A DNA stretch of 64,000 bases, from the NCBI RefSeq assembly GCF_000143415.4, contig NW_003314269.1, forward strand, positions 1,242,150 through 1,306,149, written 5' to 3'. Below are positions 1-64,000 of this stretch, in pieces (within the stretch, counting starts at the first letter, position 1; each line of letters begins with the position of its first letter). The translations under genes were made by a program, and so were the position numbers. This DNA comes from Selaginella moellendorffii (taxonomy: Eukaryota; Plantae; Lycopodiophyta). The notes beneath the pieces were generated by a model. The model made no database searches. It was not told the DNA's origin and worked only from the letters and a program-made list of their open reading frames with translations.

Positions 1-367
1 TCTGGATCCACTTCCCCTGGATCTCGTCAAGCTGGAAGAAGCTCTTGAGATCCACGTTGAGGTGGCGATTGATGCAAAACCGGCAAAACCACCGCCTCCG
101 GCGCTCCCCCTTGGTGTTGGAGTGGCCCGAGCAGTCGGGCGCCGGGCAGATGAAGAGGCCGCCGAATTGCCGGGTGGAGTTCTTCACCTTCCTGGAGATC
201 CAGTCGCGAGGCCAGCCCTCACCGCGCTCCAGCTGCTTGGCCGCCTCGGCTGGAGTGGTGGTGTGGTGGTGCGTGCACCAGTGGCACGCCGCGCGGAGCT
301 CCGTGTTGAGCTTGTTCCACAGGCCGTCGTCAATGAGGAAGGACGGCGCGCGCAGCACCTCCTCCAT
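1..367 (-). CDS. Cys-rich zinc-finger protein, zf-4CXXC_R1 (CDCA7/JMJ-RING)-like; 5' part only, runs off window
   Basis: Manual translation from ATG at 367: MEEVLRAPSFLIDDGLWNKLNTELRAACHWC...FICPAPDC...RRWFCRFCINRHLNVDLKSFFQLDEIQGKWIQ, open to base 1. Absent from the ORF track because there is no stop in the window. CxxC spacing resembles zf-4CXXC_R1. Confidence 0.55.
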   Translation of the reverse strand, partial: MEEVLRAPSFLIDDGLWNKLNTELRAACHWCTHHHTTTPAEAAKQLERGEGWPRDWISRKVKNSTRQFGGLFICPAPDCSGHSNTKGERRRRWFCRFCINRHLNVDLKSFFQLDEIQGKWIQ

Positions 368-728
368 TGGGCCGAGAGAAAATATTTTCTTGTTCTTTGA
401 TTCTTCTTCCCTGATCGATCGATCGGAGAAGAAGAGGGATCTTTGCTGCTGCTACCAGTCGCGAAATTCCGCGCAGAATTCCGTTTGCTGCTGGATTTGC
501 CACGCGAAGACGCTGCTCGTCGCAGTCCAGAGGCTCCCGGAAGGCGGCAATGCCATTCTTCTTGGCGCCGGGAGAGAAGATCTGGAGCGCGCTTACCTAT
601 AATGCGGTCATGGAATCCGCGTCTAGCCGGATTGAAGCGCTGCACTCCAGCCCAGAGAAGAGATCCAAGAACCCTAAAATCCTGGGAACATATTTTAGGG
701 CTCCAGAGTTCTTGGAGAAGAGAATCGC

Positions 729-1397
729 ATGGCGGCCGCGGTGAAGGAGCTCCAGCGGCAGCTGGAATTGCGAGCGTCTGAGCTCAACAAGATTCAGAAA
801 GGTATGGTGATCGCGATCGCGATTGTTGCAGGGATTCCAGCTCTAACAAGACCGATCGGGCGATACAGACATTAGCAAGAATCACCAAGTGAGGAGGCAG
901 TACACGATCCAGCAAGGGGAGAATGAGATGGTGATCAAGGTCCGTGCTTAGGAATCGCATTTCTCTTCTAGAACTTGAAAGTTTCTTCTCGTGAATCATG
1001 CTTGCCAGGAACTAGAGCTTCTCAAAGAGGACGCCAATGTGTTTAAGCTCATTGGACCAGTGCTCGTGAAGCAAGACCTGGTGGAAGCCAAGGCCAACGT
1101 GAACAAGCGCATCGAGTATATCACAGGAGAACTGTCAGTCCAAGCACATCCTCCATAGCTCGGAGCTTTCTTCTCACTTTTTCTTTTCTCTTTTCTTTTC
1201 CTCATAGGAGGAGACTTGACGGATCATTGAAAAGCCTAGAGGATCAACAAGGCTCCAAAAGAGAAGAGGTAGAGCATTGCAAAATCTTTGTTCTTCTCGT
1301 TTTCTTTTCCAATCAAACTCCTTTTTTTTCTCTCGTCTTTCAGGTTCTAAAGTTGCAGCAACGCTTGCAATCGAGTAAAGCTAAAGCCTCAGCGTGA
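729..1397 (+). CDS. PFD6: Prefoldin subunit 6 (5 exons)
   Basis: GT-AG spliced translation MAAAVKELQRQLE...DISKNHQVRRQYTIQQGENEMVIK/ELELLKEDANVFKLIGPVLVKQDLVEAKANVNKRIEYITGEL/.../VLKLQQRLQSSKAKASA*. Confidence 0.93.
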
Positions 1398-1446
1398 GCG
1401 ATTGTCAATGGAAAAAGAGAAAAACTGTTTGGCAAATCGGCACACT

Positions 1447-3679
1447 CTATCCTTTAAGAACCGGAGCACTCAGGTAGACTTTTGTGTTGCTGTATTCGTC
1501 CAGCAACGGATTAAAGCCACTCTTGGTCTTGACTTGGTTCACGTACGCAAAGCGGCTCATGAAGTTGCTGGAACTCATCTGATGGAAATGCAAGAACAGT
1601 TAGAAATCGCATTGACGCAACGTTGTCACTTACGATTGCGCTCCCGCGGTAGACTCCAAATTTGTTGGGAACAATCTTTCCTTCCGATTGCGATATAGCG
1701 CACTCGTTGTCGAGAATGAGAAGCTGATCAAAGTCTGTAGGGAAAAATATGTCCGCTTCTCCCTGTGGTTGAATTCAAGCTCTCCTTAAGAAAAAAAATA
1801 CATTTTTTTCTTTCCAAACCTTTGCATCGAGATATGACGAGTAGTCCGTGGTTACACCATCTTTCTACAAAAACGAAGATCAAAAATCGAAAATTGAAAA
1901 CCATTGACTCCTACTTTGCTTGAAACCAATGGAGCTCCACGTCCAGGAATTTTTACTTCGGGAAGGAAGCTAAAGTCCGACACCACCATCACCATATTGG
2001 GGCGTGCGTAATGAAGAGACTCTAGGAGTTCCTGCCAGAGACGAGAAGCTGATAAGGAGAAACCATCAAGAAAAGGTCATTACCATGCATCCAGTCGGTA
2101 TCCACCACTTTTCAGGCGATGGAAGAACCCTGGAGAAAATCGACTTCACTGACTTAGTTAGCTTGCGAACGACGTCGACGCTATCGCCATCCCGTTCCTT
2201 GCCAAGAATCTCAAGGCAGCGAGAAACCAGCGAGTCTTCTACGGGTCTGTGATGCTCGACAAATCTCGATCTAGAGGAAATGCTGATCAGCGAAGAAAGG
2301 AAGAAAGGATAATGACTTACTCGCTAGAATCATACTGGACGTAAGTTTCCATCCAAGGTGATTTGGAGCTCTCCCTGAACAGGAGATCATGAGGCATGTT
2401 GTCTAAAACCTGTACAGGAGAACTCTGGGTTTAACCATGAAAACACGAGTAGCAAACTGAAGCAGACAACCGGGATTTCGAGAATAAGATTTGTAAGCAA
2501 GAAAGAGAGGGTCATACTGGCAAAGATGCTCCACCTCAAGCATGACGACGTAACAAGGCGACTCGTCCTGCTCACCTGTAAAAAAGATATTAAAAAGCAA
2601 GTAAAAACGAAAGCATTCCAGACCCCATCCAGATTTATCGCGTGCGTTGCGGCATTCCACCGAGAACTTGTCACCGTGCTCCTCCTCTTCGCATAAACGA
2701 TGACGCTGTTTGTTCGCCAGGCCCTCGCTGACATCTACGGAACTATCTAAATCCATGGAAATCAGCACAGTAACTTGCAAAGGTCACTGCCGCAACACTT
2801 ACGTGTAATGCATCGTCTTGTAGACGTCGCCTTGCCTCTCCCTGATGTAGCCCAGGACGTTGCTCGCGCAAGTGCCTGTTCCACCTCCAATCTCGTAAAT
2901 CTACAAAATAAGCTTGTCAGATATCTCGCGCTTTTTCTCTTTTCCAGCTTTCCTACTTTCAGGGGAAATTGCGGATTCATGGTTTGGAGAATGTACTCCG
3001 CGACAGCAAATCCATACCACGGCTGTAGAGAAAAAGAATCAAAGGAAACGATGAGAAAGGTCATGCAGATACTTCGATTGTTTTACCTGGAAGAGTTCCA
3101 CTGGAGTAAACCACGACATATCATTCTGCTTGTAGAGCTCGGCTATATGCTTCCTGTACGCGAAACGTCCTGGAGAAAAGGATAGAAATTAGTCACGAAA
3201 GATTTTCCTAGAGAAAGAAGAACTCGAGAAAAAAAAAACACCACCGCTTATCCCACTGAAGTCAAGAGGCTCACGCATAGATCCAACAACATCCGGCCTG
3301 GACGAGAAGTATCCAAACTTGGGATGATACAAGGCCTGCCTGATGTAATCGCGAACCTGGAAGACGAGACAGCATTTTTAAAATCGATCGTCGAGAAGCA
3401 AAACGAAAGAAGAAATGCTCCTCATGAAACAAGAAAGAAACGGAAGATCTTACGAGGAGAGGTTTATCTCCAATAGCTTCCTCGAATGTCTGTGGCACTG
3501 GCACATCTTCGGCGACCTGTGACGCAGCCGATGAGAAATTCCCTGCCAAAGAGAGAAGCGATGATGAGAAAAAGAAGAATTTGCGATTCCAGCTCAAGAG
3601 AAATGCACTTACCGCGCGTGCAAGGAGCTGGCCAGATCGGCGCCTTCGCCGAGCGCCATCGCCTCGCCAGCGCAAGCAT
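1447..3679 (-). CDS. NDUFAF7/MidA-family SAM-dependent methyltransferase, probably mitochondrial (multi-exon)
   Basis: Exons VRDYIRQALYHPKFGYFSS, WFTPVELFQ/PWYGFAVAEYI, IYEIGGGTGTCA (SAM motif), KTKSGFNPLLDEYSNTKVYL; Arg-rich N-terminus MLALARRWRS. Confidence 0.85.
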
Positions 3680-3783
3680 ATTCCTTTAGGGCTTATGCTT
3701 TAGCAAAAGGGCAAAACATTTCTCCCCCCATTTCTAGGGTTTCTTAATTCTAGGGATCCTCGGCAAGAGCGCGATCTTGCACC
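3680..3783. promoter_or_regulatory. 104-bp divergent promoter shared by the methyltransferase and SLU7, with a telo-box-like motif
   Basis: Start codons at 3679(-) and 3784(+); CTAGGGTTT at 3734-3742. Confidence 0.55.
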
Positions 3784-5403
3784 ATGGCGACCGCGTCCGT
3801 GGCCTTCAAATCCCGCGAGGATCACCGCAAGCAGATGGAGCTGGAGGAGGCGCGCAAGGCAGGGCTAGCGCCGGCAGAGGTAGACGAAGATGGGAAGGAG
3901 ATCAATCCCCACATCCCGCAGTACATGTCCTCGGCGCCGTGGTACCTCAACGCGGAGCGCCCCAGTCTCAAGCATCAGCGTAAGTGGAAATCCGACCCTA
4001 ACTACACCAAGGCCTGGTACGAGCGGGGAGCAAAGGTCTTCCAGGCCACCAAATTTCGAAAGGGGGCTTGCCAGAACTGCGGTGCGATAACGCACGATGT
4101 CAAGAGCTGCATGGACAGGCCCCGGAAGATCCAGGCAAAGTGGTCCAACTTACACATTGCCCCGGACGAGAAAGTGGAGTCTTTCGAGCTGGACTACGAT
4201 GGGAAGAGGGATCGCTGGAACGGCTACGACCCGCAGACGTTCTCGATGGTGATAAACTACTGGGAGCAGAAGGACGAGGCGCGCAACAAGTACCAGAAGG
4301 AGCAGCAGCTCAAGAAGCTGGAGCAGAAGCAAAACAATCCGGATGAGAAAGAGAAAGTTGGCGACAGCGACGAGTCGGACAGCGACGAGGAGGCGGAGGT
4401 GGACGAGGCCAAGGTGGACGAGAGCAAGCAGATGGACTTCGCAAAGGTGGAGAAGCGAGTGCGCACCACCGGAGGAGGCAGCACTGGAACTGTGAGAAAC
4501 CTGCGTATCAGGGAGGACGTTGCCAAGTATCTCCTCAACTTGGACGTGAACTCGGCCTACTACGATCCCAAGACGCGGTCGATGCGAGAGGACCCCCTCC
4601 CGGACAGCGATCCAAACGAGAAGTTCTACATGGGCGACAACCAGAACCGGGCCAGCGGCCAGGCGCAGGACTTCAAGCAGCTCAACATCCACGCGTGGGA
4701 GGCTTACGAGAAGGGGCAGGACATCCATCTCCAGGCGGCTCCATCGCAGGCGGAGCTGCTCCACCGGGACTTCAAAGTCAAGAAGGAGAAGCTCAAGGGG
4801 CAGCTCAAGGAGGACATAATGGAGAAGTATGGGAATGCCGCGGCCACGGACAAGCTCCCGGCGGAGCTCCTGCTCGGGCAGACGGAGAGACAGGTGGAGT
4901 ACGATCGAGCGGGGCGGATGATCAAGGGGCAGGAGAAGGCTGTCCCGAAGAGCAAGTACGAGGAGGACGTGTTCATAAACAACCACACCACGGTGTGGGG
5001 GTCCTTCTGGAGGGATCACCAGTGGGGATACAAGTGCTGCCGGCAGTTCATCAGGAACAGCTACTGCACCGGCCAGGCGGGGATCGACGCGGCGGAGGCG
5101 TCGGCGGAGCTGATGCGAGCGAATATGGAGATGAAGGAGGCCGTCCAGGAGAAAGCTCCCGTGATTGAGGAGAAGAACTTGGCGAGCTGGGGGGGAGACG
5201 TCGCGGAGGACGTTGTGCTTGACAGGAAGAAGCTCAAGGAGGCGCTCAAGAGGGAGGACGAGCGGCTGCGCGAGGAGAAGGACGAGCGCAAGAGGAAGTA
5301 TAATGTGACTTACAGCGACGAGGTGACGGCCGAGGATATGGAGGCGTACAAGATGAAGAAGGTCCACTTTGATGATCCCATGAGGGATTTCTTGGGCAAA
5401 TAG
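3784..5403 (+). CDS. SLU7: Pre-mRNA splicing factor SLU7 (intronless, 539 aa)
   Basis: INPHIPQYMSSAPWY, zinc knuckle CQNCGAITHDVKSC, YDGKRDRWNGYD, VRNLRIREDVAKYL, HTTVWGSFW. Confidence 0.97.
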   Translation: MATASVAFKSREDHRKQMELEEARKAGLAPAEVDEDGKEINPHIPQYMSSAPWYLNAERPSLKHQRKWKSDPNYTKAWYERGAKVFQATKFRKGACQNCGAITHDVKSCMDRPRKIQAKWSNLHIAPDEKVESFELDYDGKRDRWNGYDPQTFSMVINYWEQKDEARNKYQKEQQLKKLEQKQNNPDEKEKVGDSDESDSDEEAEVDEAKVDESKQMDFAKVEKRVRTTGGGSTGTVRNLRIREDVAKYLLNLDVNSAYYDPKTRSMREDPLPDSDPNEKFYMGDNQNRASGQAQDFKQLNIHAWEAYEKGQDIHLQAAPSQAELLHRDFKVKKEKLKGQLKEDIMEKYGNAAATDKLPAELLLGQTERQVEYDRAGRMIKGQEKAVPKSKYEEDVFINNHTTVWGSFWRDHQWGYKCCRQFIRNSYCTGQAGIDAAEASAELMRANMEMKEAVQEKAPVIEEKNLASWGGDVAEDVVLDRKKLKEALKREDERLREEKDERKRKYNVTYSDEVTAEDMEAYKMKKVHFDDPMRDFLGK

Positions 5404-5659
5404 AAATTAAAACTGTAGATAAGCTTGCAGTCATAAAACTATAATCTTTGTATTTTAATTGTGATGCAAGAGATGGTCAGAAGTGGTTGTGCAAGAGTTA
5501 ATTCTGATGTTAATTGATGTTTTCATCCAGAAAAGAGTTATAAATATAAACATAAATATAGAAATAAAACCATCTTGTTACTCTTAACATTAAAAATATC
5601 AAATAGTATTGTTATATAAACAGGAAACCAATTTTGTAAAATGCATTCAGATTAGTAGA

Positions 5660-6958
5660 ATGGTGAAGCTTGTTGCAATCGCTTTTGCTGCTTTTTGTTT
5701 AGGTTTTGTTTCATGTGTTGTTGAGGGAAACCATCAGGCATTCAAAAGCAAACAATATGAAGGAAGACATCAATCATTGTTAAATGCTGATGCAAATTCA
5801 GTTGTGCTTCATGTTTATTCAGTGGATGATCCAAATGCTCATCCAAGAGCTGGTGATATTAATTTTAATACTGTTAGTGCTGCAATTGATTGGATTGCAT
5901 ATAATTCGTCACAACGATATTTGATTTTGATTGGACCAGGAATTTATAGGTAATTTTATTATTTATATAGTTGATTTCTTATAATTCTATATATGAAAAT
6001 AAAAATGCAGAGAGAAAATTACTATACCAAAATTTAAAGATTTTATCCATTTGGCGGGTGTAACACAAAATATATTTGATACGGTGATAGTTTATAATGC
6101 AAACCATGGTTCGGCTAATGGTACTGGTAAAAGTGCAACTTTTGATGTTCTTTCAAATTATTTTATTGCTGAATATATCACTTTTCAGGTAAAATTTTAT
6201 TATTATAGTTTTATAACTATTACAAATATAACAATTTTTAAATTTTTTTTTTAGAATGATGCACCATTCGCAAATCCAGGAGATATAAATAAGCAAGCAG
6301 TTGCTTTGAAATTATCTGGTGATTTTGCAAGGATTTCTAACTGCTTTATTCTCTCTAGTCAGGATACTCTTTTCGATGACGAGGGTAGGCATTTTTTTCA
6401 GAACACATATATAGAGGGAAACATAGACTACATCTTTGGTTCTGGAAGGTCACTTTACGAGGTAAACAATTTATTTTTTTTAAAATTTCTCATTCTGTTT
6501 CCTTGCACTATAGAAATGTAATCTCATCTCAAATTCCAACGCTACAACGAGTGGCTCTTTGACAGCACAAGGAAGATCCTCTACCACTGATTTCCCTTCT
6601 GGATACTCCTTCCACAATTGCTATATTGGAGGGACAGGAAAGGTCATACTAGGCCGACCTTGGGGAAATGAAGCATTCGTGGTTTTTATCAATTGTTATA
6701 TGGAGAGTGTGGTGGATCCCATTGGCTGGGCTCACTGGAACGATGTCCATGGCTCATCTAATAGGTAAAACGTCACCAAGCAATCATGTTTATTATTTAC
6801 TTTCGTTTTCTTCCAGCACTGCTTTCTTTGCCGAGTATCAAAATTATGGTCCAGGTTCTTCTACTTCAAAACGTGTAAATTGGACTACAACTATTACGGA
6901 GGACGACGCTAAAGCATTCAGTTCTCTAAGCTTTATAGATGGCCAGATGTGGCTCTGA
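5660..6958 (+). CDS. Pectin methylesterase without PRO/PMEI domain (5 exons)
   Basis: Signal peptide MVKLVAIAFAAFCLGF; motifs GIYRE, QAVAL, SQDTL, GNIDYIFG, LGRPW, FFAEYQNYGPGS. Confidence 0.92.
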
Positions 6959-7278
6959 TATAATCTAATATTTTGTTTCTACTTTTAAATTCATGCAAAT
7001 CTCGTCACCTTTAAATCATGACGTGGGCTACAATTCGGTAAGCCTGTAGCGATCTGGAACAAGGCCACAACCTGAAAAAGCCTCCACCATGGTTTTCATT
7101 TTCAAGCCCATATATTACAAGTCATTAGATCACTAGCAGTCAAACAAAAATCTAAAAAAGCCGCTCTAGAAAAGCCACTAGTGCTTTGTCTTTATGCTCT
7201 CCCTCTAGATATTTAGATCATATACTTTGCTAGATCCCAGTGATGCATCTACATCTCTTGGCGATGTTGCAAGACCTG

Positions 7279-9506
7279 TTACTTGACAATGCTCTGCTTT
7301 AAGCCATTCTTGGCTCGGCCATGAAGCTCCTGGTGTGTCTTCACCAAAACTTTTGCCGAGGAGCTCGCACTTCCAAACAGCTCCGGCAAGCAACTCTCGG
7401 TACTGCCCAGCGTGAACGAAGCTCTCGATGAGTTGAGCTCTGCGAGTTTCTTCTTCTCTTGATCCACTTGCTGCCGGAAAAGCTCCAAGGAAGCTCGTTT
7501 CTCAGCAAGATTGCCTGGCGCATCCTTTCTACCACCAAGAGCTTTCTTCTCCAAGTTTTTTACGCCTGCCACCTTCTTGTCCAGATCCTTCACCAGACCA
7601 GATACTCGCTTCTGGGCCTTGATTTGTTCCATCTGATACCACTCTATCTTGCTTGCTGCCACTGTTAACTTTCGTATCACTTGGCCGGAACGCTCCTTAG
7701 ACAGGTCGTTCAAGGACTTCTCCCATTCCTGGCACAAGAAGTAGATCTCTGGGATGGCCAAGTGCATTACCCGTGATTTCTTGCGTGACAGACTGTGGAG
7801 CTTGTTGAGTTTGGAGATGCTTGCCTTGAGCCACTGCATTATGCTGCTTATGTACTCCTTCTCCTTGGTGATCAACTCGTTGAGCGAGAAACTCCAAGAC
7901 AGGAGCGCCAGCTGAAGCTTTTGTGCCGTCTTCCTCTGGCCGGGATTGATCTCCTTTGCTGCTGCTCCTCGAGGCAGCCTCAAATCAAGAACGGCGGCTC
8001 TCTGGCGTTCATGGCAGTCTTGGATGCTTTTCCACATATCGGCAAGCCTGTACGCGCAAGAGAAAGAAGTTTAAACTCGATACCAGGTTAGCTGAAAGCT
8101 TACCCTTGGACGAGCTCGAGAAGCTGGTAATGGAGTTCTTCATTGGTGATCTTCTGGACGGCTGCGGCGGTTGCTTCCATAGCTTGGACTGCCACGGACA
8201 TCTGGTTTTCGATGGCTTTGACGTCGGCTCTGGTTCTATCAACAGTCTCATCGTGAACTCTGTTGACATCGTATTTGCACAGCAGCTTGCGCTTCTTGTT
8301 GAAATCGGCATCGATTGAGTTGAGCGCCTGCGTTACCGTGATCACAAGTTAGTAGAATTCTCTCGTCAAACCAGGAGACGACAAACTAAGAACTGTTGAT
8401 CGTGGCTACAGGTGAAAACCGACAGCAAAAAAGTAGAAATGAAAAAAGAAAACAATTCACTAACTAGTGCGTTCTATAACGAAAGACATAAACTATGCCT
8501 CGAGATCTATGAAGCCAACTCTAAAGAAAACTTGCGAAAGATCCATACCTTGACTTCCTCGTAAAGTTTGAGCTCCCAGGCCGACAATCGCTCGAGAGTG
8601 AGCGCCTGACTCCATCCATAGTTGCAATCGGTGACTTGATGGTCTCCATTCTTCCATGTCAATGCTAGACCTAGCTCTGCGATGCAATCCAAGCAAAGAA
8701 ACAAAGAGATTTCGAGCTCTTAGATCACTTCCACAGCTGGGATCGAAAAGAAATGCGGGCGCCATACCTCTGCCGGACTGGAGGATCCCTGCCACAGCGG
8801 CTCCGCTCTGCGAAGCCCTAAGAAATTCTTGGTAAACATACCGGAAGATCTTCTCTATTTCGTGGAGAGGAAGCTCCGCGGGGACGATCGCCAGCCGTCG
8901 ATCGCCGGGTCCATCGGACGATAGAGACGCCACTGAAGCGTTTGAATCTCTTCTCTCTCGCGTGGCCGGCGATGGATTGCTGCAATGGTGCTCGATCTCC
9001 CGGATCTTCACGTCGTCACCCTCCATCTCGATCACGGTGTCCTCCTCGTCGTCGCCGCCGTGGATCTCCTTGCTCGACGAGCAGGCCGCGATCGATTGCT
9101 CCACCTGCTGGAAGAAATCGAAGTCCCAGTAGCGAGATGGCAAGCCCGGAGGCGGTGGAGGCGGCTTGATTCCAGCGAGGAACTCGTCCTCGAGAACTAC
9201 CCTCTGGGATGCTGTGGGTGTGTACTCGATCGCAAAGCTAGATCTAGCTGGAGCTGGCGCTGCGCGAAACCCATCGGTGATCCCGAGCTCTCCCGTGAGG
9301 AAATCTTGGAGAGCGCAGCCGGTTCGCGCGAGAGATTGGAGGAACTCGGCGTGAGATTTGGCGAATGCTCGCCCCGCCTGTGATGCCTGGCGAAGAAGCT
9401 CCTTCCTCTGCTTGCATTGCGACACTGCCGCGGAGTAATTGCAGAGATCCTCCTCGTCCCGCGGCTCTTCTCCAAGATCTTCCGCCTTAGAACAGGGGCA
9501 TCCCAT
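7279..9506 (-). CDS. DUF630/DUF632 protein (NRG2/REL2/APSR1 family), multi-exon
   Basis: MGCPCSK...AVSQCKQRKELLRQA (DUF630); PPPPP..YWDFDFF; TLERLSAWELKLYEEVK; EELHYQLLELVQG; MWKSIQDCHERQ (DUF632). Confidence 0.9.
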
Positions 9507-10018
9507 TATCCCTCTCTCCTCCTCGATCACCCGATCGATCAATCACCACCCTCGAGAAAACCGCTCGCGATCGCGCGAATTGGGAGCAATGCTACATCAA
9601 TGCTGGCTAGAATCGCAACACAAGCGCACAGAATTCTCGCATAGAAACTGCTAGAAGATCTAGATCTGCGAGACAACAAGTTGTTTTTCTTTAGTGTTGT
9701 GTGTGGTCTCTTCTCCTAGAGGCGCAATGATTTCTCTATGTGGCGGCCATGGCCCCTTAAAAATACCACGCCACAGAAAAAAGAATATCCCCCACCACGA
9801 GTCTACCCAAGCAAGCAAGCCATCGGAGGAAATATAATAAAGCAATGGTGGCGAAGCAATGAATTATTCCCATAGACCGACATTGTGGAGTAGTGCCGGA
9901 TTCGAAGACCTCGCCAAAGATTTGACAGTGATATTTGTGCTAAACGAACAGCGATTAGTCGTAAATTAAAGCGCGACAAAAAACTAGTGGGGGGAAGCTT
10001 TACAGCTTTTTGCAATCA

Positions 10019-10275
10019 AACGTGGGCGCTCATGGTTCGATACCCTTTACACCTTCTTGATTTGAAACCTCGAATATCCCGAAGTATAAACCAAAAGCAT
10101 GCCAGCTGTTTCTCTATTTCGGGTATGCCGACGTGGAGGAATCCTAGCTGGCTGGGGGACAACCAGGGCTCAATGAGGCGCGGCCGCGTGGCAGCACTGA
10201 TTAGTATGACACGTGGCAAAGATTTACTCGACGTGGCTATCAGCAAAGCCGTGCTTGGAAGGATAAGTATATATC
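10019..10275 (+). promoter_or_regulatory. PEX11 promoter with ABRE/G-box, DRE and CE3-like cluster and TATA
   Basis: ACGTGG at ~10020, 10131, 10211, 10231; GCCGAC 10127; CCGCGTGGC ~10184; TATATA ~10269. Confidence 0.5.
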
Positions 10276-10492
10276 ATAGGTTTTTACTTTAGTCTCGGCC
10301 CTGCATTTTTTCGGTGGCGAGCAAGAGCGCGGGCGGAGGGAGGGCGCTGCGTCGCGGCTAGGGCTCGATCGATCGGCGCGGAGCATCAGGTGATATTTTT
10401 CGCGAGAGGTTGCTGCTCGGCGCCGAGAAATGCCCCCATCTTTTGGAAATTTCTTGATCTTACTCTGGCGCTCTGCGTGTCTTGTAGATTAG

Positions 10493-11607
10493 ATGGGGTC
10501 TCTAGATGTTGCGAGGGCGGAGGTGGCCTTCTTGGTCATGTACCTCAACAAGGCTGAGAGCAGGGATAAAATTTGCCGAGCGATCCAGTATGGAGCAAAA
10601 TTTCTCAGCAATGGTGAGCCAGGTCCGGCGTCTCAAGTCGACAAGTCAACTAGCTTGGCAAGGAAAGTGTTTCGCCTCCTCAAGGTATGCTTCTTTTTTC
10701 TTTCTTAGAAGAACTATTCTCTTCTACGATGGCTTGGCAAAGGTAGTGATGGATTTTTGTTTGCGCAGTACTTGAACGAGCTGCATGGTCTCATTGCTCC
10801 AGCTCCCAAATCGACGCCTCTCCCAATTGTTCTCCTTGGGAAGGTTTGGTTTTTTCTCTCAAGAAAAGTTCCTGCCGTAGAATTTTGTGTGCTCACCGAT
10901 TTAGAATGCAGGCTAAAAACGCTTTGGTTGGAACGTTTTTGTTCTTGGATCAACTCGTCTGGGCTGGACGAACCGGCATCTATCAGGTTGGTCTTTTTTT
11001 TCGTTTGAGTGGACTAACGTAAGCTGCCTTATAGAACAAGGAGCGCCTGGAGCTCATCTCAAGGATATCGTTGTACTGCTGGATGACTGGATCGTTTTGC
11101 ACCTCATTGGCTGAGGTAAGCTTGGAATTCGTGAAGGAAGATATCGTGCTTACTCACATCCTTAACCCAGGTGTCTGAGCTCGGCCGCCTTGCGGCTTCC
11201 AGGAGAAAGCTTGAGAGGGAGATTCGGCGATTAAAACAGCAAGGCAACCCGGAGAACGCGCAGCTGGTTTGCATCACTTTACACTCGTAGGATGCCATTC
11301 TAACGCTCCATTTGCTGGTGACAGAAAGAACAAAAACTCGTCTCTGTGAAACAATCTCACGAGAGAACCTTGAGCCTTGTCAAGGCTTCTCTGGATATAG
11401 TTGTCGCGGTTGGACTTCTTCAGCTTGCTCCAAAAACCGTGACGCCTCGTGTGACTGGAGCTCTGGGTTTTATCACCTCATTGATTTCCTGCTACCAGGT
11501 CCGATTCACGTCGAAACGTTTTTCACTTTGGCTGATTTTCTTACTTTGAGTTGATTTGTTTGCAGTTGCTTCCGCCTCCACCGGCCTCGAAGCCCAAGAG
11601 TTCGTGA
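10493..11607 (+). CDS. PEX11: Peroxin 11 (PEX11c/d/e type), multi-exon, with a 5'UTR intron ~10390-10488
   Basis: LVMYLNKAESRDKICRAIQYGAKF, DKSTSLARKVFRL, VTPRVTGALGFITSLISCYQ; C-terminal KPKSS fits the KXKXX dilysine motif. Confidence 0.95.
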
Positions 11608-12749
11608 AAGTGAGCGCCGTGAAGAATCAAAAGGGAAATAATATTGAACTATAAGAACAGGAGTAGTTTCATGTACCATTTCCGTTAATCACGCCGAATT
11701 CTTATCTTTCAAGGTAACTAAAGGTGAGACCGAGAAATAGTAATTGCAAGGACTGCTCGAGCCAGACTAGGCGTGTTAAAAGTTTTCCAAAGTGGACTAC
11801 ATGCAGCTCTTCGTTCCTTATGTTTTGATATTCAAAGTTGCCGGCATGCAACTTGCCCAGATAGGGCAGCCGGAGGTACGTTTGTATTATGTTTAATTTG
11901 GCCATAGTAACCAAAGCTCGTGGTGTAATCTTTACCATAATCGCTTGCGTCCGAGCATACGCTGTCAATGCTAGCAAAATTGCCTTTTTAAGAATCTTGG
12001 AAGAGACACAATGCCGATAACCCTGAGATTCGTCCCAAATGCCTTAAAAGGGCATTTGGAAATGCGAGTTTTGAGTGCTCCAAAGTAAGCCACTTTCCCA
12101 CTCAAGCGCACACACATACACACACACACACAGAGAACAATAGAAAAATAAACAAAGAAAACCAGTGAAATCTCACAAAAGTACCAGACAATGGTATCTT
12201 GCTTCCTGCATGTTAATTTGGCCTATCAAAGAGATTTTAGTAAAAAGGGATTTCTTGTGGGTGTTGTTTGTGTGACCTAATGGTTTGAGGGGAGAGGGAG
12301 CAGCAAAAGGCTGTGTATTAAATGGGGTGGGGTGGTATTTAGGCCAGAGTGGTGGTTCTCTTTTACAAGCAGGTGGTTGCCAAGAAGACCAAAGGGATTT
12401 TTCTGGTATATGTGGGGTTGGTTCCTTTTTTTCTCTTCCTCTTTGGTTTGGTTTTGGGGAGAGAAATTTAGTTTTTGATTTTGATGATGTGATGAGATGA
12501 TTGGGAGGAAGCAAGCTTTGTATACGTTGTAGGAAAAGGAGGAAGAAGAAGGAGAGGAAGATCTTAGAACACAAAAGCTTGGGAAGAGAGGAAAAGGGAG
12601 AGGGAGAAGAGAGAGTGTAAGGATTGATTGGATAGCCCAGTTGGGAAGACCTAAAGGCGAGAGCTCCTCCAGGGCGGGGGAGAATCTTTGGGGAGTTTTT
12701 GGATTGCTGGCAATGTAGGTGGGAGCCCATCAATCCGAATTGCGACGAT

Positions 12750-15239
12750 ATGGGCGAGCGGTGCTGGCTGGAAATGGAGAGCTTCCCTGCGAGGCAACGG
12801 TTTCACGTAGAATCCGAGCGAGGGAGTGTGGAGGTGTCTTGGAGCAAGCTCCAGAAGCTCCTGCCCACCAATGCTGTTGCGACGAGTGCTAATCTCCTCG
12901 CCACCACCAGGCCTGGATTGGACTCTCGAATCGCTCCAGAGGTAGTACCTAGCGTTTTCTCCTCTTTTTTTCCTTTGCCTTTTCTTCTTGTTTCGTGTTT
13001 CTTTGTGTTTGTTCTTTGTTCTTGTAAGATTCCAAAGTTTTGGTCGCTGCTCAGATGATCTTCGAGCGAAGCTTATGTGAGTTTCGTGGAATTGTAGGTG
13101 GCTGCTGCGCACAAGGATGGGCGGATGAACGCCGTGATCGAGAAGATCGAGAGGCTCTACCAGGTAATGTGTTAGTAAAAAACTCGAGTTAGTTTTTTCT
13201 TTTTCAGTGCTCCTGACTTAGATGGAACTTGGGATTTGTCTCAGGGGCATTCCGAGGATGACGAAGGTGGCGACGAGGACGATAAGACGACTTGCGTGCC
13301 CGCGGAGGAAGATTACGACACGGAGGATACTTTCATCGACGACGAAGATCTGGTAAGTATTACTTGTAGATTACTTCTTTGTTCTTTCTCTAATGCTTGA
13401 AACACCGTCTAGGACGAGTACTTCGAGGTGAATAGGACCAAGACGAAGCACACGGGCTTCTACGTCAACAAGGGATCGCTGGAGAAGAGGGCTGTCGAGG
13501 GGAAGTAAGTTCTCTCTTAGCTAGTTCGTCCTTGCGGATAGAAAATGGCTTATGTGCTTGCTCTAGGAGTTTGGATGAAGCTTCTGGTCTCAAAGTCTAC
13601 AAGAAGAGGAAGAGGCCGGCGCAGGAGAGGCCGCCAGCGTCGAAGAAGGCTAAGAGCGACGACGAGGACGCAGTGAAAGCTCCACAAGCGAACAACAAAA
13701 AAGCGAGCTTCACTAAAACGATCAAGGCTTGCGCAACCAAGGGCCCTCTAGCAGAGCGAAACAATGGCTTGTGTATCGATCCCAGCAACACCACCATTGC
13801 CAGCGACGAGATCGTAAGATTTTTTCGAGCTTCCTTTGAAAATGGTTGATGAGTGACTTTAACTAATCTATTGTTTTGTGAAGAAGACTCCTCCGAAGGA
13901 ATCGAGTCCGGGAAGGAAGACTGGGCCGAAGCTCACGATGCTGGACAGGGCTATTCAGGAGCTGGAGAAAGAAGTGGCGGACCGTAAGTAGCTTTAAGAA
14001 AGAATTGCTTGAGGCTTAGATGATCTATGACAGGATGTCCACCCTCGATGGAGAAGAATCACGAAACCGAGTACAAGAAGCGGATACCAAAGGAGGTTAA
14101 GGCACGGCTCGCCAAAGTTGCAAGGCTAGCGGTAGAGTTTATTAGTTTTTAGCAACGCTTGCTGTGAACTGAAGGTTTTGTGCAGCAAAAGCAAAGCAAG
14201 ATCGGCCCGGAAGAGCTCCTCAACGTCCTGATGAAGATCATGGGACACTTGATGCAGATTAGATCTCTCAAGGTAAGATGTCCGCATTTTTTTTTTTCAT
14301 AGCTAAATCGCTGCCTGCCTTGTGGTGTTCTAGAGAAACTTAAAGGAAATGGCTGAACTTGGAATATCGGCACAAAAGGAGAAGCAATCTAAGCTGGAGA
14401 CAATGAAGAAGGAAATCGTGGACATGCTGAAGTCTCGAATCACTCCACAACAATCAGCACAGGTAACTCTTTTCTCACTCTCTTTTTGAGCGAAGTTTTG
14501 CTCATTGTTTTCGTTTTTTCAGCAATGCGAAGAGGCAACCTGCGACGGACGCTACAGATGGGATGCGCCAACCGAGGACAGGATCAGCGATTTCTACGAG
14601 CTCTACGTCGAGGGGATTGACGAGCACAAATCCGCAGCAACCAAGAAATTCTACGCCGAGGTACTGTTTCCTTTCTAAAGAAGAAATGTTTTTCAATACG
14701 CATCACTCGACCAGCTTGCGGAGCTATGGCCGGAAGGTTGGATGGACAGCAATGGCATTAAAAACGCAGTGCTTCGCGCCAAGGAGCGAAAGAAAGGAGC
14801 CATGAAACAGGTCCACACATATGATCTCTTTCCTTTTCTAACATCTCATACGTTCCAGGCAAAGTTGGACGAGAGGAAACGCAAGAAGGCGACGGTGACG
14901 ACGCCAAAATCCGTGAAGAAGCTGGAGTCTCCGCCAAAAACTTTGGAGCTCCAAGAGCACTACCAAGAACAACGTAGGGAAGAACACGAGGAAGCTCGCG
15001 AAGAGGTAGTAGTAGAGGGTGTGAGGAGCTCCATGTCCATAGCTGTGATGAATCCCGCTAGCAGCACCACGCCGTGGAGAGATTGTCCATCCGGGAATGG
15101 AGGAGTAGTGATGCCAAGCTCGCTCCGGCAGATCAAGCGAAAGTTGCTAGACAAGGCGAGCAACAGGAGCTTCTGCGATAGCATCACTCCTCCTCCTTCC
15201 TCGTTGATGTGGATGGTCAAGGATCCAAAGCCTGGCTGA
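12750..15239 (+). CDS. UBN: Ubinuclein (HPC2/UBN, HIRA complex), multi-exon
   Basis: VSWSKL; MNAVIEKIERLYQ; HRD motif YDTEDTFIDDEDLDEYFEV...TKHTGFYVNKGSLEK; later YELYVEG..KFYAE/LAELWPEGWMD. Confidence 0.88.
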
Positions 15240-15247
15240 GTGGTGTC

Positions 15248-18079
<2,832 letters not shown>

Positions 18080-18227
18080 TCCTCGCGCCTCCACAACCCT
18101 AGACCCTCTTAAACCCTAAATCTCTCTTTTAGGGTTCTTGAGGGTCAATGCCAGTCATGGGTCAGCGCTGGTCCATTAGAGAAATGGGCCGGATCTCGCG
18201 ATTGCGGGCAGTGGGTTTTCCAGCGGA
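18080..18227. promoter_or_regulatory. Divergent NOP2/PPR promoter with telo-boxes and a site II motif
   Basis: AAACCCTAA 18111-18119, TTAGGGTT 18129-18136, TGGGCC 18185-18190. Confidence 0.6.
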
Positions 18228-20500
18228 ATGCAGCCGCTCAAGACGCTGGTGGCGGCGGCAGCTATGGCACGGCAGTGGCTGCGATCGAGCGCAGCGCGCT
18301 GGCTTCCTCCCTCGACCGCCGCCGTGAGCCCTAGCTCCTCGCTCACAGCACACCAGGAAGAAGAATGCGGCACGAAAGAGGTAACACCAGAGCCAGCTCC
18401 CATGGCGCAGGAGCAAGAGCTCCGCGATCCATCTCCAAGTTTGAGGCCGCCATGCATCGCGATTCTCCCCGAGGCTCCACATTTTGTGGAGGAGCGCGCC
18501 ATGGAACTGGAGGAGCATTGCGAATCCCCGGAGAGTTCAGCGGAGATATCACTTCCAGGATCAATGGAGAGAACTACACAAGACGATGGCAGTGATGATA
18601 CCATTGCCACCATCCAGCGCACCGCCTCGCGAGTGACCAAGCTCGTGGAGCTCTCGGGCGGCCCGGGAAGCGCCAAGATCAAGAGGATCCTCTGGGAGAA
18701 GCGCCGCTCGAGGTCCCGGATCATTGCCCAGGTCCTCCAGAATCTAGACGACGCCGGCGCCGCCATCAAGTTCTTCCGCTGGGTGGCCTCGAGCAAAACC
18801 GGGCTGGGATTCAAGCACACCCCACACACCGCCAACTCGCTACTCCTCACTCTCATCAAGCTCGGCCAGGCGACCAAGGCGCACGAGATCTTCACGGCGG
18901 GTCTCCCGGCGGGATGCCGGCCCGACCGCACGACCGTGTCGACCGTGCTGTACGGCCTGGTCGACTCGGGGCGGCTCCAGTGCGCTTGCGAGTTTTGCGG
19001 CGAGATCAAGCGCGTGGGGGTGCTGCCGTACGGCAAGGTTCTCAGCGTCCTGATCCAAGCGCTGTGCGCCGCCGGGGACGTGGATCGCGCGGTCAGGATC
19101 GGGCGGGAGCTGACGGTGGATCCGGCCGACTTCGCGTTTACGTACGGCATTTTGATCCACACGTTGTGCAAGCTCGGGGAGATTAGCGCTGCGTGGTCGC
19201 TCTTCTACGAGGTGAGTGTTTGCTTCTCTTTTGCTTCTTGGTAGAGACTGATAGTTATAGTTTCTCGATCAGATAGATAGAGACATAGTTCCTCAATAGA
19301 TAGAGATAGATCATAGTTTCTCGATGAGATAGATAGAGATAGACACTAGTTTCTCGATAGATCAGAGATAGATCATAGTTTATAGATAGAGATAAAAAGA
19401 TCATAGTTTCTGGATGGTTTTGTTTGCTTGGAGTTTTCCTCGATCGAATTCCTCGTTCTGATGGTTTCTCTATTTTGCAGCTGCAAGACAAGGGCGGCTC
19501 TCTCGACGCCCAAGTCTACGCGTCGCTCCTCCACGGCCTGTGCAACGCTGGGGACCTCCAAGCCGTGCGCGCCCTCCTCGACGACATGGCCTCGCGCCAC
19601 TTCCGCCTCGACGCTGCCATCTACAACACCCTCATCGCCGGCCTGTGCAAGGCGCGCAAGCCCCGCCACGCGCTCGAGCTCCTCCACGTCATGGCCGCCA
19701 ACGGCTACGATGCCTCGGTGGTGACTTACACAACCCTCATCGACGGCCTGTGTAAGTCGGGCGACCTGGACGCCGCCCAGGCGCTCCTCCAAAAGATGGC
19801 GGACGCCGGCTGCGCGCCAAACGTGGTCACCTACACCGCGCTGATCGACGGCCTGTGTAAGGCGCGCCGCCCCCACGACGCCATCCAGACCGTCAAGCGC
19901 ATGCTACGTAGCGGCTGCGAGCCCGACCTGGTGACGTACAACTCGCTCATCCACGGGCTCTGCATGGCCAACCGGATGGACGATGCCGGGCTCGTCCTCC
20001 AGGAGCTTGTACGGAATGGATTCGCGCCAAACCACATCACTTACTCGACGCTGGTCATTTGGAACTGCCGGCGGCGGCGGCTGGACCAGGCCCGGGGCTT
20101 GATCCGCGAGATGATCCTGCGCGGCTCGGTCTGTAACCTGGTGGTTTACATCGACTGCATATTTGGGTTTTGCGAGGCGCGGTGCCAGTCGTCGCGGTAC
20201 GAGTGCCGGGACGGCGACGAGGTGTGGGAGCTGTTTGGGGTTTTGGAGGAGATGGTGGTGGAGGGGTGCCGGGGAGGGAGCATTGTTTTCGAGGGGGAGA
20301 GCTTGTACGACCCCATTAGCCGGCTGGAGAGAGTGGAGCAAATCGCCGAGTTTATGTTCCACAAGGGGTGTTTTGGGAGTGATGAGAGGTATGCCACCAT
20401 ACAGGGGGCGCTCACTTGCATAAAGAGGCTCAAAACTCCCAGCCAAGAGTGCGCGCGTTTTCACAGTAATCTCCCAGACCCTGAAAGAGGTGAAACTTAA
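18228..20500 (+). CDS. P-class PPR protein (exons 18228-19211 and 19481-20500)
   Basis: AIKFFRW..GFKHTPHT; repeats VVTYTTLIDGLCKSG, VVTYTALIDGLCKA, LVTYNSLIHGLC; phase-0 GT-AG intron joins the two ORFs. Confidence 0.88.
19243..19410. repeat. Intronic minisatellite, ~30-bp degenerate unit ATAGTTTCTCGAT..AGATAGAGA
   Basis: About six imperfect tandem units visible. Confidence 0.8.
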
Positions 20501-20683
20501 AGTTTTTGGGGCTTTAGATTCATACAGTGTAACCGCTTTAGGGTTTATATTTAAAAGAAGAATATGCTTACAATTTGAAGAATATTCTCGAGCAGTTTTG
20601 TATAGGGTCTTGGTTAGGAATATACCAGAATATGCCCACCTGGAGTTTTGGGAAGATATTTCTTTCGCTTGGGTTCAGGGTTT

Positions 20684-22849
20684 ATGGCTATGGCGATGAT
20701 GGCAGCGGCGGCGGCGTCGCTACACACAGAGCCCACCGTCGCAGCGTGTGCTTCTTCTTCTTCCAGTAGCTATGTAGCAGCTTGCTCTTCCTCGTTTTCC
20801 TCGAATCGATCAACGCACAATGCCGATGCCTTGATCTGGGTTCTCAACTCCGACGCCACCAGGCTCCAGGAGGCATTGGAGCAGTGCTCCCGATCGTCGC
20901 TGAGCAGAGCCACCGTGAGCAGCGTTCTAAGAAATGCCAGGGACTGCGAGAGAGCTCTCACCTTCTACGACTGGGCAGCCACGCGCGGGGGGTTCCAGCA
21001 CGACGCCGCCACCACAGGTACGCTGGTCCGGATGCTCGCCAAGAACAAGCGGCACGGCGAGGCGTTCTCGAGGCTTGCACAGGCGCTGGATCGAGGGCTC
21101 CGTCCAAACGCTGGAGTTTTCGCCGCGCTGCTCAGTGCTTGCGTCGCGGCCGGGGACCGGGACAAAGTCCGGGAGCTCTTCAAGCAGATGGAGCGGGCCA
21201 AAGTCAGTGTCGAAACGAAGAGGGTGAATGGGATCTTACATGACTTGTGCAGCGGGGACAAGATCGAGCAAGCACTGGAGCTCCTCCAGGAGATGATAAA
21301 CTCGAGCGTCGCCAACCTCTACACATACAACATTGTTGTTAGCTGCCTGTGCCGGCTCAAAAGAGTGGACGAAGCCCAGGTTTTGATGAGCGAGATGATC
21401 GAGAGTGGACGCATACCTGACGTTGTCACTTACAACACCTTCATCTCCGGGCTGTGCAAGGCCGGAAAGCTCGACAAGGGCCTCGAAATGCTGGAAGAAA
21501 TGGACCGCGGTGGGATTTCCCCCGACGTTGTCACCTTTTGCAGCATCATAAGTGGGCTCTGCAAGGCGAACAGGATCGACGATGCGTTTCAGGTGTTTAA
21601 AGGAATGCTGGAAAGAGGATGCGTACCGGACTCTCTCACGTACAGCATCATGCTCGACAATCTCTCGCGAGCAAACCGCCTGGACACCGTCGAGGAGGTG
21701 CTTGAACACATGGTGAAGTCGGGGCACTATGCGCTGTCGGCAACTTACGCTCCTCTTATTCACGCACTCATCCGAGCAGGAGATATCGAAAGCGCTTCCT
21801 GGGCCTACGAGCAAGCCATGGAAGCTGGTTGCGTTATGGAGGTGTACACCCACAACGCTTTCATCGGAGCTCTCTGCAGGTCCGGAAAGTTTCCATTAGC
21901 CAAAAACATCTTACTGGGAATGATCGAGAGCGGAAGCTTACCGAACTTACTGTCTTACAACTTTGTGATCGATGGTCTCTGCAAATCTGGAAACGTCGAC
22001 GACGCGTGGAAGCTGTCCCGCAAGATGCTTGACAGCGGTTGCTGCAAGCCCGACGTCATCTTCTTCAACACGTTGATAAGCGGCTTCTGCAAGGCAGGGA
22101 GGCTATCACAAGCCCAGCAGTTGCTGAAAGAGATGAAAGCAAAAAACATCTGCGTACCCGATGTGGTGACTTATAACACAATGATCGACGGCCAGTCCAA
22201 ATTCGGCAGCCTCAAACAAGCCAAGTTGCTACTCGAGGAGATGCAAGCCGTGGGCTGCAAGCCAAATGTTGTGACTTATGCGGCGTTGATCAACGGCTAT
22301 GCCAAGCATGGCATGTATGAGGAAGCCGAGAGCCTCTTTGACGAGATGTCTGCCAAAGGCTGCTTCCCAGATATCATCACGTACAACACGGTCCTCAGTG
22401 CCTTCAGCAAAGCCGGGATGATGTCCAAGGCCGATGGAGTGTACCAGCAGCTCAAGAACAAAACCAGCTACTGCTCTCCAGATGCAATCACGTACAGGAT
22501 CCTGATCGATGGATATTGCAGAGCCGGGGACACTGAGCAAGGCTTGACGTTGCTCCAGGAGATGACAGCTAGAGGTTGGAGCTGCGACTCCTACACGTAT
22601 AATGTCCTCATTGCCAAGCTTGCGGAAACCGAGGAAGTCCCTTCCAAAGCTCTTGCAGTCTACCAGCAGATGCTTAACCAGGACTGTGTTCCCAGTGCCT
22701 CCATTTTCAACTCGCTGGTCAGGCTCTTTCTCAGGACAGGAGATGTAAACTCTGCGCGTAGCATGGTCCAGGAGATGAACGAGAAAGGCCACCTTGTCGA
22801 TGCTAGCAACCTGGAAGCCCTGAACAAGGAGAGTAACGACGCTTCTTAG
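20684..22849 (+). CDS. P-class PPR protein, intronless
   Basis: Many 35-aa repeats (PDVVTYNTFISGLCKAG, PNVVTYAALINGYAK); Ser/Ala-rich transit-like N-terminus; first ATG at 20684. Confidence 0.93.
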   Translation: MAMAMMAAAAASLHTEPTVAACASSSSSSYVAACSSSFSSNRSTHNADALIWVLNSDATRLQEALEQCSRSSLSRATVSSVLRNARDCERALTFYDWAATRGGFQHDAATTGTLVRMLAKNKRHGEAFSRLAQALDRGLRPNAGVFAALLSACVAAGDRDKVRELFKQMERAKVSVETKRVNGILHDLCSGDKIEQALELLQEMINSSVANLYTYNIVVSCLCRLKRVDEAQVLMSEMIESGRIPDVVTYNTFISGLCKAGKLDKGLEMLEEMDRGGISPDVVTFCSIISGLCKANRIDDAFQVFKGMLERGCVPDSLTYSIMLDNLSRANRLDTVEEVLEHMVKSGHYALSATYAPLIHALIRAGDIESASWAYEQAMEAGCVMEVYTHNAFIGALCRSGKFPLAKNILLGMIESGSLPNLLSYNFVIDGLCKSGNVDDAWKLSRKMLDSGCCKPDVIFFNTLISGFCKAGRLSQAQQLLKEMKAKNICVPDVVTYNTMIDGQSKFGSLKQAKLLLEEMQAVGCKPNVVTYAALINGYAKHGMYEEAESLFDEMSAKGCFPDIITYNTVLSAFSKAGMMSKADGVYQQLKNKTSYCSPDAITYRILIDGYCRAGDTEQGLTLLQEMTARGWSCDSYTYNVLIAKLAETEEVPSKALAVYQQMLNQDCVPSASIFNSLVRLFLRTGDVNSARSMVQEMNEKGHLVDASNLEALNKESNDAS

Positions 22850-24651
22850 GCTCTTAAGAACTCGCACTCTTTCCTGTAATCCAGCTCCACGACTAAGTTG
22901 CTGTCGTCAGTCTGCTGTTTCCTCATCAGTGCGTAAGTCCTGCTGTTGGGAGATAATCCTCTGGAAATCATCTCCTGGAGAAGCCTGTACGCCTCGGAAA
23001 CTCTCCCTGCCCGGTTGAGTGCGTCAATCAAAGTGTTGTAGATGACTTCGCGTGGTGCCAGCCCAGCACTCTTCATTTGCTGGAGCAGCAGGAGAGCGTC
23101 GTCAATGCGGTGGCCTCTACAGTAGCCGAAGACCATCATTCCAAACGTTAACCAGTCGGGAAGGATGCCCGAGCCTGTCATCCGCTTAAAGAGCTTGTGA
23201 GCCTCGTTTATCCTACTGCCCTTGCAGAGCCAGGAGAGTATCGCGTTGTAACAGCCAGGCTTTGGAACGCAGCCAGAGTTTTCCATCTCGTCCAGGAGGC
23301 TGTAAGCCTCGGCCAGCTTTCCTGCCTGGCAGAGCCCGTCTATCAGCGTAGTGTATCCATACACGTCCAGACGTATCTTCTTCTCGGTCATGGCACGAAA
23401 GAGCGCCAGAGCATCGTCAACTTTACCATACTTGCACAGCCCGTGCAAAAAAGTATTGTAAGTTACGTGGTTGGGCTCATGACCTCTGCCGGTCATCTCC
23501 TGGAGTATCTCAAGGGCCCTGTGAAGCTTCTCCTCTTTGCAGAAGCCATCGATCAAAAGGTTGTACGTGACAATGGTCGGAGAAACTCCCATTGATCTCA
23601 TGGTCTCGATGAAACCATACGCCTCTGCTGACCGTCCCTCCTTGCAAAGCGCGTCCATGATCCCATTGAAAACCAGCGCATTTGGAAAGCATCCCCGCTC
23701 CCCCATGACTTCCACGAGCTCGAACGCATCTGTCAACCTGTTGGCCTTGCACAGCCCGTCCACCAGGATCCCGAAAGTCACCACCGTAGGAATGCAGCCT
23801 TTCTCCGCCATGTCGTCCACCAAAAGAAACGCTTGCGAGAAGCTCTGGACTCCGCAAAGGGTCTTGATGATCGCGTTGTACATAGACGCGCAGGGAGTGC
23901 AGCTCATGCCCTCTAGAACCTGGCAAGCGTCGTCGAGTCGTCCCAGCCGGCAGTATCCATGGACCAAAGTAGTGTAAGTGAAGCCATCGCCTTTGATCCC
24001 CTTGGCCTCCATCTCTAGCAGGAGCTGGCGAGCCTCGTCGATCCGGGTCTGCTTGGAGAGCTTGTCCATGACGATGTTGCACGAAACGGAGCTCGCAGCG
24101 TGAGAAAACTCTCGCAGCACCCACAAACCATCGTCAACCTTGAGCCCCTTGAGCATGATGTTGAGCATTCTCGTGTCTGGAACCACTCCCAAGCTCCGCA
24201 TTTTCTTGAGAAGCTCAAAGGCCTGGATTGTTTGCCCGCTGTCCGAGAGCCTCAGCATCACCAGGCTACAGAGAAATTGGTCTGGCTCGGGCCCCAATCG
24301 TGCCGCATCCATCAGAAGCTCGTACGCCTCTTGATACCTCATCGCGCGGCAGAGAAACGAGACTGTGGTTCGAAGATTTCTGAAACTGTGCGTGTAGTGT
24401 GGCCGGGAGCCCGCCCACCGGTAGAAATCAAATGCCTTGCGCCATTCCTGGACAGATTGCAGCACCTCATAGACCACATTCTCGGGTAGCGACGATTTCC
24501 TCAGGGATTCCAGGCCCTGGATCCAATCCGGGCGCGAGAGAACCGCAAGAACTTCCTGCGAACGCTGCCCGGGCAGCACCTGGCGGCCGGAATCCGAGCA
24601 GAAGTACCTCAATGCGAGCGTCCGCGCGCCTCGATCCGAGCGCCTCCACAT
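22846..24651 (-). CDS. P-class PPR protein, intronless, probably mitochondrial
   Basis: MWRRSDRGARTLALRYF presequence-like start; repeats PTIVTYNLLIDGFCK, PNHVTYNTFLHGLCK. Confidence 0.93.
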   Translation of the reverse strand: MWRRSDRGARTLALRYFCSDSGRQVLPGQRSQEVLAVLSRPDWIQGLESLRKSSLPENVVYEVLQSVQEWRKAFDFYRWAGSRPHYTHSFRNLRTTVSFLCRAMRYQEAYELLMDAARLGPEPDQFLCSLVMLRLSDSGQTIQAFELLKKMRSLGVVPDTRMLNIMLKGLKVDDGLWVLREFSHAASSVSCNIVMDKLSKQTRIDEARQLLLEMEAKGIKGDGFTYTTLVHGYCRLGRLDDACQVLEGMSCTPCASMYNAIIKTLCGVQSFSQAFLLVDDMAEKGCIPTVVTFGILVDGLCKANRLTDAFELVEVMGERGCFPNALVFNGIMDALCKEGRSAEAYGFIETMRSMGVSPTIVTYNLLIDGFCKEEKLHRALEILQEMTGRGHEPNHVTYNTFLHGLCKYGKVDDALALFRAMTEKKIRLDVYGYTTLIDGLCQAGKLAEAYSLLDEMENSGCVPKPGCYNAILSWLCKGSRINEAHKLFKRMTGSGILPDWLTFGMMVFGYCRGHRIDDALLLLQQMKSAGLAPREVIYNTLIDALNRAGRVSEAYRLLQEMISRGLSPNSRTYALMRKQQTDDSNLVVELDYRKECEFLRA

Positions 24652-24749
24652 CGGAAGCTATAAACCCTAAAACATTTCTGATAAGCCCTGGCTCCATCCA
24701 GCCGTCCACGTGGCTGGAAAGCCAAGTGGATACCGAATATCCATGGCAC

Positions 24750-24800
24750 TCTCCAGAACCATCCTCGCTCTTCTAGGAGCGTCCAAGTGGCAGTATAAAA
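24750..24800 (+). promoter_or_regulatory. Imperfect heat-shock elements and TATA box of the sHSP gene
   Basis: cTCCaGAAcc and TTCtaGGAgc modules upstream of TATAAAA (24794-24800). Confidence 0.5.
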
Positions 24801-24887
24801 ATCTCTTCCCGTTCCTCGCAGTGGATCATTCACAGCGATAGCAAGTTTCTTTAGCAAGGTTTGCGACAGAGAGAAGAAAGAAAAGCG

Positions 24888-25599
24888 ATGGCACTCACTC
24901 CCTTCTTCAAGCGCGGTGATCTCACCAGCATTTTCGACAGCCCCCTCGATCGCTTCTTCGATCCATCGGCGATCTTCGAGAGCGGCCCATCTCGCCAGTT
25001 CGCCAAGGATGCCAGCGCCGTCGCCAACACCCGCGTGGATTGGGTTGAGACCCCGGATGCGCATGTCATCAAGGCCGATCTTCCAGGTAATATTCTCCGA
25101 AATCTTGACAATCCCCGTTCTTCCTCTCTTTTCGCCCTTCCTCGCTTGATCTTCTTTGTAACGAGTCGATATTTCGAGAGATCGAGAGGAAATGTCTGAG
25201 GTTTGCTGGCGTTCTCGCTTGATCCATCGATTGATCTTTCGATCTTGATTGCTCTTTTCTGATCGTTCTCTCTCTCTCTCTCTCTCTCCCCTTTATCTGT
25301 CCTGATTATGTTCTCGTTGATGATCTTGTCCAGGACTGAGCAAGGAGGAGATCAAGATCGAGATCCAGGATGGCAACACGCTGGTTCTCAGCGGCGAGCG
25401 CAAGAAGGAAAGCACGCAGGAGACGGACAAGTGGCACCGCGTGGAGCGCTCGTATGGCTGCTTCTTGAGGAAGTTCCGACTGCCCGAGGACTCCAAGGTG
25501 GAAGAGATCAACGCGAAGGTGGACAACGGCGTCCTCACCATCAACGTCCCCAAATCGAAGGAAACCAAGCCCGAGACCCGCTCTATCAATGTGGCTTAG
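24888..25599 (+). CDS. Small heat-shock protein, cytosolic class-I-like (intron 25087-25333)
   Basis: VANTRVDWVETPDAHVIKADLPG/LSKEEIKIEI...DKWHRVERSYGCFLRKFRLP...DNGVLTINVPK. Confidence 0.93.
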
Positions 25600-25628
25600 A
25601 TCAATGAGTCGAACGAGAGAAACCAGCT

Positions 25629-25970
25629 TGGGTCGGGTTATAGCTTGATTGTGGTCTGTTTTGTGGTCTAGCTTTGATGTAAAGGTCCTCGAATCGAAGT
25701 TTTTCCTTTTATCATGATAAATAAAGTGTGACAACCGATGGTAAAAAATGTGAAAGCTGGTTAAACCATGTAAAGTTGATGGGTGGGTCGGGTTATAGCT
25801 TGATCATGATCTGTTTTGGTCTAGATGTAAAAGACAACGAATTCGATTGATCAGTATAAACAAGAATAACACATGTAAATTATTTAAGGAAAAAAAAGAT
25901 GGGGTCACTTGGACTTCCCTTTTATCATTATAAATAAAGTGTGATGACCTGGTTACACCATGTAAAGTCT
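25629..25970. repeat. Degenerate tandem duplication of the sHSP 3' flank
   Basis: GGGTCGGGTTATAGCTTGAT, TTTATCA.TATAAATAAAGTGTGA and CTGGTTA.ACCATGTAAAGT each occur twice in the same order. Confidence 0.75.
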
Positions 25971-26835
25971 TCTTTTGTAAGATCAGCAAATGTGGTGTCT
26001 TCATATTTGGTGAATTCCAGTAAATTCTGGTTAAACCGCTCTTGCAAGATTTTTAGGGCATCTCTTGGCTTTCTTTGAAGCAACTCCTTCCCTGCATGCT
26101 TTTAGTGGACAGTCGTCAGGGAGGAGGTAATTACTATTCACTATGAGTAGGGCTCACTTCACGTCTCTTAATCTGAGCTCCAGAGGTATCGAATGCTCAG
26201 CAGGATGACCATTCATCGAACGATTACTTCATATTTGGGCAAGCGTGAAAGCGCTCGATCGCGAGGTTATGAAATTTAGATGCCCTCCAAGGGCGCCAAA
26301 GTGCCAGTTTCGGGCCGTTATTATGCCCATATTGGGCATACGCTCGGGGAGCTCTGGCATGATCGAATCAGCTCACGATCGTGCATGACCGGAATATGCC
26401 CCGGACATGGCCGTTATAGAGCATATGCCGTCACTTTTTTGAGATCTTTTTGCCCGTTGATCGGCCGCTGCCCGTGAATTGCGTCGGCGGGAAAAACTAT
26501 ATGGCCGGCCGGCCGGCCGGCGGATTTCAAATTCTCTTCCAAATCCGGCTAACTGGGCTTCCCTCTCTTTTAGACAATCCCTCTTGCTCTTTCTATATAG
26601 TGGTTTTTGGGGGTCCTGTGTGTGTGAGCTCGAGAAAGCGGCTGCGGCGCGCCCTAGCTCTTCTTCCTCTCCGCGAGAGAGGTTCGTCGGATTCAGCGCC
26701 TCCGCCTCGCCGCTCGACAAGGTATGCGCCGTGATCTTGAGGTTCTCTGTCGATTGCCGCCTTTTTCTCTGGGCGCATTCTTGTTTCGTGCTTTTCCCTG
26801 GTGTTTTCTTGCGATGCTTGCCAAATGCGGGCTAG

Positions 26836-28388
<1,553 letters not shown>

Positions 28389-29069
28389 TATGTCTCGCCC
28401 AAAAGGTGGAGTAGTGATTTCTCCAGTGACCGAGCTTCTCCTTTTCCTGACCATCGTTTTTTCCCTGGTTTCTTCTATAGTGGTTTAGATTAGATGATTT
28501 ATAGCTACTGCTGTGTTCTTTGTATCTCAATCAAGCTTACTTGATGGTTTGTTCTTTCTACGTGGAAATTAAAGTTTACAAATAATTCTTTTATCCAACG
28601 GCAACTTGGATTGTGTGTTTGAACGAACGGCTGAGATTTCGTGGGCAGTTGGATGTATATGCCACGTTCGATTCGCACCAGGTGCTGTAGTAAATCCGAC
28701 ACGTCAGCAAGAGATGGGACAGCTCGAACAGCCGCAATTTTTCGTACAAGCTCGTGGAACACGAGAAATTTGAGACATATTTAGGGCGGATTGTTAATGT
28801 GCTAGACTGCTGCAGCAATGGCGCAGCTATGGTGAATCGCGAGGCATTGGCGCAGCTCTTCCCGGCGATTTTCCAGCTCCTGGATGAATCTCCTCGCTGG
28901 TAAAGCAGTGGCCCCGGGAGGGTTTTGTGGAGATCCAGCCGCGCCGGGGCCCCGGAGCTCGCAGAGTATCAGCATTGGGAAGCGCGGGGCAGTAGAGCAA
29001 GGGGGAAGGATTTGCGCTGCGCGAGGGGGAGAAGCTCCATCGACACTGGATTCACTCTTAGGGTTTGAG

Positions 29070-32000
29070 ATGGCGAGCAGCGAGCTCGTCGCGTCGCGGG
29101 AGCCGGAGCATGTGATTATGTCGCGAGGAGGCTCCGTGCTTGGGCGGAAGACGATTCTCAAGAGCGATCACTTTCCAGGCTGCCAGAACAAGCGTTTACA
29201 GCCGCACGTCCAAGGCGCTCCAAATTATCGCCAGGTTTGTAGCGGGACGAAGTTACCCAAGCTTTCGTCTGACAAAACATATCAAACAGGTTAGCTCGCT
29301 CCCCGTGTTTGGCGTAGCTATTCCAACGATCGATGGTATACGCAAGGTGCTCGATTTGATCGGCGCAAATCGGAATGGAGGTCACAAGCGCGTGCTCTGG
29401 CACAATCTCCGTGAAGAGCCAGTAAGAAGATTTTTATTCTGTTCGTCATCTTCACGGAAGTTCTCTACTTTCAGGTTATTTACATAAATGGTCGGCCATT
29501 TGTGTTGAGAGAGATCGAGAGGCCATTCACGAACCTCGAGTATACTGTGAGTGTAGTGTTGCTTGACGAACTAAAAGCTGATTTTGTCATTGAATAGGGA
29601 ATTAACAGAGTTCGTGTTGAGGAAATGGAAGCCAGGCTGAAAGAGGATGTTCTTCGAGAGGCTGGTCGGTATGTTTCTTAGCTCACTCGTTTTAGTAAAT
29701 TGTGAGTGCTATTTTGTCCTTAGGTTTGGCTGCAAAATCCTGGTTTGTGATGAAATGCCTGACGGCCAAATGATCGACCAGTGGGAACCAATAACTGACG
29801 CATCGGTGCTAACACCTCTAGAGGTTGAAGGTCTTCAACTGCATTTGCTTTCAACTTAGTTGTTTTTTTCGGAATAGGTGTACGACAGCTTGTGCAATGA
29901 GTCGTACTTCGTGGATTATGAACGGTTGCCAATCACTGATGAGAAATCTCCCAAAGAACGGGACTTCGATCTACTGGTTTGTTGCTTTATCCTTGAACAA
30001 GCTGAAATTCTTCTTTGTTCTGGATCGAGCAGGTGCAGCGTGTTGCAGAAGCGGACATTAACACCGCCTTGGTGTTTAATTGTCAAATGGGTCGAGGGCG
30101 TACAACTACTGGAATGGTCATTGCAACTCTTGTATATTTGAAGCGAAGCGGATCTGCAGGTGTCATTTTACGTTTTTTTGTCTTTTTGATCCGGTTAACT
30201 ATTTGACTTCTCGTCCACATTAACAATGGAAGATTATATCATGTGAGGAAACAAAGATTTTAGAAAGATTCTAGAGATTACTAATTCCGAGGCAGCAGTA
30301 TTTTGCAGGAATTCGTAGATCGAGGTCCTTCGGGGAAGTACTTGGCTCTGCAGAGGAGTCAATTGACGAATTTCCTGATTCCGAGGAAGGGTTTAGACAA
30401 GGTGAATACACTGTTGTAAGGAGCCTTTGTCGGGTTTTGGAGGTAAGAAATACTGTTTTTTTGCTTTGTTTTTATTCTGACTCTGAAGACTTTCTGTTTT
30501 TCAGGGTGGCGTCGAAGGCAAACGACAAGTTGATACTGTTATAGATAGGTGTTCGGCTATGCAGGTAGATGTATTTTTTCCTTTCGAGGTTGCTGTTATT
30601 CACAATAGACCATGGCAGAACTTGCGTGAAGCCATCAACACATATCGTAACAGCATTTTGCGTCAAGCAGATGAAAAGAAGAGGGAGTCTTCTCTCTCGT
30701 ACTTTGTCGAGTATCTGGAGCGGTACTACTTTCTGATCTGTTTTGCTGTATATATACATACAGATCAGTCTGCCTTAACGCAGCCTGGTGGCTTTCAGCA
30801 GTGGATGAAGGCTAGGCCGGAATTGTACAGTATCTTGAGAAGGTTTGCTGTATCTTTAGTAGTCACATTCTCGCTCATGAGCATTTCTTTCAGGCTCTTG
30901 CGGCGGGATCCCATGGGAGCACTTGGCTACAGAAGCAAACCCCCTGTGGCAGCTGAAAATGGCCGACCATCCAGGATGGAAGCTGTGGCGGCATGCAGAA
31001 CTGGAGACGTTCTTGGGAAACAAACAGTTTTGAAGGGTGACCACTATCCGGGCTGTCATAATCCTCATCTGCCCGAAAGTGTGGAGGGAGCTCCAAACTT
31101 CAGGGAAATTCCTGGTTTTCCTGTCTACGGAGTTGCCAATCCCACTGTTAGCGGCATCAAAGCGGTCTTGGAAAGAGTTGGTGGTGGAAAAGGGGGACGT
31201 CCCGTCTTGTGGCATAACATGAGAGAGGAGCCAGTCGTATATATCAATGGACAGCCATTCGTTCTGCGAGAAGTCGAGAGGCCTTACAAAAACATGCTAG
31301 AGTATACAGTAAGTCCTAACCGATGGTATTTGTGTTCATATGTCTAATTTGGCTCTGTCTCAGGGAATTGATCGCGACCGAGTAGAACAGATGGAGGCTC
31401 GACTCAAGGAAGACGTGCTCAAGGAAGCAGAACGTTATGATGGTGCAATTATGGTGAACCACGAATCGAAAGACGGTTTCATATTCGACAGCTGGGAAAC
31501 TGTTACTCCAGAAGGAGTTCAGACTCCATTCGAAGTTTACTCTCGGCTGGTCTCCGAAGGCTACTCTATCGAGTATTCTCGTATGCCAATTACTGATGGA
31601 AAAGCTCCAAAGAGCTCAGACTTCGACACACTGACTTCTAAGATTGTTTCTGCTCCCAAAAAGACCGTCTTCGTCTTTAACTGTCAGGTAAAATAGACTT
31701 CACTTGATGTGTTACTGTAATGCTTACGTCGTGCCTCCGCTGTGCAGATGGGACGTGGACGCACAACAACAGGCACTGTTATCGCTTGTCTAGTAAAACT
31801 CCGCTGCGATTATGGCAAGCCTTTTCGTTTACCGTCCGCTCTTCCTGGATCTTCTGTGGACGGTGGATCAGATAGCAGCGGAGAAGAAAACGGTGAAGCC
31901 GGTGACGAGCACCTGACTTTCAAGCCAGCAAAGTTGGAAAGGTGCAAATCGACAAGCGTACTCGTAATGGACGACATATCTATTGTGAGAAGACTCACAC

Positions 32001-33931
32001 GCTTACTAGAGGACGGGGTCGCATGCAGGGAGGCACTTGATGATGTTATAGACCGGTGTGCAGCACTACAGAATCTCCGTCAGGCTATTTTACAGTACCG
32101 TAAGAGCTTCAATCAACAAAATCTGGAGTCTCCTGGCCGAAGAGCAGCTCTAAATCGTGGAGTTGAGTATCTGGAGCGGTACTGCATGATGATCGCGTTT
32201 GCTTCTTACCTCGGTAGTGAAGCGTTCAGTGAAACTCAGCGTTTGCCGTTCAAGGTATGGCTAAACAAGCGACCAGAAATCAAACAGATGAAGTGGAGTA
32301 TGCGGTTGAGGCCGGCTCGTTTTTTCGCTGTTCCTGTGAGTTTTTTTGTTTTTTACTTTTTTCTTTCTTCGTCTAATCTGTTTTATCCAGGAGGTGGAAT
32401 TTCGGGCATTGGCTGAGAATTGCGAGGGCGATGAGATTTTAGAAGCGATAGTCAAGTCCCGGAATGGTTCGGTTCTGGGGAAACGGGCTATTCTCAAAAT
32501 GTACCATTTCCCAGGTCAGAGCGCGGCAAGCTGCTTTGACATCCCTGGAGTACCTCATATGCGTAAGGTCCGTATTCTACAGAAGTTCTTCATAGCACTT
32601 CTAACGCTTTATACAGATAGATGGCTTTCCAGTATATAGCATGGCCACACCCACTGCTCAAGGCGCCAAAGCAGCGTTTGCTTGTCTCAAGACAGCCGTT
32701 GATCAAGGAAAGCACGCTGTTGTGACCGACTTGAGAGAGGAGGCTGTGGTTTATATTCGCGGTAATCCATTTGTTTTACGGGAGCTTGACCAACCTGTAA
32801 GCACTTTAAAGCACGTTGGAATAAAAGGTTCTGCGGTAGGTGTTTCATTTCTCATTGTTTCCTCACATACTAATCTCGATCAATAAGTTGCTCTTGGTTT
32901 TGGAAGTGATTTCTTTTGCTTTCTACGGTCGCTGACAACCTTTTTACGCCCTTGACAGGTTGAGCAAATGGAGTACAGGTTGAAGGAAGATATCCTCGCC
33001 GAGATGAAACGCTCTGGTGGCCGCGTGGTCTTACACCGAGAAGAGTGTAATCCACTGACAAACAAGTCTGACGTTATCGGGTACTGGGAAGTTCTGACGT
33101 CTGACGATGTTAAAATTCCTGCCGAAGTTTATACTGGTCTTGCGGCCGAAGGCTACAAAATCGACTACAAAAGAATCCCACTGACGAGGGAGAGGGCCGC
33201 TCTGGCAATGGATGTGGATGCCATCCAGGACAGACTAAACGGGTGAGCTCCTTTTTTATGTTTTTTTCTTTGTCATCTAACTCCTGATTGTTATTTCTAG
33301 ATCTGGCAGCGAATATGTATATATTTCTCACACGGGATACGGAGGTGTCGCGTATGCGATGGCAATCACTTGCATGGGGCTGCAAGCCGAAGCCGAAGCT
33401 AGCTTGGCAGCTTCTTCCTCGGGGGTTCCATCTTGTGTGTATGGACCCATACAAAGGCCTGCCGATGATATAAACGCTTTCAAGCAAGGGGACTACAGAG
33501 ACATACTCAGCTTGGTGAGAGTCCTGCCAAGCGGACCTTTTTGCAAAGCCGAAGTGGATACCATCATCGACAGGTAAGTTTAGTTTACTTCTTTCTTTTC
33601 CCGTCTCACTGTTGGTGTTGTGATAGATGCTCTGAAGCTGGAAATCTGAGAGATGACATCCTCTATTACAAGCAGCAGCTCGAATGCTGCCAGCAAGAGG
33701 ACGAGGAGCACCGAGCTTACATTCAAGACATGGGTGTCAAAGCTTTGAGGTAACTTTTGGGAATGCTATCCCCTTTTTGCTAACACTATAGTGTGCTCTC
33801 GCAGGAGATACGCGTTTCTCATAGCATTCCGCTCGTTTCTGACGAGTAGAACTCCCAATTCCTCGTTTGCTGCGTGGATGCACTCCCGCCCGGAGCTTGG
33901 CCACCTCTGCTACAACCTCAAGCTCGAGTGA
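29070..33931 (+). CDS. Paladin-like protein with three tandem PTP-like (phytase-like) domains, multi-exon
   Basis: GSVLGRKTILKSDHFPGCQN; LWHNLREEP; FNCQMGRGRTTTG twice; VEYLERY; third domain TDLREEAVVYIRG. Confidence 0.92.
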
Positions 33932-34248
33932 GTCTCCTTTTCCTTTTTTTTCCACCTGTAATATGTGTATAGTGGTAACTTTTCCTTGGAAGGAAGAGAT
34001 GCTTTCTTTTCATTTGAGGGTGTGAGACTGTAGAGAAGCTTTTCACCTTGAATGGAATTTTACACTTTGCATGTCTTCTAGCTTTCCAGATTCGTGCTTC
34101 TTTTTCTTTCTTGTTCTTTCTTCTTATGCGATGGATGGTGTTAGTAGCAACTTGATCTGCTCCTGAATCGCGGTGGCATTCTCAGCATTGGCAGAATTCG
34201 CTGGTGCTCGTAAAGCCTGCGAGAGTTTGGCCTCCTCGCACGCGCTAG

Positions 34249-35167
34249 TCAGAACTTCCGCGTCTTTCCTGGTGATTTGCCGTCGTCCACTCTAGACAGG
34301 GAGAGTCCAGCACAAGGTGAGCGAAAGAGAGCGAAGCTTTTCTGTCACCTTAGAATCGCTGGGACTGTTTCTTCGGGCTGCTTCCCACCCAAGTCCACCA
34401 CTGTGATCTCCGGAGCTTCTTTCTCATCGCCACCTTTCGTCGCCTCCTCTTTGGCGTCTTTGGCGTCTTTGGGAGGCGCCAGTTGGACGCCATACTCCAC
34501 CGCCTCGCCCTTCTCCAGGATCACCAAAACAGGATGCTGGAACAATGGAGGAGCACGAAACTGTGATCCATCGCGTTTCAAGATATGGCGCGCTTGCCTG
34601 ATACTTGACTCCAGCTGCGAGGAAGTTCTTCCTTTCCTTGAGCGCAACCTCGACGCTGGCTCCGGACTCTATCAGAATCTCTCCGATCGACTCCCACTTC
34701 GACTGGGCCTCCTCCTGGGCAAGCTCGCATAAATCTACGCGCAAGAGATTTCATCGTCACGAAGCTTTACGTACCCCTGCGACCTTGCGAGCAAAGATCT
34801 TGTACGTGTCTGTGCTCTCCACCTTGTTTACCTCGAGTTCCTTCCTTCACAAGACGCGCAGTGTAAGAGTGTGATTAAGATCCTATCCAAGGAGAGCTTA
34901 CAGAATCTTGGGCTTGGCTTTCGCCTCTGGCCGCTTTCCGAATCCCCCGCTGGTGCGCAGTGCTGCAACAATGCTGCTCTTGTGAGCCAGACGACAGGGG
35001 CAGTCGCCGAGCTCCTGGGAGAGTTTCAAACTCGAGCCCATCACAGCACTACTGCTGAAACACCATTCTTTCCTTGTTCCATAGAACCTACTCAGACCGT
35101 GTCAGTGAAGAGCTCCCAAGAACTACGAGTACCTGGGAGCAAAGACGCCAATGCTAGCGACCGCCAT
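34249..35167 (-). CDS. Predicted plastid-targeted protein, distantly HHL1-like, multi-exon
   Basis: Spliced: MAVASIGVFAP/SSSAVMGSSLKLS...GGFGK.../YKIFARKVAG/EEAQSKWESIGEI...KYQ/HPVLVILEKGEAVEYGVQLA.../RVDDGKSPGKTRKF*. Needs a GC-AG intron at 34537-34597. The family call is from pattern resemblance only. Confidence 0.6.
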
Positions 35168-35396
35168 AGCCGAGAAAAAAACGATATAGGTTTTTCCTGA
35201 ACATAGGAAATCCTGGGTTTTGTTTCTAGGACGTGGAGAGGATGCGATTGCACGAACATCTTACGCATGCTCCAGCTCTACTTCCCCACCCTCACTTTCA
35301 CGGAGTCAGCAATCTTCCTTCCAGACTATGGCGGCAGCAGGGGAATGATTACAGTCCAATTCAATTACTACTAATCTCCTCTCTCTCTCTCTTCAC

Positions 35397-35496
35397 CCTG
35401 CCTGGGCGGTTGGCCCATGGAGTGAGTCAATATGGAGTCTGTGGATGCGCCTGTGATAGATCTGTCGCAGACAAGAGGCTCGATTGTTCAGGCAGG
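35397..35496 (+). ncRNA. Candidate stem-loop RNA (pre-miRNA-like)
   Basis: 35397-35416 pairs with 35477-35496 at 19 of 20 positions, 6 of them G-U, so the fold is plus-strand specific. Confidence 0.3.
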
Positions 35497-38116
35497 AACT
35501 TGGACTTTCGATTGAGTCATGGGTACAGTATAGATAAATAAACATTCCTTTAAGAGGTAATCTTAAGGTAGTCTCATTAACTAAAAACATTTTCCTTTTT
35601 TATCAAAATTAATAAAGGGAATTTAAAAATAACAACAGTGTAAATCACCTTGCCACACACTAACAATAGGAGTGATACAATACAATATGAAGTACAAAAA
35701 TTTATTAGATTTTACTATAATATATTTGTGAAATAGGAAATTATTTTTAATAAATTAAATCAAATTGATTATTCTTCTGATCTAGATAAATTTTTTGTAA
35801 AGACTTTTATTACAACTGACTTTAAAAAAAGCTATTATAAGTCTACAATATAAAACTCTAGGTTTTAAGTGGAATATTTTAATTCCCTGGTATGGCAATG
35901 AATATATGATTGTGCAAGGGAGCATTATATATTCACACGTATGTGGATTTACTTTTTTTTTTTCTTAATTGCATGGTAAAATATTATATACACAATCACT
36001 TTTGATTGTTATATAAACAATTAAAACATTATTTTATGTATAATATTTTTGTTATAAGGCATGCTATATGTGAATAAAGTATTACACCTCAGATTGCCAC
36101 AAAAGACTGATGTTCTTTTTTGGCAATTTGCTAATTTATTTTATATATCTAATTATCTTTGTTTTGGCTTTAGTTAAATTCTTTTGCTAAAGTTCTTACT
36201 TATTATACCAACTTTGGCTTAGTTTAGCTAGTTATTACATAAGCACTAGAGTGTTAGCTAACTCTTTATAAGTTTTTAAACTCTCTATCAATCCTTTTTC
36301 CTAAGTTAGACTGTACTAAAGGTTTAATTACACTCTTTGTAAGCATAAAGCACACTAAACCTCTACTTTTTTAACATCCCATGGTACATAAAACTTGTTT
36401 ATAAAACTTCTAAATCCCAAGCCTTAAGTGCATCTTTTAGTCTAAAACATTAAAGGGAAACACCATGGCTTAACAACTTGGTAAAAATACCTTAACTCCC
36501 CACCTCTATCCTAAAGAGAAGGCCCAAGCCTCTAGAAGGGGCAAGAACCAATACACTTTATGGTACTTAAATGGGGCACTACTTCACTTGAGCTGGGAGC
36601 AATATAGTTAATTTCCCTTCTAAAAGTAAGAGTTGTTCTTGAGCACTTCTTTGAGGAGCATCTTTGGCACTTCTCAAGCTTGTGCTTACTCCCACCCAAA
36701 GTTACTAACTAATGTTAACCCAAATTTGGTTTAGAAGCACTATTAGATAATTCTATAGCTATGTCGAGTTCTATAAAACTTTTAATGGCTCGCTTATTGA
36801 TAACTTCCCATGGATTTACCCTGATGCTCAAATGTGGTGAGTTGTTATAACAGATTTCATAGCAAATCCTAAATGATTTACTTAATTCATCTAGTCTAAG
36901 ACATAACACCACAGATAATCCTCTAGTTGTCTATTCACCTTTTTTGTTTGTCCATTTGTTATGAAGTGTTATCACCACAATACTTAACTCAATACTTAAT
37001 ACTTATTTAAGGGTGATAGGCTATAATGAATTTTAGTTTGGTGCAATACTATTCTAAGAGGGTTTTTTAAAACTTGCTAGTGAAAATTTTATTTTGATCT
37101 GAGATAATTTCTTTTGGCTTTCCACGTCCTCAGACCATATGTTCAAAGAGTAACTTTGCCACACTTTCCATATCAATGTCTATCCATTTTTGAAACTTGA
37201 TCTACCACCATAAATATTGCATCAAACCCCTCACTTGGGGAGTTTCATAATAAAGTCCATTGTAAGACATTTCTATTGATGATTTAAGATTGAGAGGCTT
37301 TACAATAAACCCCCACTAGCCTCAGTTATAGCCTTTGCCTACTGATATATCTTTATATAGTATTGAACGTCTTTAGTTATATTTGGCTAGTGATACTTTC
37401 TCTTGAGCAAGTTTACCATTTTAGGCACATTGCCATGTCCTGCAAGAGGTTTGTTATAACACTCTTCTAAGAGTACTCTTCTTAGTTCCCTTTATAGGAC
37501 ATACACCCTCGTTTGCTTATAATAAATGAGTTCATTGCATTTCATATAATCAATTTTCTTTCCTTAAGCACCTTGCCTCTTTAGTGGGCATCACATGCCT
37601 TTTGGTTCCTTAACAACATGTTTTATGCTAGACCATCATCCTTATACATTGTCTGCACATCATACTAGAAAGTTGTTATTGTGCTAAATATCGCCAATTT
37701 CAAACTTGCTTAGAGCATCTACCATGATATTGTTCTTCTTAGATTTCTAGAATATCTCGCAATTGAACTTAGCTAAAACATTAGCCTACTAATCCTATTT
37801 CCCTTGAAGTTCGGATTGTGACAAAAACTGTTTTATTGCCATATTATCTATGTATACCTTGAAATGTCTCCCAAGGTAGTGTCATCACGTTTTGAACACT
37901 TTAACCATTGCAAATAATTCTTTTTCATGGGTAAACCATTTTTGTTAAGCCTTATCCAACTTCTTCTAGAAGAATGCTTTTGGATAATTGTTTTGCTTCA
38001 AGATTGCACCCAATATAAAGTCTAAGGCATTTGTTTCTACCTCAAAGGCTTTACTAAAGTTTAGTAACATTAACACAAGAGCATTCCTCAACTTCCCTTT
38101 GATTTTAATGAATATC

Positions 38117-38490
38117 TGTAGCGTATGTGATCATGGGATGAGATTTAGATATACTATCACCGTGGATCCTTAGAACCTTGAGGGATAAATGGGGATAAAA
38201 TAGCCACTAAGGGCTTTCTCATCAAGCAATTGCCCTTTTTCCAATTGGCTTAAGAGGAGAGAGATAAGATGCGCTACAGTTGGTATTAGAGGAAATGGCA
38301 CGGGTTCGATTCCCATTGATTAGTGGCTACTTAAAAATATAATATACTCTTGAGCAAGGTATATTCCTATCCTTAAATTTGAAATCGTACGCATTAGACA
38401 TCCATGCGTACGTCCTTCCTCTTGTGTGGAGTATTCACGGACAAAGGTATCCACCGTGGGATTGCGGTACGGGTGGATGACTAATTGCCA
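38117..38490 (+). mobile_element. Small LTR element (TRIM-like, family D): 162-bp LTR, PBS and short internal region; other end not visible
   Basis: TGTAGCGTAT...ATGCGCTACA terminal inverted repeat 38117-38278; TGGTATTAGAG (Met-i PBS-like) at 38281; GGTTCGATTCC at 38303. Confidence 0.65.
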
Positions 38491-40016
38491 CAAGAAGACA
38501 GTGAAGGACAAGATGCCGATGCCACATGTGGATGATATCCTAGACAAGCTTGGTGAAGCACGAGTGTTTACCAAGATTGATCTGAGGAGTGGATATCATC
38601 AGATTGCAATGGATGATGCATCTATCTCCAAGACAGCATTCAACACAAGCTTCGGACATTTTGAGTTTACCGTTATGCCGTTTGGTTTGACGAATGCACC
38701 GGCCACATTTACTCGGTTGATGATGGAGGTATTTGGGCGTTATCTTCATGAGTTTGTGGAGATTTTCTTGGACGATATTCTTGTTTTTAGCAAGAATATA
38801 GAGGAGCATAGGGTGCATTTGCGCAAGGTTCTTTTGTTACTTCGAGACAGCAAACTTTATGCGAAGAAGAGCAAATGTGAATTTGCAAAGTCGGAGGTGG
38901 AATATCTAGGCCATATTGTGACATCTAAGGGTGTCAAGACGGATCCAAGGAAGGTGGCTGTGGTGGAAAACTGGCCTACACCGACTACAGTGGCCGAGTT
39001 GCGCAGTTTTCTTGGTATGGCTAGTTACTACCGGCGTTTCCAGCATAAGTTTGCAGAGGTGGCTATTCCATTGACGCGGTTGTTACGCAAGAATGTGCCA
39101 TTCGAGTGGAAGACGCCACAAGAGGAGAGTTTTGTGGCGCTGAAACGATTGTTGATCGAGGCTCCAGTGCTTCGCATTGCTGATCCATCGAAACCTTACG
39201 AGGTGACATGCGATGCGAGTGGTTATGCACTGGGAGGAGTTCTCATGCAAGAGGGACAACCTATTGCATATGAGAGTCGAACTTTGAATTCCGCGGAGCA
39301 ACGCTATTCCACATATGAGCAAGAGTTACTCTCTATTGTTCATACTTTGCGGACGTGGCGGCACTATCTTTATGGTGCAGTGTTCTTGGTGTTGACAGAT
39401 CACAAACCACTTGTGTATCTTTTCACACAGAAGGAGTTGAACACTAGGCAAGCTTGTTGGATGGTCAAACTCATGGAGTTTGGGGAGTTTCCTATTGAGC
39501 ATCGTCCGGGAAAATCAAATGTGGTGGCAGATGCTTTATCTCGTGTTCGTCATGTGACGATGTTACAAACACGATTTTGTCATCATTTGAGTAAGGTGGT
39601 CAGCGAGTTTGGGCAGTTGGTTGAGCATGCTCAAGCTCAGGATGCTGAGGTGGCCTCTTTGCGAGACCAGATGGAAGCTCCTTTCTCATTGGTGGATGGG
39701 ATTCTCTACTACAATGGCCGTGTCTATTTGCCACGGGTGGATGCGTTAATTACTCAAGTTTTATTCCACTATCATAATCGTCCAGAAGCCGGTCATTTTG
39801 GGGGGAAGAAGACGTATGAGTTGATTAAGCGCAACTTTTATTGGAGGAATATGAAGGCTGATATCCTCAAGTATTGTAAATCATGCGAGCTTTGTCAGCG
39901 GGTTAAGGTGCCACGGGAGAAGCCGGGGGGACTTTTGCAACCTTTACCTATTCCTCAGAGCCGTTGGTGTAGTATCTCTATGGACTTCATCACTTGTTTG
40001 CCACGAACACAGAGGC
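38490..40016 (+). repeat. 1.53-kb inverted duplicate of family B pol (RT, RNaseH, start of IN); partner at 41232-42758
   Basis: Near-identical translations on opposite strands; both arms are 1527 bp. Confidence 0.92.
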
Positions 40017-40029
40017 TCTCTGATACCAA

Positions 40030-43000
40030 TGTTATGATCCGGCACAAAAAGACAAAGATCTCGTTGCCCTAGACTATGCTACACCACCTCTTGAGGTTCC
40101 TCACCACCCAACCACCCCCGAGCTACCTCAAAAGCTCCACTGCGCCACCGCGCCGCCGCTCCACTGTGAGCCCTAGGGTAGGTTAAGTCCCTTACCCTAA
40201 CATGCCTTAATATACCCTTGAGCCTCCCTTTGACTGACGTTGACCACGTAGTCAAAGCTGGCGCCTAACAATTCTTCCCCCCCAACAAAGTCCTTGTCCC
40301 AAGGACGAATTGTACCGGTGATCACCCTTTCTGGGGAATTCTGCTCAAGCTCCTGGTCCATCTTCCACAGTCGTATACATCAAGGAGGCATTGGGCCCGT
40401 CACTCCGAGATAGTACACCTTTCAACTGGCTGACATAAAATACTGGATGAATTTTCACCCCAGCTGGCAGCCGCACCCGATAAGCCGCTTTACCAATGCG
40501 CTCCAGCACTTCATATGGACCAGCATATCGATGGGAGAGTTTATCACTCTTCCCTATCCGTAAAGGCACCAAGGTGTTTCGCCGCTCACTTGACGGAAAG
40601 ATCACTCGCACGAAGACGAGATCACCCACCTTATATTCCCGGAATTGGCGATGCTCATTAGCAAACTTCTCCGCTCTATCCTGAGCTGCTTGCAAATTCC
40701 GTTTGCATACCACCAGAATCTCATCAAGTTCTGTGGCCAGATCAGTTGCCTCGGAATCAAGCTTTTCTTGAACGTCCTTACTCAAATGCAATCCCAACTC
40801 CACCGCTGTTCGAGGATGCCTTCCAAACATCGCAAAGTAAGGACTTAGCTTGGTTCCACTGTGTTGGCTATTGTTGTAAGCAAATTGCACCAACGGAAGA
40901 TATAGATCCCACTGTCCTTGCCTTTGACCAATGCTACAACGTAGCATATCCTCCACCACCTGATTCACACGCTCAGTTTGCCCATCCGTCTGAGGATGAT
41001 CTCCACTCGAGAGTTTCAAAGTCACTTGCATAGCCTTTGCAAAACTTTTCCAAAATCCACTGGTGAACTTTGAATCTCGATCACTAATGATGTCCTCCGG
41101 CAAACCAAAATCAGGAAAAACCTTCTCCAAGTAAACCGCAGCCAAGTCTGAGGCAGTGACAGTCTTCCGAAGAGCCAACAACCGCACATACTTCGTCAAC
41201 CGATCTACTATGACCCATACTTGCTCCTTTTGCCTCTGTGTTCGTGGCAAACAAGTGATGAAGTCCATAGAGATACTACACCAACAGCTCGGAGGAATAG
41301 GTAAAGGTTGCAAAAGTCCCCCCGGCTTCTCCCGTGGCACCTTAACCCGCTGACAAAGCTCGCATGATTTACAATACTTGAGGATATCAGCCTTCATATT
41401 CCTCCAATAAAAGTTGCGCTTAATCAACTCATACGTCTTCTTCCCCCCAAAATGACCGGCCTCTGGACGATCATGATAGTGGAATAAAACTTGAGTAATT
41501 AACGCATCCACCCGTGGCAAATAGACACGGCCATTGTAGTAGAAAATCCCATCCACCAATGAGAAAGGAGCTTCCATCTGGTCTCGCAAAGAGGCCACCT
41601 CAGCATCCTGAGCCTGAGCATGCTCAACCAACTGCCCAAACTCGCTGACCACCTTACTCAAATGATGACAAAATCGTGTTCGTAACATCGTCACATGACG
41701 AACACGAGATAAAGCATCTGCCACCACATTTGATTTTCCTGGACGATGCTCAATAGGAAACTCCCCAAACTCCATGAGTTTGACCATCCAACGAGCTTGC
41801 CTAGTGTTCAACTCCTTCTGTGTGAAAAGATACACAAGTGGTTTGTGATCTGTCAACACCACGAACACTGCACCATAAAGATAGTGCCGCCACGTCCGCA
41901 AAGCATGAACAATAGAGAGTAACTCTTGCTCATATGTGGAATAGCGTTGCTCCGCGGAATTCAAAGTTCGACTCTCATATGCAATAGGTTGTCCCTCTTG
42001 CATGAGAACTCCTCCCAGTGCATAACCACTCGCATCGCATGTCACCTCGTAAGGTTTCGATGGATCAGCAATGCGAAGCACTGGAGCCTCGATCAACAAT
42101 CGTTTCAGCGCCACAAAACTCTCCTCTTGTGGCGTCTTCCACTCGAATGGCACATTCTTGCGTAACAACCGCGTCAATGGAATAGCCACCTCTGCAAACT
42201 TATGCTGGAAACGTCGGTAGTAACTAGCCATACCAAGAAAACTGCGCAACTCGGCCACTGTAGTCGGTGTAAGCTAGTTTTCCACCACAGCCACCTTCCT
42301 TGGATCCGTCTTGACACCCTTAGATGTCACAATATGGCCTAGATATTCCACCTCCGACTTTGCAAATTCACATTTGCTCTTCTTCGCATAAAGTTTGCTG
42401 TCTCGAAGTAACAAAAGAACCTTGCGCAAATGCACCCTATGCTCCTCCATATTCTTGCTAAAAACAAGAATATCGTCCAAGAAAATCTCCACAAACTCAT
42501 GAAGATAACGCCCAAATACCTCCGTCATCAACCGAGTAAATGTGGCCGGTGCATTCGTCAAACCAAATGGCATAACGGTAAACTCAAAATGTCCGAAGCT
42601 TGTGTTGAATGCCGTCTTGGAGATAGATGCATCATCCATTGCAATCTGATGATATCCACTCCTCAGATCAATCTTGGTAAACACTCGTGCTTCACCAAGC
42701 TTGTCTAGGATATCATCCACACGTGGCATCGGCATCTTGTCCTTCACTGTCTTCTTGTTTAAAGCACGGTAGTCAATACACATCCGCATTGAACCGTCCT
42801 TCTTTTTCACAAGCAAGACCGGAGCACCAAACGGAGACTTACTTGGCTGAATAAATCCAAACTCAAGTAACTCCTTGACTTGCCGCTGAACTTCTTGCTC
42901 CTCCGCATAACTTAACCGAAATGGACGCCGGTAAATTGGCCGCGTCCCCGGCTCCAATGTAATCCCATGCTCCACACCTCGTAATGGAGGCAATCCATGA

Positions 43001-43253
43001 GGAAGTTCAGATGGAAAAACATCAGAAAACTCGTCAAGTACATCCCGTACTGCTGCTTCTCCCCCACACGTGCCTTGGTCCCCCAAGTCACGAACAAACA
43101 GCAAGTAACTTGAAAGTGCTTTTCCATTACGACAAGCCCGCTTCAAAGATGTAGCAGAGAGCATAACAACTGGTGGTTGAACGCCCTCGCCAAACCACAC
43201 ATCTTTAACGCCACCATACTCCAGCGAGATACGCTTAATGCTCCACTTATCTC
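40030..43253 (-). mobile_element. Gypsy family B copy B1: pol, PPT and 241-bp LTR (40030-40270); 5' part lost in the gap
   Basis: RT FLDD, RNaseH CDAS, IN HHCC/DDE/GPY, no chromodomain; PPT 40271-40283; TG..CA LTR; premature TAG at 42274. Confidence 0.92.
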
Positions 43254-43921
43254 NNNNNNNNNNNNNNNNNNNNNNNNNNNNNNNNNNNNNNNNNNNNNNN
43301 NNNNNNNNNNNNNNNNNNNNNNNNNNNNNNNNNNNNNNNNNNNNNNNNNNNNNNNNNNNNNNNNNNNNNNNNNNNNNNNNNNNNNNNNNNNNNNNNNNNN
43401 NNNNNNNNNNNNNNNNNNNNNNNNNNNNNNNNNNNNNNNNNNNNNNNNNNNNNNNNNNNNNNNNNNNNNNNNNNNNNNNNNNNNNNNNNNNNNNNNNNNN
43501 NNNNNNNNNNNNNNNNNNNNNNNNNNNNNNNNNNNNNNNNNNNNNNNNNNNNNNNNNNNNNNNNNNNNNNNNNNNNNNNNNNNNNNNNNNNNNNNNNNNN
43601 NNNNNNNNNNNNNNNNNNNNNNNNNNNNNNNNNNNNNNNNNNNNNNNNNNNNNNNNNNNNNNNNNNNNNNNNNNNNNNNNNNNNNNNNNNNNNNNNNNNN
43701 NNNNNNNNNNNNNNNNNNNNNNNNNNNNNNNNNNNNNNNNNNNNNNNNNNNNNNNNNNNNNNNNNNNNNNNNNNNNNNNNNNNNNNNNNNNNNNNNNNNN
43801 NNNNNNNNNNNNNNNNNNNNNNNNNNNNNNNNNNNNNNNNNNNNNNNNNNNNNNNNNNNNNNNNNNNNNNNNNNNNNNNNNNNNNNNNNNNNNNNNNNNN
43901 NNNNNNNNNNNNNNNNNNNNN
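43254..43921. other. Assembly gap (N run)
   Basis: 668 N. Confidence 1.
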
Positions 43922-46900
43922 TATACCATCTGCCTTGTTCCTGTTTAGACTTGTTCTTCTTTGGTTTGTTAAGTGCAAAGTAATTTTTATATAGTGTTTG
44001 ATGAACTTTCAATAGTAGTTGCATAGCCCCAAGAATGCCCTTAACTCATGTACGTTCAATGATTATTTCCATTCCTAGATTGCTTAAACTTCCTCAACAT
44101 CCACCTTAAACCCATCCTTGCCCATTACATGCCCAAGAAACTTTACCAATAACTTTGTTAAGCAAAGTTATATATGCTCTCTATAGTATATAACTTGTAT
44201 TCCCTTAGTTTCTTAAATACCTTTATTAAGTGTTCAACATGTTCTTTCAGCATCTCATTATAGATTAGGATGTTATCAATATAAATGACCACAAAATGAT
44301 CTAAATAGAGTATTAAGATGTGATTTTGTGATTTAGATTTTGTGATTAAGATGTGAACTACTAATGTCACTAGTGCATTGCATAGCCTAAAGAGCATCAT
44401 CAAGAATTCCAAATTTTTATATCTCGTCTGATAGGTTGTTTTCTCGACATTTTCCTCTGCTACCCTAATTTAGAAGTATCCTAATCTTAGGTCAATTTGC
44501 GAGAAGTATCTTGCCTTTCTCAACATATTAAAAAAATTCTCAATCCTTAGCAAAAGGTATTTAACCTTTTTTTGTATATTTGTTGAGCAACTAGTAATCT
44601 ATACATATACACATAGACCCATCTTTCATTTTCATGAATAACACCAGAGCCATATAGAGAGTTGCTCAACCTAATATACCCTTTCTCAACCAACTCTTTG
44701 AATTAGCATTTGAGTTCTTTAAGCTCTTTTTTGTTCAACCAATAAAGGGGATAAATTACTAACTTAGCACCCTCAACCAACTCAATCTTATGTTTTATTG
44801 GTTGGGTAGGGGGTAACCCCACCAGTAATTCCTTTAGCATAGTACTCGAAATTAGTCTAACACCTATTGAATCATTAAAGGCACTTCCTTTGTTATTTTA
44901 TCACTCTTTATGGCGAATAAGCACAAAAGTATTGCCTTAGTTCTTTTAGTGAGTTATCCTCTTAAGGACATTAGATTCAAATAGAAATCTTTGGCTTTAC
45001 ATTACCTTATCTTTAAATCTTGAGCCTCCACTCTAGATTGTTCTCCTTAAGCATTCACCAATACCATAAGGTTTTTATTTTGTCCATGTAAAGTTACCAT
45101 AAACCAATTAAACTAATCCATCCTAAAGATCATATCAAACCTTGCCATATCCAAAACAATGAAATCCATGTTTATTTTTCATGTCCTTACTTCAACTCTT
45201 ATTTATTAAAGTACCTCATTGGTGCTTTAGCTATCTTGAACAAACTTTATAATCATTTGTTCTCGCAGCCACTGCATCGATAGTCCAGCTTGCCCGATTA
45301 TGTTTACAGCCACAAAATTATTCTAAACATTTATGTTAATAAAGATCTTAATAAAGCTATCTTCAAACTTCCCTTGAAAGGCTAATAAATGTCGCAAATG
45401 ACTCTCTATCAAAGTTATTCGTGTGATGAGTTAGGGACTTGATCAGATATCTTAATTTAGACTTCACCCGACCTAATAACTATATTCACTTTGGCTTTTT
45501 CAAGTAGGGACATTCTTTTAAGAAGTGTTTGGCTTTATTACAATTTAAATATATGTTATTCGCCACATTGCTAGCAAACTTAGTTTACTTATCATTAGGT
45601 TTGTCCCTTTTCACTTGACTTCTGCTCTTTGGCCCTTATGAGTTATTCTGTGTTTCAATTCCTTTGCTCCTCAGCTCCATATTTAGGAGTTTAGCTCTGT
45701 CCCTTCATTTAGTGGCTTAAAGCCTTGAAACTTGGGTTCTGCTCTACTATCCTTAAAATGTGGCATGTGACACACTCTTTTAAGATTTTCATATATCTCT
45801 ATACTCTAAATTGATCTCTTAGCTCCCTTCCACAAAAAAGAAAAGAAGAAGATGGTCCTATAAAGTAAGAATGTCAAATATAAGCTTGCACAAGAACTAA
45901 CATCTCCATCCCTCTAAATATTCCATAAAAAACAAAAAACACATAAACTCTCATAATTGATTGGTGCCTCTCTTTTATAACCCCATTCACCTTAGTAGTA
46001 GAATTCCTCTCACAATTAATTACACAATTAATATGGGTGGCTCTTTAAGATTTTTATAACTCTTTAGATTCTAAATAGTTGTACATTTTGTTAAAATATT
46101 TAACTTGTCCTTTTCAAGAACACAACTAATTAAAGCTCATAATACTTTTTGTTCTCTTTTGTTAGTTTCTCCCCATATTTTTTTAGAATTCTACTTGAAG
46201 TTCGATCAAGAGCCTCCAATCTTTTTTTCTAAGAGTGTTATAAGAGAGAGCTTCCTCTACAAAATATTTAAATTAAATCCAAAATTATAATTTGGAGAAT
46301 ATATGTCATGATAAAGGTAATCAAGTAGAAAAATATATTCTTCTTAATAGTGGTGTGGGAGAAATTGAAATTCAGTGGGATCTTAATATATATATAAATC
46401 AAGAGATTCTAGTTACAGAATCTTTGTAGCAAAGAGAGGAAAGTGCATTAGTTTTGCAATCAACTATGTAAGGAGTGAAGGATGAAGTTGTTCTCTTTAG
46501 CAACAAAAATGAAAAATATCAGCTTTTAGACATAGTTATAAGCTATAAATTTTTCCATTCTAATTTGCCAATTTACCTTGTCTATTTGACCACCACTACC
46601 TTGGCTTTAATTAAGTTTCCTTAATAAAGTTCTTATCTATTGTACTAACTCTTACTTGGTCTTACTTGGTTTTAGTTATTCACTATATAAGTAGTGGAGT
46701 ATTAGCTATCCATTCACGAATTTCCAAATTCTCTCTTAATCCCCCTTTCCAAGTTAAATTAGACTTAAGGTTCGGCTACACTCCTTGCAAGCACAAGCAG
46801 CCAAACACACCAAACCTCTAAGTTTCTAACTTCCTTTGGTACACCAAGACTTGATCATGGGACCCTTTAAATCCCAAACCTTGGGTTTATTGCTTGCTTT

Positions 46901-48145
46901 AGGACCCTGAGGGGAAACACCATGCCCTAATGGCTTGGCATAGGTATTCCTACTGAGCGAGGACCAATGAGCCACATGGTACTCACATGGGGCACCACTC
47001 CACATAAGTCGGGAGCACTACTATCAGTTTCACTTTCGGAAGTCAGAGTTGCTATTGGGCACTTCCTTGGGTGGCCTCTCTAGCACCACCTAACTCCATG
47101 CTCACTCCCACCCGAGGCCCTTATATTCAGATTTGGTCTTAAACTTGACCTTGGACTTGGTCTCGGACTTGATCTCAAACCCAACCTCGGACTTGGACTT
47201 GGTCTCAGACTCGATCTCAGACTTGGTCTTGGACTCGATCTCAAATCTCAAAATCAATCTCAAACTCAGTCTCAGACTCGGTCTTGAACTTGGTCTCAAA
47301 CTTGGTCTTGAACTCAGTCTCAAAGTTAGTCATGGACTTGATTTCGGACTTGGTTGCATCTAATGAACTCTTTATCATTCTAGTCATGGTTTTGGTATCC
47401 TTTAACCTATGACACCTTAGGGAGTTAGTTTTTTACAACTCCACCACCCATAGAAAAAGTTTAATACCCACATTGAACATCTCTATTTAATCCTACAACT
47501 TGTTAACTATGTCTCTAGGGGCATCCCCTTACTTAGTGGTGTGCCTAAGTTAGCCTCTCCAACTAAGAGCCCATGACAATAGGATATAAGTGTCTTTATA
47601 CCCCTCACCTCACCTTGCCCTAGTTTAGGGTTGGGACTTGAAGCCATACTAGAGGGTTGGGACGTGAACCCAACTTTTGTATAATACGCCTATAGATTTG
47701 ACATCCCTATAAGGAGTCAGGTGTAGCTCTTTACACTTGGTCAACCTAGCTAAACCATGTTAATTAGCTTACTTTCGGTGCACTTTTGGGTCCCAACATA
47801 TGACATTACTCCACTAGATCTCACAGATTGGCTAAGTTCTCCTCTAGTTTCTATATTACTTTGCAGAGTGGAAATTCTTTCCACTTCATATAGAACTCCC
47901 TCACCTTGCATCCATGTCATTTGCTCTTGCATGCATTGAGGATGGCTTTAACTTTATATTCCTCTTCCCCTTGAATAACCTCAGGTAAAGGTTTTATTTG
48001 GTTGTTGCGAAGTGGATCCTCAAAGTATGGTTTCAGTAAGTCCATGTGGAACACACGATACATCTTTCCATCTCTCGAGGAAGTCAGAGGCAATAAGCCA
48101 CTTTACTAATTCGAGCCTGAATCTCATAAGGCCCCACGAACTTAC

Positions 48146-48655
48146 TGTAAGCAACTAAAAAGAACGACTTAAGAAACGATCTATAGAGGTTCAAATATAG
48201 AGGGAAAGGGCCCATGAATAAAAGTGCACCCCCTTTTCCAATCGGTTAAGGGTTTTGGGATATTTAGGGTTAAGCATCCTTAGGTTTAAATAGTATTGGG
48301 CTGGGTGACCTCCCGAGAAGTCCAAACTCAGGAGCCTACATTTGGTATCAGAGAGGTCTCGGGTCTGACTCTGTTAGTTGGTTAGGGGAATCACACCACA
48401 TGTTGATTGACATTTGGCTGGTCCAGTTTGCTCCCGCTGGGCTTGACCCGAGGGGTAGGTCACACCACATGTTAATTGACATCTAGCTGGTCCAGTTTGC
48501 TCCTGCTGGGCTCAACCCGAGGGGTAGGGTGTCAAAAAAGCGGGGCTCTCAGGAGAGTTGTGGATATTTAAGGTTAAACGTCCTTGGGTTTGAATAGTAC
48601 TAGGTTGGGTGACCTTCCAGGAAATCCAAACTCAAAAGCTTACATTTGGTATCAA
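48146..48655 (+). mobile_element. Cassandra TRIM, older rearranged tandem copy (LTR, PBS, internal, partial LTR, PBS)
   Basis: LTR 48146-48340 with 5S-like segment 48268-48323; PBS TGGTATCAGAG; ~68-bp internal duplication; second 5S segment 48571-48627 followed by a second TGGTATCA. Confidence 0.88.
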
Positions 48656-51600
48656 ATATCAGTTCATTTCTAGGAATACATGCATTTAACCTTTGGGTCA
48701 ACTTTTGGCTGATCTAATTTGGTAACTTTAGGTACTTGGTGTTTAACCACACTTTCTCCCCATGTTGGAATTTTACATCCTAGTGTTTCTGGTTTGCGTA
48801 TTTAGTTTACCTTTGTTGAGCCCGTTCCAAGGAATCCCTCACTAGATTCCAAATGTTGAGTGTTTCCGCTGTGAATGCCTCTATTGTGGGTAACTCTTCA
48901 TGATACTTGGCCATGCTAAGCTCCACAAGACCTTCAATAGTGATGACTTCTTATAAACTTACCCCAATACTTGAATATAGTGAGTTGTTATAGCATATTT
49001 TTGCAAGTCCTAAACCACTTACCCAATCAGTTTGGTCTTCAAAGATATAGTATTGCAAATAATCCTTCAGTTGTCTATTCACTTTTTCCATTTGTCCATT
49101 TATCAAGAAGTGTCATTGCCATTAAACTTGACTCAATACCTAATATTTATCTATGGGTGATAGGATGTGTTGAATTTCAACTTGGTGCGATACTGTTTTA
49201 GGAGAGTTCTCTAGAACCTACGAGTGAAGATATTATTTTGATCTGAGATAATTTCTTTTGGCCTTCCCCGTACTCAAACTATTGTTCGAAGGACAACTTT
49301 GCCACACCTTTGACATTTACTTCTGTTGTGGTGGTATGAAATGTGCCATCTTCGAAAACCAATCCACCACCACAAATATCGCATCAAACCCCTCACTTGG
49401 GGGGAGTCCCGTGATGAAGTTTATCATAAACATTTCCATGGATGATCTAGAATTGAGAGGCTCTGTAATAAGTCCCCCACTATCTTTAGTTATGGCTTTG
49501 ACTTACTGACATGTTGGACATATCTTTACATAATCTTGGACACTTTTAGCCATGTTTTGCTAATGATACTTTCTCTTGAGTAAACCTATCATCTTGGGCA
49601 CTCCATTATGTCCCACAAGAGGTCCATGACACTCTTCTAGGACTACCTTTCTTAGTTCCCTTTGTGGAACATACACCTTTGTCTATTTATAATAGATGAG
49701 TCCACTGTGTTCTATATAACTTATTTTCTGTTCTATAGGTGGTTCATCTCCCTAGTAAGCATCCCATGCCTCTTGGTTCCTTAGCAACACTTCTTGTCCT
49801 AGACCATCGTTCTCATATGTTATCCGAACATCATCCCAAAAGATTACTATCATGTTGGATATTGCTAATTTCAAGTTTGTTTTTCAGCATAAAGAATTTA
49901 TGTTGCTCTTCTCAGGTTTATACAAAATCTCACAATTGAACTTGGCTAAAGCATTCACCCACCAACCCTCTTTTCCTTATAGGTCGGGTTGTCACAGAAA
50001 GTGTTTTATTGTCATATTATCTATGTAAACTTTGAAGTGCTTCATAAGGTAGTGTTGCCACTCCTTGAGCACCTTGACCACTGCAATAATTCCTTTTTGT
50101 GGGCAAGCCACTTGCATTAAGCCTTGTCCAACTTCCTAAAAAAGAATGCCACTAGATGGTTGTCTTATGTATTCTGTTATTCACACCATCTTCCTTATTC
50201 CTATTTGGTCTGTTAAAGGCAAGGCTACTCTCAAATAGTGTTTGATAAACTTTTGATAGTAGTTGCATAGCCCCAAGAACACCCTTAATTCATGTATATT
50301 CAATAGTTGTTCCCATTTTTGGATCACTTAGACCTTCTCAAGATCCACTTAGAGCCCATCCTTACCCAACACAAATTTTACCTTTTATTGAGCAAAGTCA
50401 TATTTTCTCTCTTTAATATACAGCTTGTATTCCTTTAGTTTCTCAAACACCTTTGTCAAGTGTTTAGCATGCTCCTTTAGTGTTTCGCTATAGATCAAGA
50501 TGTCATTAATGTAGACGACCACGAAATGATCTAGATAGGGTACAAAGATATAGTTCATTAGTGCTGAAAATGTTATTGATGTATTGCACAGCCCAAAGGG
50601 CATCACTAGAAACTCAAAATTTTCATACCTTGTTCGACAAATTGTCTTCTTGATATCTTCTTTTACTACCTTGATCTAATAGTATCTAGATATTAGGTCA
50701 ATCCTTGGGAAGTATTTTGCCTTTCCCAAATTATCGAACAGGTTTTCAATCCTTGGTAAAGTGTATTTGTTCTTCTTCATATACTTGTTAAAAAACTAGT
50801 AGTTTATACACATGCATATAAAACCATTTTTTTTTTTCACAAATAACATTGGCACCCCATACAGTGATTTGCTCAACCTAACATACCTTTTATCCACTAA
50901 CTCCTCAAGTTGGCGATTGAGATCCTCGAGTTCCTTTTTGTCTAACTGATAAGGGGGATGAACCACTACCTTAACACCCTTAACCAGCTCGATCTTATGT
51001 TCTATTGCTACCCCGCTGGTAACTCCTTTGGCATGGAATCTCAAAATTAGTCTAACATCTGCTAGATCACTAAAGAAACTTCCTTTGTTCATATCTTTTT
51101 GTCACTCCCCATTAAGAGTAAGCACAAAAATGTTGTTTTGGTTTCTTTAGTGAATTTTCCTTTTATGGACCCCAAGTTTAAGTAGAAGTCTTTGGCTTTA
51201 CATTGCTCTATCTTTCAATCTTGGGCCTTCACCTTGGATCGTTCTCCTCGGGCATTTGTTAGTACCATAAGATTCATATCTTGTCTATGCAAATCTACTA
51301 CAAATTGATTGAACTAATACGGTGAAATATATATCCACTTTCCATATCTCTACTTTGACTCTTGCTTGTTGAAGTACTTTATCGATGCTTTGGCTACATT
51401 GAACAAACTCTATAGTCTTTAGTTCACCCAACCACTGCACCGTTAGTCTGTCTTGCTAGATTATGTGTTATGATCTGGTGCAAAAAGACAAAGATCTATG
51501 TTATGATCCGGATCAAAAAAACAGAGATTTAGTCACCCTAGATTATGCTACACCACCTCTTAAGGTTCCTCACCACCCAACCACCCCCGAGCTACCTCAA

Positions 51601-51819
51601 AAGCTCCACTGCACTGCCGCTCCACTGTGAGCCCTAGGGTAGGCTAAGTCCCTCACCCGAACATGCCTTAATATATCCTTGAGCCTCCCTTTGACCGATG
51701 TTAACCACGTGGTCAAAGTTGGTGCTTAACAATTCTTTGCTGTAAGGAACCAACTCGCCGAGGTGTCGTAGGCTAAAGGAGCCCCAAAAGCTTGACCAAA
51801 ATGATAAAGAGTTCATCGA

Positions 51820-52121
51820 ATGGGACCAAGTCTAAGATCAAGTCCAAGACTGACTCTAAGACCGAGTTCGAGATAGAGTCCGGAATCGAGTCTGAGACCG
51901 ACTCGGAGACTGAGTTCGAGACCGAGTTTGAGACCGAGTTCGAGACTGAGTTTGAGACAGAGTCCGAGATCCGAAAACGGATCCGAGACCGAGTCCGAGG
52001 TCGAGTCTGAGGTCGGGTCCGAGATCGGGTTCGAGATCAAGTCCGAGATCAAGTCCGAGACCGAATCCGAAGTCGGATCCGAGATCGAGTCCGAGATCGA
52101 GCCAGAGACCAAGTCCAAGTA
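51820..52121. repeat. Hexamer array (GAGTCC/GAGACC/GAGTTC/GAGATC) in the family A LTR; also 58830-59120 and 47125-47355
   Basis: Roughly 50 degenerate CpG-rich hexamers. Confidence 0.9.
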
Positions 52122-55100
52122 CTAATACGGGGTCAAGGGGTGAAAGCCCAAAGCGTGCATCTCCTAGGGAGGGGGGGGGGCCGTAGGGGGTTCCAAAAGT
52201 ATAGTAGGGATAGTGAGGTCTAGGAACCAATCTTGAAGGAACTCTCTAGTGGTGCTTCCAAACTGACTTGAGGTTGAGACTACGGCCGAGGGGCCTTGGG
52301 TGGGAGTGAGCATGGGCTTGGGTGGTGCCGGAGGGGCCATCCAGGGAAGTGCTCAAGAGCAGCTCCCACCCCCGAAAAGGAAACCGACTGCGGTGCTCCT
52401 AGCTCATGTGGAGTGGTGCCCCACTTGAGTACCTTGCGGCTCATTGGTCCTCGCCCTTCCTAGGGGCTTGGGCCTTCCCTTCGGGATGGAAGTGGGGGGG
52501 TAGAGGTACCCATACTGGGCCGTTAGGCCATGGTGTTTCACCCCGACGTCCCGAAGCAAGTGCTACACCCAAAGCTTGGGATTTAAAGGGTCCCATGATC
52601 AAGTCTTGTTGTACCAAGGGGTGTTAGAAACCTGGAGGCTTGGTGTGCTTGGCTGCTTGTGCCTGCGGGGAGTGTAGCCGAACCTTAAGTTCAGTCTAAC
52701 TCGGGGAGGGGGATTGGGAGAGATTTGGGAATCCGTAGATGGGATGGCTAACACTCCGTTGTTCGTGTAGTGAGTAGCTGAAACCAAGTAGGACCAAGTA
52801 AGAGCTGGTACAATAGGCGAGAACCTTAGCAAGGGAACTTAGCACAAGCCAAGGCAGTGTTGGTCGGATAGACGTGGTAAATTGGCAAATTGGAAAGGAA
52901 AAATTTGTGGCTTACAATTTGGTATCGGAGCCTTTTCCTCAGTTCTAGCGAAGGATAAAGGCGGATTGCTGGGAGATGGCAAGGGCAGGGCGTAAGCGAA
53001 CCCAGGCGGAGACAGAACCTTCGTCGGAGCTGGAGCCTCCAGTCGAACAAGAGGCTATGGATGAGGAATCCTTGCATGAGGAGGACTCTAGTGAGGAAAC
53101 TTCTAAACAGGAGTCCGGTGGCGAGGTTTGGTCATCCAAGGCTCGATTGGACATGCTAGAAGGACAGTTGGCACAGACCAATGCCCTGCTAGAGACTCTC
53201 GTACGCAAGCTAAAGCGTGACGAGAAGCGGAAAAAAAAGAGAAAGACTACGGATGCTGGCAGTGCAAAAGGTGCGGACCCTTCGACAGGGACTAAGGCAG
53301 AACCAAACAAGGTCGAACAGACCGAAGTAGAATCAGTCCCTCAGGTAGTTCCCAAGTACAAACCAAAGCCCCCACCGGTCTTGAAGGGAGTGAATGACTA
53401 TAAGGTGGTGGAGGATTGGTTTTACGATATGGAGGACTACTTTCGAGCGTTGCAATTACCGAGCTCGGAGAAGGTCCCATGTGCAAAACCATACTTGGCA
53501 GATAATGCCAAGTCTTGGTGGAGAACGACGGAGGCCAACAAAGGACCAGTGGCCACTTGGGACATGATGAAGGTGAGGATCCGCGCAACATACGTTCCTC
53601 CGAATGCCACTTTGCATCTGAGAGATGAGCTGAGTAGGTTGAAGCAGACTAGAACCATCCAGGAATATGTGAATGGGTTCATGGCAAAGAGGATACTTGT
53701 CACGGACATGGGGGATATGGATGCGTTCCATGCCTTCATATCAGGTTTGCAAACCTGGGCTCGCGGTGAGGTGATGCGCTGGAACCCGACCAACTACAAG
53801 GAAGCATTGGATGCGGCCATCAAGGTGCATTTCAACGATAACCTGCGAAAGGGGAACACGACGGGGTCGGGATCCACGTTTAGCAAAGGGGCCAAACCAA
53901 GAGGAACGTATAACAGAGGGAAATTCAAGAAGAGTTTCTCTAAAAATGAGTCCTCGGGGTTCCAGAAAGGCAAATCCGGTGGCCAGCGAGCGAGTACGTG
54001 GGGGAGTCAAGCGAAAAAAGACAAACCCACGGATAAGAAGGTCAAGTCGTATAGCAGTGTGGGAAACAACGTATGCTACAACTGCGGTGAAGTGGGACAC
54101 TTTTCGAAGGAATGTCCCTACCCGAAAAAGGCCAGAGCCAATATGGCCATCAAGTCGAGTGAAGTCCAAAATGAGGTATGTGATCCAGTCCCTAACTCAA
54201 AGTTACTCATTACACGAGCAACTTTGGTAGAGAGTCGTTCGCGACATCTACTAGCCCTCCGAGGGAAGCTCGGAGGTAACTTTGTTAAGATCCTTATTGA
54301 CACGGGTGCTTCAGATAATTTTGTGGCTGCAGACATAGTCCGGCAAGCCGGACTAATGGTGCAGCAGCTAGGCGAACCAAGGACTATAGAATTTGTTCAA
54401 GGTAGCCAAAGCACTAATGAGGTACTTTGACAAGCGAGAGTAGAAGTAGGGACATGGAAAGTAGACATAGATTTCACCGTGTTAGACATGGTGGGATTTG
54501 ACGTGATCTTCGGAATGGATTGGTTCAATCGGTTCGTGGTAGCCTTGCATGGACAAGGTAGGAACCTTGTGGTACTGGCGAATGCCCAAGGAAGAAGATC
54601 TAGGGTGGAGGCCCAGGATCTAAAGGTAGGGCAAAGCAAGGCCAAAGAATCCTACTTAAACCTGGTGTTCACAAGAGAACAACTCACTAAAGGAACTAAG
54701 GCAACATTTTTGTGCTTACTCTCGGTGAAGAGTGACAAAAAGACAGGAATGGAAGAAGTACCTTTAGTGATCCAACGGGTGTTGGACCAATTCCAGGATA
54801 CCATGCCGGAGGAGTTACCGGCAGGGTTGCCCTCCGCACGACCGATAGAACATAAGATTGAGCTAGTCGAGGGTGCTGAGGCGGTGGTTCGTCCCCCCTA
54901 TCGTTTGAACGAAAAAGAACTCAAGGAGCTCAAGTGCCAACTAGAGGAGTTGGTGGACAAAGGGTATGTTAGGTTGAGCAAGTCGCCGTATGGGGTGCTA
55001 GTGTTATTTGTGAAAAAGAAAGATGGATCTATGCACATGTGCATAGATTACCGGTTGCTCAACAAGTATACAAAGAAGAACAAGTACCCTTTGCCAAGGA

Positions 55101-55716
55101 TTGAGGACCTGTTCGATAGGTTGGGAAAAGCAAAATACTTCTCGAGGATTGACCTAAGGTCAGGATACTACCAGATCAGGGTAGCTGAGGAAGATGTCGA
55201 GAAAACAACCTGTCGAACAAGGTATGGGAGCTTTGAGTTTCTGGTGATGCCCTTTGGGCTGTGCAATGCGCCGGCAACATTTTCGGCGTTGATGAACCAC
55301 ATCTTTGTACCCTATCTGGATCACTTCGTGGTTGTCTATATCGACGACATCCTGATCTATAACGAGACGCTAGAGGAGCATGTCGAACACTTAGCGAAGG
55401 TGTTTGAGAAACTAAGGGAACACAAACTGTATGCTAAAGAGAGCAAATGTGACTTTGCTCAACAAAAGGTAAAGTTTCTCGGGCATGTGGTGGGCCAGGA
55501 CGGGCTCAAGGTGGACCCGGAGAAGGTCCAAGCGATCTAGGAATGGGAGCGACCATCGAATGTACATGAGTTGAGGGCATTCTTGGGGCTATGCAACTAC
55601 TACCGAAAGTTTATCAGACACTATTCGAGAGTAGCCCTACCCTTAACAGACCAAACAGGAAAAGGGAAGATGGTATGGACAGCGGAATGCAAGGCGGCAT
55701 TCATCCACCTCAAAGG

Positions 55717-56311
55717 TGTAAGTTCCTGAGTTTGGACTTCCCGGGAGGTCACCCAGCCCAGTACTATTCAAACCCAAGGACGCTTAACTCCAACTATCCC
55801 AAGACCCTTAACCAATTGGAAAAGGGGGTGCACTCTTATTCATGGGCCCTTTCCCTCTATATTTGAACCCCAATGGATCGTCTCTCAAGTCGTTCCCTTT
55901 GGTTGCTTACAATCCACCACGCTTCCCTGCAAGTTCACGCCCTCGTGAACGGAAGCTGAGAGCCGCAGCTCTCCCGAGAGCCCCGCTCTCTTGACACCCT
56001 ACCCCTCGGGTCGAGCCCAGTGGGAGCAAACTGGACCAGCCAGATGTCAATCAACATGTGGTGCGATTCCCTTAGCCAACCAACAGAGTCGGACCCGAGA
56101 CCTCTCTGATACCAAATGTAAGTTCCTGAGTTTGGACTTCCCGGGAGGTCACCCAGCCCAGTACTATTCAAACCCAAGGACGCTTAACTCCAACTATCCC
56201 AAGACCCTTAACCAATTGGAAAAGGGGGTGCACTTTTATTCATAGGCCCTTTCCCTCTATATTTGAACCCCAATGGATCGTCTCTCAAATCGTTCCCTTT
56301 GGTTGCTTACA
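55717..56311 (-). mobile_element. Intact Cassandra TRIM (595 bp): two 195-bp LTRs with 5S rRNA-derived promoter, TSD AAAGG
   Basis: LTRs 55717-55911 and 56117-56311 nearly identical; minus strand AGTTAAGCGTCCTTGGGTTTGAATAGTACTGGGCTGGGTGACCTCCCGGGAAGTCC matches the 5S A-box/IE/C-box; Met-i PBS and PPT present. Confidence 0.95.
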
Positions 56312-57449
56312 AAAGGGAAGTTGAGGAAGGCTCCTGTGTTGGCATTACCAGACTTTGGTAAGGACTTTGAGGTAGAAACAGATGCTTCGGACTTTGCGTT
56401 GGGCGCAGTTTTGAAGCAAGACAACCATCCAGTAGCGTTCTTCTCGAAGAAGTTGGACAAGGCTCAACGGAAGTGGCCTGCCCACGAGAAGGAATTGTTT
56501 GCAGTGGTCAAGGCGCTCAAGGAGTGGCGACACTACCTTAGGAGACACTTCAAGGTTTATACGGACAATGTGGCACCAAAACACTTCTTGTCACAGCCCG
56601 ACATGAGAGGGAAACAAGGTCGGTGGGCCAATGCCTTGGCTGAGTTTGATTGCGAAATTCTGTACAAGCCTGGGAAGAGCAACATCATGGCGGATGCGCT
56701 AAGTCGAAAAGCGAGCTTAAGGTTGGCGATATCCAGCGCAACAGCAACCTTCTCGAACAATGTGCGGACAGTATATGAGAATGATGGTCTAGCACAAGAA
56801 GTGTTGCTGAGGAATCTAGAGGCACGGGAAGCTCACCAGAGAGGTGAGCTGCCAACGGAAGAGAAAACGGGTTATGCGGAACGCAACGGACTCATCTATT
56901 ACAAGCAAACGAGGGTGTATGTTCCAGAAGGGGAACTAAGGAAGGTACCCTTAGAAGAGTGTCATGACGGACCTCTTGCGAGACACGGCGGAGTGCCCAA
57001 GACGATGGGCTTACTCAAGAGGAAGTACCATTGGCCAGATATGGCTAAAGACGTCCAAGACTATGTAAAGACATGTCCAACATGTCAGCAGGTCAAAGCC
57101 GTGACTAAGGCTAGTGGGGGCTTGTTGCAAAGCATCCCAATTCCAGATCGTCCGTGGAAATGTCTTACAATGGACTTCATCACGGGACTTCCCCCAAGCG
57201 AGGGGTTTGATGCGATATTCGTGGTAGTGGACCGATTTTTGAAAATGGCACATTTCATACCCACCACAACGGAAGGGGATGCAGAAGGTGTGGCGAAGCT
57301 GTTCTTCGAACAAGTGGTTCAAGTACGGGGAAGGCCGGAAGAGATCATCTCAGATCGAGATAAGATCTTCACTAGTAGGTTTTGGAGGACTCTCTTGGAA
57401 CAGTATCGCACCAAGTTGAAATTCAGCACAGCCTATCACCCACAGACAG

Positions 57450-57496
57450 GTATGGGGTATTAAGTCAAGTTTGGTGGCACTAACACTTCTTGACAG
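57450..57496 (+). other. 47-nt spliceosomal intron in retrotransposon integrase
   Basis: CAG|GTATGG...CACTAAC..TTCTTGACAG|AC; removal restores HPQT-D-xQTxRVN in frame. Confidence 0.85.
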
Positions 57497-57915
57497 ACAA
57501 ACAAACGAAAAGGGTGAATAGGCAGCTAGAGGATTATTTGTGATGCTATATCACGGGAGACCAAACCGATTGGGTAAGTCATTTGGGACTTACAGAAATG
57601 TGTTATAACAACTCACCACATTTGAGTATCGGGGTGAGTCCATGGGAAGTCATCAATGGGCGAGCTATTGAAGGTCCTGTGGAACTCAGCGTGGCCGAGT
57701 ATCATGGAGAGTTACCCGCAGTGGAGGCATTCACGGCGGAAAGACTCAACATTTGGAATCTAGTGAGGGATTCCTTGGAACGAGCTCCAACAAAGGCAAA
57801 CTAAGTACGTGAACCAAAAGTGTCGGGATGTAGAGTTCCAAGCTGGGGAGAAGGTGTGGCTGAACACCAAGAACCTTAAGCTACCAAGTGGGATCAGCCG
57901 GAAGTTGACCCAAAT

Positions 57916-57967
57916 GTAAAAATGCATGTATTCCTATAAATGAATTGATCTTGAGTTCCTTAAGCAG
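57916..57967 (+). other. 52-nt spliceosomal intron in retrotransposon integrase C-terminal region
   Basis: AT|GTAAAA...TTAAGCAG|GTTC; removal restores KLTQ-x-FAGPY in frame. Confidence 0.78.
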
Positions 57968-60900
57968 GTTCGCGGGGCCTTACGAGATTGAGGCTCAAAT
58001 CGGTAAAGTGGCTTACCGACTCCGACTTCCTCGAGAGATGGGGAAGATGCATCCCGTGTTCCACGTGAACTTACTCAAGCCGTATTTTGAGGATCTGCTT
58101 CGCAAGGACCAAGTAAGACCTTTACCTGAGGTTATCCAAGGGGAAGAGGAATACGAAGTCGAGGCCATCCTCAATGCGCACAAGAGCAAGCGACAAGGAC
58201 GCGAGGTGAGAGAGTTCCATGTGAAGTGGAAAGGATTTCCACACTGTGAAGCAACATGGGAACCGAAGGAGAACCTAGTGAACGCGCGAGATCTAGTAGA
58301 GGAATTTCTGCAAGGCAGAACTCTATGTACTTATGCAAAGTTCAATTAAAGTATCAATTTGTGAAGTTGAGCAATGGGATATGTTGGGACCTGAAGGCGC
58401 GCCGAAGGTAAGCTAATTAGCATGGGTTAGCTAGGTTGACCAGGCGTAGGGAGCTACGCCTAACTCCTTGCGGGGATGTCGAATCCGTAAACGTATTCTA
58501 CGGAGGTTGGGTTTGAGTCCCAACCCCCTAGTAAAGCAAGGCTGGGTTCAAGTCCCGACCCCATACTAGGGCGTGGTGAGGTGAAGAGTATAGGGACACC
58601 TATATTCTGTTGTCATGGGCTCTTGGCTGGGGAGGCTAACTTAGGCACACCGCTAAGTGGGGGGATGCCCCCGGAGACATGGTCAACAAGTCGTAGGATA
58701 AAAAAGAGACGTTCGATGTGGGCATCGAACTTCTTCTATGGGTGGTGGAGTTGTAAGGAACCAACTCACTGAGGTGTTGTAGGCTAAAGGAGCCCCGAAA
58801 GCTTGACCAAAATGATAAAGAGTTCATCGGATGGGACCGAGTCTAAGATCGAGTCCAAGACCGACTCTAAGACCGAGTTCGAGATAGAGTCCGGAATCGA
58901 GTCCGAGACCGACTTGGAGACCGAATTCGAGACCGAGTTCGAGATCGAGTTCGAGACGGAGTCCGAGATCCGAAAACGGGTCCGAGACCAAGTCCGAGGT
59001 CGAGTTTGAGGTCGGGTCCGAGATCGGGTCCGAAATCGAGTCCGAGATCAAGTTCGAGACCGAATCTAAAGTCGGATCCGAGATCGAGTCCAAGATCAAG
59101 CTAGAGACTAAGTCCGAGTACTAATACGGGTCAAGGGGTGAAAGCCCAAAGCGTGCGTCTCCCAGAGGGGGGGGGGGGGGGGGGGGTAGAGGTACCCATA
59201 CCGGGCCGTTAGGCCATGGTGTTTCACCCCGACGTCCCAAAGCACGTGCTGCACCCAAGGCTTGGGATTTAGAGGGTCCCATGATCAAGTCTTGTTGTAC
59301 CAAGGGGTGTTAGGAACCTGGAGGCTTGGTGTGCTTGGCTGCTTATGCTTGCGGGGAGTGTAGCCGAACCTTAAGTTCAGTCTAACCCGGAGAGGGGGAT
59401 TGGGAGAGATTTGGGAATTCATAGATGGATGGCTAACACTCCGTTGTTCGTGCAGTGAGTAGCTGAAACCAAGTAGGACCAAGTAGGAGTTGGTATAATA
59501 GGCGAGAACCTTGGTAAGGCAACTTAGCACAAGCTAAGGCAGTGTTGGTCGGATAGACAAGGTAAGCTGGCAAATTGGAAAGGAAAAATTTGTGGCTTAC
59601 ATTTGCCCCCAATAAAGTCCTTGTCCCAAGGACGAGTTATACTAGTGATCACCCTTTCTGGTGAACCCTGCTCAAGCTCTTAGTCCATCTTCCACAGCCG
59701 TATACATCAAGGAGGCATTGGGTTTGTCACTCCGAGATAGTACACCTTTCAACTGGCTGACATAAAATACTGGATGAATTTTCACCCTAGATAGCAGCCG
59801 CACCCAATAAGCCGCTTTACCAATGCGCTCCAGCACTTCATATGGACTAGCATATCGATAGGAAAGTTTATCACTCTTCCCTGTTCGTAAAGGCACCAAG
59901 GTGTTCTGCCGCTCACTTGATGGAAAGATCACTCACACAAAGACAAGATCACCCACCTTATATTCCCGGAATTGGCGATGCTCATTGGCAAACTTCTCTG
60001 CTCTATCCTGAGCTGCTTGTAAATTTCATTTGCACATCACCAGAATCTCATCAAGTTCTGTGGCTAGATCAGTTGCCTCGGAATCAAGCTTATCTTGAAT
60101 GTCTTTACTCAAATGCAATCCCAACTCCATCGCTGTTTGAGGATGCCTTCCAAATATGGCAAAGTAAGGATTTAACTTGGTTCCACTGTGTTGGTTATTG
60201 TTATAAGCAAATTGCACCAATGGAAGATATAGATCCCATTGTCCTTGCTTTTGACCAATGTTGCAACGTAGGATATCCTCCACCACCTGATTCACACATT
60301 TGGTTTGCCCATTCGTCTGAGGATGATCTCCACTCGAGAGTTTCAAAGTCACTTGCATAGCCTTTGCAAAGCTTTTCCAAAATCCACTAGTGAACTTTGA
60401 ATCTCGATCACTAATGATATCCTTTGGCAAACCAAAATCAGGAAAAACCTTCTCCAAGTAAACCGCAACCAAGTCTGAGGCATTGACAGTCTTCCGAAGA
60501 GCCAACAACCGCATATACTTCGTCAACCGATCCACTATAACCCATACTTGCTCTTTTTGCCTCTGTATTCGTGGCAAACAAGTGATGGAGTCCATAGAGA
60601 TACTACACCAACGGCTCTGAGGAATAGGTAAAGGTTGCAAAAGTCCCCCCGACTTCTCCTATGGCACCTTAACTCGCTAACAAAGCTCACATAATTTATA
60701 ATACTTGAGGATATTAGCTTTCATATTCCTCTAATAAAAGTTGCACTTAATCAAGTCATACGTCTTCTTCCCCCAAAATGACTGGCCTCTGGATGATCAT
60801 GATTGTGGAATAAAACTTGAGTAATTAATGCATCCAGCCGTGGCAAATATACATAACCATTGTAGTAGAGAATCCCATCCATCAATGAAAAAGGGGCTTC

Positions 60901-63900
60901 CATCTGGTCTTGCAAAGAGGCCACTTTAGCATCTTGAGCCTAAGTATGCTCAACCAACTACCCAAACTCACTGACCACCTTATTCAAATGATGACAAAAT
61001 CATGTTTATAACGTCGTTATATAACGAACATGAAACAAAGCATCTGCCACCACATTTGATCTTCCCGGACATGCTCAATAGGAAACTCCCCAAACTCCAT
61101 GAGTTTAACCATCCAACGAGCTTGCCTAGTGTTTAACTCCTTTTGTGTGAAAAGATACACAAGTGGTTTGTGATCTGTCAACACCACGAACACTACACCA
61201 TAAAGATAATGCCGTCATATCCGCAAAGCATGAACAATAGAGAGTAACTCTTGCTCATATGTGGAATAGCGTTGCTCCGCGGAATTCAAAGTTCGACTCT
61301 CATATGCAATAGGTTGTCCCTCTTGCATGAGAACTCCTCCCAGTGCATAACCACTCGCATCGCATGTCACCTCGTAAGGTTTCGATGGATCAGCAATGCG
61401 AAGCACTGGAGTCTCGCTCAACAATCGTTTCAGTGCCACAAAACTCTCCTCTTGTGGCTGCTTCCACTCGAATGGCACATTCTTGCATAACAACCGCATC
61501 AAAGGAATAGCCACCTCAGCAAACTTATGCTGGAAACGTCGGTAGTAATTAGCCATTTCAAGAAAACTATGCAACTCAACCATTATAGTTAGTGTAGGCT
61601 AATTTTCCACCACAGCCACCTTCCTTGGATCCATCTTGACACCCTTATATGTCATAATATGGCCTAGATATTCCACCTTCGACTTTGCAAACTCATATTT
61701 GCTCTTCTTTGCATAAAGTTTGCTGTCTCGAAGTAACAAAAGAACCTTGCGCAAATGCACCCTATGCTCCTCTATATTCTTGCTAAAAACAAGAATATCG
61801 TCCAAGAAAATCTCCACAAACTCATGAAGATAACGCCCAAATACCTCCATCATCAACCGAGTAAATGTGGCCGGTGCATTTGTCAAACCAAACGGCATAA
61901 CTGTAAACTCAAAATGTTTGAAACTTGTGTTGAATGCCGTCTTGGAGATAGATGCATCATCTATTGCAATCTGATGATATCCACTTCTCAGATTAATCTT
62001 GGTAAACACTCATGCTTCACCAAGCTTGTCTAAAATATCATCCACACGTGGTATCAGCATCTTATCCTTCACTGTCTTTTTGTTCAAAGTGTGGTAGTCA
62101 ATACACATCCACATTGAACCATCCTTCTTCTTCACAAGCAAGACCGAAACACCAAACAAAGACTTACTTGGCTAAATAAATCCAAACTCAAGTAACTCCT
62201 TGATTTGTTGTTGAACCTCTTGCTCCTCTGCATAACTTAACCGAAATGGACGCTGGTAAATTGGCTGCGTCCCCGGCTTCAATGTAATCCCATGCTCCAG
62301 ACCTAATAACAAAGGCAACCCATGAGGAAGTTTAGATGGAAAAACATCAGAAAATTTGTCAAGTACATCCCGTACTGCTACTTCTCCCCCACACGTGCTT
62401 AAAATCCACATTGGATCACCACGGAACATGCCCTCCAGCATTATCGCTGATTCACGAGTATCCTCGAGCTCCATCTTATTCCACACACAATTGAGCTGAT
62501 AAGCAACAATCAAAAGTCTCTGGTTGTTCTCGTCATTCTTACGCTGCAAAGTTTGCAACTTTTTAATATCTGACTTACCGTGAGAAGAAGATTGGCCATT
62601 CTTCTTGTCCTGCTACTTGTTCTTCAACTACGGACAATCAGTTTTGTAGTGTCCAAGTTTACTGCAATGATGACAACCCTATCTATAATTCTTCATAAAG
62701 AACTTTTGCTTCTTGGACCCCTTTGCATCCAAAGTAGTCACCACCAACTTCAACTTGTGATGCTTGTTCCCATTCTTGTGTCCACGGCGATCATCACGAC
62801 GATTTTCGATAGAAGGACTCCACAAACACTTGCAAGACTTGTGTTTGTCATTGTCAAGTCAACGAGCCGCATCAAAGAGCTCCTCCAAACTCTTTGTAGG
62901 CTGAGAATGATGCAAATGTTGTCGCATGCTCTCACTATGTAGGCCATTAATGAAGTAGGACTTGTTCTGATTTGGATCCTTTGTTAGAACATGATTAATC
63001 AAGCGAGTAAGCTTCTCAATATAGTCCTCAAATATCATTTTCCTTTGCTGGAAATGTCAAAGTTCTGTACAAACTTGCATCTTGTCTTGCATCTCTTGCT
63101 GATTTTGATTAAGGGCTCACAGCTCATGAACCACATCTTGAATGGTCCAAATCTCCACAGCTTTGTTAGCACCATCGTCGGCACCACCATCGACAATAGG
63201 ATTCCAATGTCCAGCTTGGTCAGCCATCGCAACCAAGTCCTCTGATACCAATGTTATGATCCGGCATAAACAGACTAAGATCTATGTCATGATCTGGTGC
63301 AAAAAGACAGAGATCTAGTCACCCTAAATTATACTACACCACCTCTTGAGGTTCCTCACCACCCAACCACCCCTAAGCTACCTCAAAAGCTCCATTACGC
63401 CACTGCTCCACTATGAGCCCTAAGGTAGGTTAAGTCCTTCACCCTAACATGCTTTAATATATCCTTGAGCCTCCCTTTGACCGATGTTGACCACGTGGTC
63501 AAAGTTGGTGCCTAACACTATGTCTGCAGCCATAAAATTATTTGAAGCACCCGTGTTAATAAAGATCTTAACAAAGCTACTTTTGAGCTTCTCTCAAAGG
63601 GCTAATAGATGTCGCAAATGACTCCCTACCAAAGTTGCTTGTGTAATGAGTAACTTTGAGCTAATGACTAAGTCACGTACCTCAATTTAGACTTCACTTG
63701 ACTTAATGGCCATATTGACTTTAGCCTTCTTTAGGTAGGGACATTCTCTCAAAAAGTGTCTCACTTCACCCCAATTTAAATATATATTATTTCCCACATT
63801 ACTAGCAAACTTTATTTTCTTATCAGTGGGTTTGTCTCTTTTTGCCTAACTCCCCCACATACTTGCTCTTTGGTTATTGAATCTGTTTTTCCAAACTTGA

Positions 63901-64000
63901 GAACTCATTCTTAGAGAAATTCCTTTTGAATTTCCCTTTGTTATATATCACCTTTGGTTTGGCTCTTTTATTGAATGTGGACCCCAACCCCGTAATGCAC

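Follow-up and report, generated by a model that had tools for sequence, protein, structure and literature searches.

That retrotransposition removes introns is the classic evidence for an RNA intermediate. Plant LTR retrotransposons are generally intronless, Ogre and EVADE being singled out as exceptions in a 2025 review (PMC12786077). In Ogre, a legume Ty3/gypsy element of the Tat group, a stop-bearing intron is spliced from a subset of transcripts for downstream pol (PMC6317226, PMC4408406); genomic copies keep the intron, and splicing is needed for translation (PMC6317226, PMC4408406, PMC12786077). BARE1 has separate translated and packaged RNA pools, with unspliced RNA as the genome (PMC3735527). 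Both BARE1 and EVADE splice within gag/PR to give Gag only (PMC3735527, PMC5580714), and CRR splices out RT (PMC3735527). Foamy viruses make Pol from spliced RNA (PMC7828637), and Penelope-like elements retain introns through retrotransposition (PMC8557442).

Here we analyse a chromodomain-bearing Ty3/gypsy family of Selaginella moellendorffii whose integrase is interrupted by two short inserts, using three copies in a stretch of 64,000 nt (the window). A sequence-only reading of this window had proposed splicing-gated retrotransposition; the introns did prove spliceable and family-wide, while the gating logic itself was already known from Ogre. By anatomy and ORF lengths the family is SM1-Galahad. 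As described by Novikov et al. 2012 (PMC3350952), SM1-Galahad has hundreds of copies of about 95% identity, none of them intact, and measures about 7.5 kb, with TG..CA LTRs of >1 kb, a poly-G tract of 11-25 and a Met-type primer-binding site. Three ORFs were reported: one of 3885 bp that runs as far as the integrase core, one of 316 bp, and one of 309 bp with a group I chromodomain (PMC3350952). In copy 1 of the window, the main frame from the ATG at 52976 to the stop in the first insert is 3885 nt long once the nested element and one duplication are subtracted, the same as published ORF1, and the last frame, from its first Met at 58038, is 309 nt, the same as ORF3. The middle frame, from the Met at 57598 to the stop in the second insert, is 319 nt in this frameshifted copy versus the published 316. 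Since ORF1 and ORF3 match, the published consensus holds both inserts, which are thus family-wide, and the three published ORFs can be explained as three exons. The word ‘intron’ occurs neither in the main text nor in the supplement of the original description, and ‘splic’ is likewise absent from the main text (PMC3350952).

Three protein searches, together with a HMMER search of representatives, found no member of the family among proteins (best identity 49% and 52%), though in one of these searches short overlaps would have been missed at the cut-off of 1e-80. The sole match in a metagenome pattern scan was a chance 19-mer, and the name SM1-Galahad occurs in one paper only in the literature searched. 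The same genome contains an autonomous, intronless sister family, SM2-Galahad, with a single 1577-aa ORF and 99.7% identity between its LTRs (PMC3350952).

Copy 1 (51736-59606, plus strand) displays the chromovirus features of a gag-PR-RT-RH-IN-chromodomain order, LTRs and a 5-bp target-site duplication. The duplication, TTTGC, lies at 51736-51740 and again at 59602-59606. The 5′ LTR (51741-52916) is 1176 bp long with TG..CA ends and a poly-G tract at 52171, and is followed by the primer-binding site TGGTATCGGAGC at 52920-52931, which we take to be of tRNA-Met type. Pfam matches and ORF arithmetic place exon 1 at 52976-57449, as a single gag-PR-RT-RNaseH-integrase frame whose integrase part comprises the zinc finger and the first two catalytic Asp residues. 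Exon 2 (57497-57915) completes the integrase core, where it contributes the catalytic Glu position, and begins an SH3-like domain, while exon 3 (57968-58349, with the natural stop at 58347-58349) holds SH3_Tf2-1 profile positions 24-63 and the chromodomain (Pfam Chromo, E 3.6e-15). A polypurine tract (58740-58750) precedes the 3′ LTR (58752-59601), which is reduced to 850 bp by an internal deletion. All of these features are on the plus strand. The two LTRs are 93.1% identical over 850 columns, with poly-G lengths of 10 and 20, and without the nested element the copy spans 7261 bp. A tandem array of ~12-bp units lies within the LTRs (51820-52130 and 58830-59130). From gag to RT the copy aligns as a single frame with its homologs, the only gap being the nested element.

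Copy 1 is a dead element. It has stops at 54428 and 55538 in exon 1 and at 57541 in exon 2, a one-base frameshift near 57787 in exon 2, and an altered catalytic-Glu position. The stop at 57541 and the frameshift are private to this copy, as other sequencing sources differ at both places. Removal of the first insert had been expected to restore the frame exactly, and so it does at the junction itself; along its whole length copy 1 is still broken by stops, the frameshift and the nested element.

Intron 1 (57450-57496, plus strand) is 47 nt long, in phase 1, with GT..CAG ends. It had been described as splitting the motif HPQT-DGQTERVN; the insert and its in-frame stop (TAA, 57461-57463) stand, but copy 1 does not carry DGQTERVN after the junction. 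A candidate branch point, CTAAC (57480-57484), is predicted only, with its adenine lying 33 nt past the donor and just 13 nt ahead of the acceptor. Intron 2 (57916-57967, plus strand) is 52 nt long, in phase 2 and again with GT..CAG ends, at the place where a second insert had been called. Its read-through stop is the TAA at 57917-57919, and the adenine of its candidate branch sequence TTGAT, at 57948, is 19 nt from the acceptor. GC content is 0.43 in intron 1 and 0.31 in intron 2, compared with 0.48-0.50 in the exons. For size comparison, two introns of a host tubulin gene in the window measure 72 and 65 nt (n=2), and intron lengths of S. moellendorffii have been found to cluster with those of fungi (PMC6157073).

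Homologs are continuous at both sites. A single residue separates HPxT from GQ[TS]E in 139 of 169 homologous proteins, the motif pair is absent from the other 30, and none of the 169 has a longer insert there. In the alignment to Ty3-G, exon 1 reaches residue 1267 and exon 2 picks up at 1270, the exon 2 part of this alignment being weak (E 0.47). With both inserts removed, 142 codons separate junction 1 from the GP[FY] motif; the median for homologs is 143 codons, and 68 of the 70 homologs that carry both motifs fall within 140-147. Both inserts stop the frame and interrupt an integrase that runs on in homologs. Intron 1 is located four codons ahead of the Glu position of the D-35-E motif, and unspliced RNA would accordingly end integrase short of its catalytic Glu, as had been proposed. 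Intron 2 splits the SH3_Tf2-1 domain, leaving the remainder of the domain beside the chromodomain.

Several features of the introns are recorded as side observations. A 5-nt direct repeat, GACAG, flanks intron 1 (57445-57449 and 57492-57496) and has the length of an LTR-integrase target duplication; AG/GT is found at the intron 2 donor of copy 2 (~48690), as in the copy 1 acceptor. Together these fit a model in which introns were gained by insertions into proto-splice sites, though the splice consensus itself predicts part of the pattern. Beyond the copies of the family, no source sequence for either intron was found elsewhere in the window. A hairpin is possible at 57464-57494, over the branch candidate and the acceptor tract, and could favour retention of intron 1, but it is not significant against shuffled sequences. 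Folding was dropped as evidence altogether, with z -1.58 for intron 1 (16 of 200 shuffles as good) and z +0.64 for intron 2.

Two further copies carry intron 1 at the same codon, so that it is present in three window copies of different age. In the older copy 2 (~79% identical to copy 1) it occupies 49100-49146, and in copy 3 (~73% identical) 36956-37002, both on the minus strand. The earlier claim that the same insert recurs in these copies holds for its length of 47 nt and for its codon, but not for the splice signals, the ends being AT..AA in copy 2 and GT..AA in copy 3, with CTAAC absent from both. Both copies are heavily decayed by G>A/C>T changes, and the AG of exonic CAG is intact at 11 of 24 sites in one and 6 of 25 in the other; these copies therefore prove the position and age of the insert, not the conservation of its splice sites. 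Intron 2 of copy 2 (48142-48690, minus strand) keeps its donor GT at 48690 while a nested tandem element breaks its 3′ part; copy 3 does not cover the intron 2 site. Copy 1 has its own 5-bp duplication and lies within a different gypsy element, by which copy 2 is split in turn; the copies are therefore separate insertions, as had been claimed. The nesting order is copy 2, then a gypsy family with ~266-bp LTRs, then copy 1, then a 5S-like element.

These nested elements are of interest in themselves. The second Ty3/gypsy family (51466-63517, minus strand, and also 38354-43950) has an uninterrupted HPQT-x-GQT integrase motif and is an in-window control lacking an intron at that site. A provisional naming of this family as SM-Fogey was dropped, as its LTRs are ~266 bp and not 233. 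The last element to arrive is a 595-bp non-autonomous element foreign to SM1-Galahad (55717-56311, minus strand), with a 5-bp duplication AAAGG, a Met-type primer-binding site and 195-bp LTRs that match Rfam 5S rRNA at 34.1 bits, below the gathering score of 38. By these features it appears Cassandra-like. A tandem of the same 5S-like element lies in intron 2 of copy 2 (~48146-48654, minus strand). The LTRs of this element have the same ends (TGTAAG..GCTTACA) as those of SM1-Galahad, and it is inserted in two of the three window copies, so that Galahad integrase may mobilise it. TRIMs have been reported from S. moellendorffii (PMC4717578). The splicing factor SLU7 encoded in the window falls into the same 90% cluster as a protein labelled S. 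moellendorffii, in agreement with the published host of SM1-Galahad. As wider host context, the window holds SLU7, a PPR-like frame cluster, a beta-tubulin gene with the 72- and 65-nt introns and an N assembly gap (3784-5403, 18180-24657, 26900-28388, 43250-43940), where the PPR and beta-tubulin labels are presumptive ones that we took from the translations.

Splicing was examined in 8 of 23 listed sequencing runs, mapped to 57100-58400 only; none of the runs listed as holders of the sequence is on record as RNA. Three of these (X16, X17 and X18) are raw RNA runs, of which about 12% of each run's reads were used. In X16, recorded as RNA, five reads mapped; one of them skips exactly 47 nt with GT..AG ends, and the depth table indicates one read that enters intron 2. 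X17 gave three partial reads, two entering intron 2 and none with a joint, and X18 gave no reads in the region, hence no test of splicing. The remaining RNA evidence comes from contigs of runs guessed to be RNA (X1, X2 and X6). Contigs of X1 skip 47 nt (depth 3.1) and 52 nt (depth 7.3), a single 1083-nt contig of X2 skips both, and in X6 intron 1 is retained and intron 2 is entered from either side. A difference between copy 1 and the other sources at 57915, the last exon base, places the 52-nt joint two bases off in the output. GT..AG ends are thus removed exactly, as in U2 spliceosomal introns, in three runs of three studies; for intron 1 this includes one raw read on record as RNA, and for intron 2 it is seen in guessed-RNA contigs only. 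Spliced junctions of 47 and 52 nt, which the sequence-only reading had named as the check to make, are accordingly present. Expression of the element is very low in the examined runs. One X1 contig (depth 10.6) covers window positions 57670-57745, departs from exon 2 at 57745 and continues with 105 letters of unrelated sequence; it is either a truncated copy or a chimeric transcript.

These joints bear on whether the inserts could be chance insertions or assembly errors that happen to have intron-like ends. Copies 2 and 3, which lack intact splice dinucleotides and CTAAC, and the short branch spacing would fit such an origin. Exact GT..AG skips in three studies run against chance insertion, and the inserts are part of the published consensus as well as of DNA-like contigs at high depth. 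Moreover, a GT start with a YAG end is found for only 2 of 1983 positions of 47-nt stretches and 4 of 1978 positions of 52-nt stretches in this pol, a chance of 0.001-0.002 for each insert. We regard an origin by accident or error as having next to no probability, and it as almost certain that both inserts are true introns.

A different question is whether the joined sequences are RNA at all. Rare intronless SM1-Galahad copies could give the joined sequences and be the true integrase donors, the intron-bearing majority then being a dependent subfamily. The relevant DNA comes from X13 and X14, which are one sample, DNA-like by inference. Across their 58 and 85 mapped contigs both introns are kept, at a depth of 94-194 for intron 1 and 52-60 for intron 2, and no joint was found among the 143 contigs, those listed reaching down to a depth of about 2 and a further 127 pieces lying outside the listing. 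Contigs drop single-copy variants, and single intronless insertions would escape them, so that X13 and X14 are compatible with a few such insertions; the RNA nature of X1 and X2, too, is guessed. Against intronless donors, variants at 57570 and 57627 are common to the joined X2 contig and the intron-1-retaining X6 contig and are nearly absent from X13 and X14 (0/240 and 3/146 depth in X13), which indicates one lineage in both forms, even though the two contigs are not identical and differ at 57688. In addition, X1 and X2 differ from each other at 57346, 57391, 57397, 57817 and 57995, so that at least two copies, with two different haplotypes, appear joined. Intronless copies nested in intron-bearing lineages would, moreover, themselves derive from splicing. 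We judge intronless donors to be quite improbable. A one-base length variant inside intron 1 (57470), at 43/127 depth in X13 and 15/158 in X14, marks a 46-nt intron subfamily, as expected of a non-coding interior.

As a test of selection, codon positions of differences were compared among sources and among window copies. The source comparison covers 49 hand-copied rows of differences in the sequencing runs; 77 further rows fall outside it, and one intron row and the second letter at 57397 were left out. Of the splits common to several sources, all 5 in exon 1 and 8 of the 12 in exons 2-3 (p 0.019) are third-position differences. A strict set downstream of intron 1 gives 6 of 7 (one-sided p 0.007), under a rule set after seeing the data and among sources that are related. 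For window-only differences the figure is 10 of 24. Between pairs of window copies, exon 1 shows a third-position excess (21 vs 7 and 8; 22 vs 8 and 4), which is absent from exon 2 (6 vs 5 and 4; 4 vs 5 and 1) and exon 3 (4 vs 2 and 4). The spliced X1/X16 copy carries stop-gaining changes, and splicing therefore also occurs on dead copies. The evidence for translation of exons 2-3 during expansion of the family is therefore suggestive only.

In another reading the introns are spliced, but only incidentally: unspliced RNA, simply the prevailing form where the element moved, gave Gag, PR, RT and RNase H, and integrase was borrowed in trans from the intronless SM2-Galahad or another relative. SM2-Galahad is close, young, has a single ORF and exists in hundreds of copies, and the describers found no intact SM1 copy (PMC3350952). 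The lack of third-position excess downstream of intron 1 among window copies and the spliced transcript with its own stops also suit a borrowed integrase, and BARE2 is a precedent for dependence in trans (PMC3735527). Set against borrowing are the two independent inserts, each of whose removal restores homolog spacing, and the full SH3 and chromodomain matches in exons 2-3. Most of the splits that sources share past intron 1 are synonymous, and copy 2, although ~21% diverged, retains both exons and both inserts. We consider it unlikely that the integrase is borrowed. The sequence-only reading had stated that missing junctions together with autonomous relatives lacking the inserts would point to a defective subfamily mobilised in trans; the junctions were seen, but an autonomous intronless relative does exist in SM2-Galahad.

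We think it likely that SM1-Galahad instead retrotransposes from unspliced RNA and obtains full integrase only from doubly spliced RNA. The proposed scheme starts from what is seen in the majority of the family, where both inserts are present and each stops the frame, and from joined forms that exist alongside retaining forms. Both introns persist in insertions that have LTRs and target-site duplications of their own, and from established retrotransposon biology it follows that unspliced RNA was reverse-transcribed, as had been proposed earlier. Judged from the frame, unspliced RNA would encode Gag-PR-RT-RNaseH and a truncated, inactive integrase with neither the catalytic Glu nor the SH3-like domain and chromodomain, and RNA spliced at intron 1 only would yield the core but not SH3 and chromodomain. 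Integrase would then be supplied in trans, from doubly spliced RNA of the family itself, to particles containing unspliced RNA. Spliced RNA retains every known replication signal, and something must therefore exclude it from reverse transcription. This exclusion is the weakest step of the scheme, and the most economical guess is that translated and packaged RNA form separate pools, as in BARE1. The fuller proposal is of an autonomous SM1-Galahad with a host-like integrase gene of three exons, in which two introns were gained, unspliced RNA alone is copied and staged splicing leads to three products, and we put it at slightly under an even chance. That the introns tune integrase dose is a tentative idea, which we are inclined to doubt.

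The scheme has counterparts among the systems outlined at the start. As in Ogre, genomic copies keep the intron and translation needs splicing. Unlike SM1-Galahad, Ogre has one intron of ~274 bp between gag-PR and RT-RH-INT that gates RT, RH and IN, whereas SM1-Galahad is a chromovirus with two introns of ~50 nt inside integrase domains, gating integrase only. There is no Ogre-type intron between gag-PR and RT-RH-INT in SM1-Galahad, where gag to RT is one frame. With BARE1 and EVADE it shares the separation of RNA functions by splicing, but the polarity is opposite: in these elements splicing creates a stop and removes pol expression, whereas in SM1-Galahad it removes stops. BARE1 and EVADE are moreover members of the Copia superfamily with the intron in gag/PR rather than in integrase. 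Within 57100-58400, SM1-Galahad does not conform to the copia short-Gag type, as its stops lie inside the introns and splicing extends the frame. Foamy viruses also have a splicing-dependent pol product, but there gag is spliced out to give a subgenomic RNA and no intron lies inside a pol domain. Penelope-like elements share intron retention with SM1-Galahad but fall outside the LTR elements and lack a DDE integrase.

No earlier description of an intron within the integrase of an LTR retrotransposon was found in the available portions of the literature searched, with Repbase, Dfam and most REXdb supplements outside the search, and the available text of PMC2864245, PMC5718144 and PMC10886601 holds nothing on point. 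The family is known and the Ogre logic is known; two host-like introns in integrase domains that gate integrase alone appear unreported.

Spliced SM1-Galahad RNA keeps the LTRs, primer-binding site, polypurine tract and all coding capacity, and an intronless copy should therefore arise easily and be self-sufficient. Despite that expectation, the majority of the family keeps two introns. If the fuller proposal is true, these introns, in the DDE core and the SH3-like domain, survived hundreds of reverse-transcription cycles, and the host spliceosome would control both integration and chromatin targeting through the choice between no active integrase, core only, and core plus chromodomain. The choice of which RNA to translate and which to copy becomes testable via a built-in 99-nt marker that records spliceosome passage for each RNA or cDNA. 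The family also offers a datable case of double intron gain in a conserved enzyme, and its intronless sister family is available for comparison. More broadly, families annotated as ‘broken into short ORFs’ or as having ‘no intact copy’ may be spliced.
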